A stretch of 64,000 bases of DNA. Origin: Marsupella aquatica. Taxonomy: Eukaryota; Plantae; Marchantiophyta. A program made the position numbers and the translations under genes. Positions 1 to 64,000 of this stretch are shown here, one piece after another; positions within the stretch are counted from its first letter, which is position 1; every line of letters starts with the position of its first letter. Below the pieces are notes generated by a model, which was not told the DNA's origin, did not search any database, and worked only from the letters and a program-made list of their open reading frames with translations. The DNA lies in contig OZ316899.1 in assembly GCA_973895155.1 (NCBI GenBank), positions 4,839,241-4,903,240 on the forward strand, in the 5' to 3' direction.

Positions 1-160
1 GCGCTCTTCAAGCTAAACTGCCCTAGTCCTGCTCTCAACGCCATGATTGCCCTTATTCTTGCCATCTCGCTGATCGTTCTACAGTCTGACAGTTACTTAC
101 TGTGCACAGCATACCAATTCCATCGTATTATTGAATAAGGACCATGTCACCGGCGTCACA
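1..160 (-). mobile_element. End of an LTR (reads TGTGACGCCGG on the minus strand) inserted into the copia gag-pol; rest lies outside the window
   Basis: Ends ...GGCGTCACA at 160, exactly where the copia ORF breaks. It shares CATGATTGCCCTTATTCTTGCCATC and GAATAAGGACCATGTCAyCGGCGTCACA with 45200-45319. Confidence 0.75.
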
Positions 161-1532
161 GTAATCCTGTGTCAGTTTTCTTTGTGATATGGAGGACTTC
201 TCTCTTGTTGTGTATGCTTGTATGAATGTGAAAGTTATTTGCCCTGATGTCATGGAAACTGATCAGGTTTCTGGTGGCTGTAGGTGCATAGATTGCTGAT
301 TCAATATGGAGGACTGTCCCTCTTGGGAATATGACAGTAGCTGGTCCGTGGCCATGTTCTATCTGTTTCTGGCCAGAGATTGTGGTGATAGTTCGGGATG
401 ATGGTGTGATGTTTTTGAAATGTTTTCTTTCTTTTAAAATGGTATGTGAGGTGCCGCTGTCTAGTATACAAATGGTTGGGTCTTTTGGGTAGGTTGTATT
501 GTTGCCATAGGTAGTGGTGTGGGCTTCAGGTGAAGGAGGGTCTGTCACATATTGTGTTAGGTCTTGTGGTAATTCGAGAAAATTTCCCTGGGGTTCTCTC
601 TGGGAATTATTGATACTATTCTGATAAAGTCTGACCAGGTGGGAGGGGGCCCTACAATCTGTTCTGGCATGTCCAAGTGTACCACATCGAAAACATTTGG
701 TGGAGTTGTTTTGCTTATCTGATATGCTGTTGTAGTTGGTTCTTCCGCGCCCTCTACCTCTGTCATTTCCTTGATTCTGCCATTGTTGCCTGTTGTTTGC
801 AGGATCATACATGCGTCCTCCACCCCTTCCTCTTTGGGATTGGGTTTTGCCTCTTCCTGCAAAACGTCCACCTCTCCCCCTGAAAGTACCCCTCCCCCTG
901 AATCCTCTTTGATTTTGACTATTATATTGTGATTCAGGTTTTGGTATAGGTGGGAGGGTACCTGGGGGTCTTGTCTTTGAATTTTTGAGGAGTAGTATTT
1001 GGTGCTTTTCGGCTAATAGCATTTGTGCGATTAGTTGAGAGTATCTTTCAAATGCCATGTTCCGGTATTGCGCAGCTAATACCAGATTTGCTGCATGGAA
1101 TGTTGACAGGGTTTTCTCGATCTGCTCCGCATCATCTACCGGTTGCCCGCAGACCGCGAGTTGTGCTACTATTCGAAACAGTTCGTTGTTATAGTCGGCA
1201 ATGGTCTTGTGGTCTTGGACCCTCAAATTTATCCAATCATGTCTCGTAGCTGGTAGAGAGATTAGCCGCATATGATCAAATTGAAGTTGCAATGATTCCC
1301 ATAACACTCTTGGATTATATTCATTTAAGTATTGTGTTTTCAAGGCATCTGCTAAGTGATGCCTGATGAAAACGAGTGTCTTTGCTTTCTCTTGAAGTGT
1401 GGGCCCATTATCAGTAGTTATAGATTCTTGTAGCGTTTTAGCGGATAAATGTGCCTCCATGTCTATAGACCATGTTAAATAATTTGATCTGTCAATAGCT
1501 AATGCTCGGAAGCTAAGTTTTTCTAGAGCCAT
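161..1532 (-). CDS. gag: Ty1/copia (Bianca-like) Gag + CCHC knuckle + aspartic protease, truncated by the LTR insertion at 160
   Basis: N-terminus LEKLSFRALAIDRSNYLTWSIDMEAHL, RGG-rich tract, CFRCGTLGHARTDC, ILDSGTSHTI. Closely similar to the 53829-55200 protein. Confidence 0.9.
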
Positions 1533-2016
1533 TTTGCTCTATCAATGTGGAATAAGACTTATCCTTTTCTTATGTTGATATTGCAATTCCGATTAACAAT
1601 TCTGATCAGCAATCATGGATGGATCAATTGAAGTTATTGGCCTGTGATTGAGTTGTTTGTATGCACAACTGTAAGTCGAACTTCCCTTTGTAGGCCAGAT
1701 CCAAATTTGAAAGGTCTTGCTCAAAGTGTTGTCTTTCCCAATTTCTTCCCGGTTCAATTTGAGAGTATCCAGAGGTACAGTCTTCAATAATCTGTGCGCT
1801 GTGTCTATTGCTTCCGGGCAATTCCAATCTCCTTTATTGAATTTGAATGTGGAATCAACTTCGGGAAATCCATCCAATTTCAATTCGTCCTGGTTTCAAT
1901 TTCATTCTGATTTTGGGAAATCATATGCTGGATCTGTAAGGGTAGTGTATTGGGAGAAAGTATGATGGGAATTTTCTATTCCCTCGCTTGGCCTACATTC
2001 ATTGCTCAAAATGAGA

Positions 2017-2029
2017 CGCGCTGATAACG
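2017..2029 (-). promoter_or_regulatory. Primer-binding site of the copia element (CGTTATCAGCGCG)
   Basis: Directly abuts the LTR end. Same motif as 53445-53457 and as the PBS I recall for the Bianca lineage (CGTTATCAGCACG). Confidence 0.75.
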
Positions 2030-2189
2030 TGTTACAAGGAGGACACCATAGGCAAGAGTTGCTCCAACCTCCAACTTCACTAATGATCATAATCTTGGAT
2101 ACACTTGTGGGGTTATAGGGAGGTGGTTATAACCACTCCTTAACCCATCTACCTAGGGTTAAATCAAGGGTTAACTTTAACTTATAACA
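2030..2189 (-). repeat. 5' LTR (about 160 bp) of copia element 1
   Basis: TGTTA...TAACA termini, adjacent to the PBS, same size as the other copia LTRs here. The partner LTR is outside the window. Confidence 0.7.
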
Positions 2190-2369
2190 CCTAGAAGGCT
2201 TAAGGGGAGTTTTTGAAGGTATGTACCCAGGAACAAGTAATGAACCCTAGGTACTTGTTGCCTAAGCATCCTCTCCTACAGAGGTCCTTCTTCTCAAAAT
2301 TGGAATGTCTGCAATCTCCAAGGTATCCACATCAGGTGCACTATGCAAGTACATTATTCAGGTTCAAAG

Positions 2370-3044
2370 CCAAGAAATATGATCTCTCATAGGAGTGTGC
2401 AAAGTAGGATCTATGGCATGGCGATGACAATAGAAGATCCATCAATCAACACCATGTGCAGAGTGATGATAGATGTGTCTGTCACAAGCATAGCCTTCTG
2501 CTTGACCATCCTTCAAACAATGAAAGTGCCACATGGTGGGACACCTAACACAGTGGACTATGTCCACCCAGAAATCTTCATTGTGCTGACCACATGCCTT
2601 GCACTTATGAAGTGGGCAAGCTGTGGCAAGATTGGGCAAACATGAAAAACAAAAGAACCTCACACAATATCTGTCAAGGCATTTCCTAACAAGTGGTGGA
2701 GCATCAACAGAGCCCTCATAAGACCCCAACTTCCCACACTGTGCACACTTAGCCTGCTTCTCCAAACAATCAGTGCACATCCAGCCTCCCTGGTGTGCTG
2801 ACGGGAGGCCCACCCCTGGACAGTTGTTTTTTGCAACAAGGTCATACTCCGGGTTGAGGTGGAAATGCCTCATGCAAGGGCCCTCACATATGGCTAAGCC
2901 CCCACCATTGTCACAAATGGCACAACAATGAGTTGCCTTCTAGAAAATCTAACGTGCTGAGAAGTTACTACCATCAGGCCCAACTACACCTGTGTTGCTC
3001 ACCTTTGTCCCCGGCTTCTTGGCTCGGATTTTAGGGCGTGCCAT
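2370..3044 (-). pseudogene. EDM2/NSD-type tandem PHD-finger gene fragment
   Basis: Reading upstream of the 2442..2873 ORF gives CAICDNGGGLAICEGPCMRHFH; the ORF contains CTDC, CAQCGKLGS, CPLHKCKAC and CVRCPTMWHFHCL. After one TGA the frame continues WIFYCHRHAIDPTLHTPMRDHI. This order matches the EDM2 PHD region as I recall it. Possible 63-nt intron 3002-2940. Confidence 0.8.
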
Positions 3045-4636
3045 GCCTACCCATGAGACAGATAGTACAATTTAGCAGAGTGCACAGACAATACAATTTA
3101 GCAGTGTACAAAAAGTACAATGTAGCATATAGACTAGAGTGGGATTGCTACTGCAATGAAATGATCACACACAAATGCAGAGTATACATACTTTTTGGTT
3201 TGTTGAGCCCACTCTGAAAACTTATCCCCGAGTACAATAGCTCCACCTACACCTCAATTTTGTGGCTATGATTCACCAAAGGAGATCTGCAACAAGATTT
3301 AATGCATTTGAATCACATACAATAGTCGTGACATGTAAAACAAACATTTTTCGAACATGATTGGTATCAAGCAGTGTGATCAGGGTTGTAATTTATACAT
3401 CCTAAATAGGCTATGATAGTGAATGAGACAAATAAGTTAGGCATAAATCACTTTTTCCAGGTTATCACATGGCTCATTAATTCCAGTCTTTGAAAGGAGA
3501 CTTTTAAGTGAGCTTGCTAGCCTCTTAAATTAGGATATTCTACTTAGTGCAGCCATAATAGGATAAGTTATGTACTGTTGACCCTAAACCCTGGACCCAA
3601 AATTGCTCATAATTCATGTCAGACCCTCGCTTATGAGCTAATAAGCCTTATTGTACTAAAAGCTTGCACTTGATAGCTCTTTATCACCAAGAACTACGGG
3701 AGGGACGCTCCATAAGAAGGAACTACCTCTATTTCCATTAAGCCTTTGCTTCTCCTTGAGACTGTGCAGATGTATTTGGTTTCCGTCACCAGAAATGGGT
3801 ATTCTTTGGTTTCCACCGCTGGAAATGTCCCCCTACCCGGCAAGACAACTAATCTAGGTCTCCCTTTCCCAAAGAGAAGACTTCTGGACTCACAACAATC
3901 ATATGAGCAACATGCTAGACCACAAGGGCCTCAAGATTTCAGATGAGTGCACATCAACAATTTTTTTCCCAGAAATGCGCTGAAATTTCATAAGAATTTC
4001 AAAGGAAGTACATGGGTAGGTTGTCACTACCTACTTGCTATACTTTAGCTTCTTCAACTCCTACTACTTAACACTATGGTCCTTCCAGACCTCAAGGCCC
4101 CTAAGGTCTCTTAGTGCTACTCCTTGATTCTCCATACTTGGACCCACACAAAGTAACTCACACCAACTTAAGTACTCCTTGCTTGGCTTCAACTCATCAC
4201 AAAGTCCAAAACCACCCCAAAGGCCAGCAAGTGACTTACCACTAAAAAAAGACCAGCCCACCTTTCAAGGGGGTCAAAGATCCTTACTTATCCTCCTAAC
4301 TATCTCACTAACTCACTTGTTTGTCTTACCTAACTAATGAGCTAGTTGGTGGCCTTTTGAAAGCCTAAATCAACTCCTTGATTTTAGCCCTTCATTCAGG
4401 TCCACCTCACCTCCTGACTTGGCTGTCCTATCCCTCCAAATCAGGGACTAAGTCAGCCTCCAAAGTACAGTCATCCCTATCTACCAAATAGCTCTAAAAA
4501 TAGTAGAGGGATCAACTTCCAATGGCCCTCCAAGTTCCTCCAAAGTCTCCATGTAACTCAGGTCCTTAGGTACCCTCCCAGTTGGCTTTAAGGACTCCAC
4601 TCCTTACCCTCCTTACTCCTGGACTCCAGAACCAGC

Positions 4637-5044
4637 CTAGGTCCCCTTGACATGGAAGAGCCCTTCTCCAGGCCTCACCCATCCGATTAGGGCCTTGCGA
4701 ATGACCCAAGCATGGTACCTCCTTACCATACTGGTTAGTGGCTTGGTAATCTGGTTGTCCTCTCTGAAATGCTTGAGGTACACCTTGGTGAAAGCCCTCA
4801 GATTTGAACTTCTGCCCCTCTTGTCCACCTTTGAGCAAGCTAGGTATTGGGCCAGCCAAATGTCGGGGTCGGCATTTGCTCTCCCATGCTTACTCCACAA
4901 GGTGAACTTAGCCTTGTGGACCAGGGGAGGAAAATGCTGATCAGGCAGCCCTCTTGGATCAGGAACTCTGGGATAAGCCATGCACTTTGATTGTAGTCCC
5001 ACTTGACCTCCTTTTAGAGCCTTACCACGATCAAAACCTCTCAA
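4637..5044 (-). pseudogene. Fragment of an unknown ORF inside the solo LTR
   Basis: 135-aa open segment bounded by stops in a longer coding-like frame. No recognisable domain. Confidence 0.35.
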
Positions 5045-5659
5045 GTAGCTGGCAATATTAAACTGTTATACAACCTGACTTCCAAGAGAATCTTAGTGAA
5101 CTCCCAATCCTCCTAGCTTGTGCCAGCCTCTACCCACCATCGATAGCTTTCCAATGTATTTAAAAGTACTCCGATTGAGTCTAAACTAAGCGAGTTATTC
5201 AGGTTTCAGCAGAACCCATCGATATCGTCACTTTAAACTAGGGTCAGCCTTATCTCAAGGCTTAGTTACTGGTGTAAACTCGGTTTGCCTGACCCTGCAT
5301 GTGTAAACTCAGGTGTACAAAGCCAAATAGTAACCCCGTGAGACTACAAACGTAAAGGCCCAGTACTCCTGTGAAATATAAGCCCTGGTCTTGACAGTAA
5401 ATGCATGGGTGAACGGAGAGAAAGAACTCATGGAAATAGGAGAATGAATGCTTCCCATCTATGGTAGAGTCAACTGCCTGATTCAGTTTGGAGCAAGGAG
5501 AGAACTAAGCTAGGACTTAGAGAACTGAACTTGTTTGAAGGGATCGTGGCTTATTTGAAGGAAGTCTGGCTGGTGCTTCTGTTCATACCAGCCCTCCATT
5601 CTCACAAAAAATATCTCCCTTCCATGTGTTCTTCTCTCGATTGTCGGTTGACCTTGGTA

Positions 5660-5805
5660 GCATTCAGTTCTTGAGTCCAAAGAGCAGCCATTCTAATTTC
5701 AGAAATATCTCTATGGACTTGATCTTGCATTCAATTCTTGAGTCCAAAGAGCAGCCATTCTAATTTCAGAAATATCTCTATGGACTTGATCCTGCATTCA
5801 ATTCC
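5660..5805. repeat. Tandem duplication, 67-bp unit, about 2.2 copies
   Basis: GCATTCArTTCTTGAGTCCAAAGAGCAGCC... units start at 5660, 5727 and 5794. Confidence 0.9.
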
Positions 5806-8800
5806 TGAAGTTAAGGGCCACAGCTCAGATTTCTTGTCAATCACCCTAGCTGAGGAAATGGTCTTCTAGCTGTCCACTGTTGCCACCTCGAAGTTCCCCT
5901 ATAGAAGGTGCAAGTTGATTTTGCCTGAAGAGCCCCCTTGTTAGCAGTCGATGACTTCTCCTTTCTGTAAAATATTCTCTCTGATTCAGAAATTTCAATC
6001 TTCTCTATTAATTTCCCTTCCAGCCTTTGCTTTCCCTTCAATCTCCTCCTTTAATTCGTGCTCCAGAATTTCCTCTTCTAGTTCAGGTCTTCTGATTCTC
6101 CTTGAGCCCAGCATTCCAGCCCAGTTCTTCTTACTTGATTTGGTGGAGTATTGGCTCTCCATTCAGCTGCAGCGTTGAGCTCCATTCTCCCTTCAATTTC
6201 ACTTTGATTTTTGCTCTATTGAATTCTGGGCTCGACACCTGGCCTTAGCTAGCTCTTTTACATTGTAACCCTGCCCTTTACAGATGTAAATGAGTCCACC
6301 ACGTTTCTCTACGCAGCTGAATTACCCCTTTGTATGCACAAAGAACATTCCTCCGTTTAAGTCTCCTTTTAAGTGCTACTTATGGCATTTAACATTAGCC
6401 ATCTTCGCCTATAGCTCAAAACTCACTCATAAGAAAACAAAACTATTATGAACATACTCCTGGCTTTCCTAGCCCTAGGGCTTCCTAAAACAATTCTTAG
6501 AATTGATATATAACTAAACTTGGCTTTTCTATAATTGTTCAAAGTCTGCAATCCGTCATAATTCATAGATATTTTTACAGAATTCGGACCACTCCCAAAA
6601 AGTATCTATAAGTCCAAAACTAGGTTTAGTAATTCTAAGGGATAGTGTTAGGTATAGTAACACCATGGCTAGCCTTCAAAATACATTTTTTGCTCTATGG
6701 CTATTTTCCCTAGGTCCTGCAAGTTGGCTATTTTAAGTTTTGTTCCACTGTAAATAGCTTCTAATTGAACGGTCGAAATGACTTGCACTTTTACAAGGGT
6801 TTTCCAGGGCCTGCCTAGAACCTTCAGAAAAAATCTCAGCCTAAATTACAAACTCTAAGGATCTGATTACCTATCTAATCCACTAATCCACTGTTAAGTT
6901 AACCGTGGTTTAAACTAATGAAACTTTCTTACTCTGCTTTACTGAAGACAGTTTACTTCAGTTTCACTTCTACTTCCCACTCATTTACAGGCATAATATG
7001 CTTACTTAGAACAAAAAAGAAAATATCTAACCTAAAACTAATTTAACCCACTAATTGAGCGGCTCACAATTCAAAATTTTAAGTAAATATCCTCTTTGTT
7101 CAAGTCAGAGTGTTAAGTTATAGGTCAATGGTCTCTGGTCTGTGCATGCGGTGAGACAAGTGGTCCTCTAGAGCGTGTGATCCAAACATGTGTAGACACC
7201 AAAGTCACCGGTGTTGGGGTCTGGGAGGGCAGGACAAGTGACATCGCCAGGCACACTGCAGGATGGCGAGTGGTTCCAGATGATACATGTGCTCTGTGCA
7301 AAAACCGACATCCAAGAGAACGGTCATCCAACTCTGGGCCAGAAGCCCTACAGGCAGGACAGTCATATTGGCAACTGTGCACACACCCTTGGCACCTAAT
7401 TTGTGGTGGGTCATGTACAAGAGACACAAATACCAAGGATGTCGAGAAGGGTACTGAACCAGGTAGAGGCCACCTGTAGTTGTTCCTGGAAACAACAGGG
7501 TACTCAAAGTACCACGCAGACTGGGCTGGAAGGATCCCAAGTCTGACATACCCAAGGCGCAACATCTCTGCCTTGCGTGCAAGCCGCACATGTTCAGCAT
7601 TGCGGGTCCTCACCATAAATGCTACTTTTGTGGAGATGTCCTCTTTTCACGTCCTCTGATAAGCACCTTCGATCAGCAAGGTGAGCAGGAGCTGTACTTG
7701 CCTCACCAACAGCAACCAACCTTAAATTATCAGTTCCCACTCACTGTGTCATTCCCTTGGTTCCAACTAGAGGTCATAGTATAAACATAGCATGAAACAG
7801 TCCTAATCAACTTGCTTACAAACTACAATATCCAGAAAGAGTGAAAGTCTCACCCTGCAGTGAGCAACAGAGAGGTAGTTCACTGGATGTGTTGATGTGC
7901 AGTTAAACCTCCACTATTGCTTACTTCCGGTGTATGCTGCTCATAAGAAGACATCTTAGTAGCAGAAAATGTAGTCTTACTAATACTTCACCTTCTGACT
8001 GAATTCTAGAGGATAGTTGAATTGCCAATTATAGCAGGATGAGAATGAGTGTGAGAAAAATGCCAACACCATAGGCAATTAAGCAATGAAAAAGTAACAG
8101 GGCTGGGCAACGTACTGCACTTAGGCCACCAACCAGCACTTGGTGTAGCGGCCTGAACTTTCACAATTAAACCTACACTTGGACAGTTAAAACATATAAA
8201 CTTTTGCTAGGAAACCTTGATGAGTCTAGGGAGGGGATAAATGCTCTCAGTTCATATTGAAGCTCAATTTTTGTTTAAGTCAATTGGAATGATGGCAGAA
8301 TGCCTTATTCACTTTGCTGAAACTCAGCAGGTCAAAGCGACAGTTGCAATGAAGGACACTATGTACATAGACACAATTAAGACAAGAATACTTCAATCTA
8401 TATTGGAATCAAAGTTGCACAACTTACCAGGAAAAAGGGGCAGTTGGAGTAGGAGCTCTACAACAAAGGCACCACCACAAAGAATGCTAAAAGATGTCAA
8501 CTGCCCATAGCTGAAGGTAAACACTGTGAGCTTTTGAAAATAGACAAGGCATGAGGGATTCATCCAATGTCCCACTTCAAGGCAAGACAAAACTATTCAT
8601 CCATCACATCAGTGCTCCACAGGAATGAAACCAAGCAAAATTTGGTGACCTCGGCTGATGACAAGGCCAATGTAGTTCACAATCCTTTACCGATCAGGAT
8701 ATGGATTGGAATTACAATTAGTCAGCTCTTCTTCTTTGTTTTCTAACTCTGGGGGAAATGAGCATGACCAGGGAATTCTTTGAGAAATAGAAGTGCACAG

Positions 8801-10232
8801 GGAAAATGAAATTGACTCATTGAGCTGCGCAAGACTGACCACTGCAGCATACTTGGACAGTTGTTCTGCAATCCATAAAATACCCTGACTTACATGCAAT
8901 CTGTACACAGCTTTTGTTGGCTGTCCGCAGCTCACGGCAGTGGCGTTGGGACAGGGTAAGTGAATATTGCCATAGCTGAAGCACATAGAGCTTGCAGCAA
9001 GAAGTGAAGGAGCATGGCCAAAAGCAGGAAAGACAGACACTTAATTGTTCTTCCCTAATACACTGAAGAATTGGTGCAAAACTTGGGCAGTCAAAGGGGA
9101 GAGAGGGAGAGGGATTGAGAGACAGAGCTAAACGCGTCTCTTGGCAACGGGAAACCATGACTCATGGACTAACAGAATGATTGGGTAGCATGGCAAAAGG
9201 AAAGACAAATTTCAAAATGACAACATGGCCCGCTTGAGCCCTTCATTTGACGTTGCTAGGTGTCCGTAAGATGACTGACCGGAAGACAATCCCAACAACC
9301 TCATATGACAGACTGCTTTTCTAGTGTGAAGAAATACATGATTACAAGCAACACCATACCTCATCCAAGCAGGGAATTGAAAACAGAACCATGTCATTCC
9401 TGTATTTGACAATGTCCTCTGACATTGCACTGGATAGTTGTTATTCCATGTTGGTTGTCAATAGTTTGTTGGCTTGGCACAGCCTAGATAGAACAATAAT
9501 ATCCTGTACATGAATACAACAACAAAAATCTGCATACAACGATGGCCCGATCACTTGAGGCTTTCGAGCCCTCACAATGTCAGATGGTACCAGGATCTAC
9601 AGGGGATGCTAAATGGCTTCTCTCAAATCATGGAGTCTTGAATAACTCATATCCAGCGACAAACAAACTCAACAAATTCTGAATTCCTACTAGTGAATCC
9701 AATCAGAATCGGCAATTTCAGCAGCTTCGACTGCCAAGACAAATCTTAATGAATTTCATTGTGTTGGGGTTTTCCATAACTCTTCAGCCATAGGGAGAAT
9801 GTGCTGAACCTAATCTACCATTCAATCGAGCAAGTTGTATGCTACGGAGGTATGACGTTGCTCAAAATAGGATGGACCAGAGGAGATGTGGCTACTATGC
9901 AGCCAGCTGAGAACAGAGCGGAGTGGATCTGCTTGAGCTCTGCTACTTGTTGTTTGGTTTTTGTGCATGAGTGTAAGGAGTGGGTGCGCAAGCCAGGGCC
10001 TATAGTAACCTTCAGCCTGTAGACGCAATGAAAGTATTCAACAGACAACCCAACAAAACAATGTGGAACTAAAGTTGTTGGAAAAGGGATGAAAGAAGCG
10101 CACTTTCAGCTGCATGGTCGGGACTAACCTTTGGCTGATGACACTGATAACCAATGGCAGCACTGTCAACTGCTTCCTCCTAACAAACAACCAGCTCCCA
10201 ATTTTGCAACTGCTCTTTAAGCTCCACAACCT

Positions 10233-10470
10233 CCTTCACAACTCCAATGTCCACCTTCCGCAGCAGCAACGATTGCCTCCCTGCTCAGCCTCCTTTCAAT
10301 GCCTCCGCGAGCTCAAGGACCCATTGCAGTCCACCTTCCGTAGTGGTCGCCTTCCACAGCGCCTTCACAACTCCAATGTCCACCTTCCGTAGCAGCAAAC
10401 GATTGTCGCCCTGCTCACGCCTCCTTTGAATGCCTCCGCAACCTTAAGGACCCACTACAATTAAACTTCC
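10233..10470. repeat. Tandem duplication, about 129-bp unit, about 1.8 copies
   Basis: CCTTCACAACTCCAATGTCCACCTTCCG recurs near 10233 and 10362 with colinear downstream sequence. Confidence 0.85.
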
Positions 10471-11287
10471 ACAACAATCGCCTCACCTTACGATAGACCT
10501 TGGCACCCTAAACACCTTCCCAGATCACAACTGCTCCCTCAGCTAAACCCTCAGCGTCTCAATCCCCAAATCACAGCTCCTCCCGAATTGCAACTCGCTA
10601 AAAACCTAAGCACTCAGGAGTGCCCTCAACAATGTTGCCATTGCGCTGCACATTGCCCTGTCGCACAACATTTCTCATAAGGAATGGAATGACCTAAGCA
10701 CTCAGGATTACCCTGGACATTGGCGTTGCGCTCCACATTGCCTTGCTGCACATCGTTTCTTGGTAGAAATGGAGAAATCTGGACCTCCGACACAATCTAC
10801 AAATCCTTTTTGCAAGCAACTGGCCCTCTCCTCAACAGCTCGCGATGGTAGCACGACCTTCTTGAAACAAATGGCAACACCAAGTCGCTCTGGGTGCAGC
10901 CACAACACATCGGCAGTGCGGGTCAGGAGAAATGTACAACAATGAGAGGCCCTTCTCTCAAAAATCCTCAAAGAATGAAGCCCTCGCGACTAGCTCCGAT
11001 CGAAGGTGCAATAGCCACAACCTTCTTAGCCCTACAGCCAAAACCTAAATCCAACGTAAAACCCCGAACCTTGGACCCCTCACGTTTTGCGTCCAATGAC
11101 GATGGCCCAAACACTCCAAAGTCACTCCCAAAGACCAGTTTAGTGCCTCTTTACCAGATTAGGGGACTTAAGTCATTAACAGGAGCCACTCAGCCTTACC
11201 GTTTGAGTGAGCCGCTGAGTGTCACCCAAAGTAAGACACCACTACAAAGTGTTACTACTGGGCCATCTTGGGTATGTTACTGATTAT

Positions 11288-11555
11288 TCTTGGCTTGGAA
11301 AAGTTCAATAAACTGGGATGTTGGTGAAGTAGAGCCGGCTATGAATTGAAAATCATGCTAGCCCAAAAATATTGGGTATGCGTGCACCCGGTTCTTGGCT
11401 TGGCAAACTTGAAAAGAACGGGATGTTGGTGACCCCCACCCCCTTCAGACCTAACCGGCCCACCCTTGACATATAAACCCCACTAAACCACCTTTAGTGG
11501 TGACCATCCACACCCTTCACATATAACCGGCCCACCCTTGAGATGTAAACCACTA
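11288..11555. repeat. Short direct repeats upstream of CACTA TnpD (possible subterminal repeats)
   Basis: TTCTTGGCTTGG...GGGATGTTGGTGA occurs twice and TAACCGGCCCACCCTTGA occurs twice. Confidence 0.6.
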
Positions 11556-11922
11556 TGGATTATATGAGACATTAGGGCATTTAGACATGTAGTGAGTTTG
11601 TACGTGTTCAATATAGCGGACGTAAACCCCCCATATGCCCATTATCAAATTGAAGCCCACAACTAAACCCTACAACACTCATGTGCGAGAGTGTTCACCC
11701 TTTCACAAAGTAGGGTACGTGGAAACTTTTCATAGTCTTATCCTAAACCAAAAAGCACTCACAGTCTTTTGTAGTGTTCATGGGAACCGGTGCAATGGTT
11801 CTGAGTCATTTGAAGTTGTAAAAAAGGACTTAGTGGCCTTAGTCCTATAAGGTTTGGTCTAAATTGCCCCGGTTTCTACTAGTGTATGGCGTCGACAGAC
11901 TGCAGCCTGTAGAGGTGTTGGG

Positions 11923-14176
11923 ATGACAAAGATAAAATGTCCTTGCTACATTTGCAATTGTAGGGGTAATTGTGTGAGTCTAGGGACGGTCAAAAAGCAC
12001 CTCATTCAGAATTCTTGCCACCCATCGCAAAGGTATTGGTGGGGAGAGGATTGTGACTCTTCTGATGATGAGTCAAGTGCATGTTGCATGGAGGGGGATG
12101 GTGCATTTGAGGGCCCTGTGGACAATGCAAGATGTGCAGAGGAACTTGCCAATGATATGGATTGTGGCATAGATATCCTTGGGATACTAGAGGACCTGGC
12201 AATACCAAGTGAAACTGCTAATGCCAGTGAACCTATCCAAGAAACCACTGCATAGGAGCCCACTCTGCAGGAAAGTGAAGAGGGTCTCTTCAACATGGAT
12301 GATCTTCTAGAGGCGGACAGTACATCTAGAGAAGCAACACCTCAGATTTGGGACCAACAGGCAAAGGAGAAGATGATGCAAGCATTTGAAGAGGCGTGTG
12401 CCCCTTTGTATGAGGGGTCCACTACTTCCCAATTGTCATTTGTGTTGACATTCTAAACACATGCCATAATCATGGTTTCACCAACTCTAGAGTTGATGAA
12501 TTGCTTTTGTTGATGGGGAAACAGTTGATGCCTGCTAAGAATCTGTTGCCTAAAAACCTGTATGCATGCAAGAAGCTGATCAGTCATGCTGGCTTGGATT
12601 ATGTAAAAATTCATGCTTGTGAGGATGGATGTGTCCTGTTTAGAAAGGAGCATGCTGATTGTGATGAGTGTCCACTGTGCAAAAAGCCTAGGTATAAGCA
12701 GGTTGGACAATCAAAGCAACCTGTGAAAGTCCTTCGACATTTCCCCCTCATACCCAGGTTGAAACGAATGTACAGGTGCAAGGCAATTTCAGAGTTGATG
12801 ACATGGCATAAGGACAATAAAAGCACAAATGGAAAGGTCCAACATGTTGCAGATTCTAGGGCATGGAAGGAGATTGATACAACCTTTGATCCAACATTTG
12901 AAGCAGAGCCTCGCAATGTACACCTTGGATTGGCTCTGGATGGTGTGAATCCCTTTGGGGAAAACAACCTCAAGCATTCTACGTGGCCTGTGGTATTGTT
13001 GAATTACAATTTGCCCCCTTGGTTGTCCACCAAGAAGTTCTTCATTATGTTATTTGTGCTGATCCCTGGGCCTGATTCAGTGACTGACCGCAACATTGAC
13101 ATTTACATGGCTCCATTGCTGGAGAGGCTTTTGGAGCTCTGGGAGGGAGTTCCATGCTTTGATTCACTTGACAGGCCTGGCCTGAATAAGTGGTTCAATT
13201 TGCGGGCCATTCTATTTTGGACAGTGAATGACTATCCAGCTTTGGGTCTCATATCGGGTCAAGTCACAAAAGGATATCATGGATGCATTGTGTGTGGACC
13301 CAATGTGAGCTGCAAAAGGTCTGCTGCTCTATCCAAGAATGTATTTCTGGGGAGTCGACGGTGGCTGGAGGAGAACCATAAGTACCGCTTTGAAAGTTAT
13401 GCAACAAAATTTGATGGGGAATGCGAGCCACGGGGGCCTCCCCCAAGGATGACTTAATTGTGAGCAAAAATTAGCCTTTGCTGCTGAGGTGGAAGAGTAC
13501 TTGAAAACACCTGGGGCCAAACAAGGAAGCAAGAACTGTCCTTCAAAGCTTCATGGGGTGAAGAGGACACAAGGTCTTGCAAAGCTGCCATACTGGTCGG
13601 TGAGTCTCACACAGTTTGCATTCACCTTTTCAACTTGAAGATATTGCATAGTACCAACATTGTACACACATGTCAATTTGCAGTTGGATTGATCTACTTT
13701 TTGTTGTTTGGATGCAGAAACTTCTAATAAACCATGTGCTTGATCCCATGCACACAGAGAAGAACATTGCTCAGAATTTGATTCACACTACTTCTGGGAA
13801 GAAGGATACCACTGCTGTGCGGAATGATATGGAGGCTGAAGGCATTCACGAGCAACTGTGGATGAAGCCTCATCCAAACAATAAGAAGGACCACTTTGTG
13901 AAGCCCAAGGCGCCCTATGTGATGAGCAAACCAGAGTTGGAGAAGTTTCTGGGCACTTTGAAGAACTTGAAAGTTCCCACAGATTTTGGTAGCTCATTGG
14001 CAAAGTGTGTGAGAGCCAGCAATAAGTTGGCTGGCCTCAAGTCTCATGACTACCATTGCCTAATGCAGCAGATACTTCCTTTGGCATTGAAGGACTTAAT
14101 GGCAACAGGACCTTGAATGGCTATCATAAGTGTGTGTTGTGTGGCGTAAAATTTGCTGTAAGGTCTGAGACCCTAG
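11923..14176 (+). pseudogene. tnpD: CACTA/En-Spm TnpD-type transposase (element 1), with stops, cut by the LTR insertion at 14177
   Basis: KCPCYIC..HL N-terminal Zn motif, KIHACEDGCVLF, LRHFPLIPRL, PRNVHLGLALDGVNPF, LDPMHTEKN, GLKSHDYH. GT-AG intron 13600-13717. Confidence 0.92.
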
Positions 14177-16965
14177 TGTCACGTCATAAGCTTTGTCCTA
14201 GCGTGGATTTTGGCTTAGACGGGCATAATCTTCATTAGTTTTGAGGGTTCGGGCAAGGAGCGATGTGCAAACTGAACCTTATTCCCGTAATCTAGCGCTA
14301 AGTGCGCCTATTCCTACCTATGGAAATATCATGGGTATAGTTTGTGTTCCGCTGCCAGAACGTACGTAAAGTCGATAGCTGGATCAACCTCGGCTTAAGG
14401 GCTTTTAAGCCTTTGTACTGTCCGCCTCTGATCTGGATCCGATGATATGGGTATCCAACCCGGGCTCGCAACCACTATCCGTAGCCTACACCCCGTGCAC
14501 GGCTTGGATGATGCGTTCGGCCAAGCATTCTCTACCCGTATACGAGATTCATACATGCAACTGAACTCACACACATACAATCTCGGTTTACACGAAGGAA
14601 ATGGTGGGAAAAGACTTTACTTCAGAATCCGTCATACACATATACACGGTTGACTCGACATCTCTTGAGTAAACAGGCCCAACGGCATAGCGGCGTACAC
14701 TACAACGGAGCCCAGCTCTGCACTCGCCCAACAAGCTTAGTCGTACCCTCCCTCCGTGGTATTCTTTTACTCACAAAGGCCGGGACTCCCCGCACACCCT
14801 GTGGATACCCGGTTCTGAAACTAAAATCCCCCCTTGCCTCTACCAAGGGGTGCACTAAATACTAAGAGCCAGGATCTGGACCGACCACGTGCTTGAATCT
14901 AAGCTATCCCAGTTTCTAAACTCTGCTAATTTTCAGGCCGTAAAACGGCGTGTCTTATTCTAAGATCCTAAATATGAAGGTTGGTTGGATAGGACAGCGC
15001 CGCTAACTAGTTTCGGCGCTTGTCCTTATTGCTTGACTATCCTATTCCTAACTCTATCCTACACCTATCCCGCCGCTAATGTCTGGCACGCTTGCTAGAT
15101 CCGCCAGAGTTGGACTTGGAGGGGCCATCCCGCTACCTTCTGAGCCGGTCGGCGTCCTGCTTGAGGAGTTGGACCTGGTCCAGCAGAGATTCATTCTCTC
15201 GCTTCGCCGCGTCCATCTCCTCCACGGCTTCTTGACACGCCTCTTCCAGTTGTTGGACGTCGCTTGTCAGCTTGTCCACCAACTGGGCTTGCTTTGAGGC
15301 TTCTCCTTGAAGCCATGCCACTTCCGCCTTTAGGACGTCTATCTTGCCTATGTCCCGCTGGGCCGGAGCATCGGCCTCTTCCACATCCTTTTGCCAGATG
15401 ATGGCTTGTCCCTTCAAACCGTCAATCTGGGTTCGGAGCCATGCAATCTCGGTGTCCTTTCCAACTCTGGCCTGCTCTGCCAAGGATGCCTGGGCCCTAG
15501 CTTTGGCCACCTGATCTTCAATGGCCACAACCTGAGGCCACAGCAGTTGGACTTTGGTCTCTTGGGCTGCAACTTTGTCTTTCAGGTGGGCAGACTCAAT
15601 ATGATACCGCTCTATTCTCTGCGTAGCCTTGGCTTGCGCATATCCTGCCCGCACGGCTGCAACCAACTCCTAGTTGAAGAAGTAGGCCACCTTCCATGCC
15701 ATATACTCCCCGGTATCCCATGCAATTTGTTGAGAGAAGTCTCTCAGCAACCCATTCAAAAATGTGCCCGGTGCAAAAAGTTCTAGGCTTTCCAGAATAT
15801 GCCCCTCCGTGTTTGGGCAAGGACAGACCTCAACTCGCGCGGGAGTTGGAGTGGTGATGTCCAGCCCTTGAAGTATGGCGGGAGAGGGGGATGGGTTTTC
15901 TGGGGCTGGGCGGTTCTCCTGAACAGTCATGGAGGTTGGCAAGACGTCTTCTGTGACTGCAATCTTGAGCTTGGGTCCGGCCTCTGCCAGCCCGACTTCA
16001 ATCGCGTCCAGGGTCGCCATGACTGCATCATCTGGTACATTCGGAGGGGCGGCAACGGCTAATTGCGGGGCCGAGGTAGCAGGTCTCACGGCCGCCAGAC
16101 TTTGGGCCTCAGACTGAGGTTGCCTCTCCTGGGCTGGGAATATCCACCGCGATGGGGTCAACTTGGGCTCGTTGATACGTGGGAGGCTTTGGCGGTCAAA
16201 GCGGGCGTACCACTCGATGATGATTTTGATGTGGCTAGCAAAGTATGCCTTCCTGTTGAGGAAGACTGAGGTACAAAGTATTCCTTCTCCGCTCCATCTC
16301 CTTGTGGAACTTCTTGGTGAAGAAGGACGCCCACTTCCTAGGTCGATAGTTCTCGACCTGGATGACCTGGGCGGCGGATATTTCGGCCCTTGGTTCCATC
16401 ATCTGGAGGGCGTACTGCTAGAACTCCAGCTGTTCTGCTATCTCTAGGATGAGGCATGTCCTCATCAAGAATCCATTGTCCACTGCTCCCTCGGTCGGGA
16501 AGCTAGAAGATTGATGCTTGGCTCCTTTGCCCCCGGGAGCCCGCGATTCCACCCAATTTATTCCTTCGGGTAGGCTGAAGATCATCTTAAGTCGTGCCTT
16601 ATTGAGGGACATCACTCTCCCGTACGCTCGGGTTTGTTGGCAGGCCTCGTTGAAGTTCTGGATGAACTCCGTCATGTCCTGCCCGTAGTACCTGCTTCCA
16701 TTCCAAGGGAGAGAGGCGAGGTGTTCAAACCCTTGGGTCTTCAGGTAGCATGCATGCTTGGGTTGGAGTATGTTCTTGTGGACATTCTCTCCCATGCAAT
16801 GCATGGTCAGCTTGGCCACCACAACTTATGGCCAAAGGCAGCCCGGATACAGCTGCGGGTTCCTTTCTCTTCCTACTCCGGGACTGGTTTCCAGGGTGAC
16901 TTGAAGAGGGGGACGTTTCCCCATCTTCTCTATCGGGCGGTGTCCGGGTGACCGTGTTTTCTGGT
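14177..16965 (-). mobile_element. Truncated copy of LTR family A (gene-carrying LTR)
   Basis: Begins TGTCACGTCAT like 27794 and is colinear with 27794-30600. The other end is missing. Confidence 0.85.
15076..16960 (-). pseudogene. Disrupted LTR-embedded ORF (family A), conserved domain + coiled coil
   Basis: ORF fragments 16418-16822, 15670-16161 and 15133-15666 match the 28692-31328 protein; both end KRARH*. Confidence 0.85.
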
Positions 16966-17319
16966 AAGAGCATGTTGGTTCTTATGAAGTCAACCTTGCA
17001 TGCCTATAAGTTCTACAGTAAAACCAAAATGATAACTCTAGTAAGAAGGATAGTGGGTATTAAAAAAGGTTCAGGTGAAACTAATATACTATTTCTTACA
17101 ACATTTTGTATATTTTTTAATATATTGGCCACGAAAACCCCATGGCAGAGGATACACAGAAGACCAAAAAAGATTCACCCAATCAACAACCAGCACAGAA
17201 AGCCTACACACAGGCCCAGGACAGGTGGCCCAACCCCAAGGCAATTCATGGTCACACAAATGTCAATAGCCCTCCCGTCAATCAGTCATCATATCATAAA
17301 TCTCTCTATTCCTGATTAT

Positions 17320-20300
17320 CTACCCTGAAGTGATCCACACATCTCTAGCTTCAGCCAAGCAAGCAATCCTCTCCCTGTTAATCATTTTTTTTGCTCTCAG
17401 TAATCGTGTTTTCCGGTTACAAGCAGGCAAAGCAGCCGCCACAGCCGAAACATGGTCTGCCGCCTCAATCAAAATGAATCGGAAATCAAGTTTCCTGCAC
17501 CCAGCAACCTGGAACATGTGCTCATTACGCCCAAGCCACAATGCCCACAACATCTGGTACAGCACTACCATCATTACTATCTTGCTATGGTGTCTGCCTA
17601 TCGCAGAGTCCAGCAGCCCAATCAGTCCACTAGCATATCCTGCAAACATTCCTCCAAAACCCTATGAGCAGAGATCCCAACACTTCTGTGCATGTGGGCA
17701 GTCCATGAATAGGTGTGAAATGGACTCAATCCTTCCCGGACAAAGCTTACATTCCCCACTTCCTTTACCAATCTTAACAGCCCGCACCCCAGTGAACAGT
17801 CCCGATGCGATTACCCTCCACAAAAAGGTCTTTGCCCGCAAAGACATGCATGCCCCCCACAGACCGGCCCAGCACCCCTTCCACTCCAGCTCAGACTTGT
17901 CGATGCCCCATGTTCTGTTCAAGCTTTGCGCCTCCTCCAAAGCAGGTCTAAGTAGATGGTAGGCTCTCCGGTTGGGTAACTTAAAGCACTTCAAAGGGGC
18001 AGGGTTATCTGCCTAGCACCAGCATCCCGGTCCTGGTTCAAATCCCCAATCACATTGTGCAACTTCATATAAGGCATCCAAGAAGCACTTGCCAAGGGAC
18101 AGGTGCTCGGGTGTGACTCCTCTCAAATGTTCCCATCTTCCTTCCATCCTTTTCCAATCCTGGCTGTCCTCCGACCAAAGATCCTGTATACTTCTAATAC
18201 CCAATCTCCCACAGAGCACCGTAGTAGCAGCCTTATCCACATTGCTCCAAGACTGGAAGCCTTTTAGACAGCGGAGTGCATCTCCAACAGACCACCTCCC
18301 CGGTAACCATCTCACAGGGAAAAAGATAAGATTAGATCGCAATTCCTCCCAGGCCTTCCAAAGTCCCCCTGTGTAAACCAGTCTGTGAAGCGGCCCCGGG
18401 TTGCAAAGCAACATCTTGTCTCGAAAAGAGTAATTGTTCCTTTGTATCACCTTGTAGTTGTGCCACCCTATCAGCTTCAAATTTTCTGCAAACAAGCAGG
18501 CCCATTCAGACGCTCATGGTCTACTCTATCGAACGCCTTTTTGAAATCTAGCTTTAGGAATAGCGCCTCCTGCTTCCTATTTTTCAGCCAATCAAAAGTT
18601 AGCCAGGCCAACAAAATATTTTCCAAGATATTTCGCCCGGGGATGAAGCCAGTCTGCTGCGGGCTAATAAGTTGTGGCAGAACCTTAATCAGTCGCAGAG
18701 CCAATATTTTTGCAATCAGCTTGTAAATGGTGTTCAACATAGTTAAGGGTCTCCAATCCTTCAACATCCTCTTATCCGGCTTCTTTGGTATGAGCTTAAT
18801 CGACCCCTCCTTAATACCGCATGCCAGCTTCCCAGTCAGCCAAAACTCCTGTATCATGGCGATCAGATCCTCATTCATAAATTCCCAACAAGCCTGGTAA
18901 ACCTCCACCGAAAGTCCATCCGGGCCAGGGGCTTTATCTTTTGGGAGTGCCCAAAGTACTTCTTGGATTTCCTTAGCACTTGGCAGCCCTTCGAGCCTAG
19001 CATTCTCCGTAGTGGATAAAGAGGCCCAAGTGTGCTCCAGCAGTCTACTGCGCTCTCACAAGATAATTCCCTTCTCCTGCGTAGAGGGAGCCCCGGGGCA
19101 ATAAAGCTCAAGGCACACCCTCTCAACTTCCCTCATTATCGTCCCCGCATCAATGATCACCATCCCTCCCTCTAGCGTTAAGCTTTTCATAGCCTCCCGT
19201 GCACGTTTGGCCTTTACCGTTGCAAAGTAGAATCGGGAGGGCTCCTCACCCTCCCCCAGCCATTTAATTCTTGCTAGTCGTCTTACTCGATGTGCCTCCT
19301 CTAATTCCGCTACATGTAATATGTCTTCCGTTGCAATGTATTCCTGTAATTCACTATCTGAACTTTCTTCCATTATTGCCACCTTAAGCAGCCGCAGCTG
19401 ATTACGAAGAAGCAGCATCTCCACCTCCTGCTCCTTGGGTGATGCCTGTTTTGCCATGTAGGCTCGTCTCAAATTCCTACTAGCCTTGTCAAACGCCAAT
19501 ATTGGTTCGTCGCCCTTGCCTTTCCCCTCATTCCAAGCCACTTTTAGAGTCTCCACGGTACCTTCCACCAGCACAAGTGTCAGATTAGCCCTGAAGAGTC
19601 TAATCCGCACCCGATTGTTGTCCCCCCCAGACCCCCCGCCAGTCGCACACCTACCACAATAGGGTCATGGTCCAAAAGGGCTGAACCTCTGTCATGCTCA
19701 AGCTCCAGTAGCTATTCAGTCCAGTCCCCATTATCACTGAAATAAAACCTGTCCAGTCGGGATTGTACCATTATCCCGTTTCTATTCCTACGTCAGGTAA
19801 AGCATGCTCCAGTTACTGCCCCCTTCATAAGGACTGCATCCACCAAGTTAAATCTCACCTTAAGAATCGCCAAAACTCAGCTTCTCGGCCCCGGATAAAG
19901 GGCAAGCTCCCAGTGGAGTCCACTCGCCTCTCGGTCATATTAAAGTCCCCACAAACAATCTAGTTTGCCTACGGCAACAGTATCTTTAGTTCATTCCATA
20001 GAATTGCTCTCCGTCAAGGAGAATTGGGAGCGTACATGCTCACAATTCCAAAATTGCACTGTTCATACTCCACGAGCGCCCATGCTGCGCACCCGAGATT
20101 GACCACTCCAGATGCTACCACTTTAATGTCAGGGTGTAACATAAGGGAAGTACCTCCCCGTCCCTCCTCCGGTATAGATGTGACACAACGATACAAAGGC
20201 AGGATTGCTCTCAACGCAATGTCCAACCTGAACCGATCTGCTTTAATTTCTTGCAGTGCTAGAATGTCCAGCCTTTCCTTCCTCGATTCAATCCAGTTTT

Positions 20301-20373
20301 TCACCGCAGTCTTTCTGTTGGGCTCGCACAGCCCACACACATTCCAGGAGGCAGCCCTCAGCATCCCACCCAT
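17320..20373 (-). pseudogene. LINE ORF2 (APE endonuclease, partial RT, zf-RVT)
   Basis: SWNVCGL, ILALQEIK, SMYAPN; WLGEGEEPSRFY; WRPLTMLNTIYK, QQTGFIPGR, KLDFKKAFDRV; CKLC..ESISHLFMDC. The FADD region is absent. Confidence 0.9.
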
Positions 20374-20405
20374 TTAAGCTGGTCCCCCCTCAATTCTCTC
20401 CGAGC

Positions 20406-22375
20406 TTACAAACGTACCCGCCCGCCCGATGGCGTACCCAAATCGGTGCTACCGCTGCTACGTCTTGGCGTTGCAATATACATGTCCCTTGTATCCTCCA
20501 TCACTAAGTCTGCCAGGTGGGGAGAAGCCCGCTCCATTTCCCCCCCTTCATCCGTGCCGATTGGAGTAGCAATATCCACCGTTAGTTGATCCCGCTCCGC
20601 CCCTAGTGCCCGCAACTTTCCAATCCCTACATCAGGCATAGACGACAATGAGAAAGTGAGGGAGCGTTGCTTTTTAGCCTCTTGAGGAGCCCAATCCTTC
20701 TTAGTAATTGGAGGTGTCCTCTTGTCCAGCTTCCTGGCTCTCTCCTTTCCTTTACCAGATACATACTCTTCGTATTCCAACATATCAGCATCTGTGTCCC
20801 CGTGATATGAATAGGCTTCTAGGTCCGCACCATCCCCCTCACTGGGTGATTCAATTGAATCAGCGATTGTAGAGACAGCCATCCCAGCAGGCGCAAAGCT
20901 TTGTGCCCCCGCATCAAGCACCCCGGATGGTAGTGTAGTAAGCGCAACCAATTCCGCTGCCCCCGTCTCTACAAGGTGGCAGCATCAACAGGTTGCCTTC
21001 TCCCCTGTCTACACCTTTAGAAATGCTTAATTGCCCGTTCCCAACACTAGTAACCTCTGGCACGACAGCAGCTTCCTCTCGCATCAGTGATTCCACCGCT
21101 AGTATATCCGCAGTTACCGTATTATCCTCCCTGGTAGCCACCACCTCCGCACCCAATCTCACCCAAAGATTCATTGCTAGTTGGCTCCTCAACACCTCCT
21201 CCGGGTCTCCTTCTGCTGTCTCATCCAACTCCTCTGGGGTGTCATCCACTGCCTCCCCCTTGTTCTCCTGATCAGCCTCCGCAACAACATTCCAACCTTC
21301 CCTGCATTCCCGGGCCAAATGCCCTTTCTTATTGCACTTAAAGCAATGGAAAGGAATGTTCTTAAACAGGATGGGTTGCCAGATAATTATATCCTCCCTA
21401 ATTTTTACTTGTGCACTTTGAGGTACTTCACGTTCAGTATCCCAGAGGATACAGGCCCTGTCGTGCGGGTAGGAACTATAATCATCGCCTTGGATGTAAT
21501 GTAGCAGCTTTCCCATTGATTCTACAATCTTTATCCTGCATCCTTCAAGTACTAGCGCTCGAAAAGGAAGCTCAATCCATACTGGTAACTTAGTAAATTT
21601 TGCAGACCTTATATCAAATGAAGGGTCCTAGGGGAAGGTAAATACTAATTTCCGCTCCAGGAACCACGGTGCACACTCTAAAGCCAAATCTCGATGCTCT
21701 GCCTTTTCAAATACAATCATATAGAAACTTTTCCCAACAAATTTTACCTGCATCACCGGCCAGCCTTGCCTCTCTACCATCCAGTCTTCCACCCATGCCC
21801 GGAATGTTGGCAGCATCGGAGTCCAGTCAGTAAAATAGCACAGCATTGCACAGTTGTACAACTGCCTTACATTGCACATTGCTTCCTCAAGACTCCAGTC
21901 CACCGTGGTGAATAGCTTAGAGCTCCAATCACCTTTTGTGTTTTCCGCAATCTCCTTTAAGATGTTAATACATTTATCCGAGACCCCTTCCCTTTCCCGT
22001 CCATCTGCCTTCTCCGGTGTTTCACGCTCAGTTGGGGCCCTAATCTCGACCAATTGAGGTCCAATGGCTTGAGGTCCTGCACCAGGGGTTCTGTGCAGGT
22101 TCAGCATCGTGCTCAATAGCCCTACTCTTTGCCGGGCCCGGTGTGATCTCACTGTCTCTCACCTTCCCAGGCTCATTGCTGTTCTCTTGTGGCTCCTTTG
22201 GGTCCGCCAGGCGCTTGTGCGCCTGATCCAAATTGGCATACAAGTCAAAGGGTTGTTGGGCCACATAAAAAGGCCGGCGGCCAGGAGCATCCCGGGCTCC
22301 CCGGCCAAGGTGTGCAATCGAGCTATGTGAGTCCTGCCTGCTATATCTTGCATTATCCTCCCCTATCGACTCCAT
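20406..22375 (-). pseudogene. LINE ORF1 (DUF4283/RRM-like region + CCHC knuckle)
   Basis: VKFVGKSFYMIVFEKAEHRDLALECAPWFL; CFKCNKKGHLAREC. Confidence 0.85.
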
Positions 22376-24224
22376 AATTTAAGCAGTAATTTCAGATGGT
22401 ACTTAGAGTAGAGGGTTCCTTCTCACCTCTCAATCCGCCCTTCCTTCCTGGTGTCAGCAAAGTCCCTCCACCCCTGTCCCGTAAGTTGCTACTTTTTAAT
22501 CTCCCCGTTAGTCAGCCGTTCATTCTTCCCTTCCCCGCGTCAGTAGCAGGTCCCCACAGTGAGTGTCTCCTGCCCACCGCTTCTACTTCCCCTTTTTTGC
22601 CTTGTGGGTCTTCCAATCTGCCCTTTAATTTTTCCTTTCCCAATCTATCCCTGTTACTAAGTCAGATTCATGCCACTTCGCTTGGCTTCTAAGGCCCACT
22701 GCCCTTGCTCTCCGCTATTTACTTCAGATTTTGATCTCTTACTTTGCCCTGTCTTACCCTGTTGTCAGTGACAACGGTATTACTGTCAATTCCTCAGGTC
22801 CTCAAAAATACTTCCCCCCAGCTCCCTATGGGTCACCAGTCAGCGATCATGATCTCAAATGTCAGTCCCGTATCTTGTTGCGCCTTCGACATTACAAATG
22901 AAGTCAAGATCCAGATCCCGTCACGGCCGTGCTTACCCCTTCTCAGTGTAATTAGGTTCCACGACCCCTAATCCAAATCACTTGCTCAGCGATGGCTCTT
23001 GGGTTCCTCTCTCTTAGTGTACGCAAAATCATAGGGAAAAAAGGCGGAACGAAGCACTTTCGCCACCCACCCTAAATCGCCAAAGCACCCCCTGAAGAAA
23101 GGTAAACATCTCCAAATAACGCCCTGCAATTGCCCGCCAACTCTCATTGTGTAGAACCAAACAAAGTTCAGCCACCTTCCATCCGCCATCTTATACTTCC
23201 TCCGCCCTTGGAATAGCGCCGCCCCGCGTCCTTCTAGATTGTTGCTAATCAATCTTACAAGCTGTAATCCGAATTCGCTTCCTAATGCTGCACCTCCCTA
23301 AGTAAGATTATCTCTTCAAATAGATGTAGTGGGTCCTGCACAGGGCTCCAACGGCCACATCTACCAGCAGCACCGACCCTAAACCATGCCAGTCCTTCCT
23401 ACTTTTTTGTTTAGCTTTCTTCTCCAAGCATCCTTTCCATTGTTTCCACCTGCATTCGCAAAAGTTACACCCCCCTAGACAGGAGTAAGCATCTTAGCAC
23501 CCAGTCAACTATCAATCGTAACGCTCATCCACAAGACCAGATTTGAGTACACCCAACACACCTTCAGCTCCGTCAGTTTCCCTTCAGCCCCCTCCTAAAC
23601 TAATATACTATTAACCCCACTCCACCATATTTGCGGACCAACGCCTCTCGGAAATTAACTTTTCTACGACATATGATCCTTATGTCTCAAAAAAAAAATG
23701 AAATTGAAATGTCATCTAGACTCCTATTTAGATCCATGATTTTTAATAGAAGACAAAGATAATGCACTCCCACTCCTCTCGGTAAGACACTATCGGGTAT
23801 ACTATTGGCTCATTAAAACTCATAACAGTAGTTGCAAATTGAGTTTCAAAGTCATAGGTTAAATATTGCCTCATGGATGGCTTGTCTAAAAGATGGACTC
23901 TAACCAAAAATGGATTAGGAAGGGGAAGATTATGGATATCCCTTCCTCCTAGGTTCATAATGACTCTCTTGTTCCTTTGCTATCCAGGCCAAATGATGCC
24001 CCACCCCTATGTACATAAGGCAAAGAATAGAAGAAAAAGATTAGAGAAGAAAATAGGATCGCTTTGACGCGGAAATTATCAAAATGTGGGAATGAGGAGA
24101 GAGTGTCCCTCACCACTTTATTTATATTGAATCCAAAAGGGCATGGATTACACCCAAACGCTTGGATCAAAGCCAAGTGGCACACATCCAACGTAGGAAT
24201 GTGTGCTAGTACTATTGCAATCAA

Positions 24225-24690
24225 AACAAATAATGCATGCAAGTAAAACAACTAATGCATGCACCTAAAATAATTTGTGCATGCATGCACCTTGTGGATT
24301 CCACATTTGCTCACCTTGCATGCGCATAAAACAACTAATGCATGCATCTAAAACAATTTGCATCCATCTAAAACAATTTGTGCATGCACCTTTGGCTTGA
24401 ATATGTGCTCACCTTGCATGCACATAAAACAACTAATGCATGCAAATAAAATAATTTGCGTGCATCTAAAACAATTTGTGCATGCACCTTGTGGCTTGCA
24501 TATTTGCTCACCTTGCATGCACATTTGCTCACCTTGCATGTACATAAAACGACTATTGCATGCACATAAAATGACTATTGCATGCACATAAAATAACTAT
24601 TGCATAAAAATAAAACAATTTGCACATGCATCCAAACAATTTGTGCATGCATCTTGTGGTTTGCATAGTTGCTTACCTTGCATGCACATA
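24225..24690. repeat. TGCA-rich imperfect minisatellite
   Basis: Recurring AAAACAACTAATGCATGCA, AAAACAATTTGTGCATGCACC and TTTGCTCACCTTGCATGCACAT units. Confidence 0.85.
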
Positions 24691-24759
24691 AGTAATAGTC
24701 AAACTATTTAGTTATTCCGTAACAAAATATAAATCTAACCTATAATCTCTAATAATCAA

Positions 24760-27645
24760 TGGAGGAACTGAGATCACAAACCCAAGGTTGATCCTACAAG
24801 AAGTAGTCAAGCACTGTAAGCAGCTTTACGCCCCTGCTGACCCCCTTGCAATTGAACGCGGGGAGATGTTGCGTGCTCGAAGGGTATTGCTGGCTCATAC
24901 CAAACACTCTCTGTTGACTGCAGACTTAGCAAAGTTAGAACAGCTCCCAGACTGCAAAGAAATCAGGGAGACCCTGTGGATGCTGTCACCAGATAAGACA
25001 CATGGTCCAGACAGGATGACCGCTAAAGTATATAGAGCTTGTTGGGACTTCATCCATGAGGATGTGATTGCTATGATACAGGTGTTCCGGCTGACGGGCA
25101 AACTAGCAGCTGGAATTAAGGATGGGATCATTAAATTTATCCCTAAGAAACCCGATAAACGATTCTTGAAGGATTGGCGTCCCCTCACAATGTTGAATAC
25201 AGTCTACAAACTCATAGCCAAGATCCTGGCGGCCCGACTAAAGGCTGTCTTACCTAGGATGATAAATACGCAGTAGACATGGTTTATCCCTAGCTGAAAC
25301 ATTTTGGAAAATATAGCATGGTTGACGTGTGACTGGGTGAAGAATAGGAAAGTAGCATCGTTATTTCTCAAGTTGGACTTTGAGAAGGCGTTTGATAAAG
25401 TTAACCACAACTATATTTGGGAGACAATGCATCTACTAGGGATCAGTAGTCATTTTATCAAGTTAGTTCAAGCGCTACTCACTTAGGCCAGTTCACGAGC
25501 ACTGGTGAATGGCCTGCTATCAGAATCCATTGGGCTAAACTGAGGTGTCAGGCAAGGATGTCCATTGTCTCCACCGCTCTTTGTAATATCAACTCAACCA
25601 CTAATGGATCTGATGGATGCAGAACTGCTGGCAGGGAGGCTACTCGGACTCAAGATCTTTGAGGAGTTAACAATATGTTACAGATTTTTTGCGGATGACT
25701 TAGGCATGTTTATCCCTGCAATGGAGAGGAGCTTTCACATGACTACAACAGTTCTGAACTGCTACTGGAGCCAAATTGAACCTGAAAAAATCAGTGGTGA
25801 TCCCATTAGCGATTCTGTCTACTCCATGTTGGCTGACAGATACAGGCTGCATTGTTAGCAAAAAAGGTGAGATGCAAAAATATCTAGGTGCACCTTTGGG
25901 AGTTGACCTAAGAACTGACCAAGTGCACAGGTTTGTCCTGGACAAGATAGGAGCAAGGCTCTCATCTTGGGCTAACAAATTGCTATCCTTTTCTGGAAGG
26001 ATTCTTCTAGTTTGTCACATACTTCAAGCAATTCTGATTTACCACTCAATGTTCCTAAAAGCCTCAGAAGGGCTGGCGCAAAAACTGATCGCACTATGCA
26101 GGGATTTTCTGTGGGGGTACAATCCCGAGGGAGGAAAACGTGTCCCACTAGTGTCTTGGGCTAGGTTGGCTAGACCCAGGGTAGAAGGTGGATTGGGTCT
26201 CAAGGATTTCCGAAGTCATTCCGATGTTCTTTTGTCTAAATGGTTTACTGGGGCTTTAGACTCCCCTAATACTAAAAGGGCAAGATTGTTTGCGGAAAAT
26301 CTGAGGCTGGTTAGCTGGGTGAACTTTAAGATGATCCAAGGAATCAATATTTCTTCCAAGACAAAATGTTACTATGTTGTCCCCGTTCATTTAATGGATT
26401 AGCTTATACCGGTGGGCTGTGGAAAGCATGGATACAACTCCGGGCACACCTGATCTTTTTGACTACAACTGTTTTACCCGGGAGATGGATCATAAATGAT
26501 GCTCTCTGATGCTTAAGGGGCCTGCAAGCCTGGCTGAATGAGGACTATGCAGTGGTCACAAGACTGTGTGGCAGGATGGGTATTTGTTGCATTCAGGATT
26601 TGTGGTCTGGAGACTCAAATGAGTGGCGTAACATGGAAGACAAACTAGAGCAGCTAAGAGGATACACACACAGAGAGAAGGACTGCTGCAGAGATTTTCT
26701 GAGGAAGATAAGGGAAGCTAAAAGCTGCAGCAAGAATGTTGTCCCTGGATCGCGATGCTGGTGCTGGGCTGATCGCCCTGATGGCCTGAAAGCATTCAGG
26801 ATCAACACCGGCGGGCTTATATCCTCCTACACCCCGGTATAGGAGATTATAGCAAGCTGAATCATACATGGGGCAACAACAAAACGGAAGTTGAATGGAA
26901 CTCCATGTGGACCGGGCTGTGGTGTTTGGACCTATTGTCTTGTGCTAAGACATTCATTTGGAGGATTCTGGCATCAGGATTGTTCACAAGGGTGAGAGCA
27001 GTTCGCATTGGTAAGGGAGAGGGTCACTGCAAGTTGTGCACCGGGGTGATTGAAACCATCCCCCATCTTTTTGCACAATGTGTGCATGCCAGGAGATGCT
27101 GGGCATTGAGCTCCAGATGCTTTCAAGGCTCTTTTGTGGACTATTCAGACAGGCTATTGGATATGGAGGAACTGATTGTGCAAAAGGACCCTTGTAGGAT
27201 AGCAAAGCTATTCTTTTCTACCAGATACTATGGTCACTTTGGCTTGGCCGTAATACCCAGATGTTTCAACCCAATGGATGCAGGAGATTTGATCTTAGGT
27301 TTATCCTCTCTGAAGCTGCAGATCATGTGACAGTTGTTGGCCTGTGTCTGTCCCCTGGGAGACGACACACTAGATTTCTCCAGGTGAAAGAACTCATTAA
27401 TCTGGAAAGAGTTGCCTAGGTGCACAACCGTGATGTATGGATCGCCTCTGGCTGAAACCAGGTTAGATGTGTAGGTCTTCTTCTAGTACGGTGATTTGGA
27501 AGAGGTCACTGGGGAGGCATGGTTGTGATTAGCGGTATGCCTGGGTGTTTGCTTGGGGCTGACCCCATTTTTTGGTTGTTGCTTTGGTTGTTTCCCCCCG
27601 GCCACGGGGTTTTTGTGGCCCCTATATTATTAAGGAAAAATAATT
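24760..27645 (+). mobile_element. 5'-truncated L1-clade LINE 2 (RT + zf-RVT pseudogene)
   Basis: WRPLTMLNTVYK, KLDFEKAFDKV, GVRQGCPLSP, FFADD, KYLGAPL, EGGLGL, CKLC..ETIPHLFAQC. Related to LINE 1 and inverted relative to it. Confidence 0.9.
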
Positions 27646-27793
27646 TCAAGGAATAATATACTTAGTGGTAATGATTTCATCATGAATAAGTGAATTATCA
27701 CGACACCGGTGTAGCCCCTCAGATGCAGGTGACACTTAGCAACTCCCAAGTTGCCTGGTCTAACAGAAAATGCTTATATCTTCAAAAAGAGTC

Positions 27794-30700
27794 TGTCACG
27801 TCATCGGCTGCGGCCTTAACTCAGACTTTAGCTTAGACGGGCACATCCCTCGTAAATTTGAGGGTTCGGGCAGGAAGGGAAGCACGTAATGCACCTTATT
27901 CTCGTAAACTAGCGCTAAGTGTGCATACTGCTAAATACGAACACCTCCTAGGTATGGTTTGTGTTCCGCCGCCGGAACGTACCTTAGTCGATAGCAGGAT
28001 CGACCCCGGCTTAAGGACTTCTAAGCCTTCGTGCTGTCCGCCTTCGATCCGGATTCGATGATACAGGTCCTCAACCCGTGCTCGCAACCACTTACCCGCA
28101 GGCTGCACCCTGTGCACGTCTCGAGTAGTGCGTTCGGCCTGGCGTTGCCACCCATATACGAGAAACCCACACACATACACGCGCACATGCATACAATCTC
28201 GATTTACACGAAGGAAAATGATGGGAAAGGATTTTACTACAAAGGGAACATATGCGTACACTTAGTTGACCCGACAGCCCCGGAATGAACAGGTTCAAGG
28301 CCAAGGGTGCACACTACAACGGAGCCCGGCTCCGCACTCGCCCGACGAGCTTAGTCCTACCCCCTCCCCTTGGTACTCTTTCATTCCCAGAGGTCGGGAC
28401 TCCCCGCACATACCGCGGACGCCCAACTTTGCAACTAAAACCCCCCCCCTCGACTCTACCGAGGGGTGCACTAAATACTAAGGGCCGAGGGACGGGGTGT
28501 CCTCTCGCCGAAGATTCACTAACTACGGTCCTAACTAAGCTGACAGTCAGGCCGGAAACGGCTGTGTCTTATTAGAAGATCCTAATCTATGCAGGCTGGA
28601 CAGCACGGCAGCGAAGCTGTACCTAAGGTAGGTGCCTGTCCCAAGAGCTTGACTAAGCTAGTCCTAATCCTACTCTATTCCTACTCCGCCGCTAATGCCT
28701 GGCACGCTTGCCAGAGCCACCTGAATGGGAGCGGCCATCCCGCTGCCTTCGAAGCCTGTCATTGTCCGCCTTGAGGAGTTGGACCTGGTCCAGCAAAGAT
28801 TCGTTCTCTCGCCTCGCCGCGTCCGTCTCCTCCGCTGCCTCCTGACAAGCCTCCTCCAGCTACTGGGCGTCACTTGTCAGTTTACCCGCCAGCTGGTCCT
28901 GCTTCTCGGCCTCGGTTTGGAGCCGCGCCACCTCGGCCTGCAGCGTGGCTATCTCCGCCGTGTCCCGCTGGGCCTGTTCCTCGGCCTCCTCCAGGTCTTT
29001 CTGCCAGGTGACAGTTTGATTCTTCAAACTGTCAATCTGGTTCCAGAGTCGTGTAATCTCGGCTTCGTTCCCAGCTTTGGCCTGTTCGGCTAGGGCGGTA
29101 AGAGCGTGCGCCTTTGCTAACAACTCATCGGCGGCTGCAACCTTGGGTCGTAGTTGCCGAAGCTCAGCCTCTTGAGCTGCAACTTCGTTCTTTAGGTACA
29201 CGGACTCCACCCGGTACCGCTCTATCCTCTGAAGGGCCTCTGACTGGGCCCAACCTGCCTTTACTGCGGCAACCAACTCCTGATTGAAGAAACAGGCTAC
29301 CTTCCGGGCCATGAACTCCCCGGTATCCCGGGCAATTTGATGAGAGAAATCTCCCAGAAGCCCGTTCAGAAATGTACCCGGTACGAAGAGTTCTGGGTGG
29401 TCCAGGTTGTGCCTGTCCGGAGTTGGGCACGGGCAGACGTCCACACGCGCGGGGGCCGGGGCAGTGACGTCCAGCCCTGGGGACGTAACGTTGGAAGGGG
29501 CTGGAGCGTCCTCCTGTAGCAATGTCCGGTTCTTCGGAATAGCCACCGGTGGGTCTTTGGGAGAACCGGGCTCGGGTAAGACCTCCGCCGTACCGACTTC
29601 TGTACTTAGCCCGGCCTGTTGGGTCGCATCAATGGTTGCAACACCCGACCCATCCGGTACCTCCTCGGTTACGACTACAGCTACTTGTGGAGGTGGGGTG
29701 GGTGAAGCTGGCGTGTCCGCTGGACTTCGGGCCTCGGGCTGGGGCCGTCTCTCCAAGGCCGGGAAAACCCACCTAGCTGGGACCAGCTTTGTAACGTTGA
29801 CACGGGGAAGGGTTCGTCGATCAAACCGGGCGTACCACTCAAGAATGATCTCGATGTGGCTAGCAAAATATGCCTTCCCGCCAATGTACAGCGTCTTCCT
29901 TCGCCGCTCCATCTCTTCATGGAATTTCTTAGCGAAGTACGACGCCCACCTCCTAGGTCGATAGTTCTCGACCTGGATAACCTGGGCGGCGGAGATCTCC
30001 CCCCGGGGTTCCATCATGTGGAGGCCGTACCTCTGGAACTCCAGTCGCTCAGCTATCTCGGGGATGAGGCAGGTTTTCATCACGAACCCGTTGTCCACTG
30101 CTCCCTCTGAGGGAAAACTTGAAGATTGGTACTTGGCTCCCTTGCCCCCGGGAGCCCGTGATTCGACTCGATGGTCACCTTCGGGTAACCCGAAGATCAT
30201 CCTGAGCCGTTCTTCCGTGAGGGACATACTCCTTCCCCGTAGCCGAGTATGTTGACGCGCGTCGTCATAATTCCTGACGAACTCCGTCATGTCCTCCCCG
30301 TAGTACCTGCAAGTGTTCTAGGGGAGGGAGGCGAGGTGCTCGAATCCCTGAGTCTTCAGGTACACCGCATGCTTGGGATGGAGGATGTTTTTGTGAACGT
30401 TTTCCCCCATGCGGTGCATCGTCACCTTGGCCACGGCTACCGTGGCCAATGGTAACCCGGATGCAGTGGCGGATTCCTTCCTCTTCTTCCCCCGTGACTG
30501 GCTTGGGGAAGGTGACACCTCCCCATCCTCCCGATCGGGCCTGGGTAGTGCTACTGCCGTTAGTAACGGGCCCGGGTCGGCCACGGTCACCATGTTGTCT
30601 GTCGGGGCCGCTCCTGGGGTCAGAGCAGGGGGTGGGGACGATATAGTATTGGCCCCCTGAGCGCTTGTTCCTCTGGGCCGCCTGGTCAAGGGTAGGGTAG

Positions 30701-31795
30701 CCTCGTCGTCATCGCTAAGATCCACAGCGTTGATGACGGAGCGTACTTGTGCTGGCTGGGCGATCGGTGGTGGGGTTTGGCTAGGCTGCGGCTGAGGCTG
30801 AAGCTGAAGCTGAGCCTGAGGTTGTACGGGTACGGGTACGGGTACAACTGAGTTGGTCATGTTGGTTGTTGGCCGAGCTCCTATGAAGCTCTGTAGGTGC
30901 TGGTAGAAGTTCTCCGAAGCGAGGGCAGACGACCTTGTCGAACGGGTAGTGCTGGACTCGCTGTTGATGATAGCCCAAACCTGAGCAGGGATGTGGTCGA
31001 AGTGATGTCGCTGCAAGTCGATCGTACCCGGGATATTGAAGACCTCGTCCGGAAGCCGAAGCAATGCTTCCCAGAACCCGATATATTTGTCTCCGTTGAA
31101 GAAGTACCCGGATACCTCTGCTGGTCGGTAAAGCTCGCTCTGAGACGGGTAGTCAAAGTTAAGGATGTAGTGGTGTCGTCCTGCTAGGCGGATGGCTCGC
31201 TCGTACTCGCGTTCGATTTCGTATCGGCGTGGGTTGGCGTGTTTCAATGAGTCGGCCAAGTGCCTTCCGGTAGAAAGGAACTGCGTCCAGAATCGAATGG
31301 CCGAGCTGGAGAGGATTGTGTGCGACATTCAGAGGAGATAGTAGTGGCAACTTAGAGCAAACGAGAGAGCTGGGGTCAAAGCTGGCGCGTGGACTGATGG
31401 ACTGGTGCACTACAAAGGGTTGGCTCCCCTTTTATACCTTGAGGGCTTGTCGATCCCCCGACGTCTCCTCGACGCCCATAGGCTGAACCGTTCACGCTTG
31501 TGGTGTGTCGGCCACTCCGCCGGTCTGAGTCAGCGCGTGTCAGTGGCCGCTTCCTTAAGTTTGTTATACGGACCCGAGGGAGGGGCCCCTCCACGCTCGT
31601 AACCCGGGTGTGCGAATAGCGACCAGCTGCCAGTCCAAACCTGAATTCCCCCTTATTGCCTAATGATATCCTACCCATAATGATTACCTAAATACTGTCG
31701 TTATGCTAATAATAGCGGTCTAAGACACTCCTAACGCGCGTGCCGAGCGCAGTTAGACCGAATCACTCATTAACCGCCGTACCGGCGGCTTCATA
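27794..31795 (-). mobile_element. 4.0-kb solo LTR, family A, containing a large ORF
   Basis: TGTCACG...TTCATA (likely a decayed CA end) with a perfect TSD GAGTC (27789-27793, 31796-31800). No gag/pol. Confidence 0.85.
28692..31328 (-). pseudogene. LTR-embedded ORF of about 878 codons with two in-frame TAG stops; plant-transposon-protein-like domain + coiled coil + basic tail
   Basis: ORFs 30318-31328 and 28860-30290 share a frame, which continues to TAG at 28692. TATAAAA on the minus strand at 31430-31436. Confidence 0.8.
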
Positions 31796-32651
31796 GAGTC
31801 AACTCTACACTTGGTTCACACACATACTTCTAGAACTATTCATATTTGGCCTTATGGAACTCTTGCCACCTACAACTCCCACTATGCACAAGCTCACATC
31901 AATAGAGAAAGGATACAGAATGCATACTTACTATGGCTCTAAGCACCTTCACTACCTTGTTGAACCCAGTCCTGAAGTCTTTTCAGCGCGTTTGCTGTGT
32001 TGTCTCTTTTGGCACCCAACACCTTATTCCAAAAACAAAAAGAATGCAATTTTACAAGTTAGATGCTTTGGAACCTTCTATGGTCTTAGTTGAATTCATG
32101 TATCCGTAAGTGGTGAAAGACAAGGAATACGAAAGCTGGTTGAAGAGCAGTGGACAACACACTAGCAGGAAGTGCTTCAACCAATCCACTGCCAAACGAA
32201 ACTCTTACACAGTCACAGTCTTTCAGTAACAAAAACTCAGTCAAACTTCATAATCAGAGTACAAACTCTATTCACAATAAGGATCTTTCAAGAAAAGGCC
32301 CCACCACAAGGGGGTGACAGAAAGCAGACAAAGCTTCCGGAAGATGGGAATGAAAAAAATTGCTCACAAGCTCAATTCATCCATGGCCCAGTTCAAGGCA
32401 AAACAGACTACAACATTCAGAAAGAGTCAACTCGATCTACACTTGGTTGTCCAGATCAAAATGCAGCACACACCCTTTGCTTGCTATCCAGCAATGCTCA
32501 CTCACCCCGCCTTTTTGAAATCTATAAGGGCAAGATAGAACAAATAACAATTGAGTTTCCGGAAAGCATTGGTTCTCAAGTTTTAAAATGAACATACAAG
32601 TTTCATTGCCTGCCTTGTCCGCAGCAGGCTAAGACCGATCAGAGGAAACAA

Positions 32652-33200
32652 CACTAGTACATTTTAGGTACTTTTCCGATACTCAAAACACGCATTTCTC
32701 AACGCGCCCGATACTAAACACAACGGAAAATGTCCGATACTCCCATCTACGGAACTTCCAATACTACCAACATTGGACATTATTATCCGATAGGTTTTGT
32801 ATCGAAAATGTTATCCAATACCCCGCATATCGGACAATGTCCGAAACATCTTGTATCGCAAATTGAGAGCCGACATGTTTTTTAGACATCCGATAATAAT
32901 AGTATCGAAAGCTAATTCGGATAGGTTTGGTTTTGGACATTTATCGATACAAGTCTTATCGGACATATTTTTGCGATACTAATTACAACGGAAATCATTT
33001 GCAAAGACTGAGGTATCGGTTACTGTCCGTTGAAATTGCTATCGGACCCCTCCTCGGCTGCGGGCTTAAGTGTCCGATTTGTGGAGTATCGGATAGTGGC
33101 TTCTGATTGTTATAGTATTAGAAAATCTGATACTTTGAGGATGGGAAGGGGTTTTTTGCTTTGGCAATACTGATGTGTGTCCGATATGTTTCCGATGTTA
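32652..33200. repeat. CACTA terminus (CACTAGTACA at 32652) with subterminal repeat array
   Basis: Roughly 20 TCCGATA/TATCGGA-type motifs in both orientations directly inside the CACTA motif, about 750 bp downstream of the TnpD stop. Confidence 0.8.
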
Positions 33201-33402
33201 TTTGAATGGGATATGGTATGGGACTTTCGTGTTTTACAATGTCTAGGTTGCATGGAATTAATGGATTCAGATATGGGGCATACTTTAAGCAATAGATATG
33301 TATACTGCATGAAATTGTGGACAATGAGAAAAATTGTAGAATGCCGATAAAAAGATAGTGCCGGTAAAAATATACATGAAGATGTGGGGTCTACAATTTA
33401 TA

Positions 33403-36400
33403 CTAACTCGTGGGGGGTATGTCTCTATCTTCCACTACAACTACGTTGGGTCTCTCTTGGACTATGGACCGTGATCTGGGAATATACGGCATGACAATGG
33501 ACCACTTGGGGTCATTGGGATAGGGTAGGTAAAAGCATTGCTCAAGGTGATGTGGGAAGGCAAAGGGATCTGAGGACCTCCAGTTGGAACTGATGACACT
33601 ATTTGCGGATGTCTTCAAACGAGTAAAACTGCATGCATCATCTTCACAAGTACGATTGTGGCCTACAAGATTCATCTTGAACCATTTGCACTTGAATACC
33701 ACTTCCTCCAAAGTAGTATGTGCATGGTACTTCACTGTTAGGATCTCCTCAATCTTCCCATAATGGGCCATGGTGGAGCGAATGGGATTCATGTCTGACA
33801 TGCTACTCTGGGAATCTTGGGTGAACCAACCCATCACCCCACAATCCTGTGTAGCTGCCCTCTTCTCATCAAGTCGTTCCACACGAAAATGTCTCCCCTT
33901 TGACCACATGGCAGTCTGAGTCGTGACTATAAGTAGTGGACCATGAACCAAGGTACGAAGTTTATCTGTCACGTTTGGGTAGTGTAATACACTCTCCCCG
34001 GTACCCACCAGGGCATCCACTTCTAACAACTTCTCCTTCATGTATGGGTGAAACTTGGGAAATAACCGTGGGCGTTGACTGTTTTGCTTCTCCTCCTCAT
34101 AAAATGTTGTCCACTCCCTGACAACCTCGGGTGAGTTATACAACATAAATGTTGTGAGCTGTAAATGCTCTGCTGAGCCTATGAGACGCTCTCCAGATGC
34201 CCCAGTGAGTCTATCATCCTCGTAGTCAGCCTCTCGTGCCACCTCATCTATCCATCCCCTAGGAGCACTAGGATCTAGTGTGGCAACTATGTTTGTACAG
34301 TAAAACATACTCCCTGCTCCAAGATGACGCTCCGCAATGCTACCTTCCACCCGAGTGATTAAAGACATATGACTTCATCACCCTCATATAACGCTCTACC
34401 CAATACATCCATCAACAATGTACTGGGCCTGCAATTGCAACCTCGCGCACTAAATGTATGAGGAAATGAACCTGACCATCAAAGAATGAGGGAGGGAGTG
34501 CCTTCTCCAACTTGCAGACAACCTCTACTCTAAATATCTCCATAGCAGCAATGTCATCCTCCTGTACCTCCTTTTGACATACCCATCTTAAGAGCTTACC
34601 CAATGACCAAAGGGCATCACGAAGTTCCTCACTACCCAATCCAATAATAGCAACTGGAAGAACATGTTCAAGCAACCGATGATAATCATGTGTCTTCAAG
34701 AAAGATGGCCATTTTGGAGAATCCTCCCCCCCAAATGCCTTCCGAAGATTGGTACCATAACCTGTGGGAAACCTCATCAACCCAATACGTCTGCGAAACT
34801 CAATGCGCTCTGCCCTTGTCAAAACCCAAGGAGGATGGATGCTAGGGGGAGCACCAGGGGGGTCCAAAGATGGCCAAAAACCTAAAAGACCATGCATCCC
34901 CATCTCCTCACAACTTTCTCTCCAATTGTTATTTTTTCCCCCATATAAATGGCGAATCAATGATTTCCCCACATTCCCCTCAATGTGCATAGGGTCTAAC
35001 AAGTGATTAATGGGCATATCTGACCAATATGGCAATTGTGACAATGCAGACAAACGGGTCATGCCACATCTGAATAATGGTAATGGATCACTTGGATCCT
35101 GAACTCTTCCCCATACCTCTCTCCAATATGTTGGATCCTTCCGCTGAGGTTGAGGACGAATATCAGGTTGGCCCTCATCAGTATCATAAAGGAATGGATC
35201 ACTCCTCCAAGGATGGTCTGGTGGAAGATATTTAGTATGACCAATGTAAACAATTTTTTGCAAAGTACTTGACTTGGGCCTGGCCACCCCCTCCAAATCG
35301 GGTCCACATGTAGAGCAAGCTCGATAGCCTGATGTTTGCAATCTAGAAACATATCCAAACCCTGCCCAGTGCATAGAAAACACATTCATAAAATAAGGTT
35401 CATCAAGGCAAAAATCTGCATAATTGCAATTAAATACAAGGTTTAGGTACTAGAGGAAATAAAGGTTTACCATACCTGGTAAATCATGCATGGTCCACAT
35501 AAGGATGGCCTTTAGAGTAAATACGTGGGATAAACCTCCTGTGTTGTGACGTCCATCATAACAATCCACTCCTCTCCACAGTTGTATCAACTCATCAATC
35601 AATGGCTGCAAGTACACATCAATCTTTTTAACTTGCTTAGGACCCGGAATAATCATGGAGAGTAGTAGGTGACCTTTCTTCATGGCCATCCAAGGAGGGA
35701 TGTTGTAGTTTGTCAACACTACTGGCCACACCGAATATGGTTTGGCTTTTCCTGTCAATGCAAAAGGGCTGATACCGTCTGCTGCCAAGCCTAGTCGAAC
35801 ATGTCGTGGGTCAATTTTGAACTCTCCCCATCTATCCTCTACAAATCGATTGGCAGGAGAGTCAATCATCATCCGCATGGCACTAGAGGGTACAACCATA
35901 TCAGAACAATTTTGTGAGTGCCATACCATCATCTCAGCCAACTCTGCACATCGGAATTGATGTCGCAATCGAGGGATAAGAGGAAAGTACCTCATAACCT
36001 TTTGCGGTACCTTCCCCGTCAACATGTCATCACGGTACCGTGGCTTCTGACATTTAGGACATGTAGTGGCATTTTCATGCTCACCGTTAAAAAGAATGCA
36101 ATCATCCACACATGCATGTATCACCTCATACTTCAGGCCAATGGACCTCAACACCTGTTTGCCTCTTTCCAAGAGGCTGGCAATGCGTTGCCTACTGGCA
36201 AAATACGATCATGCAAGGTACGGAAAACATCATCCAAAAGTAGATTGCTTGCCCCATGTCTTTGCTGCAAGTTGAGCAACAACATTATTGATGAGAGCCA
36301 AGATAACCTACTCCCCTCGAATATGCGAGTACGGGCATGACGTTGCGCCTCCTCCCATTGCTTGTCTTGGGACCCCCTAGAAGGATGTGGATGACTAGTC

Positions 36401-36642
36401 CTTTCATGGGTTGAACCAATGTCCTCCAAACCAATGTCATAATGATCATCATAGAATTGGTCCATGAGCTCATCCATGGCCCTCTCCTCATCAAGATGGT
36501 CTTGGATAGGATCATCACCATCATGTCGTACCCCATCCTCTTGCCTTTGCGGTTCATGCCCACGGTTGGCCACCATGGCCTCAACAAGGTGTTGTCGCAT
36601 AGCTCGTGATATTACCCCAATATCAGGCGTTACATATTGATT
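33403..36642 (-). pseudogene. tnpD: CACTA TnpD-type transposase (element 2), one frameshift and one TGA
   Basis: IHACVDDCILF, MRYFPLIPRL, PRHVRLGLAADGISPF, HDLPG/FGY across intron 35475-35362, LDPMHIEGN, LKTHDYH, PPSFFD, GPVHC*WMY, YGKIEEI, FKCKWF. Confidence 0.92.
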
Positions 36643-36763
36643 CTATCATACAACATCAATTAATTAATCTCATCAACACATGCACTGTTGAACAACATCA
36701 TTCTCATGTAAACATGTAAAATAAACTGACATATATATACATGTATGTAAGTCCAAAAAACTA

Positions 36764-37720
36764 TCATGGACGACAACGCAAGGACAATTTTGGTGCATCC
36801 CACTCATACTCACACAATAACTCCTCACCAGCTCTAATGGTCCTAACAGCTACTGTCATGATATGGTCGTCCATATGTTTCACAAAATATGGATGTCTAG
36901 GTGGACCAAACATTTGAATCCACTCTACATTAGCCTCCAAACCTCTATCTCTACCTGTGGTACTATTGATGTACCCTGCTAAATTACCGTTCCGAATAGA
37001 GTCACCATCAATCATCCGGCAATGCCATGGCCTAGTGAAGACCTCATCCGGGTCTGAGTCCATCCTCAATGCATACACACCCCAACTTGGGTGTTGACGC
37101 AACAAAATATTCCAACTCTTGGAGTTATATACAGCCCCAATGTAAGGAAAGAGGTGCTCTCCATCATAACCACGTCTCCATGGCTTTGGAGGGACCACAA
37201 TATCCTCCAAAGCAAAAAGACCATATCCTATATCAGGACCAATAGAGGATGCCTTCACTATCCAAGGGCGACCCCATATCTGAACTGGTTCATCTGTAGG
37301 AATAAAATCTGGAAATTTGAAGAGACTTGGAGAAAAGTCCTTAAAAACTTTGGCAGCCCTACCAGTGAGATAGGATAGTCCAAACCTGCCCTCAACGCAA
37401 ATATAATCTACGTTACCGGCTGGTCGATCACTAGTACCTAACACCTCCTCTCGGCTGTCTACCTGGTCCAGTGGTCCATACTGCCGTCTACGTCTACCAG
37501 ATCGTGGTCGTGTACGTAGGACCCTAGTAGTCACAACCTCGGGCCGAGAGACCGGTTCCCCCTCTACATGCTCATGTGTGGGCACGGGACTGGGGATAGG
37601 AGCAGGTGGGCTAAGAGGCATCTGGGCAGGAGGAACTGCAAGCAACTCCCTGGCCCTTGCTAGAAACCCTTCCAACCACACAGCTTGAGGAACCAAAGGA
37701 GGTGGGGGCCTACGAGGCAC
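36764..37720 (-). CDS. SET-domain protein exon (putative lysine methyltransferase) inside the CACTA element
   Basis: VKASSIGPDIGYGLFALEDI, PYIG, IDG...GNLAGYINS, ANVEW, AVRTIRAGEELLCEY appear in the canonical SET order. Open for 318 codons; AG acceptor at 37722-37721. Confidence 0.85.
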   Translation of the reverse strand: MPRRPPPPLVPQAVWLEGFLARARELLAVPPAQMPLSPPAPIPSPVPTHEHVEGEPVSRPEVVTTRVLRTRPRSGRRRRQYGPLDQVDSREEVLGTSDRPAGNVDYICVEGRFGLSYLTGRAAKVFKDFSPSLFKFPDFIPTDEPVQIWGRPWIVKASSIGPDIGYGLFALEDIVVPPKPWRRGYDGEHLFPYIGAVYNSKSWNILLRQHPSWGVYALRMDSDPDEVFTRPWHCRMIDGDSIRNGNLAGYINSTTGRDRGLEANVEWIQMFGPPRHPYFVKHMDDHIMTVAVRTIRAGEELLCEYEWDAPKLSLRCRP

Positions 37721-37855
37721 CTATTTCAACACACGTACAATGGTTTTACACAAATCAATAAATTAAGTAGTGGGATGTAAATGCAAGATAATTAAGCAAT
37801 ACCCTAAATTGGAATGCATATATGGAATGAATAGGGGACATAAACATATCTGTAC

Positions 37856-38086
37856 CTGGCTAGGCAAATACCCTGGCATATCACCCTCGTGGCGGCCATA
37901 GTTCTCGATGTGCTCACAAGTCTCCCACGCATGTTGAACCACAAGTCCCTTACATCTCACACACCAGCAAGGTATGGGTCCTAGTGGAGCACGAGGACGA
38001 TCTGGAGGAGGGGGTGGAGGAACATCCCCCTCAGACGAGCTTGTGTCTGAGTCTGAATCTGACATGGAACTATCAGAAGTAGACAT
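37856..38086 (-). CDS. First coding exon: acidic/Pro stretch + transposase-associated Zn-finger-like motif
   Basis: IPCWCVRCKG...EHIENYG parallels KCPCYICNC...KHLIQN at the N-terminus of TnpD 1. Phase-0 donor CAG|GTACA at 37856/37855. Confidence 0.7.
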
Positions 38087-38398
38087 CTGCATGCATGAAG
38101 TACACTCATTCATGTAAGCTGCATAAAAGAAGACAAGTGTTGGAGTATCAAAATAGAATTAATTAATGCATGACATACAAAAGTCCTGTTGTACCTCAAT
38201 GATACCCGCGCTTTGCCAGCCTACCGTGTCGTATTTTCTACACACAAGGTGTGGGACATCCAAAATCTCTGCATATATGGGTGAGCATTTTGCTAATGAG
38301 CATAATCTGTAAGTGCGAAAGAGTGTAGGAAGAACACACCACATATAAAAAAATTCCAACATACAAATTAAGTGTAAATGATGCGGCTTGTGAAGAGG

Positions 38399-39110
38399 GG
38401 ACATCATACCTCCTGGATGCGCGGTCTCACACTATGCATAGTGCATTGTCCAAAACAAAACCTACCTACCCCCTCACAAACATTGAACCACCCCTCCAAA
38501 CACAAGGTACTGTGCATCAAATCCAACACAACCATTAGCCTAATATATGGAGGTTGAACCTTATCCTAAGAAAAGGTGTAACCTTATCCTAGTAAAACCC
38601 CATAACCCTAAGCCCATAAACCCCTCCAAAGAAATGATCCAAATAGCTTTCACCCAGAAATGGTTCGTACAAAAACTTCTTGTAGTATTTTGTCTATCAT
38701 ATATCATAGTATTGAGTTCCCATCACCACAATCATCCCTAAACTTGCAAGGAACTTGCAAGAGGACATCATACCTCCTGGATGCACGGTTTCATGCATAG
38801 TGCATTGTCCAAAATCAAAACCTCCCTACCCCCTCAAAAAAAGTTAACCACCCCTCCAAAAGCAAGGTACTACACATCAAATCCAAACACAAAGATTAGC
38901 CTAATGAAGGGGTTTAATATTATCCTAACAAAAGGTATAATGTTATACTAATAAAACCTCTACGTACACCCATAATCCCCTATAAAGAAATGAAACAAAA
39001 GGCTTTCACCCGAAAATGATTCATACAAAAACTTCTTGTAGTATTTTCTTGATCCTATATTACATATCATAGTATTGAGTTCCCATCACCACAACCACCC
39101 CTAAAACACC
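38399..39110. repeat. Tandem duplication, about 365-bp unit, 2 copies, in the CACTA 5' region
   Basis: GGACATCATACCTCCTGGATGC at 38399 and 38763, colinear through CATAGTATTGAGTTCCCATCACCACAA. Confidence 0.9.
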
Positions 39111-39267
39111 AAGACTCTATACACAATTGCATCATTAATTAGAGCCCAATATCTTAAGCATGCAAGACCATAGCTTATCAAAAAATTACATAGTCCGGTA
39201 CAAACCCCAAAATTTGTTCTCCGCAACAAAGAAACTTGCAAGAGGTCCCTCTACATGCATGACACGT

Positions 39268-40134
39268 TGTCGTGCCGAATGATTTTGGCTCAGGAATGGC
39301 TTTTATAGGGGATGATGGACGAGGCTTCCCGGTTGGGTTGCATGCATGCTGACTCGGAGGGGCTCCTTGGTTGGATGGATTGAGGTTTGGTGATTGGGTA
39401 GGTCGTCACCAGGTTTGGTGTTTGGGTGAGTCACCAGGCTTGGAGTTTGGATGAGCCTCGCTGATGGCAGCTGGCTCAGGCTGGATGGTTGGGTTTTTGA
39501 TGCTACTTAAGACTTGAGCCTTGGCTCATTGAGGTTGTCGATTGTCTATTCAGGTTGGTTGAATTACGTTCTTTGAGTTCCGCTCCGTTCTGCGGGACTC
39601 GGCTGTTGTGCGTCGGTTTTGGAGTTCTGAGCGAGTTTTCGATCCAGGCGGGAAGTTTCTCGAGTCTGGAGTTTCATTGATCCAGGCGGGGAGTCTCTCG
39701 AGTCTGGAGTCTCGTTGATCTAGGCGAGAAGTTTCTCGAGTCTGGAGTCTCGTTGATCCAGGCGGGGAGTTTTCTCGAGTCTGGAGCCTCGTTGGTCCAG
39801 GCCCGAGTTCCGTGCGAGCTGTTTTAGACTAGTGGAGTAGCTAGTCGAGTTTTGGTTTTGTGAACTAAGGAGGATAGTTTTTCCGTCAGATTTTGAGTAG
39901 TTAGTCACTCAAGGAGTTCTACCCGATAAGTTAGAGGTAGCGGCCCGCCGTAGGGCCAGCTACCAGACTCTTGCGGGCAAGCTTACTCAAGGGCACCTAT
40001 TGTAAACTTTGTGCGAAAAGTAAAAAATATAAAGGAGTGAGAGTTCGCTCTGAAAAGTGCTTGTCACCTGTCCTGATCGCAGCCAGAAGTGCGTAGTTTG
40101 CCCGAGGAGCCCCTAACTTAAAGTCCACGTGACA
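39268..40134 (+). repeat. 5' LTR (about 867 bp) of the gypsy element
   Basis: TGTCGTG...CGTGACA followed directly by a PBS and gag. The left boundary is inferred from the terminal inverted repeat only. Confidence 0.7.
39641..39805. repeat. 38-bp tandem repeat, about 4 copies, within the LTR
   Basis: GATCCAGGCGGGrAGTyTCTCGAGTCTGGAGTyTCrTT units. Confidence 0.9.
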
Positions 40135-40135
40135 T

Positions 40136-40152
40136 TGGCGACCATACTGGGG
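40136..40152 (+). promoter_or_regulatory. PBS TGGCGACCATACTGGGA (tRNA-Arg-like)
   Basis: TGG start 1 nt after the LTR end. Resembles the complement of a plant tRNA-Arg 3' end (from memory). Confidence 0.7.
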
Positions 40153-40157
40153 ATTCC

Positions 40158-42107
40158 TTGGGGCGGTTGGATGAGATGGGTGACTATGACGAAGTCGATC
40201 GGATATCGAGCATCATCATGTCGATGATGAGAACCATAAGGAAGGAAGAGCTTGAGTCGGAAAGGGCGAACAGAGAAGCGAATAGAACTACTCGATGTCT
40301 CCAAGAGGTTCTGAAGGAGAATGGGCAGTTCGATGGGAGAAATGTGACAAGCTACCTTAAGTCTTACTTGACAGAGGCAGTTGTCTACAAGTTGGACGAA
40401 GGGACAGCCGTGAAAGAGTTCATGGTGCTGGTTGAGAAGGAGTTGAGTTCGACGGTGCGAACCATCGTTGAGTCAGCTGAGGGTTGGGATGATTTCGACC
40501 AGAAGATGAAAGAGGAGTTCCAAGCTGAGGATGCTGATCGGGTCACGCAGGCTACCTTCTTGGATTGGGTGAATGACAGGAACAAGAAGCTGAAGGGGCC
40601 GCAAGAGCTCCTAAGGGAGTTCAAGAGAAGGGTGTCTCAGTTACCAAAGCGGGATGTGGGAATCATCGAGTTGCAGCGCTCGACGCTCTTCTTGCGGGCA
40701 GCCGATGAGGACCTTTGAGAAGAGCTTGAGAACGCGATGGAGCTGCTGGAACCTTCGAGAGTTACCTTGTCTAACGACTGGAACCAAGTTGAGAAAGCGG
40801 TGTCGAAAGTGAGCAATCGACACCGGCGGCGAGAGCTAGACAAGGAGGCTACCACTCTCGACCTGAGGCCGTCGGAACCGATATTGAGGAAAGGGAAGCG
40901 AGAGCCAGCGAAGGATGAGATCAAACCATCGGTGGATGATCTCGCAGAAATGATGCAGAACCTGAAGATCTTGGCGGCACATGCAGTCGAGAATCCAAAA
41001 CCGAGGGTTGCGAGTGCTCCCGAGAGGAAGCGAGAGATGCAGAGTTGGCCATGCATGTGGTGCGATAGCAAAGAGCATGACAAATGGGAGTGCCTGGACC
41101 TGAGGGAAGCTGCGGATAAAGGGCTGATCAAGTTCGTCGGTGAAGTTGGTCAGAAAAAGATATCGTTTGCCGATACTGAAGAGCCGATCCCATTCAACTC
41201 CAACAAGGGAGGCATGAAGGCTTTGGCTGAGAAGCGAGCAGGGAAGCGAGTCGAAGAGGCGTCCTCTTCGCACCTGGAAGCGAATGTTTACAATGTGGAG
41301 TTGGATGGCCCCGTGACGGAAACGGACAAATTTTACAAGCGCTTGGCGGATCTGGTGCGAGAGAGATCCGGATGGAGTGACCCGGTGCTGATCAATGCGA
41401 TAACGGTTGAGGTTGGGGCTAGTTGGGATGCCTTGGTCGAGTCAAAAAGGAAGAAAACCGACGAGGATGACACTCCGTCTCAATCAGGAGAACGAGAGAG
41501 GCGGGACACTCGAGACAAAGAAAGGAGGGTTAGGTTCGAAGAAGAGGAAATGAGCGAGAAAGAGCCGGAAAAAGGGAAACCGACCAGGAAGGACCCGGGC
41601 TGGGTGCTTGGCAGGGACGTGGACCAGACCATGTACCCGGAGGTCGTAGCTGAGAAGTTCTGGAGCCAACAGGCTCAAGGGTTTACCAACGCCGAGTTCT
41701 TTGGCAGTATGAGGCAAGAGATCCAGGAAGCGATCTTGGAGAGATCCAAGAGGAAACGGATTTACAAGGAGGGTGTGAACTCGGTCAGTTCAATGAAGGA
41801 CTATCTTTGGGGCGGATGTCCGAATGTGATGGTGAAGTTTGGGAATGTCAAGCAGGCTTGCAACATTTTTGTTCATGAGCACTTGTCGTTTCCGGTGATA
41901 CTGGGCATGCCGTTCATCACTGAATGGAGGATGGAGACAAAGGTTCTGGATGGTACTACCTTCATGGTGAAGGTTCGGAGCAAAGATGGGAAAGAGGTGG
42001 TTCAATTTCCGACTGTTTTACCTGGAAACGAGAGGAATAGGAAAGGGTTGAGGACTGAGAGTATCGATTCCGGTCCAGGTCTGGAAAACGACTTGGCACT
42101 TCGCTGA
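40158..42107 (+). pseudogene. gag: Ty3/gypsy Gag + CCHC + partial protease, one TGA
   Basis: FDGRNVTSYLKSY, CMWCDSKEHDKWEC, FPVILGMPF. The two ORFs are in frame. Confidence 0.85.
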
Positions 42108-42129
42108 AAAGAGTGGATCAGCGGAGTGC
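42083..42129 (+). promoter_or_regulatory. Putative -1 ribosomal frameshift signal
   Basis: G_GAA_AAC in the gag frame, 6-nt spacer, 12-bp stem 42096-42107/42118-42129. pol is in the -1 frame and open from 42059. Confidence 0.7.
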
Positions 42130-44375
42130 TCGTTCCTTAGCTCCTTGTGAAAGGGAAAATACGATGGATAATGGAGAGGAAGAGTCACTCGAATGTGCGG
42201 AGTCTAACTTGGGAATGGACAAGCTGCAGAAGGAGCTGGAAAGGCAGTACTCGTCTATGGCCGTGCTTGTATACTCGAGTACCAAATACAAAACGGTCGA
42301 CAAGAAGGTGAGGCCGGCGGCGATACCTTTGCCGGACGATGCGATGGAGGTTATGGATCGAGCGAGATTGGAACCAAGGCTGAGGCCAACTGATCGGATA
42401 GGGCATAAGTTTACTCAAGAGAGTTTGGCAAAGCTAAAGGTTGGTTCGGATGGGTTACTTACGGAGGTGGAGCAAGTGGCATTTCAAAAAATGATAATGG
42501 AGCATGGTAAGGCATTCTCGTTTTCGATTGAGGAGATTGGTTGTGCGGATCCGAGTAAGGTGACACCGATGGTCATCTTTACCATCCCTCATGTTCCATG
42601 GGATCTGAAACCGATTTCGGTTCCGCGGGCTTTAGCTCCAAAGCTTGCAGAACTGCTTAAGGAGAAGCTGAGCGCTAGGATTCTCAAGAGGTCTGATGCT
42701 CCCTACTCGAACAGATGGTTTACGGTGAGAAAGAAGAATGGAAGCTTGAGGTTCATTCAGGATATGCAACCTCCAAACAAGGTGACCATCAGGAATGTGG
42801 GAGTTGGGCCACTCGTGGATGAGTTTGTGGAGGAGTTCACTGGAAGGGCGATCTACTCCATGGGTGATTTGTTTTTGGGTTACGACCAGTTCCAGTTGGC
42901 GCAAGAGAGCCGAGACATTACGACTATGAGGACTCTGTTGGGCCTCTTGAGGATGTGCACTCTTCCTCAAGGGGCGACGAACTCAGTTGCACACATGCAA
43001 AATGCAATGAGCAAAATCTTGGAGCCGTTCATTCCGGAAAAAGTGAGACCGTTTATTGACGATGTCCCGATAAAAGGGTGCTTGGCTGAAGGGAGGGATG
43101 AGACCTTGAGAAGTGATGGGATCCGGCAGTTTGTGTGGGATCACATTGCGGATGTTAAGGCGGTTCTCGAGAAGCTGATTGATGTGGGAGTCACTCTTTC
43201 GGGAGAGAAGTCTGAATTCAGAATGAAAGAAGTGAAAGTCGTTGGGCAAATGTGCGGATCTTATGGGAGGAAACCGAACATGGATAAGGTGAGAGCTATT
43301 AGCGAGATGAAGGATTGCGAATCGGTGCCGGAAGTTTGAAGGTTTCTGGGTGCTTGTGTCTTTTATAAGATCTGGATCCCTCACTTCTCGCACCTGGCGG
43401 ACCCGCTCTATGAGCTGTTGAGGAAAAAGGTTAAGTGGAGATGGCTACCCGAGCATAGTGAAGCAATGGCTAAGCTTAAGAGCGCTCTCATGAGCCCACC
43501 AGTTCTCCAAGCTGCGGACTATGAGAACGGGCGACCACTGATCATGACTGTTGATGCGAGTCCGTTCGCAGCCGGGTGGGCTGTTGGGCAAGATGACGAG
43601 AATGGAGAAAGGTATGCGATCAGATTTGGGGCAAAAATTTTTACGGAAAGGCAAAGGAGATATGCTCAAGTTAAGAGAGAGCTTTGGGGTGCCAAGGTGG
43701 CACTCCATCAGGAGAGGAACTATTTGATTGGGGCGCCGGTGGTGGTTGAGACTGATTGCCAATCGCTGCTGGGAATGATCGCGAATTGTGACACGTCTGA
43801 CATAGCGATGCTCAGGTGGATTGCTTTCATTCGGATGTTCAACCCTGAGCTAAGTCACATTGCGGGAAAGGATAATCTGGTTGCCGACATGCTGTGAGGG
43901 CGAGATTCGGAAATGAGGTAGCAACGAGAGTTGGCAAGGTGACCAGAACCAAAAGTGTTGGAAGTCTAGAGTTCAAGGAGGAACTCTACTCGGGAGAGTT
44001 GCTGGATATCAGACGTTACATTAGCACTTTGGAGAAGCAACCAGAGTGGAGTTACCAGGAGTTCGTCAAGATCCGGAAGAGATCTTACAAGTTCCTATTG
44101 AGGGAGGGTTATTTGTGGCGAAGGCATAAGGACCCAAGTCAGTTGTTGCAGAGGGTTGTGGATACTAAGGGTGAGAAAGACCGAATTCTCAAAGAGAGCC
44201 ATGATGCTGACATGGCTGGGCACAAAGGGGTGCATTCGACTTACGAGAGGGTTCGGAAGCTGTACTGGTGGCCAGGTTTGTACTTGGCCGTTCGAGACTA
44301 TGTCGAGACTTGCGAGGTTTGCCAGTTTTACTCGAGGATCCGACATAGGGATGGATTGGTTCCGACTTACCCCCA
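42083..44375 (+). pseudogene. pol: Ty3/gypsy pol: RT, RNase H, integrase Zn domain, truncated
   Basis: KKNGSLRFIQD, DLFLGYDQ, LPQGATNS, FIDD, VDASP, KRELWG, VETDC, HIAGKDNLVADML, H..GH..YWWP..CEVC. Confidence 0.93.
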
Positions 44376-44377
44376 TT

Positions 44378-45319
44378 TGCTGCGTGGATAGCAACGTTGG
44401 AAGCGGCTTGAGCTCCTCTTTCCAACGAGGTCAATTATAGCTGATTTGGCCAAATACACAAAAAGTTATGTCCCCGCAACCGAGAGGGGGTACTCATTGC
44501 TACGCTAACCCGAGTTTGGCTAGCCTAGCTATCCTATCTAACCTTAGAAGAGTTAACCCATGGCCTCGGGCTAAGCTGCTATCCGTGTCCGTTGTCCGCT
44601 ATCTGTGTCCATTGTCCGTGTCCGCTATCCGTGTCCGTTGTCCGTGTCAGTTGTCCGTGTTCGTTGTCCGTGTCCACTATTTGTGCCTGCTGTCTACTAT
44701 CCGTGTCCATTGTCCGTGTCCGTTGTCCCGCTATCCATTGTCCATGTCCGTTGTCCGTGTCTGTTGTCTGTGTCCGTTGTCCGTGTCCGTTGTCCGCTAT
44801 CCGTTGTCCCGGGTTTAGTCTAACCCCAATCTAAATCCGCTAGCCACTAGCCACTATCCGGTATCTGTATCCGCTAACCTCTATTCGCTATCCACTATCC
44901 GTGTCCGCTAACCTCTATCCGTATCCGCTATCCGTGTCCGCTAACCTCTATCCATATCCGCTATCCGTGTCTGCTAACCTCTATCCATATCCGCTATCCC
45001 GGGTTACACACTAACCCGTCACACTAATAAGATCATATCTTTCCTAATACACCTCCGTTTTGAGAGTGTTTTATATCAATTTTACTCGCCTTGACCAGAT
45101 CTTTCCAATGCTCTTTACAGATCCGGATTTGGTGACATATTGAAAGAGATATGGTCGCCGACCACCCGCAACATAGCTTTTATTTCCCTACTATTAATGC
45201 CATGATTGCCCTTATTCTTGCCATCTTGCTAATTGTTATGCAATATCAATAGCTACTCCTTGCATACAGCAGCCTAGTTAATCAGATTAAAGAATAAGGA
45301 CCATGTCATCGGCGTCACA
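44378..45319 (-). mobile_element. LTR fragment of the same family as 1-160, with an internal minisatellite
   Basis: Ends GGCGTCACA at 45319, where it cuts the minus-strand gag. The left end is lost. Confidence 0.7.
44580..45000. repeat. TCCGTG/TCCGTTG microsatellite-like tract followed by about 33-bp CTAACCTCTATCC repeats
   Basis: Directly visible periodic sequence. Confidence 0.9.
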
Positions 45320-46807
45320 GACCCGATAGCAATCATGATCTAAATCCTCTTCTGAAAATGTTGATAGGGCCTCGGCCTCATCATCAGATGGTCCAAACTC
45401 TGCCTCGGCATCCACTTGCCATCCGAGTTCGATGTGGTTGATTTGAACTCCTCCTGGGGTAGTACCCGGAGGCAAGACCTTGACCAGCAAGAGCTTATGA
45501 TTTGTGGCAAGTCCTGCGAACCAAGTAGGACATTGTCCTAGCATGTGACCCTCCTGTCGGCATCCCATACATAGCTGAGCTGGTTGTCCATCACCTTGTT
45601 TGCGTGCATTCGGGCATTCTCTAGCAAAATGGCCAGGTTGACCACAATTATAGCATGCCGCAAATTGTTGTACATTCATCCTAGGAGGTACTGATGGATT
45701 CTGAATAATCCGAGGATACATTTCTCCCGGATTGTTTCTTAATCCTGACCAGAGAGATGCAGGTCGGTTGGATAAGTCTAGTGCTCCAGTCTCACTGATG
45801 CCGAAAACACTATCAGCGGCATCCCCTAGAAAGTACTCTACTTCTCCCTGACATGGTCTGACCTCAGCCACATGCCGAACATGACTAGTATTAAGTTTAA
45901 GACATGCGTCTTTATGATGTTCGGTTTTATAACATAAGGCACACCATACAGAGCTATCCTCGAGTACTACCTTCTTCTTTGGTTTTACCTCTGCTATTAT
46001 AGCTTTAAGCTGCTCGGTAAGAGCGACGATGTTATCTGGCGTTTTAGCTTCTAACTTGACTTTCAACTTCCCCCTCCTTCTACCCTTCTTTTTCCAAGAT
46101 TTTTCTTCTTCAGAACTAGAAGATGACTCACTCTTGCTACTTCCACTATCCGAGCTTGAGTTATCACTTTTTGACTTCTTAGAATGTTTCTTTTTCTTAT
46201 CTTTTTTCTTATGGGGTGATCCCTCCTCCAATGAGGAACTCTCAGACTTGAGCTGTTTTTTCCGGCTTGTGATGTCCGCATTAATGTATAATTGAATATC
46301 TGTAATTGCCTCGGCTAAAGTCTCTGGGTTCTCCTTCCTAATTGCAAAACTCATCTTCTGTGGCAAAGCATTCACCAACCATTGAAGTTGCATACCTTTA
46401 GATGCATTGGTCTTTGTACGTCTTACCAGCTTTTGGAAGCGTTGCAAGAACTTTCTGAAGGATTTGTTCTCCTTGAACCGAAGTCGTCCCAACTTCAGCA
46501 CTGCTAGCTCTGAGGTTCCAATGGGTCGAAACTCCTTTACAAATAGTGATTTGAAGGTATGCCAAATGGCTTGATCTTCCACATCCAATGCTCTGTACCA
46601 GGGCCTAGCCTCACCCTTGAACAGGCCGGGAAGAATCTGCATCTTGATGGCCGATTCTCTATTTGCTGCAGCGGTCCCTTCGAAGTCATCCAACCATTCA
46701 TCCGGATCCTCATCTCCTCTTCCATGAAATGCCTTGTAATGAATGCGCGACCGTTGGCTCAGTCTGGTCCCAGGCCTCTCTTCTGGCCGTGCCTTTGGTT
46801 CCCCCAT
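45320..46807 (-). CDS. gag: Gypsy (Tat-like) Gag with three CCHC knuckles, truncated
   Basis: FHGRGDEDPDEWLDDFE; CALCYKTEHHKDAC, CYNCGQPGHFAREC, CMGCRQEGHMLGQC. Confidence 0.88.
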
Positions 46808-47045
46808 GTCTGTTGGGGACTCACTTCTCCCTACCGACTCCTCTTCTAGTATGTCTTTGTCGATGCCACTTTTAGTTACAGAATGACTAGCTCCTTCTAC
46901 CCCTCTCAGTCGCTGTGTATCATGCCACCCGGCGAGCTGCTGCAGACGAACTCTCTCCCGTTGAATCGCTCTTTCCCCCTTGGCATAGTTTTAGTCATTA
47001 CCTACGTTTCCTCCCTAACTTCATATCTCACGGCTTAAGAAATGC

Positions 47046-47063
47046 CCCCTCCATCTAGCGCCA
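47046..47063 (-). promoter_or_regulatory. PBS TGGCGCTAGATGGAGGGG (tRNA-Asn-like)
   Basis: A few nt inside the LTR end at 47068. One mismatch to the complement of the plant tRNA-Asn 3' end as I recall it (TGGCGCTAGAAGGAGGGG). Confidence 0.75.
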
Positions 47064-47067
47064 AAAA

Positions 47068-48262
47068 TGTGGTGCGTCCCATGGCTCCCTAAACCCAAGA
47101 AACCCCTCTCACATGCCGATTCCTGCAAGTTTTGCTCTTAGCGAGGCCGATTTTGCGGCTTTAGCGGCATGGGACGCTGCTAACTTCCTTCTACTACTAT
47201 TGCTATTAACATTTTACTCACATATACTAGACAGATCCTTCATCGGGTCATGAGATACGTAGCCGACCTATTCTCGGCCTTCCCTTGTCCTCCTCTCTTG
47301 GTTTTTCTTTAGGTATGTTTGGATTCTGCCGCCGGAATGATCCCCAACTGGCTTGGGTAAGCCGCTAAGACCTCTCTCAGCTCGACACATCCAACTCTTA
47401 CTACCTTGCTTACTCCCTTCTTGGTTGATGTGGGCAATCTTCAAACAAGTTAATGCGACACACAAATAGCAAAATGACTCCTTCTGACTGAGTTATACCA
47501 TGCACTTGCCATACAAACAGTACTTCTCATATACAAGATTTGCGAACTAAGCCGTGAGGCCAACTCTATTCATTTCTTAGGTATGAGGAAACATGAATAT
47601 ACACAAGGGTCACAGTATAACTAACCGAGAGCTTCTTTAACTACTTGATCCCAACCCTGCTGGTGCACTAAAAACTTGCTAAGGAAGAAGGCCCTGAACT
47701 CCCCGCAGCCCAGGTACTTATCCTCGTAGTGGATCCGCCTAATTCCTTGCAGCGTAAGCCTAATCTACCTAACTGTAATCTACCTATGTATAGCGAGGCA
47801 GGAGCACAAGTGTTGCTCTTTCCAGTGGATCCGCAATCCCACTAAGCTAAGTGTCAGGGCCGCCCCTTGGTCCTGATCCTAATTCTAAACTTGGAGATCT
47901 GAGCCTGCCCTGCCCTCTCACGCCTCTTCCCTCCACGTCTGCCCTCCTTCAAAGGAGCGGCCCTCCACCACCGTCATGGCAGCGGTGTCTGGTCCTCAAT
48001 GGACGCCCCAACACTTCCTCCGCAACCACTACCGTAGGTCCGTCCTCTGACAGATTACCTGCTCCTGACCGAGTCAACTCTCCATTGGCCTGACTGGGTC
48101 CACCCTCGGCTTCGGCCTCAGCATTGGCCACGGCCATGGTTCCATAGTCACCCTTAATTGTTTATATTTCCCTATTTTTGTTACTATACTAAGGTGTTTC
48201 CTAGGATACACTCCTGATTTTACTAATTAAACTGGCCTAATGATTCCTGGCTAGGCATCACA
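47068..48262 (-). repeat. 5' LTR, family B, internally deleted version (1195 bp)
   Basis: Same termini as 56326-61011 (TGTGGTGCG...GGCATCACA). It aligns to about 56326-57378 and 60876-61011, and precedes the PBS and gag. Confidence 0.9.
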
Positions 48263-48669
48263 CAAGACATCACAAACAATATACCGGACCCACTATCAGT
48301 GAAAGGAGCACAATCGCGAAGTGATTGGCCTTGGTGGGAAATAGCTATTAACTTTGAGTTAGACTCACTCATTTAGAGAGAAGTTTTCGGACCTATCATT
48401 CCTGCACCACTTCACACACAACTTACTGGATACAAGTTTATATTTACAAAGAAAAGAAATGCACAGGGAGAGGTCATACGATATAAGGTCCACCTGGTAG
48501 CAAAGGGCTATACTCAGATACCAAGAAGAGATTTTGACCTTACATATTCACCAGTGATGGACTCCATCACCTACAGATACATGATATCATTTGCACTTGC
48601 TTATAAGTTGATGCTTCACATCCTAGACGTGGTGACAGCCTATCTATACGGCATACTTGACACTACTAT

Positions 48670-49011
48670 GAGGTGTTTACAAAAGACAGCAAACAGGAAA
48701 CAGGATTTAATAACAGAAACTGGTAACAGGAAAATGGATGGAAATTTTTTTTTGATTTTTTTTTTTGAGAAAAAAAAAGTTTTTTTTTTCGGTCGACCAG
48801 TTTTTTTTGCTAGCGCCTGGCGCTGCTAATAGTAGCGCCCAAAGCTAGCCAAAAATGTTGCATTGTTAATTTTTTTTGGAAATAACATGTTTTAGGAGAC
48901 ATTTTTAAATTGTCATTTTTCCTGGTAACAGTGATTTTTTCCTGGTAACAGCATATTAAAAACAGGAAAAAAAAATCCTGTTTACCTGTTTCCTGTCTCC
49001 GTCGCTATACC
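48670..49011. mobile_element. Mutator-type MITE (342 bp)
   Basis: Imperfect TIRs of about 40 bp (AGACAG.AAACAGG.AAACAGGATTT), G..C ends, 9-bp TSD CACTACTAT/CACCACTAT. Absent from the paralogous site near 61690. Confidence 0.85.
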
Positions 49012-49601
49012 CACCACTATCTACATGAAAGCCCCCCCGAGTTAATCACAATAATGAACTTTCATGTTCAGGGGGAGAGAAATGGTACCATATCCCATTC
49101 TACAACTTGGGACCACACGAAGAACTCCTACAGAGTGTCTTCCTAAGCATGCAAAACAAAATGAACCTTCAATTCTAAATAACCAAAAGAGGCAGAGCAC
49201 ATTCCAAGAAAATCATAGGCATACAAGGACTTATAAATCGCGATCTGCTACACAGACGACGAGAAAAGAATTTGCAGTACAAGTCTTACGATCAATGTAT
49301 GGCCTTAAGCAGAGTGGTCGCACCTGGTACAAAAAGTTCCGGGCAGAGATGTTAGCACTCGACTTTGTGAATGATGAGATTGCTCCTTGTCTATTTTTAA
49401 AACAGCAAGGAACTGAATATATCATTGTCGCTATTTACGTAGACGACATTAACATTTTTGGTACTCCTATTATAACTAAAGAGACAATCAAAATTTTGAA
49501 AAACACATTTCAAATGAGGGATCTTGGTGAACCCAAATACTGTCTTGGTCTTTAGTTTGATTATGTGCAGGGTGGCATATTGATTCACTGGGTGACCTAC
49601 A

Positions 49602-50614
49602 TGTGGAATGGCAAAAAGGAGCATTGGAGTGGAAATGGCAGATTTTCAAACATTTTAACCTTACTTGAAGCTTCTTTTGGTCTATCCGTCACCCCTTAAT
49701 CCATTTCAAGCCTCAAAGAAATGTTTTGGAGAAAGTTAAGAAGTTTGAGTTTTGACTGAAGAATTGCTTCGGACAAACAATTGCTTGGACACTACATAAT
49801 CGGTTTAGACTTTCGGCAACAACTTTGACGGAACAAAGACTACATAGTTTTGGCCCTTGACTCATAAATCATTTTACCTCTTACTTGAGCTTTATTTTAG
49901 TTAATTAGGATCAGATTTAGAATGACATCACTTGTCACTGATGGAGTCTCAGATTTAGATTTGTAAGGGTCTTACCTTTACCTTGTCTCTTAGAGTCTAG
50001 AATTCCTTTTAGATAAGAATAGATTTCTCACCTTAGGAGAAAACCCTTTGGTTTCTCCCATGTTATGAGGGAGCCCCCTACATTTGGACTCCCAAGCAAA
50101 TGCTTATGTCTTTTCCTTGAAAATCGATTCTTGACCAATTTTGGGTCTTTCTCTCATGCCAATTTGGGCTTAGAAGAGAGAATTGAAATAAGAGGATTTG
50201 CACCAATTGCGTTGAGATCATGAATTTCAATTAGTAATCCATTGATGAAATGTTGACATCTATGAGTTACTTATAAGAAGTGTAAAATTCTTAAGGGGAA
50301 CCTTCAAATCTAGGGAAATGAGAATTGTAATGAGTCATTTGTTGTAAAACCGATCTCAAACCTGAGTATATGGAATTCAATGATAAGTGAAAATCAAAAT
50401 ACCTATCGATAGTAAGTGAACACTTGAGAATTTACTACTCTAGTAATCTATGAAAGAATTGTATTGAATTATGATATGAAGAAAGCTCTGAAATCACTTT
50501 AAGATTTCGAATTATACAAAACCTGAATAAATCGCTTTCCTTATTCCTTACGCGACCGAATCTTGGTTGTTTTGAGCAAGATCTTAGACATTTGGTGTTG
50601 TTCTACTTACCACA
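49602..50614. mobile_element. Solo LTR (1013 bp)
   Basis: TGTGG...CCACA with perfect TSD CTACA (49597-49601, 50615-50619). Absent from the paralogous site near 62275. Confidence 0.88.
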
Positions 50615-52182
50615 CTACACCAAGAAGATATTAAAATAGTTCAACATGGACAACGCTCACCCTGTGAGCACTCCAATGGAACTGAGATCACTCAATCCCA
50701 ATAAAGACACTTTCAAGAAGTGAACCAAAGCAGAACAGACACTTGGATCGGAGAAACCTTACCTCTCTGCAATCGGAGCGCTCATGTACTTGGCTGACCA
50801 AACGCGCCCTGACATTTTGTTTTTAGTAAACCTCCAAGCGCATCACAGCTCCCAACCAACAATAAGGCACTAGAATGGAATCAAAAGAGTTTCTGATACT
50901 TACAGGGAACAGCAGACTTGGGATTGTTTTTCCCACACAACGCAAAACTCAAACTCACAGCATTTGCTAATGCCGGATATCTTTCCAATCCCGACGATGC
51001 CAAATCTCAGACAGGCTACATGTTTCTTCAAGGGAGCACAACCATATCTTGGAGGAGTTTGAAATAGACCCTTATGACTACATCTTCTAACCATGCAAAA
51101 ATAATAGCACTTTATGACGCAAGTTGCAAATGTCTGTGGCCTAGACAACTTATTGACCACATAAGCAAGAACACAGGTCGTCCACTCTTGAATTTTCCAA
51201 TGATTATTTATGAAGATAATCGACCTTGTGTCGACCAAATCACTCAGGGCTTCATAAAAGGTGACAAGATTAAACACATTGCGCCCAAATTTTTCTTCAC
51301 GCACGAACAGCATGGTGACAGGATTCAGGTTCAATGGATACCGAGCAAAGAAAACCGAGCAGACCTTTTAATGAAACCACTTCCGCCATCTCTACACAAA
51401 GATCACACAACAAGCATCGGAATGCGTCGACTCTCCACTTTACTACAAACCACAAATTAATACATTTTGACAGCCAAACCCTAGAAAACTATGAAGCCCC
51501 TAAGACTGCCAACTCCCGAAGCAAAAGCAAAAGCGATTGGATCCAGCACGACCCCTCCCTCACCAAGTTTCTTTTGTACACCATCGCAACCGAGGAACGA
51601 TCGATCGATTAACCGATCCAAAGCAACTTGATCTAATCAACAAACAATACAATTAAACAGTGGTGGGAATCGATGAGAGGAGATGGAAGCAATGCAAAAC
51701 GAGGCAAGAAGAAGATGTTGATCAGCGGAGTGACAGACAATTCATGTTTGGGTAGTACATTACAATATCCTACACCATTTACATACACCCTTACACCTGA
51801 CACTTCATTACATTTAGAGTTATCATTTACATTAAACTCCAATGAAGAGCATTTACTCCATGATTACCCTATGACATGTAAGTAGTGGCACTATTTCCTT
51901 TGGAAGAAAGAAAAAAGGTTTTAAGGAGGCCATACTAAACTAGGGCTTAATCTTACACTTACATTTAGACTCTACATAGATTGGTTCTTTTATACCCCAA
52001 TAAAATAACCAAGGGGGAGTGTTATGACATGTAGATTACATTGTAAGTGACCATTACATTAGACCCTAATGTAATACTTAGAGGTTAAGGTAGTTACCTA
52101 ACCGCCTCATCATGTAACACATAAAGGCTTTCATCCCTAATAGAAGAGATATTGATGTTAGTGTAATCTATGGAGTAGAACA

Positions 52183-53276
52183 ATTTTTAAGTATCCCTCT
52201 TGTGACAAGTTTTGCTTGAGGTCTATGGGTCTAGAGGAATGCTCAAAATAACGCAAGTATTATTTTGGTCTTAAACACTTGAACAAAAATATTTTGCTAC
52301 GAGGTTATATCATGAACAATTGTAGTACTTCTTGTGGATATAGTGTAAATGAACAACCTATATGTAGACATTCAAGAAACTATATTCTTTAGGTAGTAAT
52401 AGATTGGCAACAATCCATGCAAACATGTTTACAAGGATTGAACGAGATACCTTTTGCAAGGAAGACTCACCTTCATTTCTAAATTTGGTGGAATGGTTGA
52501 AAGATTTTTTCCAAAAAAATATGGATAGTCTTTCCCATAAAGAGATTCATCACTTGCTAGACAATTGGACAAAGCAAGAGATACATGGAATCTTTGAAGC
52601 TCAAACAATGTTGCGAGAAGAGCAACAAGTTACATATTCTTATTTTTTGCGTGTTTAGAAAAAAATGTTCCCAAATCTACGAATTCCTAAAAGGAGTCAA
52701 TTTTCTACTTGTGGTCCTTGCACTGAATTCAAGGCTCTTCGAGACAAAGCAACAACTGAAGAGGATAAAGTAAGTTCACTAACTATAACCTTCAATTTTA
52801 ATTTGATGACATGTACTCAAATATTTGTCAAAGTTTATTTTTAGTTATTTATTTTTAATTCATTTGTTATTGTATCATTTCAGGAAAGTACATCAATGCC
52901 CTTATGGAGCATCAAAAAGTACAATCATTGAAAAGGATGAAGTTAGCTAAGCATCGTAAAAAATGCTATGATGAACCCAACAAGTATTTGGGTATTTGTA
53001 TAGATGGTATGGATCAAAAGAAAATAGAGCTACCACATGTTCTTTGTTGTTCGAAGAACATGGATGAAAAATATTTTATTCCAATACATGTTGTAGGTTG
53101 TCTCATTTTCAACAGGCAGCAAAATTATTTTTGACATATCCCAATATCCATAATGATGCAAACTTGACCATACATGTTATTGAAAATGTATTGAATACAT
53201 GGGATGAGACATTACCAAGAGTGTTATATCTTCAATTAGATAATACAACTAGGGAAAACAAGAATAAATTCTTGAT
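52183..53276 (+). pseudogene. Sola-like DDE transposase remnant, N-terminal part
   Basis: FSTCGPC motif, intron 52770-52883, CIDGMDQKK, DANLTI, LPRVLYLQLDNTTRENKN. Confidence 0.7.
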
Positions 53277-53828
53277 TGTTATGACATGTAGATTACACTG
53301 TAAGAGACCATTACATTAGACCCTAATGTAATACCTAGAGATTGAGGTAGTTACCTATTCTAACCACCTCCTGATGTAACACATAAAAACTTTCATCCAT
53401 AATAGAAGAGACATTAATGTTGGTGCAACCTTTGGAGTAAAACACGTTATAAGCACGAGCCGATGAGGGCATGAATTTTTTAAGGAGTGAAGTTTTGCGA
53501 TTTCTATTTAACATTGGAAGGATTGAATCCAAGTAGGCTTGGACAATTATAAGGCTGAATCAAAGATTAGCAATCGAACAATTTCCAAGGGATTTCTTCA
53601 AAAGGAACGAGCAATTACTTGAATCAAAAGGAGTCACAATACCAGGGACATCGGTTTTAATTAGATTCGAGCCTTAAAAGGAAAGCGGAGAGACAAAGGC
53701 AAGGGATTTTGATCATAATTCCAGACACATCAAAGAAGAAAGGTGATCCAAATCAACTATGATACAATAATACTCAATTTTCGGAATTGTACAAAAAATA
53801 CTTCCAATTACGCAAACGAGGATCCATA

Positions 53829-56325
53829 ATGAACTCCATGGAGAAATTACATTTCCAGGCACTCTCTATAGATGGACTTAATTATCTATCATGGTCATTG
53901 GACGTCGAGGCACACCTCGCATCCAAAAATCTACAGGACACAATATTAACTGATGTAGGCTCTACTCTCCAACAAAAGGCCCTGGCTCTGATTCTGATAT
54001 GACATCATCTAGGAGAGCCACTTAAAATCCAATACTTGAATCATTATAATCCCCGTATTCTATGGGAAGAGCTGCAACTCAGATTTGACCATATGCGTAC
54101 AATCTCACTCCCAACAGCCCGCCACGATTGGATAAATCTACGAGTCCAAGATCACACCACAATTTCAAGTTATAATAGCGAATTGTTTCGAATTACTTCA
54201 CAATTGGCTGTTTGCGGCAGCCCGGTAGATGATGCTGAACAAATCGAAAATACTTTGTCTACTTTTCATGTTACCAATCTGGTACTTTAATCACAATATC
54301 GCAACATGAACTTTACTAGATATTCACAACTAATTTCACACATGCTACTTGCAGAAAAGCACCAAATTCTATTGATGCAGAATGCAAAGATAAGGCCACC
54401 GGGGACCGCACCCCTACCACCGAAGACAGATACTCACTTTGCTAAGCTGTCAAATAGATATAGGGGACGCAGCCAAAAGAGCTTCAGGGGAAGCCGAGGG
54501 CGACCATATGGACGGGGTCGCTACCAAGGCCGTGGAGGAGGCCGAACTGGATTGGATGAATCACCCCAAACCTGTTGGAATAGAAATGGTTTTCGAGGAA
54601 GAAGCCCTGGCAGAGGATTCCAACAACAAGGGAGAGATAAGTTTCCTCCACTATTTTGTTTTTGTTGTGGTACAAAAGGCCATATTCAAAAAGCATGTAG
54701 AGCAGCAGCGCATCTGGTTAAACTCTATAAGGAAAGCCTGAATAAGCAAACACCAGAAACACAAGGGAATTATATGGAAATACCCGAAAGTATAAATACT
54801 TATATAGCAGACACCGAAATGCCTGAAGCTCATACAACTAACTATGCATCTGAGATTTCACAACTCTCAGACCCCTCCAGATGCATTGTCGATAGTGGAA
54901 CTTCTCATTCGATCCTACGCACAAGAGAACTCTTTCAGCATATTTCCCAGTCCAAAAGAGAGATAACAACTATCACAAGCCAGAACCAGATCGAGGAGGG
55001 CAATGGCCCTGCAACTGTCCGATTTACAATGGGGACAGTTATACATATACACTCAGCCATTTATGCACCCAAGGCCACACAAAATTTGATAAGTTTCAAA
55101 GATATCCTAGCCAACAACCTACATATACATACAAATAGAACTGAAAAAGGAGATATCCTCCAAATATTAGAAAAAACGCGAATGGGAATGGAAGTCAGGG
55201 AGATCTTACTGATTTCCCCACTAGGCTTATACATCACTAAGATCCTAGCCTTCCACACTGAGAAGACAGTACCCACATTAACAGAAATTTGGCACAATAG
55301 GCTTGGGCATCCAGGTACCACAATGTATCATCAGATAATCCGAGACACAACAGGAATCCCAACAGGAGTCCACCCATCCTCTATGAACCATACATGCCTA
55401 GCCTGTGCACAAGGAAAACTCATCATAAGACCTTCAGTATCCAAGACTTCACGATCAATACCAAGATTCCTCGAGAGAATACACGCTAATGTTTGTGGAC
55501 CAATAGATCCATCGTCTGGCCCCTTTAGATTTTTTCTTGCCATTATTGATGCTTCATCAAAATGGTCTCAAGTTTCATTGCTGTCAACTCGGAACTTGGT
55601 TTTTCCACGAATCCTATCCCACATTTTGAAGCTGAAATCGCAGTTTCCAGATCACCCAATTAAAACTTTAAGGGTAGACAATGCCGGGGAGTTCACCTCG
55701 AAGACTTTTGATGATTTATGTGAAACAATAAGTATCGATACAGAGTATCCGGTTCCCCATGTTCACTTTCAAAATGGCATAGCCAAGTCATTAATTAAAA
55801 GACTACAGCTGATAGCTAGGCCATTACTGATGCAAACCCAATTACCAACGACCGCCTGGGGACATGCAATACTGCATGCTGCTTCATTGCTCAAATACCA
55901 ACCGTCTGCATTCAATTCACAGACCCCATATCATTTGGCATTTGGACTTCCACCGAACATCTCACACCTGCATACCTTCAGATGTTTAGTCCTTGTACCG
56001 ACAATGGGCCCTAATCAAACAAAAATGGGACCCCAGAGGCAAAGAGGGATATACATAGACTACGACTCACCCTCGATAATATGTTTTCTTGAGCCATCAA
56101 CAACAGACGTGTTTAAGGCCAGATTTATTGACTGCAATTTTTTTGAGGATGTGTTCCCGATTAACAACTCAAGAAAACTCAGAGACTGCAACAAAGTCAA
56201 GAAGACCAAGCAAGCAGATGAAGAAGTAAGAAGGATAATTCACCTTCACCAGATGCTCGAAAAGTTACCGGATGCATTTAATGATGCAACAGCAATAACC
56301 CGTTCGCATATTGAGGCAGGAAATG
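53829..56325 (+). pseudogene. gag: Copia Gag-protease-integrase with nonsense mutations
   Basis: CFCCGTKGHIQKAC, IVDSGTSH, WHNRLGHPG..CLAC, RVDNAGEF, QNGIA. Confidence 0.93.
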
Positions 56326-59300
56326 TGTGGTGCGTCCCATGGCTCCCTAAACCCAAGAAACCCCCCAGCTCAAGCCGATTCCCGCAGGTTTTGCGCTTGG
56401 CGAGGCCGTTTCCGCGGCTTAGCGGCATGGGACGCTGCTAACCTTCTTCTACTACTACTATTAACATTTACACACATATACTGGACAGATCCTTCATCGG
56501 GTCATGAGATACGTAGCTGGCCTAATCTAGGCCTTCCCTTGTCTTCCCCTCCGTCTTGTTAGGTATGTTTGGATTCCGCCGCAGGAATGATCTCCAATAG
56601 GCTTGGTTAAGCCGCTAAGACCTCTCTCAGCTCGACACATCCAACTCTCACTCCCCTGCTTACTTTCCTTCCTCTATTAGTTGATGTGGGCACTCTTCAC
56701 ACAAGTTAATGCGACACACAAATAGCAAAATGACTCCTTCTGACTGAGTCATACCATGCACTTGCTATACAAACAGTACATCTCATACACAAGCTCTGCG
56801 AACTAAGCCGTGAGGCCAACTCTATTCAGCTCTTAGGCATGAGGAACCATGAATATACACAAGGGTCACTGTATGACTAACCAAGAGCTTCTCTTACTAC
56901 TTGATCCCAGCCCGGCTGGTGCAAACTAAAAACTTGCTAAAGAAGAGGCCCTGGACTCCCCGCTGCCCAGGTATTTATTCTGGCAGTGGATCTGTCCAGA
57001 ACTTCGCTGCGTAAGCTTAATCTATCCTACCTGTAATCTACCTAACTGTACAACGAGGCAGGAGCACAAGTGTTGCTCCTGCCAGTGGAACCGCAATCCC
57101 ACTAAGCTAAGTGTCAGGGCCGCCTCCTGGTCCTGATCCTAATCCTAAACTTGGAGATCAGCGCCCGCCCTGCCCACTCACGCCTCCTACCTCCACGTCC
57201 GCCCTTCCTAAAAGGAACGGCGCCCTTGCACCGTCACGACACCGGTGGTGGATCCTCAATGGACGCCCCCAACGCTTCCTCCTCAGCCACTGTCGTAGGT
57301 TCGTTCTCTGACAGATTACCTGCCCTTGACTGAGTCAACTCTCCATCGGCCTGACTGGGTCTACCATCGGCATTGGCGTCGGCTCGGGAATCATTCTCGG
57401 CTACGGCCTCAGCCTTGGCTATGGTCTCCCTGGCCTGCTCAAGAGGCGGATCTGGGATACCGGCCTCATTATTGAGTAGTTCGGCTTGGGCCGCGCCATC
57501 CCCACCTTTGGTGATAGCGGGATCTATTGCCGTGTTCATGTCGGAGGTTGGTGCTGGGTCTACCTCCTTGGTCACCACGGCCAGTGGAGTCGTATTACTC
57601 CTTGACCCTGAAGGTTTCCGCTTCTTCTTCTTTTCTGGTTCGGCAGCTGGTCCCTTCCCCTTCCCACTTACTTCCGGCACTGGTGCAGGTGGCGCGGCTT
57701 GTTCTTCGGCCAGTACCACTCCTGGTAACTTGGTTGCCCCAATTGGAGTTGGGCCTGATGAAGACAAGCACTTAAATACTGCGGCTTGTTTCTTCAGCCG
57801 CTCTGTTTGGTTGTCGGCCCGCCGCTGTAGGTTCTCCATCTTCCTCGTGATTTCCTCCAACTCCTCCTGGGTCTCATCCAGGTCCTTGCGCGCCTCTTCT
57901 AGCTCGTTTTTGGCTTCCTCCAATTCCCTGTGGGCTTCCTTCAATTCCTTCTTGGTGGTAGCCCTCTCCTCCCGGGTTGCTCTTAGCTCCTTGTCGAGCT
58001 CTGCAATGATGACAGACTCCATCTGGTTCATCTTGGCGTAAGTCTGATCGAGCATCTCGTCCTTCTCCCATAGGTCGGCCTTGAAGCTGGCCGTCAGGGA
58101 CGCAAGCTCCTGCTGCAGCGCCATAATCCCTTGATAGGATTTCCCTAACTTGGCCTCCTTCTGCTCAAGGGCTCCGCGGATTTTCTCGAGCTCCCCCTTC
58201 AACGCCCATTCCTTTCTTTGGGTCTCTGCCATGGCCCGGTTGTTGGATGTTATGTGGGCCTCCTCTGCATTCCTCAGCTCCTTCTTCCATTTCTCCCTGT
58301 CCTTGATTGCGTCGGCCAATTCTCCTTGGGTCCGCGTCAGTAGATTCTCGATCATCCGATTATCAGATTGTGCGGTATCCAATTGGCCCTGCATGATATT
58401 TAGCTCATGCCGCTTAATCCGCAGCTCATCTTGGGCTTTCTTGGCCACCCTCAGGTCCTTGATTTCGGCTTCCCTTTCCCTAAGCCGACGGATGACCTCG
58501 TCCTTCTTGCTTCTTTCCAAGGCCACCGCTTCTTCTAATTGGCGCTTCTCCAACATCTCCCTCTGGAAAAAGGGTCCCTGCTCCAACTCCTCCCCAAATA
58601 TGCTGAGCGTCAGTTCTCCACACATCTCCCCGTACTCCATGGCTCTGTCTTTAGCATAGGTGGAGGAAGTAGAAGTCATCGGCATCATCCACCGCGGCCT
58701 CTGCTCCCAAGCCGTCTTGCGGATCTCTTCAATCGTGGCTAGAGGTTTGCTTCCTTTTTCGGCTAGCTGCTTGATGTCCTCCGGCCAATCTCCTCCTAGC
58801 AAATCCTTTTCTCTAGCCAGGGCTGCCTCCTCTTCCTGCCTGATTCGCTCCTGAAATTCCTGCACTGTCTGTTTTATGCCGTCAAAGCTCGGGGGAGCAA
58901 CATCTGGTGGGGGAGACTCAGGGCTACTCTGCTGGTTGGGGTCCCCTCGTACTACCCTTGGAAGTGTGGGGATAAACCGGCCACAGGTCCTTACTCCTGG
59001 AACGTGATGGTCCGACCCATAGTCGGAGTTATCATGGCTGCAGTCCTCCACTGCCTCCTCTACTTCTTGGACTTCCGGCTTCTCCCTCTCCTCTTCGTCC
59101 GTAGGAGCTTCAGGCAATTCTGCCTCAGATTCAGAGCTTGAGACTCCCACGTACATTCGAACACCCGGCTTGGATTCTGGCCTGATTCTCTCCTTGTCTC
59201 CAGTAAAGGGGTTTTCCCTTGTAAGCCGGTGTAGGCCTACCTCTGGAGCAGTGTCCTGCATTGTTGCCATTGCCGTTGTCGTTGCCGATGCCGATCTCTT

Positions 59301-61011
59301 TTCTTTCTCCAGTAGTTTCAACAGATTTTGCATGCCTGGTTGCTGCATCGGCAAGTCCTCCGTCCTTGGCCTAAACACCTGCTCGATCGTAGGGCTAACA
59401 GGTGGTTGAGGCTTCTCTGCTACCGGCCTCGGTGCTGGAGCTTCCTCGGGTGCCCTTACCTACAGGGGAAGTACTGGGGCAAAGGTCTGACCTCTGGCAT
59501 ACCGGCACAACAGCGGCATGTGATAGCCAAGCCGCGACATGCTCCCCATGCCGATTACCTGCTGCTCCTCCTTTAAGATCTTCTTCAATTGGTTGAGGAG
59601 GTACCCGTTGTAGTCCCGGCTTGGGTCTGGCCTCTCTGCCAGATAGACCTGTGCCTTGCCGATGTCTGCCCTCGGCAAGTTACAGTGCATGGTCACCCGC
59701 AAGAAGTCGATCATCTCTCCTATGTGTGGGTTGGTGCAGGTGTTCCGGAAGAAGCCATTCTTCGTTGATGGCCCGGGGAACAACCGGAACTCCTTGTCAG
59801 GCAAGGTCTTCCTGGTATCAACTTTGGTCTTATTGCCTATCGGCAAGCCAAACACTTCGGCAATCACCTTGGGAGTAAGATAGAAATCCTTCCCATATAT
59901 CCTCGTGCAATTGGTCTCGGGTTCCCATGACCCCACGAATTCTAATAGGTCTGAATCCGGCACCTCCGGCTTCAGCCATGGTAATCTTACAAAGGCCTCT
60001 AAGCCGGATTCGGCCATGAAGCCTTGATACTTCTTGGTCTGCATGGCCGTAAAGCATGCATCCTCCTCCCGTGCAAAATGTAGTTGCACCTCCACCGGTA
60101 GGGTTGCCGCCCAGCCTTTCCAGGTGTCATCCCTGGTTGGAATGGCATTGATGGGATCGACCTCCTCCTCTTCGGCTTCTCCCTGCCTCCTGCTCTGCTG
60201 CTCGACTGGCTTCCTTGGTGCCGCCGACCTCGTTCTTTTTGCCGGGGTGGCTTCATCGTTGACGGCTCCCTTCCTCTTCATCTCTGCTGCCGTGGAGGTT
60301 TCTCCTAGCACCGTTGCCGGGGTCCACCTTTCCGTGCTACCCTTCAATTCCCAGTGTATGTCGTTGCAGTTCTTGATGGCCTCTCGAATGCCGATGATTC
60401 TGTCTTCACAAAACAGAAGATCGTCGAGCTGATTGGAAGTAGGAGTCTACAAGAACTTGGCGTTGATGAGTTTGCCTCCTAAGAAAGCCGTCTTCTGTAG
60501 CTCCCACAATCGAGCGAGCTCCTGCCGTTCTCGAGCTGCCCTTTCTGATTCCTCGTCCTCGTAAGTCTTGATGTACTCAGTTGCCCGTTCGAACAGGCAT
60601 CCCCAGAAATGTGCCGCTTGATTGACGTTGCTCATACCCTCCTTAGGTCGATCGTCGGTATCTACTCTCTCCCCGAGTGCTTGCCTAAGCAGCTGACAGT
60701 AGTTGGCCTCCCGTAGTCGTCTGCCTAGTTCGTGCTCGCAAATGAGCCACCATCTCCTGCAAGCGCTCCTTACCCCTCTCCTCTTCCAGTCCTTCCTCCC
60801 GTTGATCCTTCCTAGCCGCCGACGCTTAACGCGCCCTAACCCTAATTGAGTTTTCACCCCCAGCGTCCTTACCTCCGGCCTCGGCCCGGGTTCCATGGTC
60901 GCCCCTAATTGTTTATATTTTCCTTGTTTTGTCCCTATACTAAGGTGTTTCTAGGGTGCATTCCTGCTTTACCCACTTAACTGGCCGAGTGATTCCTGGC
61001 TAGGCATCACA
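56326..61011 (-). mobile_element. 4.7-kb solo LTR, family B, containing a large ORF
   Basis: TGTGGTG...CATCACA with perfect TSD AAATG (56321-56325, 61012-61016). Removing it restores the copia frame SHIEAGNVPARI. Confidence 0.92.
57234..60896 (-). pseudogene. LTR-embedded ORF of about 1220 codons with two in-frame TAG stops; plant-transposon-protein-like domain + long coiled coil
   Basis: ORFs 60447-60896, 59460-60347 and 57234-59378 are all in one frame with open spacers. E/K-rich heptad region and KKKKRK motif. TATAAA at 60912-60917 (minus). Confidence 0.82.
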
Positions 61012-61016
61012 AAATG

Positions 61017-63120
61017 TACCTGCCAGGATAGCTGCCCAAGATTGCTTAGCCTCAGAGGTTGCTCCCAAAGCTAAGCGAGGTCGACCACCAGGTTCAAAAG
61101 ACAACCAACCTTGACAAAGGAGAACACAGATAAGTATAGAGAATGCATCAATACTTGTGGTACAAACTACCTTACCACCCACAACAACTGTTGAAAATGA
61201 GGAAACCACCATTAATTATATGCATACGGGCAGAATTTTGAATAGAAACAATACTGTAATCGACGATATTTTTGCATATACAATTGCACAAGACATTACC
61301 AAAGATATGCCTGACCCACTATCCGTGAAAGAAGCACAATCAAGGAGTGATTGGCCTCAGTGGGAAATAGCAACTAACTCTGAGTTAGATTCACTTATTC
61401 AGAGGGAAGTATTTGGGCCGATCATTCCTGCACCACTCCACTCACAACTTATTGGATATAAGTTTATATTTACCAAGAAAAGAAATGCACAGGGAGAGGT
61501 CATCCGATATAAAGTTTGCCTGGTAGCAAAAGGCTACACTCAGATACCAGGGAGGGATTTTGACCTTACATATTCCTCTGTGATGGACTCCATCACTTAC
61601 AGATACATGATCTTATTCGCACTTGCAAATCAGTTGATGCTTCACATCCTAGATGTGGTAACAGCCTATCTATATGCCATACTTGACACCACTATTTACA
61701 TGAAAGCCCCTCCTGAGTTGATCACAAGAATGAACTTTCAGGTTCAAGGGGAGAGAAATGATATCATAAGAAATGCCCTGAAAATGAAACAACACGAAAC
61801 ACTCCTACAGAGTATTTTCAAAAGCATGCAAAACCGAATGAACTTTCAGTTCTGAATAAAGATCAAATACAGAACACATCACAAATAAATCAGAGGCATA
61901 CAAGAACAGAGAAATCATGATCTGCTACACAGATGACAAGACAAGAATATGCAGTACAAGTTTTATGATCAATGTATGGCCTCAAGCAGAGTGGTCGTAT
62001 CTGGTATAAAAAGTTCCAGGCAGAGATGTTAGCACTCGACTTTGTCAATGATGACATAGCCCCGTGTCTATTTTTAAAACAGAGAGGAACTGAATACATC
62101 ATAGTCGCTATTTACATAGACGACATTAATATTTTTGGAACTCCCAGCATATCTAAAGAAACAATCTAAAATTTGAAGCATACATTTCAGATGAGGGATC
62201 TTGGTGAACCCAAATACTGCCTTGGCCTTTAGTTTGATTATGTGCAAGGTGGAATACTAATTAACCAGGCGACTTACACCAAGAAGATATTAAAGCAGTT
62301 TCATATGGAGAATGCTCATCCGGTGAGCACTCCCATGGAGCTAAGAACACTCGATCCTAACAAAGACACCTTCAAGAAAAGAACTGAAGCAGAACCAACA
62401 CTAGGGAGCGAGAAGCCTTACCTCTATGCAATTGGAGCGCTGATGTACTTAGCAAATCAGACGCGCCTTGACATTTCATTTGCGGTTAACCTGCTAGCAC
62501 GTCACAATTCTCAACCAACACTAAGACACTGGAATGGAATGAAGAGAGTATTTTGATACTTACAGGGCACTGCCGATTTGGGATTGTTTTTCCCTCACAA
62601 TGCAAAATTGGAACTCACAGGATTTGTTGATGCCGGGTATCTTTCAGACCCCGATGATGCAAAATCGCAGACTGGATATGTGTTCCTTCAGGGCACCACA
62701 ACCATATCTTGGAGGAGCTTGAAACAGACCCTTACGACTACGTCTTCTAACCATGCAGAGATCATAGCATTATATGAGGCAAGTCGAGAGTGCATGTGGC
62801 TTAGACAGCTAATTGATCACATAAACAAACACACTGGCCGTCCACTCCTCAGCTCGCCTACGACGATTTACGAAGAAAATTGACCTTGTGTCGATCAAAT
62901 CACTCAGGGCTTCATAAAAGGTGATCGAATTAAGCACATAGCTCCCAAATTTTTCTTTACGCATGAGCAACATGGTGATAAGATCCAAGTTAAATGGATC
63001 CCGAGCATAGAGAACCGAGCAGATCTTTTTACGAAGGCACTTCCGCCATCTTTACATAAAGAACACACAGCAGGAATCGGGATGCATAGACTCTCAGTTT
63101 TACTACAAAGCGCGACTTAG
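61017..63120 (+). pseudogene. pol: Copia RT and RNase H with stops
   Basis: GYKFIFTKKRN, LVAKGYTQ, YGLKQSG, IYIDD, AIGALMYL, DAGYLSDP, SSNHAEIIAL, KHIAPKFF. Confidence 0.93.
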
Positions 63121-63568
63121 TACATTTCGACAGCAAGCCCTAACACAACAACAAACATTCCGACTACAAATGTTACACCTACTACTTCATTACATTTTAG
63201 AGTTACCATTTACATAAAACTCTAATTGATAGTATTTACAACATGATTACCCTACAACATGTAAGTAGAGGCACTCTTTCCTTTGGAAGAAAGTGGAAAG
63301 GTTTTAAGTAGGCCTTGCCAAACTCAGGGTTAATCTTACACTTACATCTAGATAGATTGGTTATTTTATATCCCAATAAAATACCCAAAGGGGAGTGTTA
63401 TGACATGTAGATTACACTGTAAGAGACCATTACATTAGACCCTAATGTAATACCTAGAGATTGAGGTACTCACCTATTCTAACCACCTCCTGATGTAACA
63501 CATAAAGACTTTCATCCATAATAGAAGAGACATTCATGTTGGTGCAACCTTTGGAGTAAAACATTGAT

Positions 63569-64000
63569 GACTTATCTTCACATGTTAGTAGATTTGAAGA
63601 TTTTTGACAAGATAAAAGTGGGTTTCTTGTTGGTCAGTCATACACATGACTAGATAGATCAGATGTTTAGTAAATTTTTGTCTAGGTTAAACAAGCACAA
63701 AGCATTTTGCTTGGAGACTCTTGAGGATATTATTCGATGAGCATATTCCCCTGGAGCTTCAATCATATTTGTGAATGAAGTAGCCAATTTTCAAAATTTT
63801 GTCAATGAACCGACCAGCCAAATGAGAAGGGAGTCTCAGGCAGAATCTTGAGAGATCTCAATCTCATAACTTTTCAAAGACAATTTAGATTCAAACGAGT
63901 CATGGAGGTGGAAACGAAGAGACAACATTTCACGGGAAATATCTGTCCACGACCCAGGATTGGGGAGATGCAGTGACGTTTGTCAATTACATTCCAACTT
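63569..64000 (+). pseudogene. Sola-like DDE transposase remnant, C-terminal part
   Basis: Removing the copia and one TSD copy rejoins the frame: RENKNKFL|MTYLHMLVDLKIFDKIKVGFLLVSHTHD*IDQMFS. Confidence 0.75.

What the first reader, a model, noticed from the sequence alone, without database searches (positions are those of the whole stretch)
36600..38086. CACTA transposon carrying a SET-domain cassette that can splice alternatively with its transposase
Seen: the minus-strand exon 38086-37856 encodes a CxCxxC..H motif like the TnpD N-terminus and ends in a phase-0 donor. Two phase-0 AG acceptors follow: 37720, opening an uninterrupted SET-domain exon with its own stop at 36764, and 36642, opening NQYVTPD...MRQ in frame with TnpD. 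Known: En/Spm produces TnpA and TnpD by alternative splicing, and SET domains are lysine methyltransferases. Inference: one promoter could yield either ZnF-SET or ZnF-TnpD, giving a transposon-encoded chromatin writer tied to the transposase N-terminus, perhaps for anti-silencing or self-regulation. The SET exon is open while TnpD has a stop and a frameshift. I know of no described CACTA with this layout, but I could not search the literature.
Basis: partly seen in the sequence, partly recalled or inferred. Interest (0 to 1): 0.9.

Follow-up and report, generated by a model that had tools for sequence, protein, structure and literature searches.

The report
SET methyltransferase exon inside CACTA transposase
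A dead, truncated copy of a liverwort "cut-and-paste" (CACTA) transposon carries a conserved exon for a SET-type lysine methyltransferase between the zinc-finger first exon and the body of its transposase gene. The layout implies that the transposon family makes its own chromatin-type enzyme by alternative splicing, but no RNA data exist to prove it.

Summary
On the minus strand, a 77-codon zinc-knuckle exon (38086-37856) ends in a phase-0 donor. A phase-0 acceptor at 37720 opens a 318-aa SET ORF with its own stop (36764). A second phase-0 acceptor at 36642 opens the TnpD transposase.

SET passes Pfam's threshold and folds as a SET domain. The zinc exon matches the core of the Transposase-associated domain of plant TnpD (hhalign 94.5%).

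The layout is not private to this copy. Zinc exon, SET and TnpD lie in this order in every one of 25 related loci long enough to show two or more of them, including Calypogeia fissa, Riccia sorocarpa and metagenomes. The donor and both acceptors are conserved. Both ORFs open exactly at their AG. Two relatives have zinc finger and SET in one uninterrupted ORF. Between lineages dN/dS is 0.19-0.28 for the SET core.

This copy is dead. TnpD has one stop and two frameshifts, the 5' end is missing, and SET carries a private change at a near-invariant site. Its open SET frame is compatible with chance (P about 0.3).

No RNA run was available, so alternative splicing remains an inference. The scan has noted this family about 36 times elsewhere in this genome. 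I found no paper describing it. SET genes are reported in Harbinger and MuDR transposons of oomycetes.

The parts
38087..38089 (-). CAG directly before the ATG of the zinc exon. It is acceptor-like, so an untranslated leader exon may lie further upstream.
   Evidence: CAG|ATG is conserved in the window, L001 and L005. A Riccia gene model has a short exon upstream of its zinc-SET exon. This is an inference.
37856..38086 (-). First coding exon, 77 codons: an acidic Ser/Asp-rich head, a proline run, then the zinc knuckle CWCVRCKG...EH...YGRH. It ends in the phase-0 donor CAG|GTACAG.
   Evidence: hhalign of this exon family against the N-termini of PF13963-bearing TnpD proteins gives probability 94.5%, E 7e-8, over residues 36-66. 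dN/dS of the zinc part is 0.12-0.21.
37721..37855 (-). Intron 1 (135 nt, GT...AG, 31% G+C).
   Evidence: It is only 43-54% alike between lineages, against 72-80% for the flanking zinc exon.
36764..37720 (-). SET exon of 318 codons plus TGA (36766-36764). It holds a conserved helix (residues 12-28), a basic RTRPRSGRRRR stretch and the SET core (about residues 100-311). The frame is open in this copy, with a private P241S change.
   Evidence: Pfam SET 26.8 bits. AlphaFold model with core pLDDT above 90. Foldseek matches SETD8, LegAS4 and MLL at probability 1.0. The motifs GxG, FPYxG..Y, GYINS and GEEL..Y are invariant or nearly so in 41 relatives. dN/dS of the core is 0.19-0.28. At 37000 the family majority reads CCT (Pro) where the window has TCT.
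36643..36763 (-). Spacer of 121 nt (27% G+C) between the SET stop and the TnpD acceptor.
   Evidence: It is poorly conserved, 45-63% alike. No clear poly(A) signal is seen.
35471..36642 (-). TnpD exon after the second acceptor (GATAG|AAT): an acidic N-terminal part and the first half of Transposase_21. It is broken by a 1-nt deletion near 36157-36160.
   Evidence: Other family copies carry one more base there (table 4). The residues NQ[YF]V..D..V..RA.RQH are conserved from the AG onwards, and L001 has ATA where the window has ATG.
33403..35368 (-). Rest of TnpD (end of Transposase_21, DUF4218, DUF4216). It is broken by TGA at 34414-34412 and a 2-nt deletion near 34352-34356.
   Evidence: The family majority reads G at 34414 on the + strand, which gives CGA, and has 2 extra bases near 34352-34356. 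L005 reads ...PVHCRWMFW... across the stop.
32652..33402 (-). 3' subterminal region and terminus of the element. The outermost bases are CACTAGTACATT... (read on the + strand from 32652). Nine TATCGGA motifs, in both orientations, lie between 32675 and 33186.
   Evidence: 10 motifs in the window against 3.7 expected, and 9 of them lie here. The 5' terminus of the Calypogeia copy (L005 at 5555) reads CACTACTACATT..TTTTCCGATA, much like this end.

Best explanation
The stretch is a decayed, 5'-truncated copy of a CACTA (En/Spm-type) DNA transposon family of liverworts and related bryophyte-associated samples.

In this family the transposase gene has a first coding exon for a zinc knuckle. That knuckle is the core of the Transposase-associated domain normally found at the N-terminus of plant TnpD. 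One phase-0 donor after this exon can join either of two phase-0 acceptors.
- The near acceptor opens a SET-domain exon that ends in its own stop. The product is a zinc-knuckle-SET protein of about 395 aa with a nuclear-localisation-like basic stretch.
- The far acceptor opens the TnpD body. The product is the transposase.

The SET part keeps the cofactor-binding and catalytic motifs, so it is probably an active lysine methyltransferase. The shared zinc knuckle would bring it to whatever the transposase N-terminus binds.

Shown: the anatomy, its conservation, purifying selection between lineages, the SET fold, and the breaks in this copy.

Inferred: the two splice products, enzyme activity, and any role in chromatin.

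This particular copy cannot make transposase and probably has no promoter. Its open SET frame is most likely luck.
For: (1) Anatomy and HMM hits.

(2) The order zinc exon, SET, TnpD holds wherever a contig reaches far enough.
- L001-L003, Logan contigs.
- L005, Calypogeia fissa.
- L004 and L007, Riccia sorocarpa.
- L006.
- 18 metagenome loci: 9 show zinc plus SET, 9 show SET plus TnpD, and 3 show all three.

(3) The splice signals are conserved.
- Donor: CAG|GTACAG in the window, L001 and L005; GTAAGT or GTATGT in the other clades.
- SET acceptor: AATAG|G.
- TnpD acceptor: ATAG|AAY.
- In each acceptor the TAG is an in-frame stop, so both ORFs begin exactly at the AG.

(4) SET has no conserved Met. 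A conserved, confidently modelled helix lies upstream of the window's first Met.

(5) In L004 and L006, zinc knuckle and SET form one uninterrupted ORF. L004 keeps GAG|GTACAG inside that ORF.

(6) The NCBI gene model of C. fissa (P0001) uses the same exon1-to-SET junction.

(7) In L001 the TnpD frame has no Met before the conserved region. A fern gene model (P0123) has the same kind of zinc knuckle directly on TnpD.

(8) dN/dS between lineages is 0.12-0.21 for the zinc part, 0.19-0.28 for the SET core and 0.07-0.12 for TnpD, with dS of 0.7-2.

(9) SET and TnpD identities co-vary over 64 locus pairs (Pearson 0.95; the pairs are not independent).

(10) Contig depth over SET equals that over TnpD in four DNA runs, so most copies carry SET.
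Against: - There is no transcript evidence at all. No RNA run holds the stretch, the four runs laid are DNA contigs, and none shows either joint.
- The window exon alone gives no Pfam PF13963 hit. The L001 exon reaches only 14 bits against a cut-off of 27.7.
- The canonical NH of SET motif III reads NS, so activity is not assured.
- Only 121 nt separate the SET stop from the TnpD acceptor, and no clear poly(A) signal is seen. How the SET message ends is open.
- Most TnpD frames have a Met within 15 residues of the acceptor, so an internal start is not excluded.
- Close copies within one family show dN/dS of 0.55-1.0. This is expected for dead copies, but it means single copies such as this one are not under selection.
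Confidence: 0.7

Rival explanations
1. The zinc-SET protein is made as described, but TnpD does not share the zinc exon. It starts at an internal Met just after the second acceptor, from a separate or unspliced message, so there is no true alternative splicing of one N-terminus.
For: The window and L005 have a Met 15 residues after the acceptor. The metagenome clade has one at residue 7-8.
Against: - L001 has no Met there (ATA).
- Residues from the AG up to that Met are conserved.
- The frame opens exactly at ATAG|AAY in three clades.
- The zinc knuckle is the domain that heads TnpD in other plant CACTAs.
Confidence: 0.12
2. SET is an independent nested gene with its own promoter and start inside the first intron, unrelated to the zinc exon.
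For: It has its own stop. Prokaryote-style gene callers list it as a separate ORF.
Against: - It has no conserved Met.
- The ORF opens at a conserved AG whose TAG closes the frame upstream.
- A conserved helix lies before any Met.
- Zinc and SET form one ORF in L004 and L006.
Confidence: 0.08
3. The SET exon is a captured host gene fragment (a transduplicate) carried along without function.
For: DNA transposons often capture host fragments. The Pfam score is modest at 26.8 bits.
Against: - dN/dS of the core is 0.19-0.28 at dS of about 1 or more.
- The catalytic motifs are invariant in 41 relatives.
- SET holds the same position in both liverwort classes and in a third clade.
- No conserved host parent was found: only 92 relatives in 1.84 billion representatives. 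One lineage-specific Calypogeia gene (P0073) has no other kin.

Confidence: 0.05
4. SET and transposase form one fusion protein (SETMAR-like) by read-through or recoding of the SET stop.
For: Some automatic gene models join SET pieces to TnpD (P0053, P0077).
Against: - A stop closes the SET frame in every locus.
- The spacer is A+T-rich and unconserved.
- The TnpD acceptor's TAG is an in-frame stop.
- Those gene models come from decayed copies.

Confidence: 0.03

Closest known systems
En/Spm (CACTA) of maize: TnpA and TnpD from one transcription unit by alternative splicing
   Same: It belongs to the same superfamily (Transposase_21, DUF4218, DUF4216, a CACTA terminus, subterminal repeats). 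It also has one 5' exon and alternative downstream exons giving two proteins (established knowledge of En/Spm).
   Different: The second product here is a SET methyltransferase, not the TnpA DNA-binding protein. It lies upstream of TnpD inside the first coding intron. The shared exon is coding (a zinc knuckle), whereas the En/Spm leader is untranslated. No TnpA-like ORF lies downstream: only 750 nt separate the end of TnpD from the terminus.
SET genes in HarbingerS and MuDR transposons of Phytophthora (Kojima and Jurka 2014, Repbase Reports, as cited in PMC12730594)
   Same: These are DNA transposons that carry a SET histone-methyltransferase-type gene.
   Different: They belong to other superfamilies and other hosts (oomycetes). 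I could not read those reports, so gene layout and any sharing of an exon with the transposase are unknown to me.
SETMAR (primate SET fused to the Hsmar1 transposase)
   Same: A SET domain and a transposase are linked in one transcription unit through splicing.
   Different: SETMAR is a single domesticated host gene giving one fusion protein. Here SET ends in its own stop, the element is a high-copy mobile family, and SET shares only the transposase's N-terminal zinc knuckle.
Legionella LegAS4 / RomA SET methyltransferases
   Same: They are the closest solved structures by profile (E 4e-5) and among the top fold matches. They share the YIN.S form of motif III in place of NHS.
   Different: They are bacterial effectors with ankyrin repeats, at about 23% identity. 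The resemblance says only that the NS variant can be compatible with activity (from memory, not tested here).
Transposon-borne epigenetic modifiers: VANC of Arabidopsis VANDAL (MuDR), and TET/JBP in fungal DNA transposons (PMC12730594)
   Same: The concept is the same: a mobile element carries a protein that acts on its own epigenetic state.
   Different: The biochemistry differs, and no function has been shown here.

Membership tests
CACTA / En-Spm superfamily | TnpD-type transposase (Transposase_21 with DUF4218 and DUF4216) | tested here: met
   Pfam: 140.8, 43.7 and 31.1 bits, all above their cut-offs.
CACTA / En-Spm superfamily | Terminal inverted repeats starting with CACTA at both ends, and a 3-bp target duplication | tested here: inconclusive
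   The 3' end at 32652 reads CACTAGTAC and resembles the 5' end of the Calypogeia copy. No partner is found in the window, so the 5' end is missing and the target duplication cannot be read.
CACTA / En-Spm superfamily | Subterminal repeated motifs | tested here: met
   Nine TATCGGA motifs in both orientations lie within 32675-33186. The whole window has 10 against 3.7 expected.
SET-domain lysine methyltransferases (PF00856) | Family HMM above the curated threshold | tested here: met
   26.8 bits against 22.4 for the window. P0001 scores 34.1 bits.
SET-domain lysine methyltransferases (PF00856) | SET fold | tested here: met
   AlphaFold core pLDDT is above 90. Foldseek gives probability 1.0 to SETD8, LegAS4, MLL1-4, SUV39H2 and ATXR5.
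SET-domain lysine methyltransferases (PF00856) | Cofactor and catalytic motifs (GxG, YxG, NH, ELxxxY) | tested here: inconclusive
   GYG, FPYIG..Y, the Asn of motif III and GEELLCEY are conserved. The His of NH is Ser in the whole family, as in LegAS4. The window copy also has P241S.
SET-domain lysine methyltransferases (PF00856) | Methyltransferase activity | not testable with these tools
   This needs an enzyme assay.
Transposase-associated domain (PF13963) | Match to the family HMM | tested here: not met
   The window exon has no hit. The L001 exon scores 14 bits against a cut-off of 27.7, at profile positions 35-61 of 74.
Transposase-associated domain (PF13963) | Profile-profile similarity to the zinc-knuckle core of proteins that carry the domain | tested here: met
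   hhalign probability 94.5%, E 7e-8, with CxCxxCKG...EH...YG aligned. Only the C-terminal half of the domain is present.
En/Spm-style alternative splicing of one transcription unit | One donor and two in-phase acceptors, conserved among relatives | tested here: met
En/Spm-style alternative splicing of one transcription unit | Both spliced RNAs observed | not testable with these tools
   No RNA run holds the stretch, and the reads laid are DNA contigs.
SETMAR-like SET-transposase fusion | SET and transposase in one reading frame | tested here: not met
   A stop closes SET in all loci, and the spacer is unconserved.

The most novel reading that the evidence does not exclude
An active CACTA lineage has, since before the split of the two main liverwort classes, encoded a working lysine methyltransferase. 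It shares the transposase's zinc-knuckle N-terminus through alternative splicing, and so writes a methyl mark on chromatin (or on a partner protein) at the element's own copies. It would act as a transposon-encoded anti-silencing or self-marking writer, taking the place that TnpA holds in En/Spm.
Probability: 0.3. Interest if true: 0.85.

Novelty: new variant of a known kind. Interest (0 to 1): 0.6.

Why it matters
Transposons that carry their own epigenetic enzymes are rare. They are informative about the arms race with host silencing. Here the enzyme would be tied by splicing to the transposase's own N-terminal zinc module, which suggests built-in targeting to the element.

Bryophyte transposons are largely marked by histone methylation, so a transposon-borne SET enzyme is directly testable in liverwort model systems. 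For genome annotation, it also matters that SET-domain 'genes' predicted in liverwort assemblies (for example in Calypogeia and Riccia) can be transposon exons.

Tried and rejected
- **RNA evidence.** The one run search found four runs, none of them RNA. Laying them gave only DNA contigs and no spliced joint.
- **Joined model.** I did not build or search the joined exon1+SET or exon1+TnpD models. Exons were searched apart, by reference.
- **Pfam on the zinc exon.** No usable hit. I replaced this test with hhalign.
- **5' terminus.**
  - No inverted partner of the 3' end lies in the window.
  - The 4.3-kb 5' part of the Calypogeia copy, with its opposite-strand gene, has no DNA or protein match in the window.
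- **Host parent of SET.** P0073 of Calypogeia is a single-exon SET gene of the same clade among ordinary genes. It has no other relatives in the word-based search, so it neither proves capture nor domestication.
- **ESM Atlas.** It was busy twice, then gave only 'SET'.
- **Metagenome scan.** The 41-sequence alignment was too diverse for the scan. A 10-sequence one worked.
- **Fern locus.** P0123 returned no DNA.
- **Literature.** Four searches found no paper on SET in CACTA elements. A further search, on Calypogeia genome papers, also found nothing relevant.
- **Open SET frame as a sign of selection.** Rejected. There are three breaks in about 3.1 kb of TnpD, which predicts 1.15 breaks in the 1.19 kb of zinc plus SET, so P(0) is about 0.32.
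Full report
**1. Observation**

- An ATG at 38086 opens a 231-nt exon. It codes for an acidic Ser/Asp head, a proline run and the motif C-W-C-V-R-C-K-G...E-H...Y-G-R-H. It ends ...CAG|GTACAG at 37856, which is phase 0.
- At 37720 the acceptor ...AATAG|GTG opens 318 codons that end in TGA (36766-36764).
- At 36642 the acceptor ...GATAG|AAT opens NQYVTPDIGVISRAMRQH...

Pfam gives these hits:
- SET at 26.8 bits (cut-off 22.4) for the 318-aa frame.
- Transposase_21 at 140.8 bits.
- DUF4218 and DUF4216 for the pieces downstream.

G+C content is 46-53% in the proposed exons. It is 31%, 27% and 30% in intron 1, the spacer after SET and the next gap. This is what plant introns look like.

**2. State of this copy**

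I compared the window with the transposase of relatives (tblastn; alignment) and with the majority of family copies in four sequencing runs. TnpD has three breaks:
- a 1-nt deletion near 36157-36160;
- TGA at 34414-34412, where the family has CGA;
- a 2-nt deletion near 34352-34356.

The 3' end of the element is at 32652 (CACTAGTACATT...). Nine TATCGGA motifs lie in the adjacent 530 nt.

The 5' end is missing.
- No inverted partner exists in the window.
- The 4.3 kb that precede the zinc exon in the Calypogeia copy have no counterpart here.
- CAG|ATG is conserved directly before the start codon. This suggests an upstream leader exon, which would also be missing.

Differences from the family majority are dominated by sites where the window has A or T and the family has G or C (table 1). 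This is the signature of deaminated methyl-cytosine in a silent copy.

The SET frame is open, but it carries P241S (window TCT, family CCT at 37000). That position is conserved in 90% or more of relatives.

Three breaks in about 3.1 kb of TnpD predict 1.15 breaks in the 1.19 kb of zinc plus SET. The probability of none is about 0.32. The open frame says nothing about selection on this copy.

**3. The layout is a family trait**

The run contigs cover SET as deeply as TnpD, so SET is in the bulk of copies.

Relatives of the SET exon are few: 9 by word search, and 92 among 1.84 billion representatives. Every locus that could be read shows the same order.

| Loci | Source |
|---|---|
| L001-L003 | Logan contigs |
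| L005 | Calypogeia fissa |
| L004, L007 | Riccia sorocarpa (identified through) |
| L006 | Logan contig |
| L010-L027 (18 loci) | JGI metagenome contigs |

Among the 18 metagenome loci:
- nine show zinc knuckle then SET;
- nine show SET then TnpD;
- three show all three;
- none shows another order.

SET and TnpD identities co-vary across 64 locus pairs (Pearson 0.95; the pairs are not independent). This fits one old acquisition.

**4. Evidence for the two products**

*(a) Splice signals.*
- The donor after the zinc exon is conserved and in phase 0.
  - The window, L001 and L005 have CAG|GTACAG.
  - The metagenome clade has GTG|GTAAGT or ATG|GTATGT.
  - L007 has GTAAGT.
  -.
- The SET frame opens exactly at AATAG|G in all these clades. 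The TAG of the acceptor is an in-frame stop, and there is no conserved Met.
- A helix that is conserved and confidently modelled (residues 12-28) lies before the window's first Met.

*(b) Zinc knuckle and SET as one protein.*
- In Riccia L004 and in L006, zinc knuckle, linker and SET are one uninterrupted ORF. In those relatives the zinc-SET protein needs no splicing inference.
- L004 still has GAG|GTACAG inside that ORF at the matching place.
It is a prediction, not RNA.

*(c) The transposase frame.*
- The TnpD frame opens exactly at ATAG|AAY, again with an in-frame TAG. The first residue is Asn in the window clade and in the metagenome clade.
- Residues are conserved from the AG onwards. L001 has Ile where the window has its first Met.

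*(d) Identity of the zinc exon.*
- It is the zinc-knuckle core of the Transposase-associated domain that heads TnpD in seed-plant CACTAs.
- Pfam itself fails on the window exon and gives 14 bits on L001.
- hhalign of the exon family against the N-termini of PF13963-bearing TnpD proteins gives 94.5%, E 7e-8.
- A fern gene model has such a knuckle directly on TnpD.

These four points together make the 'one donor, two acceptors' model the best reading.

No RNA supports it. The only run search returned no RNA run. The contigs laid show neither joint.

**5. Selection**

Between the window, L001 and L005 (dS 0.7-2.0), dN/dS values are as follows.

| Part | dN/dS |
|---|---|
| Zinc part | 0.12-0.21 |
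| Whole SET exon | 0.27-0.33 |
| SET linker | 0.46-0.49 |
| SET core | 0.19-0.28 |
| TnpD | 0.07-0.12 |

Intron 1 and the spacer are 43-63% alike, against 66-80% for the exons.

Among close copies of the metagenome clade, dN/dS is 0.55-1.0. This is expected if copies decay neutrally after insertion and selection acts only on the active lineage.

**6. What kind of SET**

The AlphaFold model has core pLDDT above 90. Foldseek matches SETD8, LegAS4, MLL1-4, SUV39H2, ATXR5 and other SET enzymes at probability 1.0.

By profile, the nearest solved chains are Legionella LegAS4 and its close relative, at E about 4e-5.

The family conserves these motifs:
- GYG-LFA;
- LFPY-G-Y;
- IDGDP;
- GN-AGYINS;
- PNVEW;
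- GEEL...Y.

The usual His of the NH motif is Ser throughout, as in LegAS4. There is no Cys-rich post-SET region. A conserved basic stretch (R..R.RS.R.RR) looks like a nuclear localisation signal; this is an inference.

Activity is likely but untested.

**7. Comparison with what is known**

- **En/Spm.** The superfamily and the idea of two products from one unit match En/Spm. Here, however, the second product is a SET enzyme upstream of TnpD, and the shared exon is coding.
- **SETMAR.** It differs: it is a single fusion gene, whereas SET here has its own stop.
- **SET genes in other transposons.** They are reported in HarbingerS and MuDR elements of Phytophthora (cited in PMC12730594).
- **Literature.** Four searches found no paper on SET in CACTA elements or in bryophyte transposons.
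- **This scan.** It has noted the same family about 36 times elsewhere in this genome, with follow-ups reaching the same reading and also lacking RNA. Another copy is noted 8 kb beyond this window's end.

**8. Verdict**

The family-level interpretation is well supported by comparative evidence: a SET cassette inside the transposase gene, most likely sharing the zinc exon by alternative acceptor choice. It remains unproven at the RNA and enzyme level.

This copy is a dead, truncated member.

I class it as a new variant of known kinds: transposon-borne epigenetic enzymes, and alternative splicing in CACTA elements.

Noticed in passing
window 38400-39100: Two tandem units of about 356 nt (84-85% alike) lie just upstream of the zinc exon. 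Contig depth shows the region is multi-copy, so it may be this subfamily's 5' region. It does not resemble the 5' part of the Calypogeia copy.
   Followed up: partly
window 40158-44391 (+): Gag-protease-RT-RNaseH-integrase ORFs of an LTR retrotransposon begin about 2 kb upstream of the zinc exon. No LTR pair was found around it, and it may be what cut off the CACTA 5' end.
   Followed up: no
window 44563-44973: An array of 13-nt units (about TGTCCGYTATCCG) follows the retrotransposon ORFs. It recalls subterminal repeats, but the motif differs from the TATCGGA of the CACTA 3' end.
   Followed up: no
window 32640-38560 against the runs: Sites where the window has A or T and the family majority has G or C (A>G 51 and T>C 60 of about 284 in run X1) far outnumber other changes. 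This is a C-to-T decay signature of a silenced copy.
   Followed up: partly
L005 6473-8530 (-) and L001 2-625 (-): The Calypogeia and L001 elements carry a further gene on the opposite strand between the 5' terminus and the zinc exon (532 aa in the C. fissa annotation; Gly-rich and Lys/Glu-rich; no Pfam hit). It could be this family's TnpA-like partner. It is absent from the window.
   Followed up: partly
L008 10001-11512 (Calypogeia fissa): A single-exon 503-aa SET gene of the same SET clade (P0073, with a second copy P0213) lies among ordinary genes (an mL59-like gene and FtsH) with no transposase nearby. It has Cys-rich N-terminal motifs. It may be a domesticated or otherwise mobile relative, and no further kin were found.
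   Followed up: partly
P0123 (Adiantum nelumboides gene model): A fern TnpD gene model carries the same kind of zinc knuckle directly at its N-terminus and spans 3.7 kb for 551 aa. It therefore has about 2 kb of introns that could hide a similar cassette. The DNA could not be fetched.
   Followed up: no
window 28860-31328 (-): Two long ORFs (476 and 336 aa, proline-rich and coiled-coil-like) lie directly beyond the CACTA 3' end. The first stage noted them as part of a gene-carrying LTR family. They are not part of this element.
   Followed up: no

Follow-up and report, generated by a model that had tools for sequence, protein, structure and literature searches.

A probable solo LTR of a liverwort retroelement that carries a sense gene with a predicted VANC21-like core

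The unit at positions 56326-61011 of the window (the whole 64-kb stretch of DNA analysed) is most likely the lone end-repeat (solo LTR) of a plant retroelement. On balance, we favour the reading that it stems from a high-copy Ty3/gypsy family, termed family 1 here, whose 4.7-kb LTR bears, likely in U3, a sense gene for a protein with a predicted VANC21/plant mobile domain (PMD) fold and a coiled coil, which would work in the nucleus and most likely counter silencing. Solo LTRs are usually counted as coding-dead scars; here about three quarters of the LTR appears to be a conserved gene, and this in two families.

The unit and its surroundings comprise the following features:
56326..61011, minus strand (the element sense): family 1 unit, 4686 bp, TG..CA, most likely a solo LTR (from its ends and an empty site; orientation from a primer-binding site (PBS) plus gag beside the short copy)
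56321..56325, plus strand: left target site duplication (TSD) AAATG, by sequence inspection
61012..61016, plus strand: right TSD AAATG, by sequence inspection
54291..56325, plus strand: left part of the host copia element (protease and integrase region; Pfam)
61017..61855, plus strand: host copia element, right part (reverse transcriptase; RVT_2, E 7e-21)

The termini are TGTGG at 56326 and CACA at 61011, both flanked by AAATG, and the unit is inserted into pol of the copia, with the integrase region on one side and the reverse transcriptase (RT) on the other. The host copia is presumably Bianca-like. In two contigs of run X2, position 56320 is joined directly to 61012, with 4691 bases skipped. 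This joint represents the empty site, as present in further host copia copies, and since it skips the unit plus one target copy, the AAATG duplication is real. Self-BLAST found no internal direct repeat in the unit, which rules out a small element bounded by LTRs of its own. A gag or pol Pfam match was absent from three pieces of the family 1 frame, neither a PBS nor a PPT was found within or next to the unit, and the terminal inverted match extends to only 7 of 8 bases. The unit thus shows several features by which solo LTRs are recognised: TG..CA ends with a duplication of 4-6 bp, a single-target empty site, and no internal LTR pair, gag, pol or adjoining PBS. An earlier note on this DNA had described a TG..CA unit with a perfect 5-bp TSD and no gag/pol, and had called it a solo LTR; the ends, AAATG, the empty site and the Pfam scan bear out the description, and together with the lack of internal repeats they support the assignment. 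Other joints in run X2 link 56326 to 57166, 58945 and 59512, that is, the unit interior to its own end, which suggests copies nested within other copies. Further internal deletions of the unit are present at low depth in contig joints.

Within the unit, we annotated:
57234..60896, minus strand: family 1 frame, 1220 codons from the first ATG; probable coding start at 60635 (1133 codons), from the ORF and its relatives
60447..60449, minus strand: in-frame TAG at codon 150, not shared (more than 99.9% of the depth reads another letter in X1 and X2)
59460..59462, minus strand: in-frame TAG at codon 479, from the ORF translation
60912..60917, minus strand: TATAAA, candidate promoter of the family 1 gene, 282 bases before the probable start codon
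56326..57233, minus strand: non-coding tail, 908 bp, presumed end of U3 plus R and U5, with a single AATAAA at 56979-56974

The frame runs from 60896 to 57234 and covers 78% of the unit, with no stops besides the two TAGs. The remaining five frames of the unit contain 24-62 stops, and when the bases were shuffled 500 times, at least 14 stops remained in whichever of the six frames was best. The single sense frame of about 78%, broken by two TAGs, that had been claimed is confirmed by these counts, and the claim of a sense gene inside a solo LTR is supported. Owing to the two in-frame stops, the copy at 56326-61011 is a pseudogene. Translation probably starts at Met88 (60635), 87 codons after the first ATG, giving a protein of 1133 aa and a gene that occupies 73% of the unit: family 2 (see below), the Calypogeia fissa protein P0013 and P0026 all open with Met, a few residues and A..FW, which aligns to Met88. 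Built from family 2, P0013 and P0026 only, a profile reaches 10.9 bits over aa 94-191 of the window protein, against a maximum of 3.5 for 999 shuffles. The first ATG (60896) was rejected as start codon, since three relatives begin at the Met88 equivalent. Of the ORF of about 1220 aa originally proposed, the frame of 1220 codons stands, but the likely protein is shorter and this copy is dead. Likewise, the TATAAA proposed just upstream is present (60917-60912), but a mere 21 bases separate it from the first ATG, which leaves too little room for transcription to start upstream of that ATG, and Met88 is the likelier start. The outer TATAAA is the only one in each of the family 1 and family 2 units (60917; 31436), and the tail holds just weak TATA-like words. 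The AATAAA at 56979-56974 is not kept in the short copy at 47068-48262.

A second family shows the same layout:
27794..31795, minus strand: 4002-bp unit of family 2 with TG..TA ends, flanked by GAGTC on either side and laid out as in family 1
28692..31328, minus strand: gene of family 2, 878 codons, interrupted by two TAG; TATAAA at 31436, 108 bases upstream of the ATG
14177..16890, minus strand: second family 2 copy, shortened, 72% identical by alignment

At the DNA level, the two families share one 29-base match only, and their core domains are 26% identical (pairwise E 4e-16). Between the family 2 copies, dN/dS is 0.20 over 582 codons and 0.13 in the core, versus 0.96-1.47 in other frames, values indicative of purifying selection on the family 2 gene. 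No PBS or gag linked to family 2 was found in the 64-kb window; its ends, TSD and the analogy with family 1 suggest that this unit, too, is an LTR.

The type and orientation of the family 1 element derive from a short copy and its neighbours:
47068..48262, minus strand: short form of the family 1 LTR, 1195 bp, without 57417-60876; 5' LTR of a disrupted gag-bearing element, by alignment
47046..47063, minus strand: PBS-like TGGCGCTAGATGGAGGGG, four T past the LTR end, by sequence inspection
45290..46990, minus strand: Ty3/gypsy-type gag frame, interrupted by another element at about 45320 (Pfam matches to Retrotrans_gag at E 5.8e-10, zf-CCHC and, weakly, Ty3_capsid at E 0.0012)

On the minus strand, the short copy is followed by four T, the PBS-like word and the gag frame, which fixes the element sense as minus and makes the family 1 gene sense. 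We take the PBS-like word to be of the tRNA-Asn type; tRNA genes for comparison are absent from the 64-kb window. Judged by its gag type, the short-LTR element would be Ty3/gypsy; its pol and 3' LTR are missing because another insertion cut it after gag. Lost with pol are the RT-RH-INT order of Ty3/gypsy elements and the RT clade and archaeal RNase H by which the Tat/Ogre/Athila lineage is recognised (PMC6317226). Short copy and long unit are 87% identical over 1068 columns (about 1.07 kb) at one end and 83% over 140 (about 0.14 kb) at the other. The claim that the same sequence recurs at 47068-48262 thus holds for both ends and for the adjoining PBS and gag, but not for 57417-60876, the 3.46-kb gene interior, and within the window no LTR other than the deleted form is linked to gag. 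The first ATG of the frame and its last ~50 codons fall in the parts shared with the short copy, which fits the latter being a deletion; on the same ground, the short LTR was ruled out as the ancestral form. The element that cuts gag is another Ty3/gypsy element with RT, RNase H and an integrase zinc finger (40122-44391, plus strand; 44563-44999; 45187-45320). Close to its right end are 13- and 20-bp tandem arrays, and repeats of 38 bp lie at 39641-39809; the end that cuts gag also matches 28-161. Each of the two family 1 copies sits in the pol gene of a copia element; the two copias are related, and in host coordinates the insertion points differ by 275 bases (48261-48669, 49012-49601 and 50616-52182 match 61287-63563; a third copia copy lies at 156-1538), possibly by chance in a repeat-rich region or through a target preference.

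As to which LTR form is typical, public contigs were placed on the long unit and on the short copy (four runs each), their summed depth being a crude proxy and no copy number. Depth on the long unit was about 1.5e5-1.2e6 from end to end (X1, X2), compared with 400-4200 on the flanking copia. Gene-only bins relative to shared-end bins gave 1.25, 0.86 and 1.10 (X1, X2, X5; X6 was left out of this averaging for its low depth). Depth on the short LTR was 2.4, 2.6, 6.6 and 5.4 times that on gag (X1-X4), and gene-only depth was 4.3 and 3.4 times that on gag, with gag at ~93,000 and ~183,000 (i.e. ~1e5). The flat ratio of gene to ends, with the gene above gag, indicates that the gene follows LTR dosage rather than that of the internal region. 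Were the short LTR usual for gag-bearing elements, its joint should be prominent; it is absent among the best 15 of 92 joints and the best 12 of 42 spaced joints, down to a depth of ~115. Contigs on the short copy run off at 48119-48135. On the other side, the short copy and its gag are more diverged baits, and no single contig spans an element. A one-off insertion of the gene segment into elements with normally short LTRs, which the earlier note named as the case that would refute its reading, is not confirmed, given the flat depth, the short joint missing among the best-supported joints and the second family being alike; the flat depth from end to end in particular led us to reject a one-off insertion. 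These data support a family-wide presence of the gene in family 1, and full-length elements very likely carry two long LTRs. We classed 22 of the 23 in-frame sites (the stop site was left out) among the best 40 of 1084 variable sites. Among those listed, 12 vary among relatives, with 10 at third positions and 6 synonymous; 10 are nearly fixed against the window copy, and 8 of these change the residue. This pattern of listed sites agrees with constraint on the gene across the family and decay of the local copy. For the 48 C-terminal codons common to the short copy, no constraint was seen (1.36).

In the predicted protein, the following regions can be distinguished:
60324..60635, minus strand: conserved N-terminal region, aa 88-191, common to family 2 and two outside relatives (profile score)
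59463..60149, minus strand: globular core domain, about aa 250-478, with a predicted VANC21/plant-mobile-domain-like fold
57747..58559, minus strand: long, charged segment without proline (about aa 780-1050), a likely coiled coil (composition; weak Pfam ATG16, E 0.012)
57615..57632, minus strand: KKKKRK, candidate nuclear localisation signal by composition, its function inferred

For the core, the prediction is a fold like that of the transposon anti-silencing factor VANC21, at 12% identity, with the PMD/VANC fold shared across most of the domain. Coiled coil or low complexity makes up most of the protein. No transmembrane helix was detected (highest 19-residue hydropathy 0.76), and an env-like protein was rejected for lack of a membrane helix. 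A HMMER search over representative proteins gave 21 matches at E<=0.001; P0006, P0009 and P0018 were left out of the alignments as likely spurious multi-stretch matches, P0006 and P0009 being repetitive. The Pfam models PMD PF10536, DUF1985, Transposase_32 and ATHILA matched none of 18 alignment members at E<=1 and no window piece at E<=0.05. Word-index searches yielded nothing with P0001 aa 30-480 against proteins of 671-2135 aa, a 328-aa piece against 180-574 aa, or alignment A2 against 1379-3935 aa. Metagenome scans confirmed 0 of 62 and 0 of 74 stretches, alignment A2 had 0 matches in a PDB sequence search, and Foldseek gave none at E<=0.001 against viral models or the PDB.

The MMTV superantigen is a protein of about 320 aa. 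Like the family 1 gene, MMTV sag/naf is a whole sense ORF in the LTR, present twice per provirus and equipped with its own U3 promoter (PMC9412291, available text); it differs in encoding a small membrane superantigen of an animal retrovirus, whereas the family 1 protein, 1133 aa long and soluble by prediction, comes from a 4.7-kb plant LTR, and a sequence link between the two is not expected. Leads from the Atlas point to the extra-ORF domain families of Ogre (PMD PF10536), Retand (Transposase_28) and Athila (ORF-1 PF03078), as given in the accessible parts of PMC6317226, PMC7264820 and PMC11963269. These, too, are conserved plant Ty3/gypsy accessory ORFs with a globular domain and a coiled coil, presumed nuclear, but they are described as internal (on the 5' or 3' side and often antisense), while the family 1 ORF is in the LTR, sense and without a Pfam match. 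An internal location is also what the consulted portions of PMC7264820, PMC11963269 and PMC3485330 describe for plant-element extra ORFs, whose function is unknown according to a review (PMC7264820, in part). Retrosat2, RIRE3, RIRE8 and FRetro3 resemble family 1 in having LTRs longer than 3 kb, many solo LTRs and an extra ORF; in the text available, however, these chromovirus-type grass elements have ORF0 upstream of gag-pol, treated apart from the LTR (PMC3485330). VANC21 belongs to VANDAL21, a eudicot Mutator-like DNA transposon (PMC5735166; PDB 9LNK), whereas family 1 is an LTR retroelement with a 5-bp TSD. VANC binds tandemly repeated motifs, but no repeated 7-10-mer above the null was found in either unit or in gag plus leader. 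The host PMD proteins MAIN and MAIL1 share the fold class via VANC (PMC13547354), but are host genes that enforce silencing (PMC5418596, in part). Among the papers listed by searches of a largely non-subscription literature, none describes a whole gene inside a plant retrotransposon LTR. Within it, the parts are known (solo LTR, PMD/VANC-fold accessory protein, MMTV-like placement), and their combination was not found in print.

Rather probably, by analogy with MMTV sag, the gene is part of U3 and has the outer TATAAA as a promoter of its own. Genomic RNA would begin in the 908-bp tail and contain a single copy of the gene at its 3' end, which both LTRs would then receive through reverse transcription; a shift of plus-strand priming to a site upstream of a 3' internal extra ORF could have turned that ORF into U3. 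It is very unlikely that the gene lies in R/U5 instead, the outer TATAAA being the main promoter and one transcript or spliced form serving gene and gag-pol. The single outer TATAAA per unit and the weak TATA-like words of the tail would agree with this, but the standard retroelement cycle would then imply about 4.5 kb of minus-strand strong-stop DNA and an 1100-codon frame before gag on the same RNA, and MMTV has a separate U3 promoter for its LTR gene (available text of PMC9412291). We also consider it unlikely that the unit is a separately amplified non-autonomous mobile unit (an element altered by internal deletion or by recombination, or a DNA element with short TIRs) that has kept the LTR ends and the accessory gene, and that true elements have short LTRs. 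The sole LTR beside PBS and gag is indeed 1.2 kb long, gene depth above gag depth would be expected from separate amplification as well, and PMD/VANC-fold genes also reside on Mutator-like DNA transposons (accessible text of PMC5418596 and PMC5735166). Yet the unit lacks the internal direct repeats, PBS and PPT needed for retro-mobilisation, its terminal inverted match is minimal, the short-form joint is not among the supported joints despite the gag depth, the frame starts and ends inside shared LTR parts, and the same accident would be required in two unrelated families.

As for the protein, it likely binds DNA or chromatin and oligomerises via the coiled coil. In the nucleus, it would act in trans on chromatin of the element itself and most likely counter silencing there, although anti-silencing in trans as its job is a tentative, if plausible, proposal. 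With the same LTR-borne gene, it is unlikely, though conceivable, that the protein represses transcription or brakes copy number, serves as an adaptor for nuclear import or integration targeting, or binds the chromosome axis like the ATLANTYS/Athila coiled-coil extra ORFs. Such roles would accord with MAIN/MAIL1 promoting silencing (PMC5418596, in part), the lack of a repeated target motif, the globular-plus-long-helix accessory proteins of ATLANTYS that resemble ASY2 (PMC13547354) and the predominance of coiled coil or low complexity; against them, the one solved structure matched by the core is a DNA-bound anti-silencing factor, and family 1 attained very high depth.

If the gene indeed sits in U3 of a family with two long LTRs, each full element would hold two copies, and element removal would keep the gene: LTR-LTR recombination would leave one promoter-gene-terminator cassette, so that remnants of host excision would still hold a likely counter-defence gene. 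Annotation tools that seek extra ORFs only between LTRs would miss such a gene. The link to the VANC21 fold offers a concrete candidate job for plant retrotransposon extra ORFs. It also bears on the origin of the plant mobile domain, in Gypsy elements or in host genes, an open question in the available part of PMC5418596, and on the proposal that VANC derives from captured MAIN (PMC13547354). Speculatively, and with considerable doubt, an old Ty3/gypsy group of liverwort-like plants may have moved a VANC-like anti-silencing gene into its LTR, deletion by LTR-LTR recombination, the main route open to the host, leaving many self-contained cassettes that go on providing the protein in trans, and the PMD/VANC fold existing on retrotransposons long before angiosperm MAIN/VANC.

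Elsewhere in the window, a SET-domain frame (36764-37720, minus strand; Pfam E 7e-6) lies beside CACTA-type transposase pieces (33403-36208; DUF4216) and is possibly carried by a CACTA element. Two decayed elements in opposite orientation (18013-22158, minus; 24746-27330, plus), which from their translations we take to be LINE-like, flank a tandem array at 24214-24689. At 2442-2939 (minus strand), a Cys/His-rich frame resembles, by eye, tandem PHD-like zinc fingers.
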